From an uncultured Candidatus Binatia bacterium (lineage in GTDB: Bacteria > Desulfobacterota > Binatia > UBA9968 > JAJDTQ01): a DNA stretch of 64,000 nt. The stretch spans positions 2,176,001 through 2,240,000 of the forward strand of contig OZ251459.1 in the NCBI GenBank assembly GCA_965242525.1, read 5' to 3'. The position numbers and the translations under genes were made by a program. Under the pieces are notes generated by a model. The model searched no databases, had not been told where the DNA came from, and saw only the letters and a list, made by a program, of their open reading frames with translations. Shown piece by piece: positions 1-64,000 of the stretch (its first letter is position 1; every line of letters starts with the position of its first letter).

Positions 1-86
1 CACTCCTATTCCCGTTCGTCCTGAGCGTAGCGAAGCGAAGTCGAAGGACGCGCTCATGCCCCCTGTCCCGATTGTCAAGAGGTTTC
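1..86. mobile_element. Type A MITE-like element, truncated by window start
   Basis: REP-like core at 11-52 followed by CTCATGCCCCCTGTCCCGATTGTCAAGAGGTTTC, the same terminus as the copies at 23419, 28192, 28903 and 29887 (opposite orientation). Confidence 0.85.
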
Positions 87-247
87 CGAAGTCCGCCCGG
101 AGGTCCGGGCGCGGGGAATCAACTTGATTTCGACGCGGATTTTCTATATCGTGCCGCCATCCGTCAACTTGCCGGGTGGCGCGGGGGCGGGGCGGTTTGC
201 AAAGACTCCCGTGCATGGTCGGCGCGCGCTGCCAAGGAGGAGTGGAG

Positions 248-430
248 ATGGAATTGCCGAAATGTCAGAAATGCGGCAATGGCACGTTGATCCCCCTGTC
301 GGACTATGGCCAGGACGGCGCTTCCGTGATGTACAAGGCCTGGGTCTGCACCATGCCTGATTGCGGGTTCTCCCTCAGGATAGACAAGGGCGAGGTCAGC
401 TTCGGGCGCAAGATCGACCTGAAGCGCTAG
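248..430 (+). CDS. Small Zn-ribbon protein (CxxC...CxxxxC)
   Basis: AAGGAGG upstream of ATG 248; MELPKCQKCG...WVCTMPDCGF. Confidence 0.75.
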   Translation: MELPKCQKCGNGTLIPLSDYGQDGASVMYKAWVCTMPDCGFSLRIDKGEVSFGRKIDLKR

Positions 431-490
431 TGCGGGACGGCGCGCCGGACGGGGGCGCCCCGCGGCGCCGAACCGTCAGCACCCGGATCG

Positions 491-1213
491 TCAGCCCTTG
501 TCCCGGCTCGCGAAGAAGTTCGCCAACCGCGTAACCCCGTACTGCGCCGCGGCGCCGGTGGACCACTCCGCGGTGTCCCGGAAGAACGCCTTGGCGGCCC
601 GGAGGCCCTGTAGGTCGCGGCTCGCCAGGGTCTCCATCCAGCGCCGCTTCTCCTCCGCCAGCCGCTCCGGCGGCGCCACCCGGTTCACCAGGCCTTGCCG
701 CTCGGCCTCCTGTGCGCTGACCTCGCCTCCGGTCAGGACCAGTTCCAGGGCCTTCTTCCGGTGCATCCATCGGCTCAGGTAGGACATGACCACGGTGGGC
801 GGGAACCCGGCGCGGATCTCCGGGAACGCGAACCTCGCGTCGTCCGCGGCAAGTGTCACGTCGCTCTGCACCGCCAGTCCGCAGCCGAACCCGAAGGCCT
901 TGCCCCGGACCACCGCCAGGCTGACGCCCGGGAACGATTGCAGCAACTCGTTGACGCGGACGATCCGACCGAGGGCTTCCGCCCACTGGGCGGCGTTTTC
1001 GGGCCTGGGCGCGTCCGGCTCGCGCCCGGAGCAGAAGTGGTCTCCCCTCCCCTCGATGACCAGGAGCCGGAGCCCCTTGTCCGCGGCCGCCTCGGCCAGG
1101 CTCTCCGTCAGCAGGGCCATGGTCTCGGAGTCCACCGCGTTGCCCTCGTCCGGACGGTTCAGAGTGAGGCTCGCCGCGTCGCCCGTCTTCTCCAGGATCA
1201 CCTTGTCGGACAT
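491..1213 (-). CDS. Enoyl-CoA hydratase/isomerase family protein
   Basis: LTLNRPDEGNA, FCSG, AFGFGCGLAVQSD and FAFPEIRAG crotonase motifs; real start MSDKVI at 1213 inside the long ORF. Confidence 0.9.
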   Translation of the reverse strand: MSDKVILEKTGDAASLTLNRPDEGNAVDSETMALLTESLAEAAADKGLRLLVIEGRGDHFCSGREPDAPRPENAAQWAEALGRIVRVNELLQSFPGVSLAVVRGKAFGFGCGLAVQSDVTLAADDARFAFPEIRAGFPPTVVMSYLSRWMHRKKALELVLTGGEVSAQEAERQGLVNRVAPPERLAEEKRRWMETLASRDLQGLRAAKAFFRDTAEWSTGAAAQYGVTRLANFFASRDKG

Positions 1214-1224
1214 GGGGGGTCTCC

Positions 1225-3657
1225 CTATCCGGCCGCGCCGCGGCTCGCGCCCCGGGCCTCCCGGATGAGCGACCAGAGGTACTGCGGCGTGAGCGGGAGG
1301 CGGCGGACGGCGACGCCCAGGGGCTTGAGCGCGTCCTCCACCGCGTTGGCCAGCACCGCGGGCGGCCCCACCGTGCCGGTCTCGCCGGCGCCCTTGAAGC
1401 CTCCGGGCGTGAAGGGGTTGGGGGTCTCGATGTGCTCCAGCACCAGCTCGGGGATCTCCATGGCCGTGGGCAGGAAATAGTCCTTGAAGCTCGCCGCCAT
1501 GGGCTGGCCCTCTTCCGTGTAGGGCAACTCCTCGTAGAGCGCCCCGCCGAAACCGTGGGCCAGGGCGCCCACGTGCTGGCCCCTCACGATGAGCGGGTTC
1601 AGCATGTTGCCGCAGTCGTGGACGGAGACGAACTTCAATATCTTCAACAGGCCGGTGTCCGGCTCCACTTCCACCGCCGCGGCTTCGGCGTCGTAGGGGA
1701 AGCTGCTGAACATGGCCACGCGGCCGCGCTCGTCCGCCTCGAACTCGATGTTGGGGTCGCGGAAGTGGTACAGCACCTCCAGCCCCGGGTCCATGCCCTC
1801 GGGCAACTGGAACGGGTAGAAATAGGCGGTGCGGGCGACCTCCGACAGGGACACGGCCCGGTCCGGGCGGCCTTCGACGCACACCCCGCCGGCGGAGAAC
1901 TCCAGGCCGCCCGGAGGATGCCGCAGCATGACCGAAGCGATCCCGGTGATCTTCTCCCGCAGCGCCCGCGCGGCCAGGGTCACCGCGGTGGTCCCCACCA
2001 CGGAGAAGCGGCTGGAGTACGAGCCGGAGCCGTAGGGACAGGCGAGGCTGTCCCCCTCCACCACCATGACGTCGTGGAAGGAGACCCGGAGCTCGTCCCC
2101 CACGAGCTGGGAGATGGAGGTGGCGTGGCCCTGGCCGTCGTCGCTGCCGCTCGGGAACACGTAAACCCTGCCGTTGGGGTCCATGCGCATGCGGACGCTG
2201 TAGTAGCCCGCGTTGTAGGAACCCATGCGGGTGGAGCTCGACGGCTCGATGACCAGGCAGGTCCCGACGCCCACGTAGCGCCCCCGGGCCGCGAGCTCCG
2301 CCCGGACCTTGCGCCAGTGGTCGTAGTCCAGCAGCTCCAGCGCCTTGTCCAACGCTTCCCGGTAGCGGCCGCTGTCGTAGCGCGGGCCGGTGACGGAGCG
2401 GTAGGGGAAGGCGTCCGGGGGGATGAAGTTGCGCCGCCGCACCTCCACCGGATCCATGTCCAGGCGCGCGGCGATGCGGTCCACCAGCCGTTCGATGACG
2501 AAGCAGGCTTCCGACTTCCCGAAGCCCCGGTGCGCGCCGTAGGGGGTCTTGTTGGTGACCACCCCCAGCACCTCCCCCTGGTAGTTCTCGATGCGGTAGG
2601 CGCCGGGCACGAACATGCCGGTGGTGACGATGGAGGCCAGGCCGCCGGTGGGATAGGCGGCGCCGATGTTGGCCACGATCCGGTCCTTCACCCCGAGTAT
2701 GGCGCCGTCCCGGCGCACCGCGGCCTCGATGTGGTGGGTCTGCTCCCGGGCGTGGATGGTGCCGGTCATGTGCTCGCTCCGGGTCTCCACCCACTTGACC
2801 GGACGGTGGGTGAGGATGGACAGCAGCGGCAGCAGGATCTCCTCCGGGTAGAACGCCCACTTCTGCCCGTAACCGCCGCCGATGCGCCGGAACATCACGT
2901 GGACCTTCAGGTCCGGGAGCGCGATGGTGTTCTCGATCAGCGTTCCGATGACGTGCCCGATCTGGGTGGTGCTCCACACCCTCAGCGTCTTGCCGCCGGC
3001 GTCGTAGCTGGCCGCCACCGCCCGGGTCTCGATGGGCGTGCCGGTGAAGCGGCCGCTGTGGATCTCTTCCCGGACGATGACGTCCGCCTCCCGGAACGCG
3101 GCCTCCACGTCCCCGCCGGACACGCGGAACGTCAGCATGACGTTGTCGTCCCAGTCCTCGTACAGGCGCTCGGCTTGGGGCTCCAGGGCCGCGGCGGAAT
3201 CCACCACCGGCGGCAGGGGCTCCAGGTCCACCTCCACCAGGTCCAGGGCGTCCTCCGCCACGTAACGGTCCACCGCGGCCACCGCGGCCACGGGCTCGCC
3301 CACGAACCGCACCTTGTCCCAGGCGAGGCAGTAGTGGTCGAAGAACTTGATGGTGGGGTTGCCCCGGCGGAACGGGTCTCGGCTCTGGAACGGGAAGGGC
3401 GACAGCGGGTTGACGTAACCGAGCCGCCGCACCTGCTCGCCGGTCAGGCCCGCCACCACGCCGGGCAACTCCAGCGCCCGGGAGAGGTCCACTCGCCGTA
3501 TCCTCGCGTGGGCGGCCGGACTCCGATAGACGGCCACGTGGAGCATGTCCGGCAGGTCCACGTCGAAGGTGTAACGGGCCTCGCCCCGGAGGATGTCCGG
3601 GTCTTCCTTGCGCACCAGGGGTTGGCCCACGAGGGGCGGGCGCTCTGCGGAGCTCAT
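1225..3657 (-). CDS. Xanthine dehydrogenase-family molybdopterin-binding large subunit (CoxL-like)
   Basis: RKED..LRGEARY, IGGGYGQK, AHRGFG, GQGHAT and KGAGE motifs; start MSSAER overlaps the upstream stop. Confidence 0.92.
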   Translation of the reverse strand: MSSAERPPLVGQPLVRKEDPDILRGEARYTFDVDLPDMLHVAVYRSPAAHARIRRVDLSRALELPGVVAGLTGEQVRRLGYVNPLSPFPFQSRDPFRRGNPTIKFFDHYCLAWDKVRFVGEPVAAVAAVDRYVAEDALDLVEVDLEPLPPVVDSAAALEPQAERLYEDWDDNVMLTFRVSGGDVEAAFREADVIVREEIHSGRFTGTPIETRAVAASYDAGGKTLRVWSTTQIGHVIGTLIENTIALPDLKVHVMFRRIGGGYGQKWAFYPEEILLPLLSILTHRPVKWVETRSEHMTGTIHAREQTHHIEAAVRRDGAILGVKDRIVANIGAAYPTGGLASIVTTGMFVPGAYRIENYQGEVLGVVTNKTPYGAHRGFGKSEACFVIERLVDRIAARLDMDPVEVRRRNFIPPDAFPYRSVTGPRYDSGRYREALDKALELLDYDHWRKVRAELAARGRYVGVGTCLVIEPSSSTRMGSYNAGYYSVRMRMDPNGRVYVFPSGSDDGQGHATSISQLVGDELRVSFHDVMVVEGDSLACPYGSGSYSSRFSVVGTTAVTLAARALREKITGIASVMLRHPPGGLEFSAGGVCVEGRPDRAVSLSEVARTAYFYPFQLPEGMDPGLEVLYHFRDPNIEFEADERGRVAMFSSFPYDAEAAAVEVEPDTGLLKILKFVSVHDCGNMLNPLIVRGQHVGALAHGFGGALYEELPYTEEGQPMAASFKDYFLPTAMEIPELVLEHIETPNPFTPGGFKGAGETGTVGPPAVLANAVEDALKPLGVAVRRLPLTPQYLWSLIREARGASRGAAG

Positions 3658-4151
3658 GGAGTCCCTCCCTCGCCGCCGGCCTTCCGCCCCCGGGCCGCGG
3701 CCTCCACCGCTTCCACCACCGGCAGGTATCCGGTGCAGCGGCACAGGTTGCCGATGATCCCCCGGCGTATCTCGTCCCGGGAGGGGTTCGGGTTCCGGGC
3801 GAGCAGCGCATGGGCGGACATGACCATGCCGGAAGTGCAGAAGCCGCACTGGAGCGCGTGGGCCTCCTGGAACGCGGCCTGCAGGGGATGGAGCCCGCCT
3901 TCCGCGGCAAGGCCCTCGATGGTGGTGAGCTCGCGCCCGTCCGCCTGCACCGCCAGGAAGGTGCAGGACTTGGCGCTCCTGCCGTCCATCACCACCGTGC
4001 ACGAGCCGCAGTTGCTGGTGTCGCACCCGTAGCGCGTGCCCTTGAGGCCGATGACGTCCCGGACGTAGTCCACCAGCAGCATGCGCGGCTCGGCCTCGCC
4101 CTGGTGGAGCCTTCCGTTGACCGTGACCGAGATCTTCCGCCTAGCGGACAT
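3654..4151 (-). CDS. (2Fe-2S)-binding small subunit (CoxS-like)
   Basis: GCDTSNCGSCTV, QCGFCTSG and NLCRCTGY motifs. Confidence 0.95.
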   Translation of the reverse strand: MSARRKISVTVNGRLHQGEAEPRMLLVDYVRDVIGLKGTRYGCDTSNCGSCTVVMDGRSAKSCTFLAVQADGRELTTIEGLAAEGGLHPLQAAFQEAHALQCGFCTSGMVMSAHALLARNPNPSRDEIRRGIIGNLCRCTGYLPVVEAVEAAARGRKAGGEGGTP

Positions 4152-5043
4152 GCCCTCCCTCCACCGTTTCGCCTCGATGGCGCCGCAGGGCCACGTCCAC
4201 CGCCTTCCGGAACAACGCGCCGCATACGGCCCGCTTGTAGTCGCTCGAACCGCGGACGTCGGCCAGGGGGCTCGCGGCGTCGCGGACCTGTTGGGCCGCG
4301 GCCTCCACCACGTCCGGGTCCATGCCCTGGCCCCGGAGGGTCTCCTCGGCCGCGGTCGCCCGGATGGGCGTGAGTCCGGCCGCGCCCAGGGCCACGCCGG
4401 CGTCCCGGCAGCGCCCGGACTCGTCCAGGCCGAGCTGGACCGCCACGCTGGCCACCGCGAAATCCCCGGCCCGACGCTCCAGCTTGAGGTAGGCGCCCGC
4501 GCTGCCGGCCGGCGGCAAAGGCGCCCGGACTTCCGTAATCAACTCGTCGTCGGCCAGGACCGTGGTGTAGGCATCCACGAAGAACTCCCCGGCGTCCACC
4601 ACCCGGCTCCCGCGCGGTCCGACGCACACCACCTGCCCCCGCAGGGCCTGCACCACCGGACCCCAGTCCCCCGCGGGGTCTGCTTCGGCCAACGCCCCGC
4701 CCAGGGTCCCCCAACCCCTCACCTGGGCGTCGCCGATGACTCCCGCGGCCTCGGCCATCAACCCCAGCTTCTCGCGGACCACGGGGGACGCGCCCACCTG
4801 CGCGTGCGTGGCCAGGGCGCCCACCAGCAGGAGGCCCGCGGCCTCGTCTTCCCGCACGTGCGCCAGCCCGGGAACCCGTCCGATGTCGATGACCCGGGTC
4901 GGCCGGACCAGCCGCAGCTTCATGAGCGGCACCAGGCTCTGCCCGCCGGACAGCAGCTTGGCCCCTTCTCCCGAACCCTGGAGCAGGTCGATGGCGTGTT
5001 CCACAGAATCGGCGACGGCGTAGTCGAAGGAGGCGGGGTACAT
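4141..5043 (-). CDS. FAD-binding medium subunit (CoxM-like)
   Basis: MYPASFDY, LSGGQSLVPLMKLRL and GTLGG motifs. Confidence 0.95.
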   Translation of the reverse strand: MYPASFDYAVADSVEHAIDLLQGSGEGAKLLSGGQSLVPLMKLRLVRPTRVIDIGRVPGLAHVREDEAAGLLLVGALATHAQVGASPVVREKLGLMAEAAGVIGDAQVRGWGTLGGALAEADPAGDWGPVVQALRGQVVCVGPRGSRVVDAGEFFVDAYTTVLADDELITEVRAPLPPAGSAGAYLKLERRAGDFAVASVAVQLGLDESGRCRDAGVALGAAGLTPIRATAAEETLRGQGMDPDVVEAAAQQVRDAASPLADVRGSSDYKRAVCGALFRKAVDVALRRHRGETVEGGHVR

Positions 5044-5266
5044 GGTGCGAGGACCTGACGTGAGAGACGCGACGTTGATAGCCCAACGCTACCCGTGAGT
5101 CAAACCAGGCAGGCGCAGGCCACGGAGAAAGACGCCTTCCATTGCGAACATGGTGACCGGCATCCTCCGTCCACCGGCTCGACCGGGACAGGAAGACGTG
5201 CTAAGCAGGAACCTGCGGTGGCGGGATGGACCGGGCGGGCCGTCATCGTGAGGAGGCCGAACATTC

Positions 5267-5536
5267 ATGGAAAACATGGAAGACAGAGAGCTATTGAAAC
5301 GCATCGAATTGAATCCAGGGGTGATGGGAGGGAAGGCCGTCATCAAGGGCACACGTTTGACGGTGGAACACATCCTCAACCTGCTCGCCCACGGCGAGAC
5401 CGTTGAAAAGATCACGGCGGAGTACGACGGAATCGCCCAAGAAGACGTTTTGGCCTGCGTCCTGTTTGCCGCGAAAGCCCTGGGGGACACCACCTTCGCA
5501 CCGTTGGCTGCAGAGACGCCTGGATGCGGTTCCTGA
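5267..5536 (+). CDS. DUF433 family antitoxin-like protein
   Basis: RIELNPGVMGGKAVIKGTRLTVEHIL signature. Confidence 0.9.
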   Translation: MENMEDRELLKRIELNPGVMGGKAVIKGTRLTVEHILNLLAHGETVEKITAEYDGIAQEDVLACVLFAAKALGDTTFAPLAAETPGCGS

Positions 5537-5877
5537 TAGACGAATGCGTTGGCCCCACGGTAGCGCAGTGGTTGCGACAAGAAGGGCACGACGTATTCTC
5601 CGTCTTCGAGGAGGCGCGCGGCGCAACCGACGAAGAACTCGTTCGCAAAGCGCACCGGGAGAACCGAATTCTCCTGACGACCGACAAGGATTTTGGCGAG
5701 AAAGCATTCCGAGAACGCAGGTCGCACAGGGGGATTGTCTTGCTGAGGCTGCAAGACGAACGCCCAATGAACCAAGTGAGGGTCATTCGGCGCCTCCTAC
5801 AGCTTTACGAAAATCAACTGCCGGATCGATTCTCGGTAGTCACGGAGGCTGGCGTTCGGTTCGCCATGAACATGTAG
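5524..5877 (+). CDS. DUF5615/Mut7-like PIN toxin
   Basis: MRFLIDECV...DEELV...RILLTTDKDFGE; overlaps the DUF433 gene. Confidence 0.88.
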   Translation: MRFLIDECVGPTVAQWLRQEGHDVFSVFEEARGATDEELVRKAHRENRILLTTDKDFGEKAFRERRSHRGIVLLRLQDERPMNQVRVIRRLLQLYENQLPDRFSVVTEAGVRFAMNM

Positions 5878-6034
5878 CGAGGCGCGTCCGATCGGATTTG
5901 CCTGAGCCGTTGACGGCGTGCCGGGGCCGAGCCGTCCCGCGCAACGCGGCGCCATCTCTTCGTACCCGCCCGGCGAGGCAGGGGTAGCCGCCGCTCACCG
6001 GCCGGCGGTCTCGCCGCCGGCCGGTGAAAACCTC

Positions 6035-6700
6035 ATGATCGACGTCCGGTCACTTTCCGTCACGGGGATGCAGTGGCGGGCGGGCCGACTGTGGCTTGCG
6101 TCCGCGGACGAGTCCCTGGTGGCAGCCTACGACCCCGCAAGCGGGTCGTGCGACGAGGTCCTTTCGTTTCCGGGGGTCCGGCACGCCTGCCCGTCCAACG
6201 AAGGCCTCTGGCTCATCACCGCCGGCGGACGGCTGGGGCAACAGTTGCTCCTGTGGTCCCTCGAAACCAACCGGGTGACCCGGCGTTTCGACTGCCCTGA
6301 CGGCGCCGCGTCCGGCGTCACCGTGCTGAACGACAAGCTGTGGCTGAGCCACCGGCGCAACCGCAAGCTGTTCTGCATGGACCCGCAGAGCGGCCGCCCA
6401 CTGTGGACCATCCGCACCGAGAACCAGATCCTCAACCCCACTTCGCACCAGGGCGAGCTCTGGTTCGTCGAATGCGACCCCGGACCCTTGGGAGACTGGA
6501 GCGACGAGAGCCAGGCGGGGTACTCGTTCCTCCGTTACGACCCCGTGCGCGAACTGGCGGCGGAGCGTCTCCCCGTGCCCTTTCGCCCGACGTGCCTGGC
6601 TCTGGACGGGGAGCGTTTCTGGTACGCCGTGCAGGACGAGCCCGGCCTCCGTGTTCGGAGCCGGAGGGCGCTGCTTCCCCGCAGACGGATGCTCGACTGA
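6035..6700 (+). CDS. Beta-propeller-like hypothetical protein
   Basis: Repeated Trp-containing beta blades (RLWLAS, GLWLIT, KLWLSH, ELWFVE, RFWYAV). Confidence 0.6.
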   Translation: MIDVRSLSVTGMQWRAGRLWLASADESLVAAYDPASGSCDEVLSFPGVRHACPSNEGLWLITAGGRLGQQLLLWSLETNRVTRRFDCPDGAASGVTVLNDKLWLSHRRNRKLFCMDPQSGRPLWTIRTENQILNPTSHQGELWFVECDPGPLGDWSDESQAGYSFLRYDPVRELAAERLPVPFRPTCLALDGERFWYAVQDEPGLRVRSRRALLPRRRMLD

Positions 6701-6910
6701 CCGTCCGGGGCTCCCGCCCAGTCAGGCACGACTGCGTGGGATGCTGTTGCTCAGCCGGCCTCCCTTGATGAGCCTCTTCCCCGCCAAGCACGGCTACATC
6801 CTTACCCTGGCCGCCACGTGGGCGGGAAGCATCGGAGGGCAGGGGATAGCTGCCAACGGACCGTCTCCTTGACACGACTCGAAATGTAAAGCAGGATTTC
6901 ACAACCGAAA

Positions 6911-7010
6911 GGAACCACTGAACAACGATCCTCGTTCATCCTGAGCGAAGGCGAAGGTCGCGCCTTTCCATAGGGAGAAGGAACTCAAGCCGAGTTGGAT
7001 CAGACGGTCC
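6911..7010. mobile_element. Degenerate type B MITE-like element
   Basis: GGAACCACTGAACAA...CGTTCATCCTGAGCGAAG...CTTTCCATAGGGAGAA...CAGACGGTCC matches the reverse complement of the 20881/60051 copies. Confidence 0.65.
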
Positions 7011-7191
7011 AAAAGGCAACCAGAGATCTTGCCATGGTCACATCCACGATTACCCTAAGGGCAGACCACGCTGCCCGGCTTCGATCCGTTGCGACAGCTA
7101 TCCATGGCCGACGGACCTTACAGCTACCAGACCGACGCGGATTCCTGTGCACGGACCACCAGCAGACTGAACGCGCGAAGGAGGTCTTGTC

Positions 7192-8538
7192 GTGGACGCG
7201 AGAGAACTGATCTTGCAGGACGTACGCTGCTTCCAGGACGAACAGCGTGGCCGCTTGCGGCCCGTCACGCTGCTCGTGGGCGAGAACAGTACCGGCAAGA
7301 CGACCTTCCTGGGCTGTTACAGGGTGTTGCATGGGATGTTTTCCAATCCAGGGATCGGCGAATTCCTGGATTTCAACGGAGAGCCTTTCGTCATGGGTTC
7401 GTTCCGCGACATCGTCCGGTCACGACGCGGCCCGAGCGGCCGTATCGACGAGTTCAAGATCGGGGTCCGAGTCGATCGATCGCCAGACGACGTCATGTCA
7501 CCGTGTGAGCTGTCGGTTGCTTTTCGCGAGAAAGGCTCGGAACCGGTGGTCTCGTCCTTGCGTTTCCAGTTCGATTCCGATGCGTTCCTAGAGATGAGTT
7601 CAGATGAGGAAGGAACCATCGTGCAGATTCCAGGCCTTACCGAGCACGCCAAGGGTGTTCCGCTTGTTCGCACGATGGCCATGTTGGACTTCGTGATCCG
7701 CGATCCCGATTTTTGGGGAATGCCCCCCGGATGGTCAAACTTGGAAACCAGCTTCGAGTATCTCCATGGCCTGTTCTTCCGCCGAGGAGCCGCAAAGAGA
7801 AAACACACCGAACTTCAATGGCCTTTCGACGACGAGCTCCCGCGTTTGCCCGACCTGATTCCGGTCGCACCGCTTCGTTCCAAGCCCAAACGTACCTACG
7901 ATCCGATACGCGAGACCGCTTCCCCGGAAGGGGAACATGTCCCGATGCTGATGATGAGGCTGGATCGCACGGACACGCCGCACTGGAAATCGCTGCACAA
8001 CGACCTCGTGAAGTTCGGCCAGGGTTCCGGGCTATTCGCCGACATCAAGGTGAAACGCCACGGCAAGCAGATGAGCGACCCTTTTCAGTTGCAGGTCAAG
8101 GTACGATCCGGACCTCATTCGAACCTCATGGACGTCGGTTACGGCGTCAGCCAGAGCCTGCCGATTCTCGTGGATGTGCTGAAAGGGTCCAGCAGCGGAC
8201 GCAAGTGCGAGTTCCTGCTCCAGCAGCCGGAGGTTCACCTGCACCCTCGAGGCCAGGCGGAACTCGCCAGTCTGTTCGTCCAAGCGTTCAAGCAGAGTGG
8301 AAACCGGTTCCTGATCGAGACCCACAGCGACTACATCATCGACCGCGTGCGCATTTCGGTCCGAAAAGGGCTGCTGAAGCCCGACGACGTGTCCCTTCTC
8401 TACTTCGAACCCAAGAGCAACGCCGTCGAGATCCACAACATGACCCTGGACGAGCATGGAAACCTCCTTGGCGCGCCGAGGGGATACCGTGACTTCTTCC
8501 TGAAGGAAACCGACAGACTGCTGGGGTTCACGGACTGA
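7192..8538 (+). CDS. ABC-type AAA ATPase (AAA_15/AAA_21, DUF3696-like C-terminus)
   Basis: Walker A GENSTGKT, VGYGVSQ signature, LLQQPEVHLHP, IETHSD. Confidence 0.88.
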   Translation: MDARELILQDVRCFQDEQRGRLRPVTLLVGENSTGKTTFLGCYRVLHGMFSNPGIGEFLDFNGEPFVMGSFRDIVRSRRGPSGRIDEFKIGVRVDRSPDDVMSPCELSVAFREKGSEPVVSSLRFQFDSDAFLEMSSDEEGTIVQIPGLTEHAKGVPLVRTMAMLDFVIRDPDFWGMPPGWSNLETSFEYLHGLFFRRGAAKRKHTELQWPFDDELPRLPDLIPVAPLRSKPKRTYDPIRETASPEGEHVPMLMMRLDRTDTPHWKSLHNDLVKFGQGSGLFADIKVKRHGKQMSDPFQLQVKVRSGPHSNLMDVGYGVSQSLPILVDVLKGSSSGRKCEFLLQQPEVHLHPRGQAELASLFVQAFKQSGNRFLIETHSDYIIDRVRISVRKGLLKPDDVSLLYFEPKSNAVEIHNMTLDEHGNLLGAPRGYRDFFLKETDRLLGFTD

Positions 8539-8550
8539 GGGCCACCGAAG

Positions 8551-9030
8551 ATGTGCATCATCGTGGACGCCAACAAGCTCGATGTCTTTCTCGCCGACCC
8601 GGCCGACGAGAATTCCAGGCCGATACGCAGGTGGCTAAGTCAGGGCGCGGGGAGCATCGTGTATTCGACGGAAGGCAAGTTTGCGCAGGAGATCCGAGGT
8701 CGAGCCAAGGCCAAGCTGGCCGATTACGTTCGAGCCGGCAGAGCGAAGCACGTCCCCGCGAGCCTGTTCGCCGACGAAGAACGCAAGCTGGAAACTCACG
8801 CAGACCTCCGCTCCGATGATCCGCACGTGCTCGCGTTGGCGAGAGCGACCGGTGTACGTCTCCTGTACACCGCAGACGGGAAACTCACGTCGGACTTCAA
8901 GAACAAGAACATCATCGACCGGCCGAGGGGCAAGGTTTATTCCGGCGCAGGCAATGCCAATCTGCTGACCCCCTCGGCATGTGCGTCGTCATGGCCAAGG
9001 TCTGCTTCGAAATCATGGCCGACTTCATAG
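8551..9030 (+). CDS. PIN-like domain protein
   Basis: MCIIVDAN...SDDPHVLALA...LLYTADG pattern; 12 bp after the ATPase. Confidence 0.7.
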   Translation: MCIIVDANKLDVFLADPADENSRPIRRWLSQGAGSIVYSTEGKFAQEIRGRAKAKLADYVRAGRAKHVPASLFADEERKLETHADLRSDDPHVLALARATGVRLLYTADGKLTSDFKNKNIIDRPRGKVYSGAGNANLLTPSACASSWPRSASKSWPTS

Positions 9031-9100
9031 ACACCGGCATCGCCGGGAACCTGAAGCGTCCGGGATCCAGCAATTGAGGACAGGATCGAGAAATCCGGCA

Positions 9101-10861
9101 ATGCGGTTCAGCGACGCGGACATCGAGCACCGGTTGCGCTTGGGCGAGGACAGCGCCTGGGAGTTCAAGCAGGTCGAGTTCGCCGGGAACCGTCCGAGCC
9201 GCCCGAGCCGGGACGACTGGGCGGACGAGATCGCGGCGTTCGCCAATGCGCGCGGCGGCGTGTTGCTCTGCGGCGTCAGCGACGATGGACAGGCGCAGGA
9301 CATGTCGCGGGAGCAGATGGCCGCACTGGATGCCTTGCTCGTGGAAGTCAGCACCGATTCCATCAAACCGCCGGTACGCGTCCAGACATGGCACAGGATG
9401 CTGCCGGAGGGCAGGCGGGTGCTGCTGCTCGAAGTCCCGGAGAGCGACTCGCAGCACGACAGCCCTGGCGGAAGCTACCTTCGAGTAGGCGCCTCGAAGC
9501 GCAGGATGACGAACGACGAGCGATTGCGTCTGGCGCAGCGGCGGGGACAGGCGCGGTTCCGCTGGTTCGACGAACAGACCGTCCCGAATACGGGCTTCCG
9601 AACGCTGGACGAGTCCCTGTGGCGGCATCTGCTCAGCGCCGAGGGCGCGGCGAATCCCGAGGCGGCGCTTGAAAAACTGGCGCTCCTGGCGCCCGACGAG
9701 GCCGGGGTCATGCGGGCAACCGTGACCGGCGTGTTGCTGTGCACCCGGAACCCGGAGGAGCGGCTGCCCAACGTCGGCATTACGGCGACGCACTATCGGG
9801 GAAGGGACCGCGCCTCCGGCCAGATCGACGCACGCGAGATCGGCGGCCCGCTGGACCAGCAGGTTGCGGACGCGATGGTCTTCGTGGCGCGGAACATGCG
9901 GGTGGCGGCGCGCAAGGAGCCGGCCCGCGTGGACGTGCCGGAATACAGCGACCGTGCGCTGTTCGAAGCCCTGGTCAACGCAGTGGCGCATCGCGACTAT
10001 TCCATGCGCGGCAGCCGCATCCGGCTTTCCATGTTCGAAGACCGCCTGGAGATCCAGTCGCCCGGCTCGCTGCCGAACAACCTGACGGTGGACAGCATGG
10101 CGACGCGGCAAGCCGCCCGCAACCAGACGTTGACCTCCGTGCTCGGGCGCATGCCGGTGGGAGGAATCCGGGGTTCCGAGGAAAGACGGTATTTCATGGA
10201 ACGGCGCGGGGACGGCGTTCCGATCATCCTGCGCGAAACCCGGGGGCTTTGCGGGAGACCGCCCGAATACCGGGTGATCGACGACGCGGAAGTCTGCCTC
10301 GTCATTCCCGCGGCGCCGCAGGAGCCGAGCCCCGTCCGCGCCGTCGTCAGCGTGCAGTGCGCCGGGAAGCCGCTGGCGGATGTGGACGTGCTGGCGCTGT
10401 TTCCCAACGACACATGGAAACGCGCCGCCACCGACGAACACGGAGAGGCGCGCCTGGAACTGCACTCCGGCCGTCTGCCGATGACGGTGTTCGCCGCGGC
10501 AACGGGTTTCTCCGCCCATGTCCGTCTCGACTGGCTGCCCGCGGAGGAGGGCCGTCTCCGTCTCGAACTGGATGCCTTGCCCGGCGGCGGCGCAGTCATC
10601 CTCACCGAGGACACCGGCGCGCTCCCGGGGCTCAAGGGAACGTTGAATCCCGTCCGCGACGCCCTCGACCGCACCTGGCTGTACGCCTCCAACATCGCCG
10701 TCAACCAGGGCCAGCCCCAGCCCGTGCACTTCATTCCCGGCGAAGACCTGCGCCTCACGGACGCCGACGGAAACGAGGCGTGGGCGCGTATCGTCGCCGT
10801 CACCGGCAGGTCGTCGCTGGTGGAGTACCGCCCGGCGGCGAAGCAGGGTCAAGTGAAGTAG
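9101..10861 (+). CDS. AlbA_2 (Schlafen-like) + HATPase_c_4 domain protein
   Basis: GEDSAWEFK, IAAFANARGG, EALVNAVAHRDY, IQSPGSLP, MERRGDGV. Confidence 0.88.
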   Translation: MRFSDADIEHRLRLGEDSAWEFKQVEFAGNRPSRPSRDDWADEIAAFANARGGVLLCGVSDDGQAQDMSREQMAALDALLVEVSTDSIKPPVRVQTWHRMLPEGRRVLLLEVPESDSQHDSPGGSYLRVGASKRRMTNDERLRLAQRRGQARFRWFDEQTVPNTGFRTLDESLWRHLLSAEGAANPEAALEKLALLAPDEAGVMRATVTGVLLCTRNPEERLPNVGITATHYRGRDRASGQIDAREIGGPLDQQVADAMVFVARNMRVAARKEPARVDVPEYSDRALFEALVNAVAHRDYSMRGSRIRLSMFEDRLEIQSPGSLPNNLTVDSMATRQAARNQTLTSVLGRMPVGGIRGSEERRYFMERRGDGVPIILRETRGLCGRPPEYRVIDDAEVCLVIPAAPQEPSPVRAVVSVQCAGKPLADVDVLALFPNDTWKRAATDEHGEARLELHSGRLPMTVFAAATGFSAHVRLDWLPAEEGRLRLELDALPGGGAVILTEDTGALPGLKGTLNPVRDALDRTWLYASNIAVNQGQPQPVHFIPGEDLRLTDADGNEAWARIVAVTGRSSLVEYRPAAKQGQVK

Positions 10862-10878
10862 AGGGGAGAGATTTCGCC

Positions 10879-11112
10879 ATGCTCACGTCCGCGATTACCT
10901 CGAAGGGCCGGACGACGCTGCCCAAACCGGTTCGGGAGGCCCTTGGAGTGGGGGCCGGAAACCGTGTGCGCTACGTCATCCTCGACAACGAGGTTCGGGT
11001 TCTGCCCATGCGGCCCATCGGGCGGTTGTTCGGCGCACTGAAGCACGACGGCCCGCGGGTTACGGTGGAGGACATGGAACGCGCCATCACGGAAGGGGCG
11101 TGCGAGGAATGA
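10879..11112 (+). CDS. AbrB/MazE/SpoVT family antitoxin
   Basis: SAITSKGRTTLPKPVREALGVGAG; RBS GGAGAG. Confidence 0.85.
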   Translation: MLTSAITSKGRTTLPKPVREALGVGAGNRVRYVILDNEVRVLPMRPIGRLFGALKHDGPRVTVEDMERAITEGACEE

Positions 11113-12440
11113 GCGCGTTGGACACCAACTCCGCAGCCAGTAGAAAACCGCCGGCTAGCTGGCTCTATCGTCCACTGTTTCCGGCTCATTGGGAGCGCAG
11201 GCCACTTTACTCCATGGCGCAATGGGTCAACGGACTGGCCTATCGGAATATCGAGTTCAGTGCGGCGGGACGCCCGATTATCAAGATCGCAGAGATCAAG
11301 GGCGGCATCTCGGATCAAACCAGGTTTACATATCAAAACTTCGACGAATCGGTACGCGTGCGTGCAGGCGACCTATTGTTTTCCTGGTCTGGACAGCCGG
11401 AAACTTCCATTGATGCGTTCCGGTGGCGTGGTCCGGAAGGCTGGTTGAACCAACATATCTTTCGTGTCACTCCCGCCGCCGGAATCGATGCCACCTTCTT
11501 TTTCTATCTCTTGCGATACCTGAATGCTCATTTCGTTGCCATTGCACGGAACAAGCAGACGATAGGTCTCGGACACGTCACAAAGCACGACCTGGAAAAT
11601 ATCGAGGCGGCTCTACCCGACCGCCAGGAGCAACGCGCCATCGCTCACATCCTGGGCACGCTGGACGACAAGATCGAGTTGAACCGGCGCATGAACGAGA
11701 CGCTGGAGGCCATGGCGCGGGCGCTGTTCCAGTCATGGTTCGTCGATTTCGATCCCGTGCACGCCAAGATGGAAGGCCGTGATACCGGCCTCCCCAAGCC
11801 AATCTCCGACCTCTTCCCCGATCACCTCGTGGATTCCGAGCGTGGCGAGATCCCCGAGGGATGGAAAATCAAGTCCCTGAGAGAATGTTTCCGTCTTACG
11901 ATGGGGCAATCACCCCCGGGCAACACCTACAATGACCGTAGCGACGGGTTGCCTTTCTTTCAGGGACGAACTGACTTCGGGTTTCGATTTCCCGAGAATC
12001 GGAAATTCTGCACTGCTCCAACGCGGGTCGCTCAACCTGGGGATACGCTTGTCAGTGTCAGAGCGCCCGTGGGAGACATCAACATGGCATGGGAAGAATG
12101 CTGCATTGGACGCGGCGTTGCCGCACTCCGGCACCAGTCGGGTTCAAGCTCGTTCACCTATTACTCGGCTTGGGCAGTACAGAACAAAATCAGAGAGTAT
12201 GAGGACACGGGTACGGTGTTCGGAGCCATCAATCGAAAACAATTTGAAGCACTCCAGACGCTGGAACCCTCACCGGATATTGTCAATGCGTTCGACGCCC
12301 AAGCTGGACCGGTAGATGTCCGCATCAGGAACAACGTAACCGAGTCCCGAATCCTTACGACCCTGAGAGAAATCTTGCTGCCCAAGTTGATCTCCGGCGA
12401 AACCCGCCTCCGAGACGCCGCGGAGCAGGCGGATTTGTAG
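11109..12440 (+). CDS. hsdS: Type I restriction-modification specificity subunit (orphan, VapC-like N-terminal stub)
   Basis: Two TRDs; EQRAIAHILGTLDDKIELNRRMNETLEAMARALFQSWF and LREILLPKLISGE helices. Confidence 0.9.
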   Translation: MSALDTNSAASRKPPASWLYRPLFPAHWERRPLYSMAQWVNGLAYRNIEFSAAGRPIIKIAEIKGGISDQTRFTYQNFDESVRVRAGDLLFSWSGQPETSIDAFRWRGPEGWLNQHIFRVTPAAGIDATFFFYLLRYLNAHFVAIARNKQTIGLGHVTKHDLENIEAALPDRQEQRAIAHILGTLDDKIELNRRMNETLEAMARALFQSWFVDFDPVHAKMEGRDTGLPKPISDLFPDHLVDSERGEIPEGWKIKSLRECFRLTMGQSPPGNTYNDRSDGLPFFQGRTDFGFRFPENRKFCTAPTRVAQPGDTLVSVRAPVGDINMAWEECCIGRGVAALRHQSGSSSFTYYSAWAVQNKIREYEDTGTVFGAINRKQFEALQTLEPSPDIVNAFDAQAGPVDVRIRNNVTESRILTTLREILLPKLISGETRLRDAAEQADL

Positions 12441-12448
12441 GCCATCCC

Positions 12449-12667
12449 ATGAAAAACCAATCGAAGTATTCCAGTTCCGAGACCATCGCCGAGACTTTTC
12501 GATATCTGGGACTTGACGATCCAAAACTGCGCAGTCGATTACGAGGGTTCTCCAAACCGGGGATATCGCCTCCTCGAGTCGAGAGACGCAGCAGCAAACT
12601 TGTCACTCGGAACAACACCGCGCCAGATCAAGGAGACGATCATGCCCAACTGGAATCAACTACTTGA
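12449..12667 (+). CDS. Small hypothetical protein upstream of the ClpP-like protease
   Basis: 72-aa ORF overlapping the next start; no recognised motif. Confidence 0.4.
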   Translation: MKNQSKYSSSETIAETFRYLGLDDPKLRSRLRGFSKPGISPPRVERRSSKLVTRNNTAPDQGDDHAQLESTT

Positions 12668-13368
12668 CGAGATTCGCGCCGCTGGCAGCATGTATGATGT
12701 GGTTCGCCGTCGGTATCTGTCCAGGATCCATGAACTGACCGGTCGAAATGTGATAGTCTATTCCTCAGGTTGGCTTCAAAGAGGCAACTTGCCGGGCGTA
12801 GAGATCAACGATGATGACAAGAACGGATTCATGACCGTCATTCATCAGATGAAGCGCGATATCGGCCTCGATCTTGTCTTGCACACCCCTGGCGGCGATG
12901 CGGCTGCCATCGAATCCATCGTCGATTACCTGCGCTCCATGTTTCAAACAGACATACGGGCGCTCGTGCCACAGCTCGCCATGTCCGGCGGTACGATGAT
13001 TGCATGCGCATGCAAGGAAATATTCATGGGAAAGCAGTCGAGTCTCGGTCCGATTGATCCTCAATTGGGAGGTATTCCAGCCCATGGCTTGGTGGAAGAG
13101 TTCAACCGCGCCAAACTTGTCCATCGAACGATGCCGGGAGATGGGCCTGAAGGTCACCGAACTCGAAAAGAGTCAAGAGCTACAGGACGCGGTACTTTCA
13201 TTGCACCATGCTTGCATGCTCACATTTACAGCTACTTCGGCCTTCAAGATCATCGAAAATCATAGGGGAATTGCATTCATCAAGATGGCACAGCCGGTCC
13301 TGGTCTCCGGGGCGCCGACCGGCAACCCGGAGCCAAGCAGGGCGCCACTGGAGCAACCGGAGAAGTGA
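12642..13368 (+). pseudogene. SDH_sah/ClpP-like serine protease with internal deletion and frameshift
   Basis: LDLVLHTPGGD, AMSGGTMIA and SLGPIDPQ in one frame; the C-terminal LSIERCREMGLKV...KIIENH lies in another frame after about 13115. Confidence 0.75.
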
Positions 13369-13419
13369 TCGCCTTGGGGAATCGCAAAGCGGCGCTTCGG
13401 CAATCCCGGAGATGGTACA

Positions 13420-14661
13420 ATGATCCCGATGATCCCACAGCCCCATGAACCACCGCGCGTCCAGCGCTTGAAAGTCCGTAACTTCCGCGCCTTGCGGGAG
13501 GTCGAGATCAGGAACCTGACGCCGATGACGGTGCTGCTCGGTCCCAATGGCAGCGGCAAGTCCACCGTGTTCGACGTGTTTGCGTTCCTCTCGGAGTGCT
13601 TCGCATCCGGACTTCGGCGCGCATGGGACCGTCGCGGCCGGGCCAGGGAGATCAGGACCCGCGACGCCGAAGGGCCGATGACGATCGAGCTTCAATACCG
13701 CGAGCAGCCGAAACCGCCGCTCATCACCTACCACTTGGAAGTGGACGAGCACCGGGGCGCGCCGGTGGTCGTCCACGAATGGCTGCAATGGACGCGGGGC
13801 AGAGCAGGGAAGCCGTTCCGTTTCCTCGAATACCGGAACGGCTTGGGCAAAGCGACCAGCGGCGAGGCGCCCGATGCGGAAGACGAGAGGCGGGAGATCC
13901 CGCTCAAATCGCCTGATCTGCTGGCGGTCAACGCGCTTGGGCAGTTCCAGGAACACCCGCGCGTGGCGGCGCTTCGCGACTTCATCATGGGCTGGCACGT
14001 TTCGTACCTCTCCGCAGACAGTGCGCGCGGCCAACCCGAAGCGGGGCCGCAGGAACGGTTGACCACCACCGGCGACAACCTCGCCAACGTGGTCCAGTAC
14101 CTGAGCGAGCAGCATCCGGCGCGGCTCGACGCCGTCTTCGAGACGCTGCGCAGGCGCGTGCCTCGTATCGATCGCATGTGGACCGAGCTCATGCCGGACG
14201 GCCGGCTGTTGCTGCAAATCAAGGACGCCCCGTTCAGCCACCCGGTTCTGTCGCGCTTCGCCTCCGACGGCACACTGAAGATGCTGGCCTACCTGGTGCT
14301 GCTGCACGACCCGGAACCGCCGCCGTTCATCGGTATCGAGGAGCCGGAAAACTTCCTGCACCCGCGGTTGCTTCCCGAGTTGGCGGAGGAGTGCCGCGCG
14401 GCCTGCGAGCGCACGCAGTTGATGGTCACTACCCACTCGCCGTTCTTCCTGAACGCGCTGAGACCCGAGGAAGTCCGCGTCCTGTGGCGCGACGAAGCGG
14501 GCCATACGCGGGTGCAGCGGGTCGCCGACCTGGACCGTGTCCGTGCTTTCGTGGATGAAGGCGCACTGCTCGGCGATCTGTGGATGGAAGGCCAGTTCGG
14601 CGTGGGCGATCCGTTGACCCGGCATGGAGCTCCGGCGCGCGGCAGCGGAGATCGTCGATGA
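13420..14661 (+). CDS. AAA_21 ABC-type ATPase
   Basis: [32 protein letters not shown]. Confidence 0.9.
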
Positions 14662-15275
14662 CGGCCGCGCGGCACCTGGAGTTCCTGGTCGAAGAACAGT
14701 CGATGGAGGCTTTTCTGCGAGGACTGCTACCGCGCCTGCTTCCCGAAGGCTGCACGTTCGAAATTCGTGTATTCCAAGGCAAACGCGATCTGATGCGACG
14801 ACTCGATAGTCGTCTGCGCGGCTACAGACACTGGCTGTCCGATGAATACCGGCTCGTGGTGATGGTCGATTGCGACCGTGACGATTGCCGAACGCTCAAG
14901 GCGCGGCTCGAAGATGCGGCAGCCGGTTCGGGACTGCACACTCGTTCGCGAGCCGAAGATGACCGCTGGCAGGTGCTCAACCGCATCGTGATCGAAGAAC
15001 TGGAGGCGTGGTATTTCGGCGATTGGGAAGCTGTGCGCAACGCCTTTCCCCGAGTGTCTTCCACAATCCCGAATAAACCGCGTTACGGGAAACCCGACGC
15101 GATCCCGGACACATGGGAGGAATTCGGGCGCATACTGAAAAAGCACGGATACCACAGGGCCGGGCTGCGCAAGATCGAAGCCGCACGGCTCATCGCGCCG
15201 AAGATCAATCCGGCGCGCAACCGTTCGCCGAGCTTTGCGGCCTTTCGCGATGTCCTCGCCGAGGCGACCGCATGA
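14658..15275 (+). CDS. DUF4276 family (TOPRIM-like) protein
   Basis: [27 protein letters not shown] and NRSPSF motifs; ATGA overlap with the ATPase. Confidence 0.82.
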
Positions 15276-15354
15276 GGCGCCTGCCGACCGGGAGCGGCGG
15301 CGCATAACGGGACGACGGGCGGCGCGGCACAGGGACGGCGCAAGGACAGAATCG

Positions 15355-16953
15355 ATGACACAATCGGAAACGGGTTCGGACCCGCGCGCAGCGCGGCGGA
15401 AACTCCCCATCGGTATCCAGACCTTCCGCGAGATCCGCGAAGACGGCTGCTACTACGTGGACAAGACCGCCTACGTCCAGCGGCTGGTGGACGAAGGCAA
15501 GCACTACTTCCTGTCGCGTCCGCGACGCTTCGGCAAGAGCCTCCTGGTGGACACCATCAAAGAGCTGTTCGAAGGCAACGAGCCGCTGTTTCGGGGTCTC
15601 GCCATCCACGACAGGTGGGACTGGTCCGCTCCTCGTCCCGTGCTGCGCTTCGACTTCGGGGACGGCGGCTATGACGAACCCGGCCTCGTGCACAAGGAGG
15701 CCGCGGCGCGCCTGGGCGCCCTGGAGCGGGGGTTCGCGGTCGCCCCCCACGACGACATCGCCCCGGCCCGTTTCCGGCACCTGTTGCAGACGCTGCACGA
15801 ACGCACCGGCCGGCGGGCCGCGGTGCTGATCGACGAATACGACAAGCCGATCCTGGACGCGCTGAGGTCGCCGGAGACAGCCCGCGCCAACCGCGACTTT
15901 CTGCACGGGTTGTACTCCGTCATCAAGTCCGCGGACGCACACGTCGAATTCACCCTGCTCACCGGGGTGAGCAAGTTCTCCAAGGTCAGCCTGTTCTCGG
16001 GCTTGAACAACCTCAAGGACATCACCCTGGACCCGCGCTACTCCGCCATCTGCGGCTACACCGAGGCGGACCTCGACACGGTGTTCGCCCCGGAGTTGCT
16101 GGGACTGGACCGGGGCGAGATCCGCCGCTGGTACAACGGCTACGGCTGGCTCGGCGACGAGAAGGTCTATAACCCCTTCGACATCCTCCTGCTCTTCGAC
16201 ACCCGACGGTTCAAGGCATGGTGGTTCGAGACCGGCACGCCGACGTTCCTCATCGACACGCTGCTGGAGCGGGGGGTCGGCTCGCTGGCCCTCGAGGACA
16301 TGCTCGGCGACGATGCCTTGCTGTCCGCCTTCGACGTGGGCGCCATCGCCACCGAGGCGCTGCTGTTCCAGACCGGCTACCTCACCATCCATGACGAACG
16401 GGACGTGGGCGGAGAGGCCGCTTACCGGCTGGGCTATCCCAACCGGGAGGTGCGCCAGAGCCTGAACCGGAGCCTGTTGAGCCGCCTCGCGGACGATCCA
16501 TCCGGCCCGACAGGGCACCGCGTCCGGCTGTACGACCTGTTGCGGGACAACGATTTCGACGGCATGGAGGCGCTGCTCAGGGCATTCTTCGCCGGGATTC
16601 CGTACCAGTGGCATACGAAGAACGACATCGCCGACTACGAAGGCTACTACGCGAGCGTGTTCTACGCCCTGTTCGCGTCCGCGGGGCTGGACATGACGGT
16701 GGAAGACAGCAGCAGCCGCGGGCGGGTGGAACTCACGGTGCGCCTCGACGGCAGCGTGTACCTGTTCGAGTTCAAGGTGGTGGACCCGGCCCCCCCGGGG
16801 TCGTCGGCGCAGCAAAGCGCCGCGATGACCCAGTTGCGCGAGCGGGGCTATGCGGACAAGCACCGGAGTTCCGGCCGGCCGATCCACCTGATCGCAGTGG
16901 AGTTCAGCAAGGAGACCCGCAACCTGGCCGTGTTCGAGGCAGCGCCGGCCTGA
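15355..16953 (+). CDS. AAA-ATPase-like + PD-(D/E)XK nuclease (PDDEXK_9) protein
   Basis: RKLPIGIQTF, SRPRRFGKS, IDEYDKP, TGVSKFSK, GRVEL...FEFK. Confidence 0.9.
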   Translation: MTQSETGSDPRAARRKLPIGIQTFREIREDGCYYVDKTAYVQRLVDEGKHYFLSRPRRFGKSLLVDTIKELFEGNEPLFRGLAIHDRWDWSAPRPVLRFDFGDGGYDEPGLVHKEAAARLGALERGFAVAPHDDIAPARFRHLLQTLHERTGRRAAVLIDEYDKPILDALRSPETARANRDFLHGLYSVIKSADAHVEFTLLTGVSKFSKVSLFSGLNNLKDITLDPRYSAICGYTEADLDTVFAPELLGLDRGEIRRWYNGYGWLGDEKVYNPFDILLLFDTRRFKAWWFETGTPTFLIDTLLERGVGSLALEDMLGDDALLSAFDVGAIATEALLFQTGYLTIHDERDVGGEAAYRLGYPNREVRQSLNRSLLSRLADDPSGPTGHRVRLYDLLRDNDFDGMEALLRAFFAGIPYQWHTKNDIADYEGYYASVFYALFASAGLDMTVEDSSSRGRVELTVRLDGSVYLFEFKVVDPAPPGSSAQQSAAMTQLRERGYADKHRSSGRPIHLIAVEFSKETRNLAVFEAAPA

Positions 16954-16979
16954 AGCGCCCGGCCGTACGGCACGCAACG

Positions 16980-17945
16980 TCACCGCCGCCGCACGTGCGG
17001 GTCCAGGGCGTCGCGCAGGCCGTCGCCCATGTAGTTCACGCTCAGGACCGTGAGCGAGATGGCGAGACCCGGCCAGAGGACCCGGGCGGGGGTGATGCCG
17101 AGGAAGGGCACGCCATCGTAGAGCAACCGGCCCCAGGTGGGGAAATCGGACGGGAAACCGAGGCCCAGGAAGCTCAGGGCGCTCTCGGTGATGATGGCAT
17201 GGGCGATGCCGAGGGTGGCCGCCACCGTGATGGGGTTCAGGGCGTTGGGGAGGACGTGCTTCACGATGACGTGGTGCGGCCCCGCGCCCATGCCGCGGGC
17301 GGCGAGTACGAACTCCCGCTGCTTGACCGAGAGCACCTCCCCGCGAACGATGCGCGCGGTCTGCATCCAGCTCGTCATGCCGATGACCGCGACCACCAGG
17401 ACGAATATCCCGAGCTCCGGTCCCAGGGCGGCGCGCAGCGGGTCCCGGAACAGCATGATGGCCACCAGCAGCAGCGGCAGCACCGGCAGGGCCAGGAACA
17501 GGTCGGTGAGCCGCATGAGCGGACCGTCGAGCCTCCGGAAGAAGCCTGCGGTGACGCCGGCGAACGTCCCCAGTGTCAGTGACAGCACCATTGCGCCGAC
17601 TCCCACCGCGAGCGAGACCCGCCCGCCCGCCAGCACCCGGGCCAACATGTCGCGGCCCAGGTTGTCCGTGCCCATGGGGTGGGCCAGCGACATGCCCCGG
17701 TTCCGGGCCGCGTAGTCGAGGTATTGCGGATCCACGCCGTGGACCGCGGACCCGAGCAGCACCGCCAACGCGACCACCGAGAACACCGCGGCGCCGGCCA
17801 GGGCGCCCTTGTGTCGCAGGAACTGGCGCCACACGTCCCGGGCCGGCGAGGGGCGCGCCGGCGCCGCGGCCGGTCTCCGGTCGAGCGAGGGGCCTCCCGA
17901 TCCCGCGGCCGGTTCCCGGGCGGACTCCGGAACCCCGTCAGTCAT
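16980..17945 (-). CDS. Peptide/nickel ABC transporter permease (DppC/OppC-like)
   Basis: HPMGTDNLGRD, EAA-like loop, ESALSFLGLG. Confidence 0.92.
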   Translation of the reverse strand: MTDGVPESAREPAAGSGGPSLDRRPAAAPARPSPARDVWRQFLRHKGALAGAAVFSVVALAVLLGSAVHGVDPQYLDYAARNRGMSLAHPMGTDNLGRDMLARVLAGGRVSLAVGVGAMVLSLTLGTFAGVTAGFFRRLDGPLMRLTDLFLALPVLPLLLVAIMLFRDPLRAALGPELGIFVLVVAVIGMTSWMQTARIVRGEVLSVKQREFVLAARGMGAGPHHVIVKHVLPNALNPITVAATLGIAHAIITESALSFLGLGFPSDFPTWGRLLYDGVPFLGITPARVLWPGLAISLTVLSVNYMGDGLRDALDPHVRRR

Positions 17946-18049
17946 GCCGGTCCCTCGAGTCCGGCGCGCCGCGGCGGCATCCGCCTCCGGATGGAACGCC
18001 GTGACCGGCGCCGCGAAGAGGAACCCCGGGAACGCCGCCGTCCAAGACG

Positions 18050-19063
18050 TCAGTCATACCGGATCCTCGGGTCCAGCACGCCGTAGAGGACGTCCGCTGC
18101 CAGGTTGAACGCCACGATCAGCACCGCGAAGAGGAAGGTCACGGTCTGTACGGTGGGGATGTCCGCGCTCTCGATGGCGCCGATGAGCAACTGGCCCACG
18201 CCGTTGATGCGGAATATCTGCTCGGTGATGATGGCCCCTGCGAAGGTGGACGGCAGCCCCAGGGCCGCCACCGTGACCACTGGGATCATGCTGTTGCGCA
18301 GCACGTGGACCAGGACCACCACCGGCTCGGCCAGCCCCTTGGCCCGGGCCGTGCGCACGTAGTCCCGGTTGAGGTTCTCCAGGACCGCGGAGCGCGTGAA
18401 CCGGCTGAGTTGCGCCGCGTTGAACAGGCCCAGCACCGTCACCGGCATGATCATCTGCTTGACCTGGTAGCCGAAGCTCTCCAGGTCCGTCACTCTATGG
18501 GTGGTGTCGTAGATGGACGGCAGCCAGTCGAGGCCGACGCTGAAGACCACGATGAGCACCGTTCCGGTGAAGAACGTAGGGATGGAGAAACCCACCATGG
18601 TGACGAAGGCGCCCACCTGGTCGAAGACCGAATACTGCCGGTAGGCGGAGAAGACGCCCACCGGCACAGCCAGGACCAACGCCGCCAGGTAGGAGAGGCC
18701 CACCACGGTCAGGGTCTGCGGCAGCCGCTCCGCGATCAGGTCCACCACCGGCGCCCGGGTGGACCAGGAGCGCACGCGCAGGCGCTCCGCGGAGTCGCCG
18801 ACCTCGATCCCCCACAGTCGCTCGACGAGGTTGAGGGGCTCGTTGACCATGAACTGGCCGAGCCACCTGAAATAGCGCACGTGGAACGGTTGCCCGAGCC
18901 CCAGGCTCTCCCGGATGGCTTCCCGGGTCTCCGGAGGGATCGTCAGCGGGAGCCGGGCCGTGGGGTCGTTGGGGGCGAGGTCGAGCAGGGCGAAGACGAT
19001 GAAGCTGATGGCCAGCAGCGTCGGGACCGAGAACAGCAAGCGTCTGGCCGCGTACCTGGACAT
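18050..19063 (-). CDS. Peptide/nickel ABC transporter permease (DppB/OppB-like)
   Basis: DYVRTARAKGL, ITEQIF, LDPRIRY. Confidence 0.92.
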   Translation of the reverse strand: MSRYAARRLLFSVPTLLAISFIVFALLDLAPNDPTARLPLTIPPETREAIRESLGLGQPFHVRYFRWLGQFMVNEPLNLVERLWGIEVGDSAERLRVRSWSTRAPVVDLIAERLPQTLTVVGLSYLAALVLAVPVGVFSAYRQYSVFDQVGAFVTMVGFSIPTFFTGTVLIVVFSVGLDWLPSIYDTTHRVTDLESFGYQVKQMIMPVTVLGLFNAAQLSRFTRSAVLENLNRDYVRTARAKGLAEPVVVLVHVLRNSMIPVVTVAALGLPSTFAGAIITEQIFRINGVGQLLIGAIESADIPTVQTVTFLFAVLIVAFNLAADVLYGVLDPRIRYD

Positions 19064-19128
19064 GGACGGGACCCGTGCGCCCTACCGGCCGGGGAGGGCG
19101 CGGGAGGAGTTGCCGTGCGGGTCCCGGA

Positions 19129-20856
19129 TCAGCGCGGCGGCCGGCGATGCCACTCCTGGACGTTCCACAGGGTTGCGTCCCAGGCGTTGTGGCGCACCCC
19201 TCCGAGGGACAGCGCCCGGGCCGCCACCTCGCCCCGGTGGACCAGCGGGATCACCGCCCCGTCGCCCACCAGCATGTCGTTCATGCGCTTGGCGATTTCG
19301 GCGCGCCTCCCGATCCCCGGAGTCTTGGCAAGCAACGCCGCGAGTTCGTCGTACTCCGGGTTGCAGTAGCGTGAGATGTTGCGGCCGATCCACTGGTTCC
19401 CGGGCGCCGGGATCTCCTCGCACAGCCAACCCTGCAGGTATGCCTGGGGATCGGTGCCGTCGAAGTTGTTGGTGTACATCTGGATGTCCGCGTAGAACTT
19501 CTGGTAGGTGTCCGGGCTCGCCGGATCGCTGCCGAAGAACACCGACCCGCTGATGTTCTTCAACTCGGTCTCGACGCCGATCTCCCGCCACATCTGCTTG
19601 ACCAGGGCCTGGGTGCCCTGGCGGACCGAATTGGTGGAGGTCTGGTAGAGGATCGAAAGCCGCACCCCGTCCCTGGCGCGGACCCCGTCCGGGCCGCGCG
19701 CCCAGCCGGCTTCGTCCAGCAGCCGGTTGGCCCCGGCCACGTCCCGGGTCCTGCACCAGTCGTTGGCCGCGGAGGCATAGACCGGCGGGGCCGGGAGCAC
19801 GTTGCAGGTGACCCGACCCGCGGGGCCGTAACCCGCGTCCACCAGGACCTCCCGGTCGATGGCCATGGACAGGGCGCGCCGCACCGCGGGGTCCGAGAGG
19901 AAGGGGTGGGGGTTCCTGCCGTCCTGATAGGTGGAACGCTTGGCGCCCAGGGCCGGATCGGGGTTGGTGAGCTGCACCACCAGGCGCTCCACCAGGGTGC
20001 CGAAAGCGGACAACACTTCGCCCTTGCCCGCCTTGGCCATGACGGCGAGGATCTCCGGCTCCACCTGCAGGTTCCAGCCATAGTCGAACTCGCCGGTCTC
20101 CAGCACCGCCCGAGCCGACGAGACCGCGTCTCCACCGCCCTTCAGCAGGACCGAGGAGAAGGCCGGGCGGTCAGGGTCTCGGTAGCGGTCGTTGAGTACG
20201 TAGCGGACCACGTCGTTGGCCCGGAACTCCTGCACCTCGAAGGGGCCGGTGCCCACGGGACCGAAGTTCTCCTCCGTGCACTCCGGCGCCCTGGCGCCCA
20301 TGCACTTCTCGAACTGCTTCTTCTGGAGGACCGGACAGACCGAGCCGGCGAACGGGGCATAGGGGAACGGCATGGGGACGGCGAAGGAGATCCGCACCGT
20401 GTGGTCGTCCACCGCCTCCACGGACGCCACGTTCTGGAACCGGCTGGCCGCGTTGCAGCCGCCCTCGGGATGCATGCAGTAAGCCGCGGTGAAGGCCACG
20501 TCCGCGGCGGTGAACGGCGTGCCGTCCGACCACACCACGTCCTTTCGGAGCTTCCAGGTGATGGACTTGAGATCCGCGGCGACTCCGCGGTTGGCCACGG
20601 TGGGGATCTCCGACGCCAGGGCCGGCGACATGACGCCGTTCTCGTCGTAGCGCACCAGCGGCTCCAGGACCAGGGCGGCCGCGTGGATGTCCTTGGTCCC
20701 CCCCGACAGGAGCGGGTTCAGGATCGACGGCGCCTGCCAGTAGAGCAGCTTCAACTCGCCGTCCGCGCCGCGCCCGGCTTGCGCCGGGGACGCCAACGCC
20801 GCCAGAGCCGCCGCGGCCGCGATGAACAGTCCGAGCAATCGCATCTTCGCCCTCAT
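19129..20856 (-). CDS. Peptide ABC transporter substrate-binding protein (family 5)
   Basis: Signal peptide MRAKMRLLGLFIAAAAALAALASPAQA; WSDGTPFTAADV, PVGTGPF. Confidence 0.92.
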   Translation of the reverse strand: MRAKMRLLGLFIAAAAALAALASPAQAGRGADGELKLLYWQAPSILNPLLSGGTKDIHAAALVLEPLVRYDENGVMSPALASEIPTVANRGVAADLKSITWKLRKDVVWSDGTPFTAADVAFTAAYCMHPEGGCNAASRFQNVASVEAVDDHTVRISFAVPMPFPYAPFAGSVCPVLQKKQFEKCMGARAPECTEENFGPVGTGPFEVQEFRANDVVRYVLNDRYRDPDRPAFSSVLLKGGGDAVSSARAVLETGEFDYGWNLQVEPEILAVMAKAGKGEVLSAFGTLVERLVVQLTNPDPALGAKRSTYQDGRNPHPFLSDPAVRRALSMAIDREVLVDAGYGPAGRVTCNVLPAPPVYASAANDWCRTRDVAGANRLLDEAGWARGPDGVRARDGVRLSILYQTSTNSVRQGTQALVKQMWREIGVETELKNISGSVFFGSDPASPDTYQKFYADIQMYTNNFDGTDPQAYLQGWLCEEIPAPGNQWIGRNISRYCNPEYDELAALLAKTPGIGRRAEIAKRMNDMLVGDGAVIPLVHRGEVAARALSLGGVRHNAWDATLWNVQEWHRRPPR

Positions 20857-20880
20857 GCCCCCGCCCTCCGGGTCTCTTCC

Positions 20881-20989
20881 GGAACCTCCGGTCAATTCCG
20901 GCTCGACGTGTTTCTCCCTGTGAAAAAGCGCGTCCTTCGACTTCGCTACGCTACGCTCAGGACGAACGGGGCAATCGTTCGGGGTTTCC
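20881..20989. mobile_element. Type B MITE-like element (about 109 bp)
   Basis: Termini GGAACCTCCG.../...CGTTCGGGGTTTCC enclosing the REP-like core. Confidence 0.8.
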
Positions 20990-21011
20990 TTCGGCAAGGC
21001 CCGGTCCGCGG

Positions 21012-21863
21012 TCAACTGAACAGGACCTTGGCCATCTCCGACCGGTACCGGTCCGCCAACTCGCTTCCCGGCCCCAGGACCTCGAAGATCCGGACCATCG
21101 CCTTGCGGGCGCCGTCGTCCTCGAAGGCGCGGTCTTTGCGCAGCACCGCCAGGAACTCTTCCAACGCGGCCTCGTAGAGCTCTTCCGCGGCAAGGGCCTG
21201 GGCCAGCCGGAAACGCAACTCCACGCTGTCCGGGGCCGACGACAACCGCTGCCTGAGGGAATCCACGTCCGCGCCGTCCCCCTGGCTCAACTGCTGCCGG
21301 GCGATCAGCCGGTCGGCCTCCCTGCGCTCGGGCGAGCCCGGGGGCACCCGCTCGAGCAGCGCCAAGCCGCGCTCCGCATCCGTACCGAGCAGGATGCGTC
21401 CCATGCCGAGCAGCGCCCCCGCGTGGGGCGGCGACTCGTCCAGCACCTGTTGGTAGATTTTCGATGCCCCTTCCGCGTCGCCCCGGGACCACAACCCGTC
21501 CGCCTCGGCCGCCATCTCGTCCTGACGCGAGGGCGCCACCGAACCCAGGACCTCGCGGACTCCGGCTTCGGGAAGCGCCCCGGTGAACTCCGCGGCAACG
21601 GCGCCGTCCTTGAAGACCTTGACCGCGGGGATCCCCTGTATGCCGAAGCCGGACGCAAGCCCGGGGTTCTCGTCCACGTTGACCTTGGCCAGGAGGAGCT
21701 TGCCCTCGTATTCCTCCACCACCCGCTCCAGCACCGGACCCAGGACCCTGCACGGGCCGCACCACGGCGCCCAGAAGTCCACCGCCACCGGCGTTTCTTC
21801 GGAACGCTTCAGCACTTCCGCTTCGAACTCGGCGTCGCCAACGTCGAAAACCAGCGATTCCAT
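21012..21863 (-). CDS. Thioredoxin + TPR chaperedoxin (YbbN/CnoX-like)
   Basis: DFWAPWCGPC; C-terminal DDGARKAMVRIFEVLG...YR. Confidence 0.9.
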   Translation of the reverse strand: MESLVFDVGDAEFEAEVLKRSEETPVAVDFWAPWCGPCRVLGPVLERVVEEYEGKLLLAKVNVDENPGLASGFGIQGIPAVKVFKDGAVAAEFTGALPEAGVREVLGSVAPSRQDEMAAEADGLWSRGDAEGASKIYQQVLDESPPHAGALLGMGRILLGTDAERGLALLERVPPGSPERREADRLIARQQLSQGDGADVDSLRQRLSSAPDSVELRFRLAQALAAEELYEAALEEFLAVLRKDRAFEDDGARKAMVRIFEVLGPGSELADRYRSEMAKVLFS

Positions 21864-21919
21864 GATGTTCCGGGACCTTTCCGCAGGGCCGGACCGGGTA
21901 CGGGCGAGAGCCCGGCCCG

Positions 21920-22405
21920 CTATTCCCCGAGCGGGTCGAAGTCCGACCCGTTGAGGGTGAACCGACGCTCCACCGGGGTGGGCTTCAGGATCGTCTGCAT
22001 GACGTAGCACCCGTTCTCGGCGTTGCGGACCACTGCGGCCACCCGCTCCGCGGGCTCGTCGGACTCCAGGTCCAGCCTGGTCTCGAACCCGACCCCCTGG
22101 GCCTCCACGGTCTCCCGCAGCACCGACCCCTGGCTCTTGAAACGCCCGGTCACGTGGACCCGGGCCTTGCCGATCTTCACCTTCATCATTTCCCCGTACC
22201 GGGAAACCTGGGTCAGCAGTCAGAACCCCAGGGAAAGCGCGAAGTACGCCAACGGCGGCGGCGCGCTGTTGTCGCCGCCGGTCCGCTCGGCCTCGTCGCA
22301 CAGGACGGTGAACCCCCGGGCCTCGCCGCTCTTCTTCTGCCGTTCCAGGGCCGCGGCGTCGGCCTCGATCACGATCTCCCGCTTGACGGTCACGTCTTCG
22401 GCCAT
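21920..22405 (-). CDS. OsmC/Ohr-like protein, probable selenoprotein (in-frame TGA at codon 62)
   Basis: ORFs 22220-22405 and 21920-22189 are in the same frame: PPPLAYFALSLGF-TGA-LLTQVSRYGEMM; second Cys in AENGCYV; hairpin after the TGA. Confidence 0.8.
22189..22206 (-). promoter_or_regulatory. Putative bacterial SECIS hairpin
   Basis: UUUCCC-GGUACG-GGGAAA stem-loop starts 13 nt after the UGA, with G first in the apical loop. Confidence 0.6.
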
Positions 22406-22437
22406 ATATCAACCTCCAGGGTTTGGTTTGCGAAACA

Positions 22438-22677
22438 GGAACCTCCGAACGATCGGGACAGGGGGCAAGGCTTCCTTCGACTTCGCCTCGCGTCCTTCGA
22501 CTCCGCTTCGCTACGCTCAGGACGAACGGAGATGGGAGTCCACGCTCAAGGCGAACGGGGATGGGAGCGCAACCCTTCCCAACCGACTCGTGCTGGTCAC
22601 CCATGTTCAAGGCGAACGGGGATGGAGTGTCAGGGCGAGGGAGTCCATCCCGGATGCCTCGATCGTTCAGCGGTTCC
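22438..22677. mobile_element. Expanded type A MITE-like element (240 bp)
   Basis: TIRs GGAACCTCCGAACGATCG/CGATCGTTCAGCGGTTCC; core plus extra partial core units. Confidence 0.85.
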
Positions 22678-22743
22678 AAAGGTAACCCATCAGCCGGAGA
22701 CCGTCAATCGACCCGGCTGCACGAAGCACCGTCAAGCACCGTC

Positions 22744-23244
22744 ATGGCCCGGCGACACGCAGCCCTGATCCCGCTTTCACGCGACCATCACCAGGGGTTG
22801 ACCCTGGCCTTGCGCTGCCGCAAGCACGCCCTCGGGCAGCTCAACCCCGGCGACGCCGCATCCCTGGAGGCATGCGCCGCGGAAGCCTCCCGTTTCTTCG
22901 GCGAGAGCCTGACGCCCCACTTCGAGGCCGAAGAGAAGGTCCTGTTCCCGCTGATGGCGGAATACCGGGAGAGCCGGGAGCTCGTGGCCGAGCTCCGGGG
23001 CGAGCACCGGGAGTTCCACCGTCTGCTGGCGCGGGCCGGGGATCCCCGCGGGCTGCGGAAGTTCCTGTTCGACTTCGGCGACCTGCTGGAGCGGCACATA
23101 CGGAGCGAAGAGCGCGGCCTCTTCCCCGCCTTCGAGAGGCTCGTGCCGCAGGAGGAAGCCGACCGGGCCGGCCGGGAGTTGCGGCAAACCCTGGAAGGGA
23201 GCCGTGGGGCGTCCCGAGACCCCGAACTGCCGGAGTCGTCATGA
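22744..23244 (+). CDS. Hemerythrin-like (HHE cation-binding) protein
   Basis: LSRDHHQGL, HFEAEE, EHREF, HIRSEER. Confidence 0.85.
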   Translation: MARRHAALIPLSRDHHQGLTLALRCRKHALGQLNPGDAASLEACAAEASRFFGESLTPHFEAEEKVLFPLMAEYRESRELVAELRGEHREFHRLLARAGDPRGLRKFLFDFGDLLERHIRSEERGLFPAFERLVPQEEADRAGRELRQTLEGSRGASRDPELPESS

Positions 23245-23245
23245 C

Positions 23246-23756
23246 GAAACCCCGAACGGCCCTCCCCGTTCGTCCTGAGCGCAGCCGAAGCCGAGTCGAA
23301 GGACGCGTAGCGTAGTATCCTGTAACAGTGTCCAAGTCACTGGCATGGAGTATCTTGTCATGCACGGAAAACATGTCTTGCGCCGCATCCCCGCTGACAG
23401 AGCGAATGTTACAGGGTAGAAACCTCTGAACAATCGGGACAGAGAGCATGGGCGCGTCCTTCGACTTCGCTTCGCTACGCTCAGGACGAACGGGAATAGG
23501 GGCGTCAGGGTGAGGGAATCGGGAATCCATCCTGGATGTCTCGATTGTTCAGAGGTTTCGGTAGTAGTTCCCTGTAACAGCGACCGAGTCACTGGCGTGG
23601 AACATTCCATCATGCACCGCGAACATGGCTCGCGCTGTATCCCTGATGATAGAGTAACTGTTACAGGGTAGTAGTTTCCCGTTCGTCCTGAGCGAAGCGA
23701 AGCGAAGTCGAAGGACGCGCTTTCCCAAGGGAGAGCCGGCATTGAACGGACGTTCC
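23246..23756. repeat. Nested repeat mosaic: type B ends and cores, two 103-bp type C elements, one type A element
   Basis: B-left and core 23246-23307; C1 23316-23418; A 23419-23559 with GGTA duplication; C2 23568-23670; core and B-right 23678-23756. Confidence 0.85.
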
Positions 23757-23966
23757 ATGAACACCAAGACCGCGATCCTGTCCATCGACGGCCTGACCCC
23801 CGACACCGCAGCCGAGCTGTCGAAGACGCTCCGGGATGTCACGGGCGTCACCGAAGTCGATTTCTCGCTGGAACGAAAGGTAGTCGTGGTGGAGTTCGAC
23901 CCGGAGGCCGCAAGCGTGGACGGGCTCACGCGCGTGGTCCTGTCCAACGGCTACAAGGTCCTCTGA
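23757..23966 (+). CDS. HMA/CopZ-fold small protein lacking CxxC
   Basis: AILSIDGLTPDTA...GVTEVDFSLE...VEFDP...GYKV pattern. Confidence 0.7.
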   Translation: MNTKTAILSIDGLTPDTAAELSKTLRDVTGVTEVDFSLERKVVVVEFDPEAASVDGLTRVVLSNGYKVL

Positions 23967-24029
23967 CCCGCGGGGGTGAAACTCCCGTCCACGAGATGCG
24001 GACGGGGCCTTCGCCGTCTCGTTGGCCGG

Positions 24030-25628
24030 CTACTTGGTCACGTTGCGGTAATAGACCTGGTCGAAGTTCGAGCCGGCCACGAACCCCCGGACGTTGCGGC
24101 GGCGCGCGAACTGCTCGCTCTGCTGGAACATGACCACGTAGGGTCCCTCGGTCTGGAGACGCTCCTGTAGTTGCAGGTAGAGCTGCCTGCGCTTGGCCGG
24201 ATCCATCTCGTCGCGGGCCTGCACCACCATGGCGTTCAGGTCGTCCTGCGCCCATGCGTTGCGCCATGCGAGCACGCCGGTGAGCCCGGCCTCGGGGCGG
24301 TTGTCCGGGTTGTGCGCGAAGGAGTCCGCGTTGGAGTGCGGGTCCACGTAGTCCGGCGACCAGTGGGCCAGGATCAACTCGTGCTTGCGCCCCCGGTACC
24401 TGGGCCACAGGACCTTGCCTTCCCGGGCCACGACCCGGGCCTTGACGCCGACCCGCGCGAGGGTCGCCTGGACCGACCGCGCGATCAGTGGGAACGGCGG
24501 CGTGGTGAGGGTATCGATGCGCACTTCGAACCCGTCGCCGTGGCCTGCCTCGGCCAGCAGCGACTTGGCTTTCTCCACGTCGAGCCGGTACGGCGTCCCG
24601 GTATAGGCCGCCCACAGCCCCCTGGGCCAGAACGCCTGGTGCACCATGAACTGGCCCGCCAGGAAGGACTCCGCCATGCCCCGGTAGTCCACCGCGTGCC
24701 GCAGGGCCTGCACCACCTTGGCCTTGCCGAGGATCGGGTGCGATGCGTTGGCCGCCATATAGACCACCGTGCCGGTGGGAGAGCCGTCGATGGCCACGTC
24801 CGGGCGGCCCTCCACGGCCTTGATCTGGTCGGAGGTGAGGTTGCGCGCCAAGTCGATGTCGCCCTGCTCCAGCATCCGCCTCTGGGCGGAGGACTCGGGC
24901 ACGTGGCGCAGGACCACGCGCCGGGTCCCCGGAGGTCCCCGGCGGTAGTCGGGGTTGGCTTCGAGCGCCACCGACTCGTTGGCGGTCCAGCTATCGAGCC
25001 GGAACGGACCGGAGCCCGCGCTGTGGGACTTCAGCCACTCGTGGCCCAGGTCCCCGTCCTTCTCGTGGGCGAGCGCGAGTCGTTTGTCCACCACCGAGCC
25101 GACGCCGGCCGAGAGCACGTTCAACACGAGACCCGGGGAGAAGTCCTCCACGATGGTGACGCGCACGCGGCGTTGGTCCACCACCTGGACCAGGTCCTCT
25201 ACGTTGTCCGCGTTCCAGCCCAACTGGGTGAGGATGAAGGCCGGGGTCTTGTCGAGTTTCACCACCCGCTCCAGGGAGAACTCCACGTCCTCGGGACGCA
25301 CCGGGTTGCCGGAGTGGAACCTGAGACCCTGCCGGATCCGGAAGGTGACGGTCTTGCCGTCGGCGCTCACCGTGTGGCTCTCGGCGACGCCGCCCACGAG
25401 CCTGTCCGGGGCCTCGGGCTCGAACGTCATGATGCGGTCGTAGATGTTGGCCAGGAGCTCGCCGGCGGTGAACTCGAAGGCTTCGGCCGGGTCCAGGGTA
25501 ACCATGTCGGCCATGTCCTTGGCCATGACCAGGGTGTCCCCGGGGGTCACGGCCCGGACCGACGCCGCGGCAAGGATCAACGCCAACGCACACGACAGGA
25601 CGCCTGACAGGCGGAGATAAAGACACAT
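24030..25628 (-). CDS. ABC transporter substrate-binding protein (family 5)
   Basis: TLDPAEAFE, FHSGNPV, AGSGPF, WSPDYVDPHSNA. Confidence 0.9.
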   Translation of the reverse strand: MCLYLRLSGVLSCALALILAAASVRAVTPGDTLVMAKDMADMVTLDPAEAFEFTAGELLANIYDRIMTFEPEAPDRLVGGVAESHTVSADGKTVTFRIRQGLRFHSGNPVRPEDVEFSLERVVKLDKTPAFILTQLGWNADNVEDLVQVVDQRRVRVTIVEDFSPGLVLNVLSAGVGSVVDKRLALAHEKDGDLGHEWLKSHSAGSGPFRLDSWTANESVALEANPDYRRGPPGTRRVVLRHVPESSAQRRMLEQGDIDLARNLTSDQIKAVEGRPDVAIDGSPTGTVVYMAANASHPILGKAKVVQALRHAVDYRGMAESFLAGQFMVHQAFWPRGLWAAYTGTPYRLDVEKAKSLLAEAGHGDGFEVRIDTLTTPPFPLIARSVQATLARVGVKARVVAREGKVLWPRYRGRKHELILAHWSPDYVDPHSNADSFAHNPDNRPEAGLTGVLAWRNAWAQDDLNAMVVQARDEMDPAKRRQLYLQLQERLQTEGPYVVMFQQSEQFARRRNVRGFVAGSNFDQVYYRNVTK

Positions 25629-25735
25629 GGGAAAGCCTCCTGGTATCACAGCGGTCAGCGGGGCCGCGCAGCCGGCGTTCTCATCCCTGCCATACGTGCG
25701 AGGCGAACACAATCTGGCGTCGCTCCGACACAACG

Positions 25736-25903
25736 CTATTTCCTGACGAAACCGACGTAAACGTAGAGCGCAACCAGAACGCCTGAGACCACCAGGCGGA
25801 TATTGCCGTAGAAGGGATCGACCCGGAGTCCCAGGAACATAGCCCCGGAAACGACGAGATAGAGAACCGCCAGGGCGACGACGTGAACCAGGATCTTCAA
25901 CAT
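25736..25903 (-). CDS. Small two-TM membrane protein
   Basis: MLKILVHVVALAVLYLVV...VLVALYVYVGF. Confidence 0.45.
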   Translation of the reverse strand: MLKILVHVVALAVLYLVVSGAMFLGLRVDPFYGNIRLVVSGVLVALYVYVGFVRK

Positions 25904-25914
25904 GCCTAGGTCAC

Positions 25915-26100
25915 GGGATGGGAGTGCGATGATCGTCTCGTGCGCCGGAAGCGGAATGGCGCGCAACTCGGTGACGCATACTTGGGCGTTGCCGTTGACG
26001 GGTGGAAGCAAGTGTCGAGAAGGTGGCCGTTGTAGAGCGCCATCAAGCTCCATGCCTTCTCTTCTGAGAATGCGCCGCCGGACCGATGGACGTAGTTCAA
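25915..26100 (-). pseudogene. Frameshifted C-terminal fragment of an Eco57I/BsuBI-like DNA methyltransferase
   Basis: NYVHR...LMALYNGHLLDTCF then, in another frame, VNGNAQVCVTELRAIPLP. Confidence 0.5.
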
Positions 26101-26101
26101 A

Positions 26102-26192
26102 GGGTGCGGGCGGGGGGGACTCGACCCCCCCTGTGGCCTACTTGGCCCAGTGTTCGACAGTGAGTGGCTTCGTACTGCATGCGCATGTCCGC
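26102..26192 (-). pseudogene. Degenerate tRNA-like remnant (Leu/Ser class, long variable arm)
   Basis: Minus strand ends ...GGCC-AAGTA-GGCC...GGGGGGTCGAGTCCCCCCCGCCCGCACC; 5' GCGGAC partly pairs with the 3' acceptor strand. Confidence 0.35.
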
Positions 26193-26485
26193 TCCCCTCC
26201 TGGAGGACCCGCTAAGCCACGAGCTCGCACACGCCATCAAGCCTGAGTTTGATTCGCATTTCTACCTCCTTCTCTGATATGAACTCAATGCCCACAGGGG
26301 ACACGAGACCCAAGAAGGATCGAACATGCGCGACAGCCTTGAAGCCACACACAAAGTCACCCACCATATTAGCCAAGCTCTGAAACTGAGGACAGGGTAG
26401 CAAATATCCCGTACGATTTCAATATGTAGAATTGTCCAATGATCCATCTACCTTCGATCTTTGCCACGGGACCGGTTCCCCTTGC

Positions 26486-29400
26486 CTACCGCGGCGCCGC
26501 CAGTAGCATGGCGTCCAGCAGGCGCTTCTCTTCGCTGACCGAAGGGTACAGAGCGGACAGGGCGTTGGCAAGACGCAGGAAGTCGGGGCCGCGCTCGTGT
26601 TCCGCCTTCAGCAGGTTGCGCAGGGCTTGGCTGCGGCCCGATGCCTGCAAGAGCATGGCCGCGTGCACCCGGTCCAGCGTGGTGGCGTCCGGGGCCTGCA
26701 TCTCCGCGTCGTCCGCGATGAGGACCTTCCCCCCGCGGCTTCGGGCGCGCTTCTTCCGGGGGGCAGCCTCCATTTCGGGGAAAAGCACCTGCTGGACGGT
26801 GACCCGCGGGTCGCGTTCCAACCATTCCGCGGCCGTGTCCGCGCCGTCTTCGCCGAAAAGCTGCTTCCCTCGCTCCGTGGCGTTTATCAGCCGCACCACG
26901 CCCTTGTCCGTCTCGATGATCCGTCCCTCCCATTTGGACAGTTCGATGCCCAAGGGCTGGGCCAAGCGGCGCGCCACGTCGAAGACGAGGCTGTAGCCCC
27001 CGGGCTTGTCGCGGGGCGCGTCGTCCGCCTCGTCGTGGTCCTCGTCCTCCGCAACCTCGCCGCTGTCTTCGGAGGCGTCGTCGGCTCCGGTGCTTTGCAG
27101 GGTCCAGAGGAACAGGGCAGTCAGGCGGGTGTCCTCTTCCAGCACCCCGGCCATGCCGTTGCGCGCCTTCGCCTCCGCAGCCCCGAGGACGTTTTCGAGG
27201 GCGGTGCGCCCGACCACTTCCCACACCCGTTCCAGGTACTCCGGCAGGCCCACCTCACGCCCCTCCGCGGTCTCCACCTGCCGGTAGCGGCTGTATATCT
27301 CCAAGGCCGGGCCGATGCAGGCGAAGACCAGGTCCGCGCCCCGGACCCCTTCGCCTTGCAGCCGTTCCATCCATTCGCCCACGCGGATGGGCAGTTCGCG
27401 CAGCACGTCCGCCCAATCGCCCACCGGCGCGTCGTCGAGGCGGGGCCGGCAGACTAGGTGAACGCTGGTGGCCAGGGACGCGGTATCACGCGCATTGAGA
27501 CGAGAACCCATCTCCGTTGCCACCGGCCAAGAGCCGGTGATGGTCCAGCCGCCGCTGATCATCCCGGACAGCAGCGCTTCCCAGCCCTCGGTGGTCTTGT
27601 GGGCGAAGACGACCGATCCGACACCGTCCTGGCGCAGGATGCGCCGCCCTTCGGCAAAAGCCCGAACCATTCCCGATTCGTAGGTCCTTGCCGTCTTGGT
27701 CGAACTGCTGAGCCGATGCGGTCGGTCAACGACGATTTCTTCTTCTTTCGGGGTCAGGTCGTGCGAGCCGGTGAGGTTGCAAAGAGCCATCATTTGTTCT
27801 GGCAAGGCGCGCTTGAGCCAGACCAGGAAGAAATCGGACAAGTGTGCATAGGGAACGGCGTCGTAGTAGGGCGGGTCGGTGAACCAGACACTGGCGGCGG
27901 CGTCGGGCAAAGGATAAGCCTTGGCGTCTGCGGGTTGCACTTGGCCAAGGTTGGATTCGGGCCATGAGTCAATAACATTGGCAATCCAGTCCAGCGCCCC
28001 GGCATAACCGCCAGTGGATTCCGAAAAGGGGTTGCTCTCGCTGTAGTCCCAGACCATGGGGAGAGCCTGTCGAGAATAGACGCCCTCATGCTTCTCGCCT
28101 GATGTATGCCATCGGCATAGCGAGCATCCTGCATTGGCGGTTCGTGTCAACGCCAGCGCCAGAGGTTGTTTCGCCATGTCGTCGATCGTTGGGAACCTCT
28201 GAACGATCGGGACAGGGGGCGTGAGCGCGTCCTTCGACTTCGCTTCGCTACGCTCAGGACGAACGGAGGTCTCCACTTCGCTACGCTCAAGATGAACGGG
28301 CGTCTCTGCTTCGCTACGCTCAAGACGAACGGGGATGGGATGGTCAGGGTGAGGGAGTCCATCCCGGATGTCTCGATTGTTCGGGAGTTTCGTTGATGAT
28401 TTCGTCAATTCCACCAGCGCCGCCTTCTGCCGCGCGGTGAATAGATCGCCCCATGTCGTCATTCCGTAGATTGGTACGCTGATGCGTCGAATCTCGTTCA
28501 GCGAAATCGGCTCGTCCGGCGCCGGACAAGGCCCCTGCCTCCCGCCCCGTTCCCATTCATCGAGAATCCCCGCCAGCCGCGCCTGCGCCTTGTGCACCGC
28601 CGCGTAATCGGCGTCCGTGGGTAGCCGATAGCGCCGGCCAGGCTCATCTTCCTTCAGCGTCACCACCGCGGTCATGCGCGCACCGCCCACGCGCTTCCCT
28701 TTGCCATCGAAGATCACGTCCGCACCGCCGCGCTGCTCGGCAAGTTGCGCCCGCACCCGCTCCGGCGGTAACACAACGCGGCAACACGGGCAGGTCGCCT
28801 TTGCCCGCGTCACCGTGCCCGCACGCACGTCCTTGTCGGTCTTCGGCTCGAAAATCTCCAACTCGACACGCGGCGGCTCCTTGGCCGGCTGCACGACCTT
28901 ATGGAACCTCTGAACAATCGGGACAGGAGGCATGAGCGCGTCCTTCGACTCCGCTTCGCTACGCTCAGGATGAACGGAGGTCTCCGCTTCGCTACGCTCA
29001 GGACGAACGGGGATAGGCGTGTCAGCGTGAGGGAATCCATCCTGGATCTCTCGATCGTTCAGATGTTTCTTGTAGCGGAGCGCCTGACGGCCTCGGACCT
29101 TGATTCGTTTGCCGCCCTCCCTCTTGAAGACCGCCTTCTTCGCAAGCCACAACGACCGTAGCAACGGAATCTCTGCCCCGCAGTTTGGAGCTTCGCACCG
29201 CACCGTGCGCGCCCACAAGTAGGCGATGGGCGTGCTCCCGTCCGGGTCCGCAGGGTAGAGGTCGGCCAGTTCCCGTTCCGCGGCCTGCCTGACCTCGCTG
29301 CCGACCTTGCGCAACTCATCGGCCAGCCCCGAACCGTGGCGCGGGATGTCTTCCAGCATCACCTTGAGGATCAGGCAGGCCACCGGGTTCAGGTCGCTGG

Positions 29401-29884
29401 CGAACGCCTCGCAGCCCAACCGCAATGCTTCCAACGGAATCGAGCCGCCGCCCGCGAACGGGTCCACCACCAGGGGCGGCTCCACGCCGTGGGCCGCCCT
29501 CACCAGCGCCCGGGCCGTTTCGAGCCGGACGCCGTTTGCGGCAAGGCTCCAGTTGGCGAAGTCGGCGATGAACTTGAGCAAGACCCGCCGCAAGCCCTCG
29601 TCCGGCTCGATGGCCTCGCTCCACCCTTCCGGCCGCCCGTGCATCTTGAGGAGGATCCGCCGCGCCTCCTTCTTGAACGCTTCCGGGCAATGCGGGTCGC
29701 ACGGGTCCGGCAGCAGCAGCGCCATCAGCATGGCCCGGGAGGAGGCCAGCGGCCGCCGCGCCCACCACAGGTGCAGCGTGGAAGGGTGCCCGTGCCGGAT
29801 GGACTTCTCCCGCGCCGCGTGCCGCGATACCTCGGCAATGGGGAAGTCCACCTCCGCCAGCCGCCTGCACTCCCTGGGGATCAT
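26486..29884 (-). CDS. DUF1156-domain adenine DNA methyltransferase carrying two in-frame MITE insertions
   Basis: HPSTLHLWWARRPLA, motif I DPFAGGGSIP, motif IV TDPPYY; natural start MIPREC at 29884. Confidence 0.9.
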   Translation of the reverse strand: MIPRECRRLAEVDFPIAEVSRHAAREKSIRHGHPSTLHLWWARRPLASSRAMLMALLLPDPCDPHCPEAFKKEARRILLKMHGRPEGWSEAIEPDEGLRRVLLKFIADFANWSLAANGVRLETARALVRAAHGVEPPLVVDPFAGGGSIPLEALRLGCEAFASDLNPVACLILKVMLEDIPRHGSGLADELRKVGSEVRQAAERELADLYPADPDGSTPIAYLWARTVRCEAPNCGAEIPLLRSLWLAKKAVFKREGGKRIKVRGRQALRYKKHLNDREIQDGFPHADTPIPVRPERSEAETSVHPERSEAESKDALMPPVPIVQRFHKVVQPAKEPPRVELEIFEPKTDKDVRAGTVTRAKATCPCCRVVLPPERVRAQLAEQRGGADVIFDGKGKRVGGARMTAVVTLKEDEPGRRYRLPTDADYAAVHKAQARLAGILDEWERGGRQGPCPAPDEPISLNEIRRISVPIYGMTTWGDLFTARQKAALVELTKSSTKLPNNRDIRDGLPHPDHPIPVRLERSEAETPVHLERSEVETSVRPERSEAKSKDALTPPVPIVQRFPTIDDMAKQPLALALTRTANAGCSLCRWHTSGEKHEGVYSRQALPMVWDYSESNPFSESTGGYAGALDWIANVIDSWPESNLGQVQPADAKAYPLPDAAASVWFTDPPYYDAVPYAHLSDFFLVWLKRALPEQMMALCNLTGSHDLTPKEEEIVVDRPHRLSSSTKTARTYESGMVRAFAEGRRILRQDGVGSVVFAHKTTEGWEALLSGMISGGWTITGSWPVATEMGSRLNARDTASLATSVHLVCRPRLDDAPVGDWADVLRELPIRVGEWMERLQGEGVRGADLVFACIGPALEIYSRYRQVETAEGREVGLPEYLERVWEVVGRTALENVLGAAEAKARNGMAGVLEEDTRLTALFLWTLQSTGADDASEDSGEVAEDEDHDEADDAPRDKPGGYSLVFDVARRLAQPLGIELSKWEGRIIETDKGVVRLINATERGKQLFGEDGADTAAEWLERDPRVTVQQVLFPEMEAAPRKKRARSRGGKVLIADDAEMQAPDATTLDRVHAAMLLQASGRSQALRNLLKAEHERGPDFLRLANALSALYPSVSEEKRLLDAMLLAAPR
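28192..28391. mobile_element. Type A MITE (200 bp) in frame within the DUF1156 gene
   Basis: TIRs, perfect GTTG direct repeat flanks, 204 bp = 68 codons. Confidence 0.92.
28903..29069. mobile_element. Type A MITE (167 bp) in frame within the DUF1156 gene
   Basis: TIRs, TTAT/TTGT flanks, 171 bp = 57 codons. Confidence 0.92.
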
Positions 29885-29886
29885 GA

Positions 29887-30019
29887 GGAACCTCTGGACA
29901 ATCGGGTCAGGGGACATGAGCGCGTCCTTCGACTCCGCTTCGCTACGCTCAGGACGAACGGGAATAGGGGATCAGGGTGAGGGAGTCCATTCCGGATGTC
30001 TCGATTGTCCAGAGGTTCC
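29887..30019. mobile_element. Type A MITE (133 bp) 2 bp upstream of the DUF1156 start codon
   Basis: Perfect TIR GGAACCTCTGGACAATCG/CGATTGTCCAGAGGTTCC. Confidence 0.9.
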
Positions 30020-30029
30020 AGAAATCTCC

Positions 30030-30077
30030 GGATTCCCGCCCCCGCTTCCGCGAGGACATGCTTTCGCGGGAATGACG
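30030..30077. repeat. Second REP-like palindrome class (GTCATTCCCGCGAAAGC...GCGGGAATCC)
   Basis: ATTCCCGC...GCGGGAAT inverted repeat typical of widespread REP/dRS3-like repeats. Confidence 0.65.
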
Positions 30078-30132
30078 AGGGGTGGGGAGGGAGTGTCATA
30101 ACCCATACAAAAGCCGGAAGACCCGTTCCTCC

Positions 30133-31281
30133 TCACTCATTGCTCAATAGCTCACCAAGATCCGTCAATGCGCGCTCCATCGGCAGGGCGACAATATCAT
30201 CCATGTAAAGAGGCGTGGACCCGCCGAAGAACAGGTAGCACTTGGCTGGGGGATAGTCTTTCTTGAACTCCCGGAGCGCTCTCGCATCCCTGGGTTGGAT
30301 CCGGGTGGAGCGCTTGATTTCGATGGCCAGCAGGCCGCGCGGCCCGTACAGGACGAAATCGACCTCCAGGTTGTTTCGGGTGCGCCAGAAGAATATCCGG
30401 TAGCCGTATTCATGGTAGTCGTTGACCGCCCTCAGTTCCTGGAGCACCAGTGTTTCCAGCGCGGGACCGTCCATCTCGGCTTCGGAATCCAGAGGCCCCA
30501 CCGGTCGGATCGCCCGGAACACGCCCGTGTCGAAGAAATAGAATTTCTCGTGCGAGACGAGCTTGCGCTTGGCCCTGCGGGAGAACACCGGCAGGCGCAC
30601 GGCGATCAGCAGGTCTTCCAGGATGGAGAAATAGTTCTCCGCCGCCGAGCGTTCGATGTGCGCCTCGCGCGCGACGGAGCTGATGTTGAGGGTCGCTCCC
30701 TGGGAGAAACTCGCCACTTCCAGGAAACGGGAGAAATGGCCGATGTTGCGCGTCAGGCCCTCCTGCATGACCTCTTCCCGCAGGTATGTCTGCACATAGT
30801 CCTTGAGGTATCTTCCGGGATCGCTTTCACTGAACCGAGCAGGCAAATGGCCGAACTGCAAGGAATCGCGCAGGCGGAAGGCGTCCTGCTGCTCCGTCAC
30901 CGTCAGGGGATGCATGCGGTAGGTCAAGGCCCGCCCGGCCAGCAGGTTGACCCCTCTTCGCCTCAACGTCCTGGCGCTGGACCCTGTCAGGACGAAGTTC
31001 AGCCGGCGGGCTTCGATCAGGTCATGGACCTCGTTCAGCAACGCAGGGATACGTTGCACCTCGTCTATGATGACCCGGTCGGTATGATCCGGAGGAATGA
31101 GATCCCTGAGTTGTCCGGGGTTCGCGGACAGGCGGTTGTAGAACTCTGATTGCAGCAGGTTGACGAAGAGGGCCCGGGGGAGATGGCGCTTCAACCAAGT
31201 GGTCTTTCCCGTCCCCCTCGGCCCGAACAGGAAGAAACTCTTGCGTGATTCCAGGGGTTTCTCGATCAGCCGCTCGAACAT
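30133..31281 (-). CDS. AAA_14 ATPase + DUF4143 protein
   Basis: GPRGTGKTT, IDEVQR, TGSSAR, KFYFFDTG, EVDFV...IEIK. Confidence 0.9.
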   Translation of the reverse strand: MFERLIEKPLESRKSFFLFGPRGTGKTTWLKRHLPRALFVNLLQSEFYNRLSANPGQLRDLIPPDHTDRVIIDEVQRIPALLNEVHDLIEARRLNFVLTGSSARTLRRRGVNLLAGRALTYRMHPLTVTEQQDAFRLRDSLQFGHLPARFSESDPGRYLKDYVQTYLREEVMQEGLTRNIGHFSRFLEVASFSQGATLNISSVAREAHIERSAAENYFSILEDLLIAVRLPVFSRRAKRKLVSHEKFYFFDTGVFRAIRPVGPLDSEAEMDGPALETLVLQELRAVNDYHEYGYRIFFWRTRNNLEVDFVLYGPRGLLAIEIKRSTRIQPRDARALREFKKDYPPAKCYLFFGGSTPLYMDDIVALPMERALTDLGELLSNE

Positions 31282-31419
31282 CAGCAACCCACTCCTGGCG
31301 AATTTGCGCACTATAGACCAATTCAGGGGCAAAATGCAGTCGGAAAGTGAAAAAAGGCCGGATTTTTTCGGGCCGGAAAGCCCGGCGGATTGGCAAAGGG
31401 AACGACGGAGGACGGCGCG

Positions 31420-32775
31420 CTAGTCGCCGGCCACGGTCATGCGCGAGACCTTGACCGTGGGTGAAGCGACCGCGGCCTGGGTGCGGAGGTCGTCGCCGAC
31501 CATCTCGATGCGGTCCAGCATGTCGTTCAGGTTCCCGGCGATGGTGAGCTCGGACACCGGATAGGCCAGCTCTCCCTTGTCGATCCATATGCCCGCGGCG
31601 CCGCGGGAGTAGTCGCCGGTCACCAGGTTGACGCCGAATCCCATCAGGTCGGTGACGTAAAGGCCCTGCTCCACCGAGCCGATGATCTCCGCCACGCCGT
31701 GGGCGCCCGGGGCCAGGTAGAAGTTCATGGGCGCCACGCCGGAGGCGGCGCCCGCGCCCCGGGAGGCGTTTCCGGTGGGCGCGCCGCCGAGCTTCCGCGC
31801 GCTGTAGGCGTCGAGCAGGTAGCTGCGCAGCACCCCGGCCTCCACCACGTGCTTGCGCCGAACCCCCACGCCTTCGGAGTCGAAGGGCCGCGAACCCAGG
31901 GCCGAAGGGATGGCGCCGTCGTCGATGAGGTGGACGAGCTCGGAAGCGACCCGTTGTCCGATCCGGTCGCACAGGAAGGAGGCGCGCTGGTAGAGGGCGT
32001 AGCCGGAAACGGCCTGGGCCACGTGCCGGGCCAGCGACCCTGCGGCGTTGGCGTCGAACACCACCGGGAACTCCCCGGTGGGCGCCTTGCGGGCGCCGAT
32101 GCGGCGGACCACGCGGCGTCCGGCCTCCCGTCCCACCGCTTCGGGAGAATCCAGCCCCCGGCGCGCGCGGGCCGCGGAGAACCAGTAGTCGCGTTCCATG
32201 GAGCCGTTGGACGCCGCCACCGGCGCCGCGGAAAGCCGAAAGGAGGAGGCCGCGTACTCTCCGGCGAAACCCTCGGAGTTGGCGTAGAGTATCCGGTTGA
32301 AGGAGCTGCCGAACTCCCCGCCCTCCGAGTTGGTGATCCGGGGGTCGTATTGCAGCGCGTGCTGCTCCGCCAAGCGCGCGGCCTCGATCTTCTCCTCCAC
32401 GGACATGCGCCGGGCTTCCTCGTCCACCAGGTCCAGGTCCGGCAGCTCCCCGGCGAGGTCCCCTGGGTCCGGCAGGCCGCTGAACTCGTCCTTGGCCGTG
32501 GCCCGGGCCATGTCGCAGGTCTGCTGCAGCAGGCGGTCCAGGGACGCCCGGGAGACGTCCGACGTGGCGGTGGCGGCCGAGCTCCGGCCGAAGAAGAGCC
32601 GCAGCCCGAGCCTCGTCTCGTGGGCTTGGCTGACGCTCTCCACCTGGCCGAGGCGCACCGTCACCCGCACGCCCTCGTGCTGCGTCACGGTCACGTCGCC
32701 CTGCGAGGCGCCGCGCTCTCTGGCCCGGGCCAGCAGCCCGGCCGCCAGTTCCCGGTCTATGGGCAAACGCTCCAT
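31420..32775 (-). CDS. pmbA: TldE/PmbA family protein
   Basis: SRPFDSEG, TGDYSRGAAG, ELTIAGNL. Confidence 0.9.
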   Translation of the reverse strand: MERLPIDRELAAGLLARARERGASQGDVTVTQHEGVRVTVRLGQVESVSQAHETRLGLRLFFGRSSAATATSDVSRASLDRLLQQTCDMARATAKDEFSGLPDPGDLAGELPDLDLVDEEARRMSVEEKIEAARLAEQHALQYDPRITNSEGGEFGSSFNRILYANSEGFAGEYAASSFRLSAAPVAASNGSMERDYWFSAARARRGLDSPEAVGREAGRRVVRRIGARKAPTGEFPVVFDANAAGSLARHVAQAVSGYALYQRASFLCDRIGQRVASELVHLIDDGAIPSALGSRPFDSEGVGVRRKHVVEAGVLRSYLLDAYSARKLGGAPTGNASRGAGAASGVAPMNFYLAPGAHGVAEIIGSVEQGLYVTDLMGFGVNLVTGDYSRGAAGIWIDKGELAYPVSELTIAGNLNDMLDRIEMVGDDLRTQAAVASPTVKVSRMTVAGD

Positions 32776-32778
32776 GCC

Positions 32779-34293
32779 TCAGGCCTGGAAACCGCTCGGC
32801 CCGCGCACCGCGGTGCCGCCCACCACCAACTGGTCGATGCGGATGGTGGGAAGCCCCACGCCCACGGGCACCGCCTGGCCGTCCTTGCCGCACGTGCCGA
32901 TGCCGTCGTCCAGGGCCAAGTCCGCGCCCACCCTGCTGACGCGCCGGAGCACGTCCGGCCCGTTGCCGATGAGGGTGGCGTCCCGCACCGGGCGCGTCAC
33001 CTTCCCGTCCTCGATCAGGTAGGCCTCGTTGGCCGAGAAGACGAACTTGCCGCTGGTGATGTCCACCTGCCCGCCGCCGAAGGAGACCGCGTAGATGCCC
33101 TCCTTCACCGAGCGGATGACGTCTTCCGGGTCGTCCTCCCCCGCGAGCATGAAGGTATTGGTCATCCGGGGCATGGGGACGTGGGCGTAGCTTTCCCGGC
33201 GGCCGTTGCCGGTGGGCTCCATGCCCATGAGCGACGCGTTCAACCGGTCGTGCAGGTAACCCCGGAGGACGCCCTTCTCGATGAGCACCGTCCGCTGGGT
33301 GGGCGTCCCTTCGTCGTCGAGGTTGAGGGACCCCCGCCGCCGGGGGATGGCGCCGTCGTCCACCACCGTGCAGAGCTCGGTGGCCACCCGTTCCCCGATG
33401 CGGCCGGAGAAGGCCGAGGTCTTGCGCCGGTTGAAGTCGGCTTCCAGACCGTGCCCGATGGCCTCGTGGAGCAGGATCCCGGGCCAGCCCGGCCCCAGCA
33501 CCACGTCCATGGGGCCGGCCGGCGCAGCCACCGCATCGAGGTTGACCAGCGCCCGGCGGGCCGCCTCCCGCGCATGGGCCTCCAACTGCTCGGGACCCAC
33601 GCACTCGTCCAGGGCCAGGCGTCCGCCCCATCCGAAATAGCCCGCCTGCCGGTTGCCCCCGGACTCCGCAATGCACCGGACGTTGATGCGCACCAGGGGC
33701 TGCAAGTCTCCCAGCACCCATCCCTGGGACGAGGCGATGAGGACGATCTTGTCCTCCGTGGCCAGGGAGGCGAACACCCCCTTGATCCTTGGGTCGGCCT
33801 TCCGGGCGAACCGGTCCAGGTCCTGCAACAGGCCGACCTTCCAGTCCAGCGGCGCGTCCGAGACGGATCGGGCCGCCGGATACAGGTCGTGCCGCGGAGC
33901 CGGCGCCGCGGGGATCCGCGCCGGCGCGTCGGCCCCACGGTCGTGGGCGATGACGTTGGCCGTCCTCGCCGCGGAATCGAGGTTCTCGATGGTTACGTCG
34001 TCCGTGAACGCGTACCCGGTCCGGGCCTCGACCAGCACCCGCGCGCCCACGCCGTTGGCGGTGGAGACCGACGCATGCTTGACCAGCCCCTCTTCGAGCT
34101 GGACCTGGTCCTGGGTCCGATACTCGAAATAGAGGTCCGCGTAATCCGCCTTCCGCGCAACCGCCTGTCCCAGGACCCGGTCCAGGTCGCTCGCCGTGAC
34201 CCCGAACCGCCGGTCGAAGAAGGCCGCCGGCGACGTCTCGCGTTCGCTCGAAGCAACCTCGTCCACGGCGTTGACGCCGCCCCGTATGGTCAT
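32779..34293 (-). CDS. tldD: TldD metalloprotease
   Basis: GILLHEAIGHGLEADFNR, PMPRMTNT, GTCGKDGQ. Confidence 0.95.
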   Translation of the reverse strand: MTIRGGVNAVDEVASSERETSPAAFFDRRFGVTASDLDRVLGQAVARKADYADLYFEYRTQDQVQLEEGLVKHASVSTANGVGARVLVEARTGYAFTDDVTIENLDSAARTANVIAHDRGADAPARIPAAPAPRHDLYPAARSVSDAPLDWKVGLLQDLDRFARKADPRIKGVFASLATEDKIVLIASSQGWVLGDLQPLVRINVRCIAESGGNRQAGYFGWGGRLALDECVGPEQLEAHAREAARRALVNLDAVAAPAGPMDVVLGPGWPGILLHEAIGHGLEADFNRRKTSAFSGRIGERVATELCTVVDDGAIPRRRGSLNLDDEGTPTQRTVLIEKGVLRGYLHDRLNASLMGMEPTGNGRRESYAHVPMPRMTNTFMLAGEDDPEDVIRSVKEGIYAVSFGGGQVDITSGKFVFSANEAYLIEDGKVTRPVRDATLIGNGPDVLRRVSRVGADLALDDGIGTCGKDGQAVPVGVGLPTIRIDQLVVGGTAVRGPSGFQA

Positions 34294-34409
34294 GCCCACC
34301 TCCTTGTCGGGTCGAGTTCCTCGCAACCAAGGGCCGGTCGCCGCCACGAATAGTCGCTGGCCACCAGGTTCTCGTGGAGTCGAGCAACCCCGCAGGCGAG
34401 GACCGCCCG

Positions 34410-34847
34410 TCAGATCAACTTGACCGCAGCGATGATCACCGCGGCTACGGTGAGCATCAAGCTGACGTTCCACCTGATGATGTCGGCCTTGACCTCGGCC
34501 AAGTCGGACTTGGTTGCCATGGTCCTTTCCATGACTACCACCCTGTCTTCCAGGTTGTGCATCCTGCTGTCCAGATTGTGCATCCTGTTGTCCAGGTCCT
34601 GCATCCTGTCGCTCAGGTGTTGCATCCTGTTGTCCAGATCCTGCACCCTGTCGCTCAGGTGCTGCACCGTGTCGCCCAGGTCCTGCACGTTGGCAGCCAC
34701 GGCCCCCAGGTCGGCTTTGGTGGCCAAGTCGGTGGCGGCTGCGTTGGCGACCGTGTCGAAGATTTCGACCACGGCTTCCGCGGTCTGGCGGGACATGCCG
34801 GTCGTCTCGAGACGGGTGACCGCCTTGTGTGTGTCGATGGCGTGCAT
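34410..34847 (-). CDS. DUF1640/CCDC90-like coiled-coil protein with heptad repeats
   Basis: IDTHKAV, LATKADL, seven 21-bp heptads, ATKSDL, C-terminal TM helix. Confidence 0.8.
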   Translation of the reverse strand: MHAIDTHKAVTRLETTGMSRQTAEAVVEIFDTVANAAATDLATKADLGAVAANVQDLGDTVQHLSDRVQDLDNRMQHLSDRMQDLDNRMHNLDSRMHNLEDRVVVMERTMATKSDLAEVKADIIRWNVSLMLTVAAVIIAAVKLI

Positions 34848-35052
34848 GTCCAGAGCCTACACCCTGTCGGGGAGTTTGGAAAGGGTGGAAAGAGCGTCTC
34901 CCTCGTGCCTGCCGCCCTCCCGTTTCCCGAACCGGATTTGTGTGGTATGAGGGAGGGTTCTTGCAGGGCCGCGCCCCGGGAGACACGCCGAGCGCGTCAG
35001 CTTCCTGTAGCATGGAAGGACGCGGGACGGAACCTGCTTCGAGTCGTCAGGA

Positions 35053-36126
35053 GTGGAAACCATGGACCGGAAGATCGTTCACGTCGTCGGCACGGGCACC
35101 ATCGGTGAACCCCTCATCGGCATCCTATCGACCTTCAGGGAGGCGTTCGGGGTCGACGAGGTGACGTTCAACAAGCAGACTCCGCGGGTCACCGACCGGT
35201 CGAAGGTGACGGCCCTCCAGGACAAGGGGGCCAAGCTGAGCGCGGGCAAGGAGCACTGGGGCCGGTTCGCCGAGTTGGGGATGGAGCCCGCCTACGAGTC
35301 GGAGGCCGCCATCGAAAGGGCCACCGTGGTCATCGACTGCACGCCGGTGGGGAACGAGAACAGGGAGAAGTACTACAAGCGGTACGCGGGCAACGGCAAG
35401 GGCTTCATCGCGCAGGGCAGCGAGTTCGGCTTCGGCAAGATGTATGCCCGGGGCATCAACGACGCCGCGCTCCAGCGGGAGGAGGACCGGTTCATCCAGG
35501 TGGTGAGCTGCAACACCCACAACCTGGCGGTGCTCATCGACACCCTGGCCCTGGGACCGGAGAAGGAAGACAACCTCGAAGCCGGGAGGTTCGTCTGCAT
35601 GCGCCGGGCCAACGACATCAGCCAGGAAGGGGACTTCATCCCGGCCCCCGAGGTGGGACGGCACGACGACGAACGGTTCGGGACCCACCAGGGACGGGAC
35701 GCCTATTACCTGTTCAAGTCCCTGGGGCTGGACCTCGACATCTACTCGTCCGCCCTCAAGATCAACACCCAGTACATGCACACCATCCACTTCAACCTGA
35801 TCCTCAAACGGGCGGTGGACATGGACCAGCTCATGCAGCGGCTGCGGTCGAACCCCCGCATCGCGGTCACCAACAAGAAGTCGTCGGCCTCGGTGTTCTC
35901 CTTCGGCCGGGACCACGGGCTGTTCGGCCGCATCCTGAACCACACCGCCATCGTCACCCAGAGCCTCGCCCTGAGGGGGGAGCGCGAGGTGGTGGGCATG
36001 TGCTTCACCTCCCAGGACGGGAACTCGCTCCTGAGCAGCATCGCCGCAACCCTGTGGCTGCTGAACCCGGACACCTACGAAGACCGCCTGCAATCCATCC
36101 GGCCCTACTTCTTCCGGGAGATCTGA
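35053..36126 (+). CDS. Archaeal-type (type II) GAPDH-like dehydrogenase
   Basis: VHVVGTGTIG, VIDCTP, IAQGSE, VVSCNTH, CMRRAND. Confidence 0.7.
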   Translation: METMDRKIVHVVGTGTIGEPLIGILSTFREAFGVDEVTFNKQTPRVTDRSKVTALQDKGAKLSAGKEHWGRFAELGMEPAYESEAAIERATVVIDCTPVGNENREKYYKRYAGNGKGFIAQGSEFGFGKMYARGINDAALQREEDRFIQVVSCNTHNLAVLIDTLALGPEKEDNLEAGRFVCMRRANDISQEGDFIPAPEVGRHDDERFGTHQGRDAYYLFKSLGLDLDIYSSALKINTQYMHTIHFNLILKRAVDMDQLMQRLRSNPRIAVTNKKSSASVFSFGRDHGLFGRILNHTAIVTQSLALRGEREVVGMCFTSQDGNSLLSSIAATLWLLNPDTYEDRLQSIRPYFFREI

Positions 36127-36263
36127 CCGCAGGTCTTTCCCTGCCGGCTCATGGAGTTGTCGTAGCTCGCCTGCCGCCCCCGGTTCTTCCGGGAGCCTTG
36201 TTCTTCCGAGAAATCCGACCGCGTATCTTTCCTCTCTCCCCGTTCGTCCTGATTCCCTCTCTC

Positions 36264-36304
36264 CCCGTTCGTCCTGAGCGTAGCGAAGCGGAGTCGAAGG
36301 ACGC
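36264..36304. repeat. Solo REP-like core
   Basis: CCCGTTCGTCCTGAGCGTAGCGAAGCGGAGTCGAAGGACGC, preceded by a partial duplicate. Confidence 0.85.
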
Positions 36305-36364
36305 CGGAATGACGCTGTCTTCCAAGGGAAGAGGAACGGGACAAGCCAACCCCGGCAGGCCGCG

Positions 36365-37624
36365 TCAGGGTCCCAGCGCGCCTATGGGTATGACCGCCAC
36401 GCCGTCGTCCCGGAGGTAGCCGTAGCCGGAACCGACGATGACGCCCAGGAGCCGCGGCGCGCCGGTCCTGGCCGCGTCCACCCGGTCGCGGAACCTCAGC
36501 AGTGTCAGGGCGGCGGCGTCGATCTGTCCGGCGCCCAGCTTTACCTCGAAGGCGCACCAGTCGCCCTGGCGGTTCTCGACCACCGTATCCACTTCGAGGC
36601 CGGTATTGTCCCGGTAGTGATAGACGGCCGCGTCGCAGGCCCGGGCATAGACCGAGAGATCGTGGTAGGCCAGGGACTCGAACAACAGGCCCAGGAGCTC
36701 CAGGTCCGCCAACAGCCGGGCGGGAGTGGCGCCGAGGGCGGCCGCGGCCAGGGACGGATCGGCAAAGTGCCGTTTCGGGGCGCGGCGCAGGAAGGACCGG
36801 GAGCGCAGGTGGGGCGACCAGGCAGGCTGCTCCTCGTAGGCCATGAGCCGACGCAGGGCTTCCAGGTAGCCGCGCACCGTGTCGTCGTCCAGCGGGCCGC
36901 CTTCGCCGCCGGCGTCCGCGGCAAGGGTCCGCGCGCTGACCGTGGTGGCCACGTTCCGGGCCAGCGAGCGGAGCACCCGGCCGACGTTTTCCGGGTCGCG
37001 CCGGACGCCGTCCGGGCGGGAGATATCGACGCGGCGGATTTCCTCCAGGTAATCGGCGCGAGCGGTCAGGCAGGCTTCCTCGGAGAGGTCCAGGTCGCCG
37101 GGCCAGCCGCCCCGGCAAAGTTGCGCGGCGACCTCCCGCAGCGTCAGGCCGGGGTCCGCACAGCCATCGAAACGGTCGTACAGCAGGTCCCGCAGCGAGA
37201 CTTCGCCGGTGGACCGGCGGGTCTCCAGCAAGGTCATGGTGCGCAACCGGAGCCGGGAGATGCGCCCCGCCCCGGTATGGCGCGTGAGGTCGTCCGCGGG
37301 CGCCGCGGAGCCGGTCAGGATGAACCGACCGGGAACCCTGCCCCGATCGACGGCCCGCCGGACGTGGTTCCACAGCGCCGGCTCCACCTGCCATTCGTCG
37401 ATGAGCCGCGGCGCGTCCCCCGCCAGCACCAGCGTCGGGTCCACCGCGGCGGCGCGGCGCGCGTTCTCGTCCACGTCCAGCAAGACCTCGCTGGCCGCCA
37501 CTTGGCGGGCCATGGCCGTCTTGCCGCAGGCCCTGGGGCCCTCGATGAGCACCGCGCCCGCGGATTGCAGACGGCGGACGAGCTCCGCATCGCCTATCCG
37601 GGATTGGTACGCGTCGCCTGCCAT
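36365..37624 (-). CDS. AAA_14 ATPase + DUF4143 protein
   Basis: GPRACGKT, IDEWQ, FILTGSA, KRHFADPSL, EVDTV...FEVKLG. Confidence 0.9.
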   Translation of the reverse strand: MAGDAYQSRIGDAELVRRLQSAGAVLIEGPRACGKTAMARQVAASEVLLDVDENARRAAAVDPTLVLAGDAPRLIDEWQVEPALWNHVRRAVDRGRVPGRFILTGSAAPADDLTRHTGAGRISRLRLRTMTLLETRRSTGEVSLRDLLYDRFDGCADPGLTLREVAAQLCRGGWPGDLDLSEEACLTARADYLEEIRRVDISRPDGVRRDPENVGRVLRSLARNVATTVSARTLAADAGGEGGPLDDDTVRGYLEALRRLMAYEEQPAWSPHLRSRSFLRRAPKRHFADPSLAAAALGATPARLLADLELLGLLFESLAYHDLSVYARACDAAVYHYRDNTGLEVDTVVENRQGDWCAFEVKLGAGQIDAAALTLLRFRDRVDAARTGAPRLLGVIVGSGYGYLRDDGVAVIPIGALGP

Positions 37625-37640
37625 CACGTCATCCGTCCGA

Positions 37641-37737
37641 ACCGGGCATATGTAACAGATACAACCAGGAATATGCAAGGGAAATAGCCGGGCATATGCA
37701 AAAAAAGTAACCGGGCATATGCAACAGAGACAGCCGG
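37641..37737. repeat. Four 23-bp tandem repeats (core RCCGGGCATATGCAA)
   Basis: Units start at 37641, 37664, 37687 and 37710, with a partial unit at 37733. Confidence 0.85.
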
Positions 37738-37767
37738 TCTCATGCAGGCGAGGCCCCGGAGGCCGGC

Positions 37768-38247
37768 CTACGGAACGCCGATGAAGCGGGCGGAGTCGCC
37801 CACCGCGATGCCCTTCCGGCGCGCCACCCCGGCTCGGACCTCCAGGACGTACCGGCTGGGAACGCCGACGCTCAGGGCACGGGTCGAGAAGGGGACGGTG
37901 TCGTGGAGGATCCCTACGACCTCGCGGCGGCGGTTCATGAAGATGATGTCCAGGGACAGGGGCGTGTCCTTCATCCAGAAGGATTGCTCCTGCTCGTCGG
38001 GAAACAGGAACAGCATCCCCTGGTCTTCCTGCAGGTCGCGCCGGTACATCAATCCCCGGCGCCGCTTCCGGGCCGTATCGGCGACCTCGACCCTGAAGGC
38101 GGCCTTGTCTCCCTGCGGACCCTCGATCACCACCGACGGCGCGGCGTCGCAGCCGGCCTGGACCCCGAGCAGGAGCGCACAGGCCAGCAGCGTCGGGAGG
38201 ACGCGCCGAACGCCGGCCAAGGGGCGTGGAAAGGGACGCATGGACAA
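37768..38247 (-). CDS. DUF192 family protein
   Basis: VEVADT...GLMYR...GMLF...FWMKDTPLSLDIIF...VLEV. Confidence 0.92.
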   Translation of the reverse strand: MSMRPFPRPLAGVRRVLPTLLACALLLGVQAGCDAAPSVVIEGPQGDKAAFRVEVADTARKRRRGLMYRRDLQEDQGMLFLFPDEQEQSFWMKDTPLSLDIIFMNRRREVVGILHDTVPFSTRALSVGVPSRYVLEVRAGVARRKGIAVGDSARFIGVP

Positions 38248-38334
38248 GACGTTCGCCCTATGAGGGTTTCTGGGTTAGAATGAGCGCGGTCCAACGTCTC
38301 CCTGAAAACCCGCACGTCCGCAACCGCGCCCCCC

Positions 38335-39825
38335 ATGATCCTGCCTTCATACCGCGACTTCACCGCCCTCGCCAGACGGGGGAACCTGGTCCCGGTGTAC
38401 GAGGAGATCCTCATGGACCTGGAAACGCCGGTCTCCTTCTACAACCGGCTCAGGAAGAACCGCTATTCGTTCCTGCTGGAAAGCGTCGAGGGCAGCGAGC
38501 GGTGGGCGCGCTATTCGTTCCTGGGGACGGCGCCGGAGATGGTCTTCAAGGCATGGGGGCGCGAGGTCCAGGTCACCCGGGGCCGAAAGACCCGGTCCTG
38601 GACCTGCGACAACCCCTTGCAGGCGGTGGAAGAGATCCTCGACGAATACCGGCCCGCCGCCACCCTGCCGGACCTTCCCTTCACCGGCGGGGCCTTGGGT
38701 TACGTGGCGTACGACGCGGTGGAGAGGCTGCACCGGGTACCCAACGCGGCCGAACGCGCCGCGGGGGCGCCGGACGTCTTCTTCCTGCTGGTGCGCACCC
38801 TGGTGAGTTTCGACAACCTCAAGCACACCATCACCATCATCGACAACGTCCACGTGGAAAAGGGCAAGCGCCTGCGGGACCTCTACCAGGAGGCCCGGGC
38901 GCGGATCGAGAAGCTGCGGTCCTCCCTGCGGAAACCGTCCAAGACCCTGGAAGCCAGGCGGCTTCCCCGCTCCGCCGCCAAGGTCCGGTTCCGGTCCAAC
39001 GTGACGCCCAGAGCGTTCCACGCCATGGTGCGCAAGGGAAAGGAGTACATCGCGGCCGGCGACGTCATCCAGGTGGTGCTGTCCCAGCGGCTGGAGACCC
39101 GGACCCGGGCGGAACCCTTGGAGATCTACCGCGCGCTGCGGTTCACCAACCCCTCCCCCTACATGTTCTTCCTGGAGCTGGACGACCTCAAGATCATCGG
39201 CTCGTCGCCGGAGATCCTCGTTCGCCTCACCGGACGCAACATCGCGCTCCGGCCCATTGCCGGAACCCGACCGCGAGGCAGGGACCCGCAGGAAGAGAAG
39301 GACCTGGAGGAGAACCTCCTCGCCGACCCCAAGGAGCGGGCCGAGCACATCATGCTGGTGGACCTGGGCCGCAACGACCTGGGGCGGGTGGCGGAGGTGG
39401 GTTCGGTGGAGGTGGATCAGCTCATGACCATCGAACGCTACTCCCACGTCATGCACATCGTCTCCAACGTCAAGGGCGAACTGGCCCGGGGAAGGACGCC
39501 GCTGGACCTGTTCGTCTCCTGCTTTCCCGCAGGGACGGTCTCGGGCGCGCCCAAGATCCGAGCCATGCAGATCATCAGCGAACTGGAGCCGCAGCGACGG
39601 GGACTCTACGCCGGCGCCATCGGCTACCTGGGCTTCAACCGCAACCTGGACACCTGCATCGCCATCCGCACCATCACCGTCCGGGGCGACACCGCGGTCA
39701 TCCAGGCCGGAGCCGGGATCGTGGCGGACTCCGACCCGCGGAACGAATACCAGGAGACCCTCAACAAGGCGCGGGGAATGCTCAAGGCCATCGAACTCGC
39801 CGAATCCTGGGAGAGGGACCGCTGA
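38335..39825 (+). CDS. trpE: Anthranilate synthase component I
   Basis: FLLESVEG, NPSPYMF, PIAGTRPRG, EHIMLVDLGRND. Confidence 0.92.
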   Translation: MILPSYRDFTALARRGNLVPVYEEILMDLETPVSFYNRLRKNRYSFLLESVEGSERWARYSFLGTAPEMVFKAWGREVQVTRGRKTRSWTCDNPLQAVEEILDEYRPAATLPDLPFTGGALGYVAYDAVERLHRVPNAAERAAGAPDVFFLLVRTLVSFDNLKHTITIIDNVHVEKGKRLRDLYQEARARIEKLRSSLRKPSKTLEARRLPRSAAKVRFRSNVTPRAFHAMVRKGKEYIAAGDVIQVVLSQRLETRTRAEPLEIYRALRFTNPSPYMFFLELDDLKIIGSSPEILVRLTGRNIALRPIAGTRPRGRDPQEEKDLEENLLADPKERAEHIMLVDLGRNDLGRVAEVGSVEVDQLMTIERYSHVMHIVSNVKGELARGRTPLDLFVSCFPAGTVSGAPKIRAMQIISELEPQRRGLYAGAIGYLGFNRNLDTCIAIRTITVRGDTAVIQAGAGIVADSDPRNEYQETLNKARGMLKAIELAESWERDR

Positions 39826-39826
39826 C

Positions 39827-40396
<570 letters not shown>

Positions 40397-40453
40397 GGGG
40401 AGGGGGTTTATCTGTAAGGACGTATGCTGAAGGACATGCTCGAAGGTTGTGAA

Positions 40454-41497
40454 TCACAGCCCGCCATGGGCCTTCAATAACTCTATCACTTCCAGGAATG
40501 GCCTAACGGACTTCGCCCGATCCATACCGACCCGTGCAACCTCAAGAGCCGTCCTTCCGGTCTTGTCCAAGACGTTGACGTTGGCCCCAGCCTTCAACAG
40601 GGTCTGGGTGGCTATCACATGTCCTCTGAGCGCTTCCCCATGCAGAGCCGTCCCTCCATTTCCCCTGCCTAGGACGTTGACGTCGGCCCCGGATTCGAGC
40701 AGGACCCGGGTGGCTGCTACCTGTCCTTCGGAGGCTGCCCAATGCAGTGCTGTCCTTCCGGTCTCACCCCCGGCGTTGACGTTAACCCCGGCTTCAAGCA
40801 GGATCTGAATAGCTGCTACATGTCCTTTGAACGCCGCCCAATGCAATGCTGTCCTTCCAGTCCTGTCCTCTGCGTTGACGTTAGCCCCGGCCTTCAGCAG
40901 GGCCTGCATGGCTGCTACTTGTCCTTCGGATGCTACCCAATGCAGTGCTGTCCTTCCCGTCTTGTCCTCTGCGTTGACGTTGGCTCCGGCCTTGAGCAGG
41001 ACCCGGATAGCTGCTACATGTCCTTCGGATGCCACCCAAAGCAGAGCCGTCCCTCCGTTCTCACCTAGGGCGTTGACATTGGCCCTGGCTTCGAGCAAGA
41101 CCTGAATAGCTGCTACATGTCCCTTGAACGCTGCCCAATGCAGTGCCGTCCTTCCGATCTTGTCTAGGGCGTTGACGTTAGCCCCGGCCTTCAGCAGGGC
41201 CTGCATGGCTGCTACTTGTCCTTCGGAAGCCGCCCAATGCAGTGCTGTCCTTCCCGTCTTGTCCTTGGCGTTGACCTTGGCCCCGGCCTTCAGCAGGGAC
41301 TGCATGGCTGCTACCTGTCCTTCGGAAGCCGCCCAATGCAGTGCCGTCCTTCCCGTTTTGTCCTTGGCGTTGACGTTAGCCGCTTCACGGTGCTCCGTCG
41401 TCCTTCCGGTCTCGTCCTTGGCATTGACCTCGACCCTAGCCTTCAGCAGTCGCTGGCAGCGGGCCAGTACCAAGTTGATCCGTTTCAGAAGGCTCAC
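40454..41497 (-). CDS. Ankyrin repeat protein (about 8 full repeats)
   Basis: Repeated GRTALHWAA.EG......LLKAGANVNA, 99-bp DNA period. Confidence 0.92.
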   Translation of the reverse strand: MSLLKRINLVLARCQRLLKARVEVNAKDETGRTTEHREAANVNAKDKTGRTALHWAASEGQVAAMQSLLKAGAKVNAKDKTGRTALHWAASEGQVAAMQALLKAGANVNALDKIGRTALHWAAFKGHVAAIQVLLEARANVNALGENGGTALLWVASEGHVAAIRVLLKAGANVNAEDKTGRTALHWVASEGQVAAMQALLKAGANVNAEDRTGRTALHWAAFKGHVAAIQILLEAGVNVNAGGETGRTALHWAASEGQVAATRVLLESGADVNVLGRGNGGTALHGEALRGHVIATQTLLKAGANVNVLDKTGRTALEVARVGMDRAKSVRPFLEVIELLKAHGGL

Positions 41498-41614
41498 GTC
41501 GTCACCGACCGTCTGATTGCACAGGACCGTTGAGATCGGCTGAAGGTTGGGTCATGTCTTGCTCCCCCTTCGGGCTGTTGCCGTCACAGGACCAGATGAA
41601 TTACTGATAGATCA

Positions 41615-41651
41615 CGTCCTTCGACTTCGCTTCGCTACACTCAGGACGAAC
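41615..41651. repeat. Solo REP-like core
   Basis: CGTCCTTCGACTTCGCTTCGCTACACTCAGGACGAAC. Confidence 0.85.
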
Positions 41652-41755
41652 AGAGACAGGATTTCCTCTTTGCTCACTACCTCTGGCAACTACTATCAGA
41701 AGTTTCATATCGCAATCCTTACGTCACATCGGCGTCGGATTGTCGAAAGGTCGTT

Positions 41756-42217
41756 TCAGCGCGGGCGCGCTGGAAATCCGGTCTCGTCTTGACAGGGAAG
41801 GGCAACCCGGTGCTTTTGGCAGACGTCATAGAAGTCCCTCGGATTGAAAGTCAACATCGCTGAAATAGAGACGTTGGTATCTTCGACGATCGCGCGGAGT
41901 ACGGCGTCAACGAGGCTGAAGGGACGTTGTGAAGCTGTTTCCATAGCGGTTCGATATGACCTGTCCCGATAGGGGGAGTCGTCGAGCAGTACCGTATCCG
42001 GACGAACCACGATTGCGCCGAAGCGGGCCAGGACTCCAGGCATCTTGACGAACCTCGTGTTCATCGTCTCGTAGAGAACCGGCCAAGGCAAGACGATGGG
42101 CCATTGTTCCAGCAAGTCTTGCTTGCGCTTCGCCGCCGAGTGATGTTCGTCTCTTTCCGTATAGAGCGCGAAGAAGTAGCCGGTATCCACCAGCAGTCCA
42201 TGATTGGCCACGATCAC
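41756..42217 (-). CDS. PIN domain protein
   Basis: LLVDTGYFFAL...VLYET...SLVDA...LTFNPRDF. Confidence 0.8.
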   Translation of the reverse strand: MIVANHGLLVDTGYFFALYTERDEHHSAAKRKQDLLEQWPIVLPWPVLYETMNTRFVKMPGVLARFGAIVVRPDTVLLDDSPYRDRSYRTAMETASQRPFSLVDAVLRAIVEDTNVSISAMLTFNPRDFYDVCQKHRVALPCQDETGFPARPR

Positions 42218-42531
42218 TCCATGTCTTCTTCGGGATCACCGTGGTCGCCAAATCCTTCCCAAGGAGCGCCCTTCCTGCGACCGACGATATAACCTCCACG
42301 GATCTTTCCATCGTCCTTCCCGATGACGTAGATCCTCGACCGCTTGTCGAGCGCGACCGCGCCGCTAATGTCGCTCTTCAGGGACTCCTTCAGGTCCCCT
42401 TCATGCGAATACGTCAGGAATGCCACGCTGGAACCACACTCCTTCGCGCCGAGGTTGTCGAGCCACGAATACATCCCTTCGTAGTCGCCGTTGACACCAA
42501 GGTCATAGGACAGCCAGATTACGCTTTTCAT
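42214..42531 (-). CDS. Cas2/VapD-like small protein (putative)
   Basis: IWLSYDL-helix-GSSVAF...RIYVI ferredoxin-like pattern; overlaps the PIN start. Confidence 0.5.
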   Translation of the reverse strand: MKSVIWLSYDLGVNGDYEGMYSWLDNLGAKECGSSVAFLTYSHEGDLKESLKSDISGAVALDKRSRIYVIGKDDGKIRGGYIVGRRKGAPWEGFGDHGDPEEDME

Positions 42532-42568
42532 ATCCCTGCTCCAATCCGCGACCAAATCGTACACGCCG

Positions 42569-42817
42569 CTAATACACGGCATGCGAGAACCAACCCAGGT
42601 CCACTACGGCGAACGACACCTGCTGCACGGAGAACAGCTTGTCGTCGTACAGTGCCCGAGCGGCTACGTGGGCGTCGCGCAACGTGTCGTAGAACCCGAC
42701 ACACTCACCGTGCCTCATCAATGCCCAGCGATTGGCCTCCCGGGATATCAAGTCCGGGAGCATCTTCTGGAAGGCTTCGAAGTTGGCGTCCACTTCCGCC
42801 TGTAATTTTTCGTGCAT
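42569..42817 (-). CDS. Small conserved hypothetical protein (DUF5678-like)
   Basis: NFEAF...WALMRHGECVGFYDT...FSVQQV; RBS GGAGGGAG. Confidence 0.6.
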   Translation of the reverse strand: MHEKLQAEVDANFEAFQKMLPDLISREANRWALMRHGECVGFYDTLRDAHVAARALYDDKLFSVQQVSFAVVDLGWFSHAVY

Positions 42818-42832
42818 TGTCTCCCTCCTGTG

Positions 42833-43780
42833 TCATTCGACCGGACTTGGACCGGGACTCGCTGCATCATCGTACTTTACGCCGGTTTCGAGAAGCACCA
42901 GTTGTTCCACTGGTTCTTCAGGCGCTTCGTAAAGTGTCGCGTTGAAATTCATGAGCAGCGCCTCTATCATCGGGTTCCGATTGTCCTCCTTGGCGCCGAC
43001 ATGGTAGAAATGCCTCCTGGTCAGGAGCTGAAAATCCGACCACAGGCTGTCTATGAACCCGTTTTCTCGAAAATCGTTGCTGTGCCATGTTGACAGGATG
43101 AACCTGCATGGCGCAGAGGACAACAAGGCAGCCATCTCTCTTTCGTATCTCTCGTCCCAGCCATTGAAGTAGTCGGAGTGACGCGCAATGTACGGAGGGT
43201 CGCAGTAGATCAAATCTCCATACTTGGCAGCGCCAATCGTATCAGAAAAATCCTGACAGGCAAACTCGTAGTCTCCAAGGCTGAGTATGTCCGAAACCGT
43301 CTGGACCTGATTGGAGATCTTCGTGATGTACGCCTGGGAAAAACGCCCGGGCTTACGACAGAACGGAACATTGAAATTGCCATCATGGTTGAAACGGATC
43401 AGTCCATTGAAACATGCTCGATTCAAGAACAGAAAGTCCATCGGGTCGTGGTAACGATTGAACCGGTCGCGCATCGTGTAGTAGTGCTGCCCTCCGGAAC
43501 GCAAAAGCGCAGACCCTTCCTTCTCGAGGAATCTGCGTATTGAAGTTGAAGTGATCTTCTTCTCCACGATTGCAGTATAGAAATTGACAATATGGGGGTT
43601 CGAGTCCGCCAGAACCGCCCGCTTGGGACGGATGTTGAACGCAACGACTCCGGATCCCATGAAAGGCTCGATCCATCTCCCATCGAAATCGGACGGGACC
43701 ACCGCCCGAATCCAGGGTACGAGCTTCGTCTTGATACCCTGGCACTTGATCGGCGGAACCACGGTCCGGTATGCGCTCAT
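42833..43780 (-). CDS. Dam-family (D12) DNA adenine methyltransferase
   Basis: GIKTKL, IEPFMGSG, FNGLIRFN, YCDPPY. Confidence 0.92.
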   Translation of the reverse strand: MSAYRTVVPPIKCQGIKTKLVPWIRAVVPSDFDGRWIEPFMGSGVVAFNIRPKRAVLADSNPHIVNFYTAIVEKKITSTSIRRFLEKEGSALLRSGGQHYYTMRDRFNRYHDPMDFLFLNRACFNGLIRFNHDGNFNVPFCRKPGRFSQAYITKISNQVQTVSDILSLGDYEFACQDFSDTIGAAKYGDLIYCDPPYIARHSDYFNGWDERYEREMAALLSSAPCRFILSTWHSNDFRENGFIDSLWSDFQLLTRRHFYHVGAKEDNRNPMIEALLMNFNATLYEAPEEPVEQLVLLETGVKYDDAASPGPSPVE

Positions 43781-43859
43781 TCGAGGTCGTTCCTCGGGAC
43801 GATGAGAAAACCGTCGCTGCCGCGATCCCGGGCTACACTTCCTCTCGAACCGGCACTCC

Positions 43860-44090
43860 CTACGCCCCCTGCGAAACGTAGGCCCGCGCGCACTCCTCGC
43901 TGCAGAAATAGTGGCCCTTCGACTGGTAGGCCTCGTTCCTGGGGACGTAGCTCTTGCAGTGAGGGTCGAGGACCATGCTTTCCCCGCGGGACGAGTCCGC
44001 GGCGCCGCCTTTTCGTCCTCTCAGGCTCGAATAGACCACCACCAGCAGGAGATAGACGAGCAGGGCCAGTATGAGCAGCTTGAGGATCAT
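43860..44090 (-). CDS. Small TM + TRASH/YHS-like protein
   Basis: N-terminal TM; MVLDPHCKSYVP...FCSEEC. Confidence 0.75.
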   Translation of the reverse strand: MILKLLILALLVYLLLVVVYSSLRGRKGGAADSSRGESMVLDPHCKSYVPRNEAYQSKGHYFCSEECARAYVSQGA

Positions 44091-44122
44091 GTTACGTCAC
44101 CGCCGCGGACGACCGCCGCAAC

Positions 44123-44626
44123 TCATGCGCCTCGCAGGGGGGATCCCTCATGGACCCGCCTGCCGTCTTCCACCCGGGCCAGCAGGTCCCGCACATCCAG
44201 GCCCAGCCGCGGGTGCTTCCAGTCCGGCGCCACCTCGCACAGGGGGACGAGCACGAACCGGCGCCGGTGCAGCTCCGGGTGGGGAAGGATCAACTCGGGT
44301 CCTTCCAGGATCATATCATCGAAGGAGAGAATGTCCAGATCGATGATCCGGTCGGCCCAGCGCACCGGGGCGGGCCGGCGTCCCATCTTTCTCTCGACCT
44401 GTTGGCAGTGCTTCAGGAGGTCCTGCGGTCCCAGGCCCGTTTCGACCCCGAGGACGCCGTTCACGTACCACTCCGACGCCGGACCCCAGGGTTCCGTGAC
44501 GTACAGGGCCGAGACCTCCCGCACCCGGGTCTCCGGGAGCCCACCGACCTCCCTTGCGGCGCGGCGGCAGTTTTCCTCTTTCTCCCCCTGGTTCGACCCG
44601 ACCCCGATGTAGGCGCGATGCGGCAC
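44123..44626 (-). CDS. folK: 2-amino-4-hydroxy-6-hydroxymethyldihydropteridine pyrophosphokinase
   Basis: AYIGVGSN, RIIDLDIL, LPHP...RRFVLVPL. Confidence 0.92.
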   Translation of the reverse strand: MPHRAYIGVGSNQGEKEENCRRAAREVGGLPETRVREVSALYVTEPWGPASEWYVNGVLGVETGLGPQDLLKHCQQVERKMGRRPAPVRWADRIIDLDILSFDDMILEGPELILPHPELHRRRFVLVPLCEVAPDWKHPRLGLDVRDLLARVEDGRRVHEGSPLRGA

Positions 44627-44631
44627 GGACC

Positions 44632-45795
44632 CTAGAGGCTCACGCGCTGGACCCTTTCCACCGCCTCCTGCAGACGGTCCGCGGGGGAGCACAGCGTGAG
44701 CCGGACGAAGCCCTCCCCGGGTTCGCCGAAGCCGTTGCCGGGGGTGGTCACGATGCCGGCCTCGTCCAGGAGCCGGGCGGTGAAGTCGGCCGAAGTCCAT
44801 CCCCGGGGCACGGGAAGCCACACGTAGAACGTCGCCCGGGGCGCCGGAAGCTCGAAGCCCGCCCCGCGGAAACCGTCCACCAACGTGTCCCGCCTCTCCT
44901 GATAGACTTCGCGGATGGGCGCGAGGAACTCTTCCGCGTGCTCCAGGGCGAGTATGCCCGCCTCCTGCACCGGCTGGAACACCCCGGAGTCCACGTTGGA
45001 CTTCACCCGCCCCAGCGTTCCCACGAGATCCGGGTTGCCCACCGCCATGCCGATGCGCCAGCCGGTCATGTTGAAGGTCTTGGACAGGGAATGGAACTCG
45101 ATGGCGACTTCCTTCGCGCCCTCCACCTGCAACAGGCTCGGGGGGCGGTATCCGTCGAAGCCGACCTCCGTGTATGCGGCGTCATGGCACAGGATGATCC
45201 GGTTGCGACGGGCAAACTCCACAGCTTCCCGGAAGAAACCCTCGTCCGTGACCGCGCCGGTGGGGTTGTTGGGGTAGTTGAGCCACAGCATCTTCGCGCG
45301 CCCGAGCACGTCCGGGGGGATGCTCGAAAGGTCCGGCAGGAACCCGTTCTCGCGCCGGAGCGGCAGGAAGAAGACCTCGCCGCCGTTGAACCGGGCGCCG
45401 ATCTCGTACACCGGATAGGAAGGCGTGGGCACGAGGACCACGTCCCCGGGGTCCACGTAGGCCACCGCCATGTTGGCCACGCCTTCCTTGGACCCGATGA
45501 GCGAGACCACCTCCGAAGCGGCGTCCAGCGTGACGCCGAAGCGCCGCCCGTACCAGTCGGCCACCGCTTGGCGGAACTCCATCATCCCCGCGCTGCTCGG
45601 ATAACGGTGGTTGACCGGCTTCGCCGCGGCCTGCGAAAGCGCCTGGATGATCCTTCCGGGCGTGGGAATGTCCGGGTCCCCGATCCCCAGGTCGATCAGA
45701 TCGACCCCTTTCTCCAGGGCCGCGCGCTTCTTGCGGTCGATCTCCGCGAACAGGTACGGCGGCAACTCACGGATGCGTCGTGCCGGGTGGAACAT
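44632..45795 (-). CDS. dapL: LL-diaminopimelate aminotransferase (class I/II PLP enzyme)
   Basis: LPPYLFAEI, GSKEG, NYPNNPTG, SLSKTFNMTGWRIG. Confidence 0.82.
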   Translation of the reverse strand: MFHPARRIRELPPYLFAEIDRKKRAALEKGVDLIDLGIGDPDIPTPGRIIQALSQAAAKPVNHRYPSSAGMMEFRQAVADWYGRRFGVTLDAASEVVSLIGSKEGVANMAVAYVDPGDVVLVPTPSYPVYEIGARFNGGEVFFLPLRRENGFLPDLSSIPPDVLGRAKMLWLNYPNNPTGAVTDEGFFREAVEFARRNRIILCHDAAYTEVGFDGYRPPSLLQVEGAKEVAIEFHSLSKTFNMTGWRIGMAVGNPDLVGTLGRVKSNVDSGVFQPVQEAGILALEHAEEFLAPIREVYQERRDTLVDGFRGAGFELPAPRATFYVWLPVPRGWTSADFTARLLDEAGIVTTPGNGFGEPGEGFVRLTLCSPADRLQEAVERVQRVSL

Positions 45796-45798
45796 CGC

Positions 45799-46353
45799 TC
45801 AGAACTCGCTTTCTTTGGTTAATCCGAACTTCAAGCCTCCACTCGCGTCGCCCATCTCCCGGCGCTTGGACGCTCGCCCGCTCCTGCGGATCGCCTCCGC
45901 GATGGGACCTAACCGCGACGGCCCCGAGAACATGTCCTCGTCCACCATTCTCTTTATGTCCCCGACACTCATGGATGCAATGAACTCGAAGATCCTCGGC
46001 ATCGCGCTTGTACGCGACTTGGAAGCCGGCTCCTCGATACCGTAAATCTGGCAGAAATTCCTGATGTCTCCGAAATTCGGTAGAAATGTCTTCTTCTGAA
46101 AGCGCCTGCCCAACTCGACCAACGCCGCCTTCTTGGTGTTTTCCACGTCCATCCTGTCGATATAGTCAAGGGCTGTGGGCTTTGCCTTGCTTCTCCCGGT
46201 TTTCGGTTTACCCCGTTCCCCGGAACCCTCGGGGCCGACGACGCTCGCCGTGACGTTGGACGTTCGTATTTCTTCCAGAGAGCGAAAGACCCTGTCGATG
46301 CCGTAAGCGCGCACCATCGACGAGAGCTCGGACTTGAGATTCCTCTCATTCAT
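45799..46353 (-). CDS. Hypothetical protein coupled to ParA
   Basis: ATGA overlap with parA; lower-GC ORF. Confidence 0.65.
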   Translation of the reverse strand: MNERNLKSELSSMVRAYGIDRVFRSLEEIRTSNVTASVVGPEGSGERGKPKTGRSKAKPTALDYIDRMDVENTKKAALVELGRRFQKKTFLPNFGDIRNFCQIYGIEEPASKSRTSAMPRIFEFIASMSVGDIKRMVDEDMFSGPSRLGPIAEAIRRSGRASKRREMGDASGGLKFGLTKESEF

Positions 46354-47225
46354 GTCGTTCTGTCCGCTTGAATCCCGAGGCTCTCGAAGAACTCCGCTGC
46401 GAAGCGCGTGAATCGCCAAGCATTTCCCGTGGATTCGAAGTCCCCGCGCATCATCTTCGGGAATCCCCGAGAGAACGGCAACTGATTTTTGAATATGCGC
46501 CATTCGTTGGCCGATGCCTCTTTCTCTATCTCGTTCATGGAACGTGTCCGTTCTGGCCCTCCCCTGTTTCCGCTGTAGTGGTATGAGGAGTTGTTGATGA
46601 CCACCCCTACCACGTCTATCTTATGGCCTCTATTGTGCCGTTTGAAATCGGCAAGGGAATCCCGCAGGAGCGGGAACCCAATAGTGGCAAAGAACTCCGG
46701 ACGAACGGGCACCAGGACGTAACGGGATGCCTGGTATGCAATGCGTGTCAGGATCGACTCGGTAGGAGCGCAGTCGATGATTATGATGTCTTTCTCTTGA
46801 AAGTCTGTCGCGATGACGTCTGCCAAGGTCCCTTCGCCAGCATGATGGGTTGCACCCAGGAGGTTGTCGGAAAAATCGAACCTCGAAGGGATCAAATCCA
46901 GCTTCGCACCACCTAGCCGGGTGCCTCCAACCACAACGTCCTCAAGGTTGAGACGGCTCGGACCCGCCTTCTTGTTGCTCGGTGGCCTATGTCCTCTGAA
47001 CACCTCGACGATAGATGGTCTCTTGTCGATCAGGAACCGCTTGTAGCTGTCGCCCATGAGCGCCTGTGACAAGTTTGCCTGCGGGTCGAGGTCTATGGCC
47101 AGCACATCCAGACGGAGATGGGTGGACGCATAGCGACCGAGAAGGGCCGCAACGGTGGTCTTGCCTACCCCGCCTTTGAGGTTGATGACCGATATGCAGA
47201 CCGGACCGCGAGTCGCCACCTTCAA
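46350..47225 (-). CDS. ParA/Soj family ATPase
   Basis: NLKGGVGKTT, IDLDPQANLS, IIDCAPT. Confidence 0.9.
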   Translation of the reverse strand: MKVATRGPVCISVINLKGGVGKTTVAALLGRYASTHLRLDVLAIDLDPQANLSQALMGDSYKRFLIDKRPSIVEVFRGHRPPSNKKAGPSRLNLEDVVVGGTRLGGAKLDLIPSRFDFSDNLLGATHHAGEGTLADVIATDFQEKDIIIIDCAPTESILTRIAYQASRYVLVPVRPEFFATIGFPLLRDSLADFKRHNRGHKIDVVGVVINNSSYHYSGNRGGPERTRSMNEIEKEASANEWRIFKNQLPFSRGFPKMMRGDFESTGNAWRFTRFAAEFFESLGIQADRTT

Positions 47226-47539
47226 CCCCCAACCGATTCAACTGAGCGAGCGCGGAACGCGGGCCGCCGCGGGCGACGGCCGCAAGGGACAGCGCCAAAG
47301 TAATGGACCGTAACACGGACAGGAAACGCAATCAACTTTGGGCCTGCGCCGTCTCCAAGCGGGCCGTCTGAAGGCGGCGTAAAGCACCGAACGGCTTGCG
47401 TTTCCAGCCTGACCCGACCGTCCCCCATCCCGTACCGCCATCGTTTCTTTCCGTAGTGAACCCTTGGCTTTGGAGCGGCTATCGGGTACGGTCCGTGAAC
47501 GCACGGTACCCATGGAAACCCCCGACGGAGAAAGCACCC

Positions 47540-48052
47540 ATGCCGTTCCCGATCGTGGTTGACGGCTACAACGTCATTGGCAGCGAACAGGGGTTGCGCG
47601 GCGACCTGGAGCAGAGGCGGGCCGAGCTCATCGAGGAGATCGCGCGGTACCAGGCGCGCACCGGCCATGTCCTGACGACGGTCTTCGACGGCTGGCGCAA
47701 CGGACGCCGGGACGAGACCACGCAACAGGTGGGGAACGTCACCGTGGTGTTCTCCCGCTACGGGGAGAAGGCCGACGCGGTGATCGAGCGCCTGGCCCGG
47801 GAGATGGGTTCCGCGTGCGTGGTGGTGACTTCGGACCGGGACTTGCGCCGGAGCGTGGAATCGGGCGGTGCGACGGCCGTGTACGTGGGACAGTTCATCG
47901 AGAAGATGCGGACGGACCCGGCGGCCGACCCATCCTGGACCGACGAGGAACCCGAACCGCCCCCCAGACGAACCGGCGACCGGAAGAAAGGCAATCCCGA
48001 AAAGCTCTCCAAGGCGGAGCGCAAGCGCCGCGAAGTCCTCAAGAAGCTCTGA
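47540..48052 (+). CDS. NYN/YacP-like PIN ribonuclease
   Basis: IVVDGYNV, VFDG, ADAVI, VVTSDRDL. Confidence 0.88.
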   Translation: MPFPIVVDGYNVIGSEQGLRGDLEQRRAELIEEIARYQARTGHVLTTVFDGWRNGRRDETTQQVGNVTVVFSRYGEKADAVIERLAREMGSACVVVTSDRDLRRSVESGGATAVYVGQFIEKMRTDPAADPSWTDEEPEPPPRRTGDRKKGNPEKLSKAERKRREVLKKL

Positions 48053-48102
48053 CCGGGCCAAGCCCTGACCGGCCGCCCCCCGCCAACGCCCCCCGCTTCA
48101 GG

Positions 48103-48855
48103 TCAGTTTTCGGAGAACGTCAGGCCGGCGGCTTCGACATCCAGCTCCCGCGCCATGAAGTCCACCACCAGCGGCCACGACAGCTTGGCCGCGTGGGGAT
48201 GGTACCCCTCGGTGCCCGGGTCCACGAAGCCGTGGCCGCCGAAGGGGAAGAAATGCCACTCCAGGCTCTGCCCGTTGGCGAGGAAGCTCTCCCACACCCG
48301 TTGCTGGATGGGCACGGTGGATATGCGGTCATCGACCCCGTACAGGATGATGGACGGGCAGCGGATGTTGCGCGCGGCGTCGCAGGGATGCACGGGCCGC
48401 AGTTCCGTGGCGGGCTCGTCGCGGACCGTGGGGTAGTAGCCCACGAAGGCCCGGACCTCGTGCGTGGCCGCAACGAAGTGGATGGCGATGCGCCCGCCCA
48501 TGCAGTAGCCAGACACCGCCACGCGGCCGGGGTCCACGTCGCTCCGGGAAGTGAGGTAGTCCCAGCCCTGTCGGATCACGCGGACGAAGTCGGCGTCCCT
48601 GGTGCGAGCCTGGATCTGGCGGCCCGTGTGGATGTGGGTCTCGGCCGGGTGGCCGAGCAACGAATACAGGTTCGGCGCCACCACCGTGTATCCGAGATGG
48701 GCGAACTTGAGCGCCTCGATCTTCTGGTAGTCCGTCAGCCCGGTGTTCTGGTGGGTCATGAGCAAGGCCGGACCCGGCCGGTCCCGCTCCGGATGAGCCA
48801 AGTAACCGTAGATCCCGTCCCTTTCGGGCGTGAGCACTCGTTCGTGGACTTTCAT
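48103..48855 (-). CDS. Dienelactone hydrolase family protein
   Basis: GYCMGG nucleophile elbow, HGF. Confidence 0.9.
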   Translation of the reverse strand: MKVHERVLTPERDGIYGYLAHPERDRPGPALLMTHQNTGLTDYQKIEALKFAHLGYTVVAPNLYSLLGHPAETHIHTGRQIQARTRDADFVRVIRQGWDYLTSRSDVDPGRVAVSGYCMGGRIAIHFVAATHEVRAFVGYYPTVRDEPATELRPVHPCDAARNIRCPSIILYGVDDRISTVPIQQRVWESFLANGQSLEWHFFPFGGHGFVDPGTEGYHPHAAKLSWPLVVDFMARELDVEAAGLTFSEN

Positions 48856-48891
48856 GCGGCGGACGACTCAGGGGACGATTTCGGGGAGTGG

Positions 48892-48968
48892 TGGTTGCGG
48901 GGGGTGGATTTGAACCACCGACCTCAAGGTTATGAGCCTTGCGAGCTACCGGGCTGCTCCACCCCGCA
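48892..48968 (-). tRNA. tRNA-Met(CAT), initiator-type
   Basis: TGCGGGGTGGAGCAGCCCGGTAGCTCGCAAGGCTCATAACCTTGAGGTCGGTGGTTCAAATCCACCCCCCGCAACCA. Confidence 0.95.
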
Positions 48969-48998
48969 GGATGTTTGTAGCCCGTCGTGGGGGCGCTG

Positions 48999-49529
48999 TC
49001 AACCCGTCCGGGAACGAAACCCCTTGGCGCCCGCCCCTTGCCGGGGGAACTTTTCCCGGAGCTGCGCGAGGACCACCTCCGGGACGAACGCGGCCACGTC
49101 GCCGCCCAACTCCGCCACCTCCTTGACCAGCCGCGAGCTGATGTAGAAAGAGGACTCCCCCGTCATCATGAAGAAAGTCTCCAGGTCGCGCTTGAGCCGC
49201 CGGTTCATGGTGGCCATCTGGAACTCGTACTCGAAGTCCGACACCGCCCGCAGCCCGCGGATGAACACCTTGGCGGACACCGTCTCCGCGTAGTCCACCA
49301 GCAGTCCCTCGAAGCTGTCCACGCGCACGCGCTCCTCGGACTCGAACACCCGTTGCACCGTGGCCATGCGCTCCTCCACCGTGAACAGGGCGCGGCCCTT
49401 GTCCTGGTTGCGCGCGATGGCGATGATCACCTGGTCGAAGATCCGCAGCGTCCGCCTCACCAAGTCCACGTGGCCGTTGGTGATGGGGTCGAAGGATCCG
49501 GGATAGACCGCTACGCTGATTTCCGCCAT
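48999..49529 (-). CDS. coaD: Phosphopantetheine adenylyltransferase
   Basis: YPGSFDPITNGH, RGLRAVSDFEYE, ISSRLVKE. Confidence 0.97.
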   Translation of the reverse strand: MAEISVAVYPGSFDPITNGHVDLVRRTLRIFDQVIIAIARNQDKGRALFTVEERMATVQRVFESEERVRVDSFEGLLVDYAETVSAKVFIRGLRAVSDFEYEFQMATMNRRLKRDLETFFMMTGESSFYISSRLVKEVAELGGDVAAFVPEVVLAQLREKFPRQGAGAKGFRSRTG

Positions 49530-50101
49530 GTCGAAGAATCCTGTTCCCCGCGGCCGACCTCGAAGAAGGAAAGCGCCGTATCGCCGTACCGGCGCAGGTC
49601 CCGGCGCACCAGATCGCCGTACCGCTCCCCTACCGTTTCCCTCGCGCTGTGCTCGGCCACGGCAACGCCCTCCGCCCGCAGCGTCCGGTTCTCGCCGATC
49701 AGGGTCAACGCCTTGTCCGCCCAGCCCCGGTCGTAAGGCGGGTCGAGGAAGATCGCGTCATACGCCGCGCCCTCGTCGGACAGCCGCCGCAACGCCTTGC
49801 CCACCGGTTGCGGCCATACCCGCGCCCGGTCCGCGAAGCCCAGCGTCTCCAGGTTCCGGCGCATGAGCCTCGCAGCCTCCGCGGACTCGTCCACCAGCAG
49901 GGCCGACGCAGCCCCCCGGCTCAAGGCCTCCAGCGACAGGCTCCCGCTCCCGGCGAACAGGTCCAGCACCCGCATCCCCGCCAAGTCCCGCGGAAGGATG
50001 TCGAACAGCGCCTCCCTCACCCGGTCGGCCGTAGGCCGGATGGCATTCCCTCTGGGCGCCCGTATCCGCCTTCCCCGGGCGGCGCCGCCAATGATGCGCA
50101 T
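49511..50101 (-). CDS. rsmD: 16S rRNA (G966-N2) methyltransferase
   Basis: MRIIGG, RPTADRVREALF, LDLFAGSG, DPPY. Confidence 0.95.
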   Translation of the reverse strand: MRIIGGAARGRRIRAPRGNAIRPTADRVREALFDILPRDLAGMRVLDLFAGSGSLSLEALSRGAASALLVDESAEAARLMRRNLETLGFADRARVWPQPVGKALRRLSDEGAAYDAIFLDPPYDRGWADKALTLIGENRTLRAEGVAVAEHSARETVGERYGDLVRRDLRRYGDTALSFFEVGRGEQDSSTWRKSA

Positions 50102-50233
50102 GGTCCATCCCGCCGTGCGTGAAGCCGGCTCGTTCCGCAACGGGACCTTCACACGGACGGACTCCAGGCTAACGTCCGTATTGGTCCGTCGGCGGTGACT
50201 CCTGGTTGTCCGGTTGCATCGCCCCCCACGGCG

Positions 50234-51268
50234 CTACCCCGGAACCAGTACGACCTTGCCGAACTGCCTCCCGGCCTCGAGCTTCGTCTGGGCCGCCCGG
50301 GCCTCCGCCAGAGGGAAGCTCTCGTCGATGACCGGCTTGACCTTCGCCGCTTCCACGAACCGCAGCACCTGCTCGAACTCTTCCCGGCTGCCCAGGGTCG
50401 ATCCGAAGATGCTGAGGTGGTTCCAGAAGATCCGGCGGATGTCCGTGGGCGGGTTGGCCCCGGTGGTCGCGCCGCAGGTGACCAGACGGCCTCCCTTGGC
50501 GAGGGCCGCGAGGCTCTTGGCCCAGCTATCGCCGCCCACGCAGTCCACCACCACGTCCACGCCCCTCTTGCCGGTGACGTCCCGCATGGCCCGGACGAAG
50601 TCTTGGGTCCGGTAGTTCAGGCCGTGGTCGGCCCCCAGACGCCGGGCCCCTTCGACCTTCTCGTCGCTGCCGGAGGTGACCGCCACCCATGCGTTCATGG
50701 CCTTGGCGATCTGGAGCGCGGCCAGGGCCACGCCGCCGCCGATGCCCAGGATCAGCACCTTCTCACCGGGCGCGAGCCGGGCGTTGGTGACGAGCATGCG
50801 CCAGACCGTGACGAACACCAGCGGGAACGCCGCGGCCTCGTCGAACCCATAGCCCTCGGGCACGGGGAAGCAGTTGGCGCCCGGCACGGCCACGTACTCG
50901 GCATAGGTCCCGTCCATGCCCTCGCCCAGGACGCGAAGCCGCACGCACATGAAGTCCCGGTCGGTGCGGCAGAACTCGCAGTGTCCGCACCCTGCCGGAG
51001 GATAGAGGCAGACCGCGTCGCCCTTCTTGCAGTGGGCCACCTCGCTTCCCGCCTCCTCCACCACGCCCGCGCCGTCGGCGCCGAGGATGTGCGGGAACTC
51101 GACCTTCATGCCGGTGAGGCCCTTGCGGTTCCACAGGTCGATATGGTTCAGCGCCGCGGCCCGGAGGCGCACCACCACGTCCTTCGGCGAGGGCGGCGCC
51201 GGGTCCGGCGCGTCCTCGTAGCGGAGCGTATCGACTCCGCCGTACTCATGGATCCGGACTGCTTTCAA
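50234..51268 (-). CDS. Zinc-binding alcohol dehydrogenase/quinone oxidoreductase
   Basis: LNHIDLW, CGHCEFC...C, GIGGGVA, GKVVL. Confidence 0.9.
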   Translation of the reverse strand: MKAVRIHEYGGVDTLRYEDAPDPAPPSPKDVVVRLRAAALNHIDLWNRKGLTGMKVEFPHILGADGAGVVEEAGSEVAHCKKGDAVCLYPPAGCGHCEFCRTDRDFMCVRLRVLGEGMDGTYAEYVAVPGANCFPVPEGYGFDEAAAFPLVFVTVWRMLVTNARLAPGEKVLILGIGGGVALAALQIAKAMNAWVAVTSGSDEKVEGARRLGADHGLNYRTQDFVRAMRDVTGKRGVDVVVDCVGGDSWAKSLAALAKGGRLVTCGATTGANPPTDIRRIFWNHLSIFGSTLGSREEFEQVLRFVEAAKVKPVIDESFPLAEARAAQTKLEAGRQFGKVVLVPG

Positions 51269-51388
51269 GGTAACGGCCTCGGAGAAGGTTCGGCCCGGTG
51301 GACGGGACGGCTCAAGTGCGTCGTTGGAGGAACCGCGGCCGGCCGCGGCTTGCCGCGAGGCCGCGGCCCGCCGCCCCGGGGCAGGCCC

Positions 51389-51730
51389 TCACGCCGAAAA
51401 GGAGGTGCCGCATCCGCAAGTGCCCGTGGCGTTGGGGTTGGTGAAGCGAAAGCTGGCGCCCTGGAGCTCGCTCACGTAGTCGATGACGGTGCCCCGGAGC
51501 TGCTGCAGGATGGCGGCCTCCACGTAAACCTCGAGGCCGTCCATCTCCAGCACCGTGTCTTCCGGCCCGGGGCCGTCGTCGAAATCCAGCTTGTAGGAGT
51601 AGCCGGAGCATCCCCCGGGGGTCACGGACACCCGCAGCCCGCGGTCGGCAAGGTTCTCTCGCTGGCGGATCTTCTTGACGTGGGTTACCGCAGCGTCGGT
51701 CAGGCGAAGGGCTTGTTCTCGATGGTCCAC
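51389..51730 (-). CDS. HesB/IscA/ErpA Fe-S assembly protein
   Basis: GGCSGYSY, NPNATGTCGCGTSF. Confidence 0.93.
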   Translation of the reverse strand: MDHREQALRLTDAAVTHVKKIRQRENLADRGLRVSVTPGGCSGYSYKLDFDDGPGPEDTVLEMDGLEVYVEAAILQQLRGTVIDYVSELQGASFRFTNPNATGTCGCGTSFSA

Positions 51731-51761
51731 ACACCGAGTCTAGTCAACGCTTCCCTGCAAG

Positions 51762-53234
51762 TCAAGATTCCCGCCGCCCTTCCCGCTGCCCCCCTTCTCC
51801 CTGCCCCCCTTCCCGCTGCCTGATTCCCGCGGCGATCTTCCGCGGCAGGCCGCCGAAGCCGCCGTTGGACATCACCAGCACCACGTCCCCGTCCACCGCG
51901 TCCCGGACCACGAGCTTGGCGATGTGGTCCGCTCCGGGGAGGTGGCAGGCGGCCCGGTCCCCCCGTTCCCGGTTGACCAGGTCCACGAGTTCCCCGGGCG
52001 AAAGACGCTCCTCCTCGGGGATCTTCTCCGGGAGGTGCAGGTCGGGCAGGACCACCCTGTCGGCTTGGGCCAGGGCCCGGGCGAACTCCGTGAGGAAGAC
52101 CCGCCGCCGGCTCGTCTGGCTGCGGGGCTCGAACACGGCCCACAGCCGCCGTCCGGGCCAGGCTTCCCTGACCGCGGCGATGGTGTCCCTGACCGCGGTG
52201 GGATGGTGGGCGAAGTCGTCGATGACCAGGACGCCGCCGGCCTCGCCGACCACCTCCTGCCGACGGCGCACCCCGCGGAAGGCCGCCATGCCCGCGCGTA
52301 TGGCCTCGGGACCCAGCCCCATGTCCCGGGCCGCGGCGTAAACCGCGAGCGCGTTGCCGGCGTTGTGGCGGCCGATCAACGGCGTCTCCACGGGGCCTTC
52401 GCAGCCGCCCTTGTAACAGGGGACGAAGACGGTCCGGCCGGCCCGGGTGCGGACGTCCCGGGCCTGCCAGTCCGCGGACTTGCCCAGGCCGTAGTACGAC
52501 ACCGGACAGCCCGCGTCCCGGACCACGTCCCTTGCGTGGACCGCCTCGTCGCACACCAGCAGGCGGCCGCCCGCGGGGACCTTCTCCACCAGGCGCCGGA
52601 ACGACTCCTTGACGTGCTCCAGGTCCCGGTAGATGTCGGCGTGGTCGAACTCCAGGCTCGTGAGGACCACCCTTTCGGGACGGTAGTGGAGGAACTTGGG
52701 ACCCTTGTCGAAGAAGGCGCTGTCGTACTCGTCTCCCTCCATGACCACCCAGGGGCCTGCGCCGGACCGGAACCCGCTGCCGAAGTTCACCGGGATTCCG
52801 CCGATGAAGAAGCTCGGGTCCTGCTCCGCGGCCACCAGCACCCACGCCAGCAACGAAGTGGTGGTGGTCTTGCCGTGGGTCCCGGCCACCACCACCGAGC
52901 GCTTGTCGGCCACCAGGAACCGGCCCAGGGCTTCGGGCAGCGACAGGTACGGGACGCCCCGGCGCAGCACCGCTTCGGCCTCGGGGTTCCCCCGGGACAC
53001 CGCGTTGCCGATGACCACCAGGTCCGGGCAGTGGTCCAGGTGGGTCTCGCGGAAACCCGGCCATACGTCGATGCCGACCCCCGCCAGGAAGTCGCTCATG
53101 GGCGGATAGACGCCCTCGTCCGATCCCGTGACCCGGTAACCCCGCTCCTTCAGCAGCGCCGCCAGCGAGCCGGTGCCCACGCCGCAGACGGCAACGAAAT
53201 GGACCCGCGCTCCGGGGGGAAGCTGCGAGTTCAC
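51762..53234 (-). CDS. mpl: Murein peptide ligase
   Basis: YPPMS, GNAVSRGNPE, AGTHGKTTT, EYDSAFFDKGPKF, DDFAHHPTAV. Confidence 0.92.
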   Translation of the reverse strand: MNSQLPPGARVHFVAVCGVGTGSLAALLKERGYRVTGSDEGVYPPMSDFLAGVGIDVWPGFRETHLDHCPDLVVIGNAVSRGNPEAEAVLRRGVPYLSLPEALGRFLVADKRSVVVAGTHGKTTTTSLLAWVLVAAEQDPSFFIGGIPVNFGSGFRSGAGPWVVMEGDEYDSAFFDKGPKFLHYRPERVVLTSLEFDHADIYRDLEHVKESFRRLVEKVPAGGRLLVCDEAVHARDVVRDAGCPVSYYGLGKSADWQARDVRTRAGRTVFVPCYKGGCEGPVETPLIGRHNAGNALAVYAAARDMGLGPEAIRAGMAAFRGVRRRQEVVGEAGGVLVIDDFAHHPTAVRDTIAAVREAWPGRRLWAVFEPRSQTSRRRVFLTEFARALAQADRVVLPDLHLPEKIPEEERLSPGELVDLVNRERGDRAACHLPGADHIAKLVVRDAVDGDVVLVMSNGGFGGLPRKIAAGIRQREGGQGEGGQREGRRES

Positions 53235-53244
53235 GCCGACGACC

Positions 53245-54378
53245 TCATGCCGACAACCCCTCCATGACGGCGTCGTGCACCAGCGGGCGGAACTCCCGGA
53301 TGGCCTCGTTGCGGCGCGAGGGGTGGACCCGGTTGGTCAGGAACACCACGTGCACGTCCCGCTCCAGATCCCACCACACGGAGACGCCGGTGAAACCCAG
53401 GTGGCCCACGGTCCTGGAAGAGAAGCAACGGCCCGCGGCGGAGCCTCCGGGGGACGGGGTGTCCCAGCCCAGCACGTGGGTCTGGCCCGGGGGGGTCCGG
53501 TCGGCCTCCAGGAACTCGCGCACCACCGCGGGGGGCAGGAAACCCGGCTCGGCGCCCCGGCGGCACCGCCCCAGGAAAGCGAGGAAGCGATGCACGTCCG
53601 GGGCCGACGAGAACAGGCCGGCGTGGCCCGCGACCCCGCCCATGGCGTAGGCGTTGTCGTCGTGGACCTCGCCGCAGAGGACCTTCCCGCGCCAACCGCA
53701 TTCCTCGGTGGCGGCTATCGGGTGTCCGGGATTCGTCACCGGGTGCCCCGGACTCGTCCCCGACCCCCCGGAAGGCCGCTCCAGATCCACGAAGAAAGTC
53801 GCCGACAGCTTCATGGGCGCGAATATGGCACGGTCGCAGAACCGGTCCAGCCGCGCGCCCGCGAGCCGCTCGACCGCCTCCCCCAGGAGGATGAAGCCCA
53901 GGTCGCTGTACAGGGCCTGCCGGCCCGGTTGGGCCACCAGATCTTCGTCGTGGACCCGGCGGTAGCAGCGGCGCCGGGGCGACTCGCCCTCGACGCCCCG
54001 GGCGCTCCCGGCCTCCGCGTAGTAGGGTTTCCAGGCCGGAAGGCCCGACGAGTGGTTCAGCAGATGGCGGAACGTGACCGCGGCCTTGGGGCCGCGTCCG
54101 AACTCCGGCGCCGCGGCGCCCACCGGATCGTCCAGCCGGATGCGTCCGTCCCGCACCAGCAGCATCACCGCGGCGGCGGTAGCCAGGGGCTTGGTGAGGG
54201 AGCTCAGGTCGAACACCGTGTCGGGGGTCATGGGGAGCCGCTCGGGGACCAGCGACCGATGGCCGTAGGCCCGGTGGCAGAGGACCCGCTCGCCCTGCCC
54301 CACCAGCACCACCGCGCCCGGGAAAGCGCCTTCGGCCACGCCGCGGCGGCACGCCTCGTCCAGGGCGTCGGTCCGCAT
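53245..54378 (-). CDS. Beta-lactamase-family serine hydrolase
   Basis: SLTK (SxxK), YSD, GEVHDDNA, GHLGFTG. Confidence 0.9.
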   Translation of the reverse strand: MRTDALDEACRRGVAEGAFPGAVVLVGQGERVLCHRAYGHRSLVPERLPMTPDTVFDLSSLTKPLATAAAVMLLVRDGRIRLDDPVGAAAPEFGRGPKAAVTFRHLLNHSSGLPAWKPYYAEAGSARGVEGESPRRRCYRRVHDEDLVAQPGRQALYSDLGFILLGEAVERLAGARLDRFCDRAIFAPMKLSATFFVDLERPSGGSGTSPGHPVTNPGHPIAATEECGWRGKVLCGEVHDDNAYAMGGVAGHAGLFSSAPDVHRFLAFLGRCRRGAEPGFLPPAVVREFLEADRTPPGQTHVLGWDTPSPGGSAAGRCFSSRTVGHLGFTGVSVWWDLERDVHVVFLTNRVHPSRRNEAIREFRPLVHDAVMEGLSA

Positions 54379-55301
54379 CACGCGGCCCCGGTGGCCGGTT
54401 CCACCAGCTTCAGCACCGCGTTGCGGCCGTCCAGTTCGGCGTGGAGGCCGATGGGGAGCAGGGTGTTGGCGGTGCCGTGGCCGCAGGGGAGGCCCGTCAC
54501 CACCGGGTACGGGGCGTCCCGGAACGCGTCCGCGAGGACCTCCCCTATGTCCCTTTCCGCGCCGGACTCGCACCGGTTGAAGGCCCCCGTGACCACCCCG
54601 GCCACGCGGTCCAGCTTGCCCGCCATGCGCAGGTGCGTGAGCATCCGTTCGATCCGGTAGGGCGGCTCGCCCACGTCCTCCAGGAACACGATCCTGCCCG
54701 CGGTCTCGACCTCGTAAGGGGTTCCGAGGGTGGTCACCAGCACAGAGAGGCATCCCCCGGCCACCGGCCCCCGGGCGGGTCCGCCGCCCTCCCGAAGGAC
54801 CCCGCTGCCCCGGATCCGCCAACGCCGCCGCCTTCCGGTCAGCGCGTCCCAGAACCCTCCGCCGACCCCGCCGCCGAGCTCCCCGGCGAACTCCACCGCC
54901 ACCATGGGACCGTGGAAGGCCACCACCCCGCAACTCTGGGACAGCCAGTTGAGCAGCGCGGTGACGTCGCTGAAGCCCACGAAGATCTTGGGATGGGCGC
55001 GGATGCGTCCGGGGTCCAGGCCGGGCAGGAGTTGTATCGAGCCGAAACCGCCCCGGGCGCAGAAGACCGCCCGGATGTCGTCCCGGACGAAGAAACGCTC
55101 CAGGGTCCGCGCGCGCTGCTGCTCGGCGCCCGCCAGGTAACCCTTGCGGTCGAGTATGCCTTCCGCCAACTCGACGCCGAACCCCCGCGCCCGGAGGGCG
55201 CGCACTCCCCGCTGCAGGCGGTCCTCGTACACGCTCCCACCGGGGGCGACCACCCCGATGGTGTCTCCGGGCCTCAGCGGCGGCGGTGCGAGGGCGTGCA
55301 T
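54378..55301 (-). CDS. ldcA: LD-carboxypeptidase (peptidase S66)
   Basis: ARGGFG, GFSDVTAL, FLEDVGE, CGH. Confidence 0.9.
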   Translation of the reverse strand: MHALAPPPLRPGDTIGVVAPGGSVYEDRLQRGVRALRARGFGVELAEGILDRKGYLAGAEQQRARTLERFFVRDDIRAVFCARGGFGSIQLLPGLDPGRIRAHPKIFVGFSDVTALLNWLSQSCGVVAFHGPMVAVEFAGELGGGVGGGFWDALTGRRRRWRIRGSGVLREGGGPARGPVAGGCLSVLVTTLGTPYEVETAGRIVFLEDVGEPPYRIERMLTHLRMAGKLDRVAGVVTGAFNRCESGAERDIGEVLADAFRDAPYPVVTGLPCGHGTANTLLPIGLHAELDGRNAVLKLVEPATGAA

Positions 55302-55365
55302 CCACGCCGATTCTGGCAGGATTTCCGCCCCACGGCAAACTTTCCACAAAAGTTTCCGAGGCCCC

Positions 55366-55393
55366 TTGACAACGCCGAGACCGTGCTTAGATT
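55366..55393 (+). promoter_or_regulatory. Sigma70-like promoter for groES-groEL
   Basis: TTGACA-16 nt-TAGATT. Confidence 0.55.
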
Positions 55394-55471
55394 GTGCGCC
55401 ACACCTCGACGTGCAGGCTATCCGTCCGTTCGGAACGACGTCACGACGATATTGGAAAAGGAGGAGACAAC

Positions 55472-55762
55472 ATGAACATCAGGCCCTTGCAGGACCGGGT
55501 CATCGTCAAACGGATCGAGGAAGAGGAGAAGACCGCGGGCGGGATCATCATTCCCGACACCGCCAAGGAGAAGCCCCAGGAGGGCAAGGTCGTTGCCGTG
55601 GGCAAAGGCAAGGCCAACGACGACGGCAAGGTCACCCCGCTGGACGTGAAGGTCAACGACCGGGTGCTCTTCGGCAAGTACGCCGGCTCCGAGATCAACC
55701 TGGACGGCGAAGAGCACATCATCATGCGAGAGGACGACATCCTCGGCATCGTCGAGAAATAA
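55472..55762 (+). CDS. groES: Co-chaperonin GroES
   Basis: [26 protein letters not shown]. Confidence 0.98.
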
Positions 55763-57448
<1,686 letters not shown>

Positions 57449-57469
57449 GCGGCCGCGCAGGCGTCCCAG

Positions 57470-57512
57470 GGGCCAGGAGCGTCTCCCGCAGGAGATGCTC
57501 CTGGCCCTTTTT
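57470..57512 (+). terminator. Rho-independent terminator
   Basis: GGGCCAGGAGCGTCTCC-CGCA-GGAGATGCTCCTGGCCC followed by TTTTT. Confidence 0.85.
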
Positions 57513-57564
57513 GCTTTATCCGCTGGAGCGGACTATATTAGTATCCCTCATCGGCTTCCGCCCC

Positions 57565-58911
57565 ATGTTCGAGAACCTTACCGACAAGCTGGAACTGACC
57601 TTCAAGCGGCTTCGCGGGCACGGCAGGATCACCGAGTCCAACGTGGCCGACGCGCTGGGCGAGCTCCGGCTGGCGCTGCTGGAGGCGGACGTCAACTTCC
57701 GGGTGGTCAAGGACTTCGTGGAGGCGGTCCGGAGCAAGTCCCTGGGACGCGAGGTGCTCCGGAGCCTGACCCCGGAGCAGCAACTCATCAAGATCGTCAA
57801 GGAAGAGCTGGCGGCCATGCTCGGGGGCGAAGCCGCGGGGCTGGACCTCAAGGGCCGGCAGCCCGTGGTGCTCATGCTGGCGGGACTCCAGGGGTCGGGG
57901 AAGACCACCACCGCGGTCAAGCTCGCCCTGCACCTGAAGAAGCGGCAGAAGCGGACGCCCTACCTGGTGTCCGTGGACGTCTATCGGCCCGCGGCGAAGG
58001 AGCAGCTTCGCACCCTGTGCGAAGAGCACGGCCTTCCGGCGTTCGACTCCGGCGACCGCGCCGACCCGGTGGAGATCTGCCGGGACGCCTTGCACAAGGC
58101 GGACCAGCGCCTGTGCGACCTGCTGATCGTGGACACCGCGGGGCGCATGCACCTGGACGCGGACCTGATGCAGGAGCTCGCGGCCATCCGTTCGGCCCTG
58201 GAGCCGCGCAACATCGTCCTGACCCTGGACGCCATGATCGGGCAGGACGCGGTCAACCAGGCCCGGGGCTTCGACGAGGTCCTGGACCTGACCGGGGTGG
58301 TCCTGACGAAGATGGACGGCGACGCCCGGGGCGGGGCCGCGTTGTCGGTGCGGGCGGTGGTGGGCAAACCGGTGCTGTACGTCGGGGTCGGGGAGAAGGG
58401 CGACGCCATCGAACCCTTCTTCCCGGACCGCATGGCGTCGCGCATCCTCGGCATGGGCGACGTCCTGTCGCTGATCGAGAAGGCCGAGCAGGCATGGGAC
58501 AAGAAGGCCGCGCCCAAGCTGGAACAGCGGATGCGCAAGGGGGAGTTCTCCCTGGAAGACTTCCAGGCGCAGATGCAGACCGTCAAGAAGATGGGGTCCA
58601 TCGGCGGCCTGCTGGACATGGTGCCCGGCGGGCGGAAGCTGGGCCAGCAGGTGGACATGGCCCGGGCGGCAGCGGAGATCAGGCGCATTGAGGCCATCAT
58701 CAACTCCATGACGCTGCACGAGCGGCGGAACCCGACGGTGCTGAACGGGAGCCGGCGGCTGCGCATCGCCAACGGCAGCGGCACCACGGTCACCGACGTC
58801 AACCGTCTGATGAAGCAGTTCCTGGAGATGAAGAAGATGATGTCGCGGATGAAGAAGTCGGACCGCAAGCGGCGGGGCGTGCGCAACCGTTTGCCAATAC
58901 CGTTCCAATGA
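57565..58911 (+). CDS. ffh: Signal recognition particle protein
   Basis: [31 protein letters not shown]. Confidence 0.98.
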
Positions 58912-58942
58912 ACTAGGAACCCGGAAGAAAGAAGACCCTCCT

Positions 58943-59218
58943 ATGAGCGTGAAGATCAGACTGAGTCGGCACGGGGCCAAGAAGCGGCCCTACTATCGCA
59001 TCGTGGTCGCGGACGCGCGCGACCCCCGGGACGGAAGGTTCATCGAGCAGGTGGGCACCTACGACCCCCGGAGCCCTTCCGCGGCCTTGCGGATGGACCG
59101 GGCCAAGGTGGACGCATGGCTCAAGCAGGGGGCGCAACCGACCCAGACCGTGCGAAGCCTCATGAAGAGGGCGGCGAAGGAAGCGGGCGCGTCCGCGCCG
59201 GAGGGCTCGGAGGGCTGA
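58943..59218 (+). CDS. rpsP: 30S ribosomal protein S16
   Basis: MSVKIRL...YRIVVAD...RDGRFIE. Confidence 0.97.
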
Positions 59219-59285
59219 CGGGCCTGTAGCATCCCCGCCCGGCGCACGCCGCGTCCGGCGACCCTGGCCACAGGAGACAGGCTTC

Positions 59286-59525
59286 TTGAAAGAGTTGCTG
59301 CAGTACCTTGCGGAGTCCATCGTCAGCCAACCCGACGCCGTGGAGGTCAGGGAAACGCAGGACGACGACGCCTCCATCGTGATGGAGCTCAAGGTCGCCA
59401 GGGAAGACCTCGGCCGCGTCATCGGCAAGCAGGGACGCACCGCCAAGTCCCTGCGGACCATATTGAACGCCGCGGGGGCCAGGACCAACCGGAAGGTCCT
59501 CCTGGAGATCATCGACGAGCAATAG
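59286..59525 (+). CDS. khpA: KH-domain RNA-binding protein
   Basis: DLGRVIGKQGRTAKSLR; synteny with rpsP. Confidence 0.9.
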   Translation: MKELLQYLAESIVSQPDAVEVRETQDDDASIVMELKVAREDLGRVIGKQGRTAKSLRTILNAAGARTNRKVLLEIIDEQ

Positions 59526-59538
59526 CCGCCTTCCCCCC

Positions 59539-60051
59539 TTGTCCAACCATCGGATCGACCTGGGTTACGTGGCGGCCGCGCACGGCGTGGCCGGCTGGCT
59601 CAGGCTCAGGCTGTTCAACCCGCAAGGCCGCACCCTCCATTCCACCGGGGAGGTGGAGTTGGCCTCCGGCGATGTCCGGCTTACGCTTCCGCTGGAGCGC
59701 GTCAGGCCTCACCGGGGTTTCGCCCTCGTGAAGCTGGGCGGCGTCAACCGCATGGAAGAGGCCCAGCGCCTGGTGGGCTTTCGGTTGTCGGTGCCGCGGG
59801 ACACCCTCGCGCCCCCGGGTCCGTCCGAGTACTACTACCAGGAAGTGGTGGGCTTCGATGTGCGGGACGCCAACGGGGAGAGCATCGGCACGGTCACCGG
59901 CGTATGGCCCAGGCAGGACGGCGACCTGCTGGTGGTGGCCGGGTCCGGCAAGGAGCACCTGATCCCCGCGGTCAAGGAGTTCGTCCGGCAGGTGGACATG
60001 GTGGGCGGGACGGTCACCATCGATGCCCCGGACGGGCTGCTGGAGTTGTAG
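59539..60051 (+). CDS. rimM: Ribosome maturation factor RimM
   Basis: HGVAG, EYYY, LIPAVKEFV, PDGLL; synteny. Confidence 0.92.
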   Translation: MSNHRIDLGYVAAAHGVAGWLRLRLFNPQGRTLHSTGEVELASGDVRLTLPLERVRPHRGFALVKLGGVNRMEEAQRLVGFRLSVPRDTLAPPGPSEYYYQEVVGFDVRDANGESIGTVTGVWPRQDGDLLVVAGSGKEHLIPAVKEFVRQVDMVGGTVTIDAPDGLLEL

Positions 60052-60138
60052 GAACCTCTGGGCCATTCCGGCTCGAACCCCCTCTCCCTGTGGAAAGGGC
60101 GTCCTTCGACTTCGCTTCGCTACGCTCAGGACGAACGG
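60051..60138. mobile_element. Partial type B MITE-like element between rimM and trmD
   Basis: GGAACCTCTGGGCCATTCCGGCTCG...CTCCCTGTGGAAAG + core; first G is part of the rimM TAG. Confidence 0.8.
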
Positions 60139-60155
60139 AGGGGAGGGTGGCTGCC

Positions 60156-61424
60156 ATGCGTTTTTCGGTGATCACGCTCTTCCCGGAGATCTTCGAGTCT
60201 CCGCTGGCTCACAGCATCCTCAAGAGGGCCCGGGAGAGGAACCTCGTCTCCGTGGACTTGGTGGACCTGCGTGGGTATGCCCGGGACCGGCACCGCACCA
60301 CCGACGACTACCCCTACGGCGGCGGCCAGGGCATGGTGCTCAAGCCCGAGCCGCTCATCGAGGCCATCAAAGACAGCCGACGCAGGCTGGAAGACCCCCG
60401 CGTCATACTGCTTTCGCCCCGCGGGAAGGTCTTCGACCAGGAAGCCGCCCTGGCGGTCTCGCGCCACCGGGACGTGGTGCTGGTCTGCGGCCGCTACGAA
60501 GGGGTGGACGAAAGGGTGGTGGGGTACGCCGACGAACTCCTGTCCATCGGGGACTACACGTTGAGCGGCGGCGAGATCCCCGCCCTCGCGGTCATCGACA
60601 GCGTGGCCCGCCTGGTGCCGGGCGTGCTCGGGAACGACCGCTCGGCCCGCGAGGACTCTTTCGCCGACGGCCTGCTGGAATATCCGCAATACACCCGGCC
60701 CGCGGAATACCGGGGCATGAAGGTCCCGGAGGTCCTGCTCTCTGGCGACCACGAGGCGGTCCGGCGCTGGCGCCGCAGCATGAGCGTCGAGACGACCGCG
60801 CGGCTGCGGCCGGACCTGCTGGCGAAGGCCGCGGCGCCCGCGGGCAAGGTCTATGTGGCGCTGCTGCACCATCCCGTGTCCGACCGGCGCGGCCAGACCG
60901 TCACCTCGTCCATCACCAACCTCGACATCCACGACATCGCCCGCACCTGCCGCACCTACGGGGTGGCCGGTTTCTACGTGGTCAACCCGGTGAAGACGCT
61001 CCAGAAGCTGGCCGCCAGGATCATCGACCACTGGGAGCGCGGGTACGGCGCCTCCTACAACAGCAGCCGGCGGGAGGCCCTTTCCCTCGCAAGGCTCTCG
61101 GACCACCTGGACGCCGCGGTGGCGAGCGTGCGGCGGGAATGCGGCGCCGCCCCCCGGCTGGTGGCGACTTCCGCGCGTTCCCGTCCCGCGACGGATACGA
61201 TAACTTTTGAAAAGATGCGGGAAATGCTAATAAGGGAGCCTGTCCCGTACATGATCCTGCTGGGCACCGGTTGGGGGTTGGCCGACTCGGTCTTCGACCG
61301 TTCGGACTTCGTGCTGGAACCCGTCGCAGGCAGGGACGACTACAACCACCTCTCCGTACGAGCTGCGTCCGCCGTCATGCTGGACCGGATACTGGGACGG
61401 GTGATGGAAGGGAGCGTCGAATGA
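60156..61424 (+). CDS. trmD: tRNA (G37-N1) methyltransferase fused to a second SPOUT-type (DUF2168-like) domain
   Basis: [29 protein letters not shown]; then [10 protein letters not shown]...DIHDIAR...GTGWGL...YNHLSVR. Confidence 0.92.
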
Positions 61425-61777
61425 ACGTCATCGACCGAATCGAGCAGGAGCAGACGCGGGAGGCGCAGAGCATCAAGCCGGGGCAGCGGGTGCGCGTCCA
61501 CGTCCGCATCTTGGAGGGCGAGAAGGAGCGGGTCCAGGTCTTCGAAGGCGTGGTCATCGCCATCTCCGGCAGCGGCGTGCGCGAAACCTTCGTGGTCCGC
61601 AAGACCTCTTACGGCGTGGGGGTGGAACGCATCTTTCCGCGCCACTCGCCGCGCATCGAGAAGGTCGAGGTGGTCACCCAGGGACGGGTGCGCAGGGCCA
61701 AGTTGTACTACCTGAGGAAACTCTCGGGAAAGCGCGCCCGGCTGGAGGAAGACCGCAGGCCGCGGGCATCCCGTTGA
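61421..61777 (+). CDS. rplS: 50S ribosomal protein L19
   Basis: [27 protein letters not shown]. Confidence 0.97.
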
Positions 61778-61838
61778 TCCCCGGCCGCCGGACTTGCGGA
61801 CGCCGCCGGCTCGGCCCGGACCCGGAACGTGTGACCAC

Positions 61839-63185
61839 GTGGAACTGTTCGACTCCGGGAGCCCCTCCGGCAGCCCGCCCCCGGGCGGGAAGAACACGCC
61901 CCTGGCGGAGCGCATGCGCCCGGCCCGCCTGGACGACGTGCTGGGACAGGAGCACCTGCTCGGCCCCGGCAAGCTGCTGCGGGGCATGGCGGACACGGGC
62001 CTCCTCCAGTCGCTCATCCTCTGGGGTCCGCCCGGATGCGGCAAGACCACACTGGCCCGGCTCATGGCCGACGCCTGCCATGCCCACTGCATCCAGCTCT
62101 CCGCGGTAACCTCCGGCACTGCCGACATCCGCAAGATCCTCCCCGACGCCAAGCGCCTCCAGCGCGGCGCCGTTCCGGTGGCGGTGCTGGTGGACGAGAT
62201 CCACCACTTCAACAAGTCCCAGCAGGACACCTTCCTCCCCCACGTGGAGGCGGGCCTCCTGACCCTCATCGGCGCCACCACCGAGAACCCCTCGTTCGAA
62301 CTCATCTCCCCGCTGCTCTCCCGCTGCCGGGTGTGCGTGCTGCATCCCCTGACCGAGGAGACCCTCGCCCAGGTGGTGGACCGGGCCCTGGCCGAACGGG
62401 GACGGGGCCTCTGGGACGCCAGCCCGGAGATTACCGCGGAGGCCCGTTCGGCGCTGGTCCAACGCGCCCACGGAGACGCCCGGGTGGCCCTCAACGCCCT
62501 GGAGAGCGCCGCCACCCTGGCCCGCAACTCCTCCGGGACCGCGCCCATCGACCTCGCCCACGCGGAACAGGCGCTGCAACTCGGACCCTTGCGTTACGAC
62601 CGGGCCGGCGAGGAGCACTACAACTTGGCCTCGGCCTTCATCAAGAGCCTGCGGGGAAGCGACCCCGACGCCGCGGTCTATTGGATGGTGCGGATGATCG
62701 AGGCGGGCGAAGAACCCCTCTTCATCGCCCGCCGCATGGTCATATTCGCCGCGGAGGACGTGGGCAACGCCGACCCCCAAGCCCTGCAAGTGGCGGTGGC
62801 CGCCAAGGACGCGGTCCATTTCGTCGGCCTGCCCGAAGGCCGCATCCCCATGACCCAGGCCGCCATCTACCTGGCCACCGCGCCCAAGTCCAACTCGGCT
62901 TACCGGGCGCTGCTGGCCGCCACCCGGGACGTGCGCGAACGGGGCGCGCTGCCCACCCCCCTCCACCTTCGCAACGCCCCCACCGGCCTGATGAAGTCCC
63001 TCGGCTACGGGGCAAACTACCGCTACCCCCACGACGAACCGGGCCACGTGGCGGACCAGGAATACCTGCCGTCGGAACTCAAGGGACGCCGCTACTACGA
63101 ACCCGGCGACCAGGGCCACGAACAGGTCGTCCGCGAGCGGCTGGAAGCATGGGATGCGTTGAGGAAACGCAACGAGCCGGGGTGA
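61839..63185 (+). CDS. rarA: Replication-associated recombination protein A
   Basis: PLAERMRP, GPPGCGKTT, GATTENPSF, KSLRGSD, HLRNAPT. Confidence 0.95.
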   Translation: MELFDSGSPSGSPPPGGKNTPLAERMRPARLDDVLGQEHLLGPGKLLRGMADTGLLQSLILWGPPGCGKTTLARLMADACHAHCIQLSAVTSGTADIRKILPDAKRLQRGAVPVAVLVDEIHHFNKSQQDTFLPHVEAGLLTLIGATTENPSFELISPLLSRCRVCVLHPLTEETLAQVVDRALAERGRGLWDASPEITAEARSALVQRAHGDARVALNALESAATLARNSSGTAPIDLAHAEQALQLGPLRYDRAGEEHYNLASAFIKSLRGSDPDAAVYWMVRMIEAGEEPLFIARRMVIFAAEDVGNADPQALQVAVAAKDAVHFVGLPEGRIPMTQAAIYLATAPKSNSAYRALLAATRDVRERGALPTPLHLRNAPTGLMKSLGYGANYRYPHDEPGHVADQEYLPSELKGRRYYEPGDQGHEQVVRERLEAWDALRKRNEPG

Positions 63186-63357
63186 CGCCCCGTCCGATAC
63201 GCGCTGAGCCGAGCTGACGGCCTGTCCGAGTACGCACTTCCGGAAACGACGGCGTCCCGGTCACATGGTCTCACGATGGATCTGCTCCGGCGCTTCCCAT
63301 GGCCGTTCAGCGGGCGCTGTCTCTTTGGCTGGCGGGAAACGGACCCGCACGTGGCGG

Positions 63358-63615
63358 TCAAGCAGCGCCGTGCTTCCCGATCCAGTCCCGAAGCGCCCCG
63401 TCGATCCGCGTCTGCCAGCCGCGGCCGCCGGCCTTGAAATGGTCGATTACGTCCTGTGACAGGCGGATCGTGGTCGATACCTTCGGCTTGGCGACCAGCG
63501 GCCTGCCCCGTCGGACCGTCGCCTTGGCGAACTTCCCGGGCCAGCCGTCCCCGGAAAGGTCCGGCGCGGCGTCCCCGTCAAAATCGCGGGCCGTAGAGCG
63601 TTCGTTCCCGTTCAT
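63358..63615 (-). CDS. BrnA antitoxin family protein
   Basis: RGRP...PKVSTTIRLSQDVIDHFKAGGRGWQTRI. Confidence 0.9.
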   Translation of the reverse strand: MNGNERSTARDFDGDAAPDLSGDGWPGKFAKATVRRGRPLVAKPKVSTTIRLSQDVIDHFKAGGRGWQTRIDGALRDWIGKHGAA

Positions 63616-63846
63616 TGGCTTTCCTCATGCTGATGATCCGCTGCGCGCCCTCGCGCAGCGTCCAGACCAGAACCACCATGGCGCCGTCAAGGAACCCGAT
63701 GGTGATGAAGCGGTCCTCGCCATAGTCCCGCCGTCATCCTCGACGGTCAGCGTGGCGCCGGCGAACACCTCCCCGGCCCGGGCCATGTCCAGTCCCCTGG
63801 CCCGAAGCGTGGCCGCACGCTTGGCCGCGTCGAACTCCATCGGCAT
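63578..63846 (-). pseudogene. BrnT toxin, frameshifted near 63735
   Basis: MEFDAAKRAA...TVEDD then shifted RDYGEDRFITIG...RIISMRKANERE. Confidence 0.8.
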
Positions 63847-64000
63847 AATTCATGTTACAACACTAAATTGGCCCGTGCAACTGTCAGAATTGTCCAATGG
63901 TAAGTGAGCATGGAGGGGAGGGGTGAATCCAACGGTAAGTGAGCACGAGCAGGCCCGGTATGGTGCAGACTGGGGGGATGATCGTGTCACTACAGACGGA

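Follow-up and report, generated by a model that had tools for sequence, protein, structure and literature searches.

How does a gene come to carry two copies of a mobile element and still read through as a single protein? The question is raised by a predicted DNA methyltransferase gene in the window, the whole stretch of 64,000 nucleotides of DNA that was analysed. The initial annotation described the element as frame-preserving, and proposed that it is coding-compatible and donates peptide loops to proteins, or that its precise excision could switch or tune the methyltransferase. We consider it likely that the two inserts are tolerated passengers, a product of survivorship, and represent neither an adaptation of the element nor a switch. 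The locus contains the following features, in window coordinates.

22438–22677, unstranded: intergenic MITE copy of 240 nt with an expanded interior
23419–23559, unstranded: intergenic MITE copy of the 141-nt class, with a 7-bp duplication
26486–29884, minus strand: predicted DUF1156/HmaB-type (BREX-related 'BR') N6-adenine DNA methyltransferase, 1132 residues from ATG 29884
27860–27877, minus strand: methyltransferase motif IV, DPPYYD, intact as read from the sequence, in conserved alignment columns
27935–28186, minus strand: hypervariable part of the target-recognition module, probably specificity-determining, starting right after insert 2
28192–28391, minus strand: MITE insert 2, 200 nt, three 33-nt units, degenerate inner TIR; own residues 499–566
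28241–28333, unstranded: tandem array of the 33-nt internal unit in insert 2 (Tandem Repeats Finder: period 33, 2.8 copies, 86% matches, score 144)
28903–29069, minus strand: MITE insert 1, 167 nt, two 33-nt units; own residues 273–329
29441–29464, minus strand: methyltransferase motif I, DPFAGGGS, intact as read from the sequence, in conserved alignment columns
29887–30019, minus strand: third MITE copy, 133 nt, ending 2 nt before the start codon of the methylase

The methylase frame is free of stops over 26486–29917 on the minus strand (1143 residues), and ATG 29884 (MIPRE...) is the start common to its homologues. The protein has an N-terminal DUF1156 domain (PF06634; 4.9e-22, 78 bits against a cut-off of 24 bits) and matches HmaB in PADLOC at 6e-110. 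Motifs I and IV, which had been read as intact in an intact gene, are indeed invariant or nearly so in an alignment of 62 homologues. On the basis of its domain and these motifs, the protein is assigned to the DUF1156/HmaB (BR-type) methyltransferases, with predicted activity. Three features link it to the HmaB/BR-type-1 methyltransferase of DUF499-centred BREX-related systems (PMC12839542) and to MtsC of MANTIS (bioRxiv 10.64898/2026.09.23.753747), as these enzymes are portrayed in the sections of the two sources that we draw on: a helical DUF1156 domain at the N terminus, an N6-adenine methyltransferase core that contains DPPY, and a large insert for target recognition following core strand 2. 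The segment 27935–28186 has no alignable similarity among close homologues, and the GC content at 27900–28191 is 0.58, compared to 0.67 for the genome. By analogy with both systems, this hypervariable region probably serves as the TRD.

Unlike HmaB and MtsC, the window gene stands without a helicase or DUF499 ATPase, and its recognition insert holds two MITE-derived loops. The neighbouring genes encode an ABC-transporter binding protein and an AAA/DUF4143 ATPase; none next to it codes for a helicase or a DUF499 ATPase, and the closest DUF499 match lies 118 kb away. The methylase is thus solitary. Methylation by MANTIS requires the DUF499 ATPase partner, according to the portion of the preprint used here (bioRxiv 10.64898/2026.09.23.753747), and the activity of the window protein is therefore not assured. 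In a congener's locus (L023), ORF translations indicate a helicase-like gene upstream and an ATPase-like gene downstream. A promoter scan of 26300–30200 found 0 sites, and terminator-like sites numbered 3, with 2.8 expected.

The two inserts have the hallmarks of transposition. Insert 1 is flanked by TTAT (28899–28902) and TTGT (29070–29073), and together with its TSD adds 171 nt or 57 codons (KHLNDREI...PIVQRFHK). Insert 2 lies between copies of GTTG (28188–28191 and 28392–28395) and adds 204 nt or 68 codons (KLPNNRDI...PIVQRFPT). Both have the same orientation and phase. These features had been described in the initial annotation and are present in the sequence. Each insert retains one intact outer TIR; degenerate TIRs are the inner one in insert 2 and one of the two in insert 1. 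The 139-nt consensus is open in three of its six frames, in agreement with the additional open frames noted earlier over the copies.

The element belongs to a large family. The TIR pattern GGAACCTCTGAACNATCG, with up to three mismatches, has 10 matches in the window, compared to 0.18 expected. The TIRs are 18–24 bp long and begin with GGAA; genome-wide, 178 left and 187 right ends were found at up to 5/24 mismatches, versus 0 in a reversed-sequence control. The 129 TIR-paired copies are 110–499 nt long and contain no transposase, and related stretches, 656 in all, account for 1.5% of the chromosome. A 4-bp TSD is exact in 52 of the 129 pairs and has one mismatch in a further 33; exact repeats of 2, 3 and 5 bp number 9, 5 and 2, and other lengths 0–9. 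The target is AT-rich and flanked by C...G. With its TIRs, fixed 4-bp TSD and many small copies devoid of transposase, the element is a MITE. Copy lengths cluster at 131–135, 139–142, 165–175, 197–207 and 229–241 nt. These clusters bear out the 33-nt growth unit suggested earlier, as do the tandem array of insert 2 and a one-unit difference between paralogues. The 7-bp duplication likewise distinguishes a class of about 134 nt from one of about 141 nt. The unit is built on a core repeat of about 40 nt, which also occurs alone at scattered positions in congeners. The third copy folds on an 18-bp TIR stem (z = −4.35), and its terminal CAGAGG places GAGG 6 nt before the methylase ATG. An Rfam scan of 20000–32000 at E ≤ 0.1 gave 0 matches.

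The MITE is an IS5-family derivative, as had been suspected from its ends and TSD length. A decayed IS5-type element of 866 bp (L096:972–1837) has a CAAA/CAAA TSD, DUF772 (4.9e-21) and a C-terminal fragment of DDE_Tnp_1. Its right end agrees with the MITE TIR in 16 of 18 positions, and the first 9 bases of the left end are common to both; the link comes from one element because this parent is present as a single decayed copy. The MITE resembles the IS5 family in the GGAA start of its TIRs, the 4-bp TSD at an AT-rich target and the domains of its decayed parent, and differs from it in having no intact autonomous copy in the genome and an interior made of the expandable 33-nt unit. In this 99%-complete genome we found no intact IS4/IS5-type transposase, only one PF01609 fragment and no PF13340 match. 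TIR pairs 0.6–4 kb apart yielded seven candidates for an autonomous parent; the three inspected hold ordinary genes (periplasmic binding protein, EamA, DUF4175) and were rejected. What pairs 1–3 kb apart enclose is ordinary genes and no transposase.

Homologues place the insertions within an older gene. When the protein is aligned to other DUF1156 proteins, gaps fall exactly at both peptides, as the insertion reading had predicted. The element-core peptide is present in three of the 120 best homologues (paralogue B, P0003 and P0007), and no peptide of this kind occurs in the other 117. Insert 1 is absent from 79 of 82 aligned homologues, and the remaining three hold at most 7 residues in those columns. 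Paralogue C, from the same genome, constitutes an empty site at the DNA level and reads ...RY-RVV...; the earlier observation was that removal of the 28903 copy restores RYKVV. The genes of congeners can be aligned only up to residue 283. Paralogue B shares a 3.6-kb segment with the window gene, including both inserts and the third copy, at 8% nucleotide divergence; the two genes differ by exactly one 33-nt unit, in insert 1. Database-wide, 11 proteins longer than 100 residues match the insert peptide. Seven are DUF1156/HmaB methylases, three are short ORFs without domains, and one has the peptide in an N-terminal leader.

A structure predicted from an 83-sequence cross-phylum alignment has a pLDDT of 81.4 and a pTM of 0.82. 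Within the first 790 residues, long coils of low confidence occur only at 281–327 (insert 1) and 509–561 (insert 2), with flanks above 90. In the model, both inserts are thus predicted to be disordered loops of the target-recognition module. With a shallower input of 62 sequences of at least 67% identity, the mean pLDDT was 44.7 and the model unusable. Foldseek against the PDB returned nothing beyond weak matches to generic Rossmann methyltransferases (best E 0.012), and a profile search of solved structures with the methylase gave 0 matches.

Comparison with paralogue B shows how the gene has evolved with the inserts in place. Over 1003 native codons, dN/dS is 0.157 and dS 0.175, and these codons have been under purifying selection since the insertions. 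The 113 insert codons carry 4 synonymous and 13 non-synonymous changes, a ratio of about 1.0. Insert dS is 0.051 versus 0.175 for native codons (Fisher p = 0.007), which is unexpected under pure neutrality and would require gene conversion among copies or a nucleotide-level constraint.

Preservation of frame is not a property of the element. When the genome-wide tabulation proposed earlier was carried out, (length+4) was a multiple of three in 40 of 129 copies, nearly all copies were intergenic, and the in-gene copies used three different frames or orientations; the terms frame-preserving and coding-compatible therefore do not apply to it. Genes were called with a home-made codon-score caller, the strict first pass of which missed three of four known in-gene copies, including the two of the window, and an open-frame pass was added. 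Of the 656 stretches, 458 had non-coding flanks on both sides, 184 had one coding flank and one was called as an in-frame read-through. Random placements read through in 982 of 1968 cases (50% inside genes), compared to about 98% of the stretches having no frame abutting at least one side. The relaxed open-frame pass gave 12 candidate frames, and the real internal in-frame cases are three DUF1156 genes only. L004, L005 and L007 were rejected as genes, with nonsense-like translations and no Pfam match. In L006, L008 and L009, the sole Pfam domain lies downstream of the element, which was taken as leader sequence. In the frames at C1:627791, 2390979 and 2792522, it occupies the first 100 codons of a stop-to-stop frame with a negative upstream score. 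The confinement of in-frame survivors to one gene family is more restricted than simple tolerance predicts.

We propose the following history. An IS5-family-derived MITE with a basic unit of about 134 nt, TIRs of 18–24 bp and an expandable 33-nt unit would have spread in this one species, with insertions into genes normally lost. Two survived in a solitary BREX-related (Hma/DUF1156) adenine methylase, having by chance 3n bases and a stop-free frame, at permissive sites in the large target-recognition insert: insert 1 after a β-strand of a putative Zn-ribbon-like part, and insert 2 bordering the hypervariable region. A duplication would then have produced paralogue B, and both gene copies would have evolved on as proteins, the inserts being disordered, sequence-unconstrained surface loops. 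We infer that the protein remains an active enzyme and that the loops are neutral in function.

It is also conceivable, although improbable, that the inserts are functional, either because copies bordering the variable region provide transferable stretches of homology through which methylase genes could exchange specificity cassettes, or because the number of 33-nt units tunes a linker. Insert 2 sits exactly where conservation stops, at the N-terminal edge of the hypervariable region, and in P0007 the core is inserted at the C-terminal edge. In a second DUF1156 family (P0122/P0123), the core occupies the corresponding N-terminal edge, in the orientation opposite to that of the window gene, and a further copy lies just before DPPYYD at the C-terminal edge; the two copies of this family are in opposite orientations, and both are missing from more distant homologues. 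P0003 combines insert 2 and the preceding TKSS of the window gene with a variable region of the P0004/P0005 type. The one-unit difference between the paralogues, the drop in dS from about 0.22 upstream of insert 2 to 0.11–0.15 downstream (p = 0.02), and the lower divergence of the inserts than of synonymous sites point the same way. However, mosaic variable regions are equally clear among MITE-free homologues (for example, P0008 versus P0018 and P0004), insert 1 lies in the conserved part, away from cassette edges, and the insert peptides evolve at a dN/dS of about 1. An unrelated IS3 element that breaks a congener's copy at the same edge fits a merely permissive or exposed site, and variation in 33-nt units is a family-wide trait seen in intergenic copies. 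We doubt that MITEs at both edges act as recombination handles shuffling target-recognition cassettes between diverged methylase genes. If they did, a mobile element would have been co-opted to diversify defence specificity, with in-frame changes of 33-nt units keeping the gene open.

Slightly less probable still, the gene would be a nonfunctional relic of a defence system that has decayed, with a frame that happens to be unbroken so far. All three MITE-bearing DUF1156 genes lie 48–199 kb from any DUF499 gene, compared to 4.5–13 kb for four full-length MITE-free ones (remote in 3/3 versus 0/4, p = 0.03), the codon score of the window gene is atypical (0.22 versus about 0.5), and the congener's copy is interrupted by IS3. 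What speaks against a decaying pseudogene is the selection on native codons since the split from paralogue B, when both copies already held the inserts, together with the absence of stops in both 3.4-kb frames and the invariant catalytic motifs. A reversible switch, in which precise excision turns the methylase on or off, is very improbable. Perfect or near-perfect TSDs and an intact outer TIR in each copy would favour it, but the other TIRs are degenerate, the genome has no intact transposase of this type, and two paralogues 8% diverged keep the same inserts. No excision product occurs in the reads of four runs; the sole joint skipping insert 1 contains 6 additional letters and corresponds to paralogue C. 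Nor is excision necessary for expression, because the reading frame runs through both inserts. A repeat-induced misjoin in assembly is the least credible explanation of all. The element is highly repeated and short contigs end at it, but in runs of three studies, contigs span the joins between gene and element with 0 differences, which settles the earlier concern about misassembly, and the same architecture is found in paralogue B and in the independent metagenome proteins P0003 and P0124–P0126.

Passenger insertions of this kind are not without parallel. In-frame MITE fusions are termed 'not unusual' in the relevant part of PMC10969869, which also reports, after Ogata et al. 2000 and 2002, that almost half of all RPE copies reside in numerous genes unrelated to each other. 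The comparison with Rickettsia RPEs, made in the initial annotation, is apt: both are small palindromic mobile elements found in frame within coding genes, adding a fold-compatible peptide. In contrast, the sequences are unrelated, fewer than 1% of copies here are in genes, all of one methylase family, and the window MITE descends from a clear parent of the IS5 type and makes a TSD of 4 bp. It is not a member of the RPE family and behaves like an RPE only in the three DUF1156 genes. Among bacterial MITEs, QMITE1/2 of Coxiella burnetii, ERIC and BOX also overlap ORFs, at times as in-frame fusions, in the accounts drawn on here (PMC5896051, PMC10969869). In the section of PMC5896051 concerned, Coxiella burnetii MITEs strike functional genes at their 3' ends; unlike these, the window inserts are internal, 57–68 residues long and two in one gene.

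In-frame MITE fusion is thus a known sort of event, and the window gene provides a natural example of a protein that took up foreign segments of 57 and 68 residues and stayed under purifying selection. The inserts mark two permissive sites in a defence methylase family, and illustrate that a mobile element may seem to preserve frame through survivorship alone. Only one feature might open a new direction: survivors occur solely in BREX-related methylases that are solitary, at the margins of the specificity region.

The methylase gene of the window contains two copies of a small mobile element (MITE), which have the same orientation and phase (...LNNRDI...PIVQRF...).

26486..29917, minus strand: methylase open frame, 1143 codons
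29441-29464, minus strand: motif I (DPFAGGGS), intact and conserved in the alignments
27860-27877, minus strand: motif IV (DPPYYD), intact and conserved in the alignments
28903-29069: insert 1, element copy defined by the TIR pattern, 167 nt, with flanks TTAT/TTGT 171 nt or 57 codons
28192-28391: insert 2, element copy defined by the TIR pattern, 200 nt, with GTTG on both sides 204 nt or 68 codons
29887-30019: upstream element copy defined by the TIR pattern
22438-22677: element copy defined by the TIR pattern
23419-23559: element copy defined by the TIR pattern

The first 11 codons of the open frame are read-through of the upstream element copy, and the ATG at 29884 (MIPRE...), the start common to all homologues, gives a protein of 1132 residues. 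The upstream copy stops 2 nt before this start codon, with a GAGG then located 6 nt upstream of the ATG, and may now supply the ribosome-binding site of the methylase. The protein has an N-terminal DUF1156 domain (Pfam, 4.9e-22) and matches HmaB of PADLOC (6e-110). HmaB is the methylase of the helicase-methylase-ATPase 'Hma' system. The adjoining gene (30133-31332, minus strand) encodes an ATPase (AAA_14/DUF4143) that matches candidate PDC-S01 of PADLOC (3.5e-58); we know of no link between it and the methylase. DUF1156/HmaB enzymes are assigned, in a section of PMC12839542, to 'DUF499-centred BREX-related' systems, and are described there as having a helical DUF1156 domain, a methyltransferase core for N6-adenine and, following core strand 2, a target-recognition insert. 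In three ORFs at 19129-21765, 21012-22679 and 32779-35013 (minus strand), 280-380 codons precede the first Pfam domain, and one of these ORFs reads through the MITE at 22438-22677; the 5' extensions, in high-GC DNA, are probably spurious.

The TIR pattern has 10 matches in the window, versus 0.18 expected. An additional TIR-like match with 3 mismatches at the window edge (69-86) probably belongs to a copy that the start of the window truncates. Insert 2 contains 2.8 copies of a repeat with a period of 33 (Tandem Repeats Finder). In an alignment of 14 sequences, insert 1 is present only in the window protein and its homologue P0002, and insert 2 only in these two and homologue P0003, with clean gaps in the rest. 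The element-core peptide occurs in three of the 120 best database homologues (P0002, P0003, and P0007), and in P0007 it occupies a site other than those of inserts 1 and 2. The initial annotation, which described two elements with TIRs and flanking repeats inserted in frame into a methyltransferase with intact motifs, is accurate, and the insertion is real.

P0002 is the product of paralogue B, located in the same genome at C1:1634813-1638175. It is 92% identical to the window gene over a 3.6-kb segment including the upstream element copy, and differs in insert 1 by exactly one 33-nt unit. The segment corresponds to window positions 26442-30026, one limit being the outer end of the upstream copy. 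Paralogue C (C1:2076924-2079959) is without both inserts and supplies the empty site of insert 1 at the DNA level (...CTCCGGT/ATCGGG...); it has 76 nt of the upstream copy in common. The junctions between gene and element are spanned with 0 differences in contigs of four runs (three studies; labelled as sponge metagenome or as a coded organism), which rules out an assembly artefact. At equal depth, variant contigs represent paralogue B. The proposed excision switch finds no counterpart in these contigs, in which rare variants may go undetected: the sole joint skipping insert 1 (from 28898 to 29076, separated by 6 letters) comes from paralogue C, and its interpretation as an excision product was rejected.

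The window gene and paralogue B were compared by Nei-Gojobori counting. The 1003 native codons have a dS of 0.175 and a dN of 0.027 (ratio 0.157), and the 113 insert codons have a ratio of about 1.0, from 4 synonymous changes and 13 non-synonymous ones. Since both genes carry the inserts with an identical mutated TSD, these ratios argue that selection on the host protein persisted after the insertion, and that the insert peptides are unconstrained. Synonymous divergence is 0.051 in the inserts versus 0.175 in the native gene (p = 0.007), and we speculate that gene conversion among the many element copies could have lowered it. In a model of the window protein based on 83 sequences from many phyla (mean pLDDT 81.4, pTM 0.82), long coils of low confidence within the first 790 residues are confined to 281-327 and 509-561, the regions of the two inserts, whose flanks are above 90. 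Insert 1 follows strand 267-271, and insert 2 is positioned between helices 484-507 and 567-585. Both are part of the recognition insert, which puts them after core strand 2 (159-163) and before the motif-IV strand (664-669).

The chromosome contains 178 left and 187 right TIR matches (reversed control, 0), forming 129 adjacent pairs, and BLAST with the five window copies gives 656 merged stretches (63 kb, 1.53% of the chromosome). The 4-bp TSD is exact in 52 of the 129 pairs and has one mismatch in 33; it is rich in AT (GC 0.21-0.44 per position), with a preceding C and a following G. Copy lengths cluster at about 134, 141, 167-174, 200-207, and 233-241 nt, in steps of 33; the class of about 141 nt results from a 7-bp duplication. 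The genome (99% complete) contains no intact IS4/IS5-type transposase, with one PF01609 fragment and 0 PF13340 matches. The fragment belongs to a decayed, internally deleted 866-bp IS (L096:972-1837; G000:C1:2465162-2466027) with a DUF772 N-terminal domain, the TSD CAAA/CAAA, and a right end equal to the MITE TIR at 16 of 18 bases. The genome has no other trace of an IS4/IS5-type transposase, and the decayed IS is the likely parent of the MITE. The element is an IS5-family MITE, as initially suspected, whose parent is extinct in this genome. Full-length copies occur in this genome only, among the 31 searched. A core of about 40-46 nt (reading ...RPERSEAE... or ...SLRSGRTG...) also exists as a separate short repeat, of which this genome has about 130 stretches, 44-50 nt long; 16 of 18 congeners have only the core of about 40 nt in this form, without the full TIR element. 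The core repeat is spread genome-wide, with examples at window 23260-23316 and 23676-23721 and in congeners G003, G008, G009, G012, and G018, and commonly forms close inverted pairs.

The element is not frame-preserving, contrary to the initial proposal, as (length+4) mod 3 equals 0 in 40 of 129 copies (31%). Its 139-nt consensus is open in three of six frames, which eases survival in genes, yet is unremarkable at 60% GC. A caller using codon log-odds trained on 651 long ORFs assigned non-coding sequence to both flanks of 458 of the 656 stretches and one coding flank to 184; another 13 were split in other ways, and a single one was read through in frame, versus 982 of 1968 random placements. 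Owing to the atypical codon usage of the methylase, this caller overlooked three of the four in-gene copies already known. A second pass with open frames and relaxed scores gave 12 candidate frames. Among nine examined, the element is truly internal in three, namely in the window gene, in paralogue B, and in L001, a DUF1156 gene (protein P0122) that is more distant. Three others have the element upstream of the only domain and are thus not internal insertions, and three further ones were rejected as nonsense frames. The insert-1 peptide, searched against a collection of 5.8 billion proteins, matched 11 proteins longer than 100 residues, seven of them DUF1156/HmaB methylases, two of which are truncated.

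Homologues P0122, P0123, and their nearest relatives form a second DUF1156 family, in which the element core has the opposite orientation (SASFDSASLRSGRTG) and directly follows the conserved LFTNRQLLALGTFVREIR helix, where it corresponds in position to insert 2. A nested full copy is additionally present at this site in P0126, and P0130 reads the core in a third frame. An element copy just before DPPYYD is present in 4 of 16 aligned sequences, and more distant homologues are without any of these copies. In-frame events thus occurred several times independently, with three frames and at least four sites used, and all are in one enzyme family. At the same edge of the variable region of the second DUF1156 family, P0128-P0132 contain a further lineage-specific segment of 50-100 residues (SEAAPLGHDSGSSEL..., alignment A3 columns 535-620), which may be another repeat family. 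The orthologous methylase of congener G002 (L023:247-9671), located between genes resembling, in translation, a SNF2-type helicase and an ATPase, appears from its translation to be split by an IS3-type element, at the edge of the variable region that insert 2 also occupies; upstream of the start of this methylase is a fragment of the MITE core. The MITE-free P0004 and P0005 read ...EL-RRFP-KERT... where P0003 has ...PIVQRFP-KERT... (alignment A1 columns ~520-600), and their RFP may be coincidental or a footprint of the element.

The mechanism is probably an ordinary one, the survivorship of insertions of 3n length without stops at permissive loops. Two observations leave a low probability to the idea that MITE copies act as recombination handles: P0003 shares insert 2 with the window gene but has a different variable region, and dS between the window gene and paralogue B drops across insert 2. 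Mosaicism of the variable region is, however, just as evident where no MITE is present. In-frame MITE fusion is a known kind of event. A passage of a 2024 review (PMC10969869) calls such fusions 'not unusual' and singles out the Rickettsia RPEs, the precedent named in the initial annotation, and part of another paper (PMC5896051) describes overlaps of the Coxiella QMITE with ORFs, mostly at 3' ends. A literature search not designed to prove absence yielded no published case of a MITE inserted into a DUF1156 or BREX-related methylase.

The three MITE-bearing DUF1156 genes are located 48-199 kb from any DUF499 gene, and the four full-length MITE-free ones 4.5-13 kb from one. The methylase of the related MANTIS system requires ATPase partners, according to a portion of a preprint, and activity of the solitary copy would therefore not be a given, despite four DUF499 genes of the genome available in trans. 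What is new in detail is the family of this element, and that its survival is exclusive to defence methylases that are solitary.
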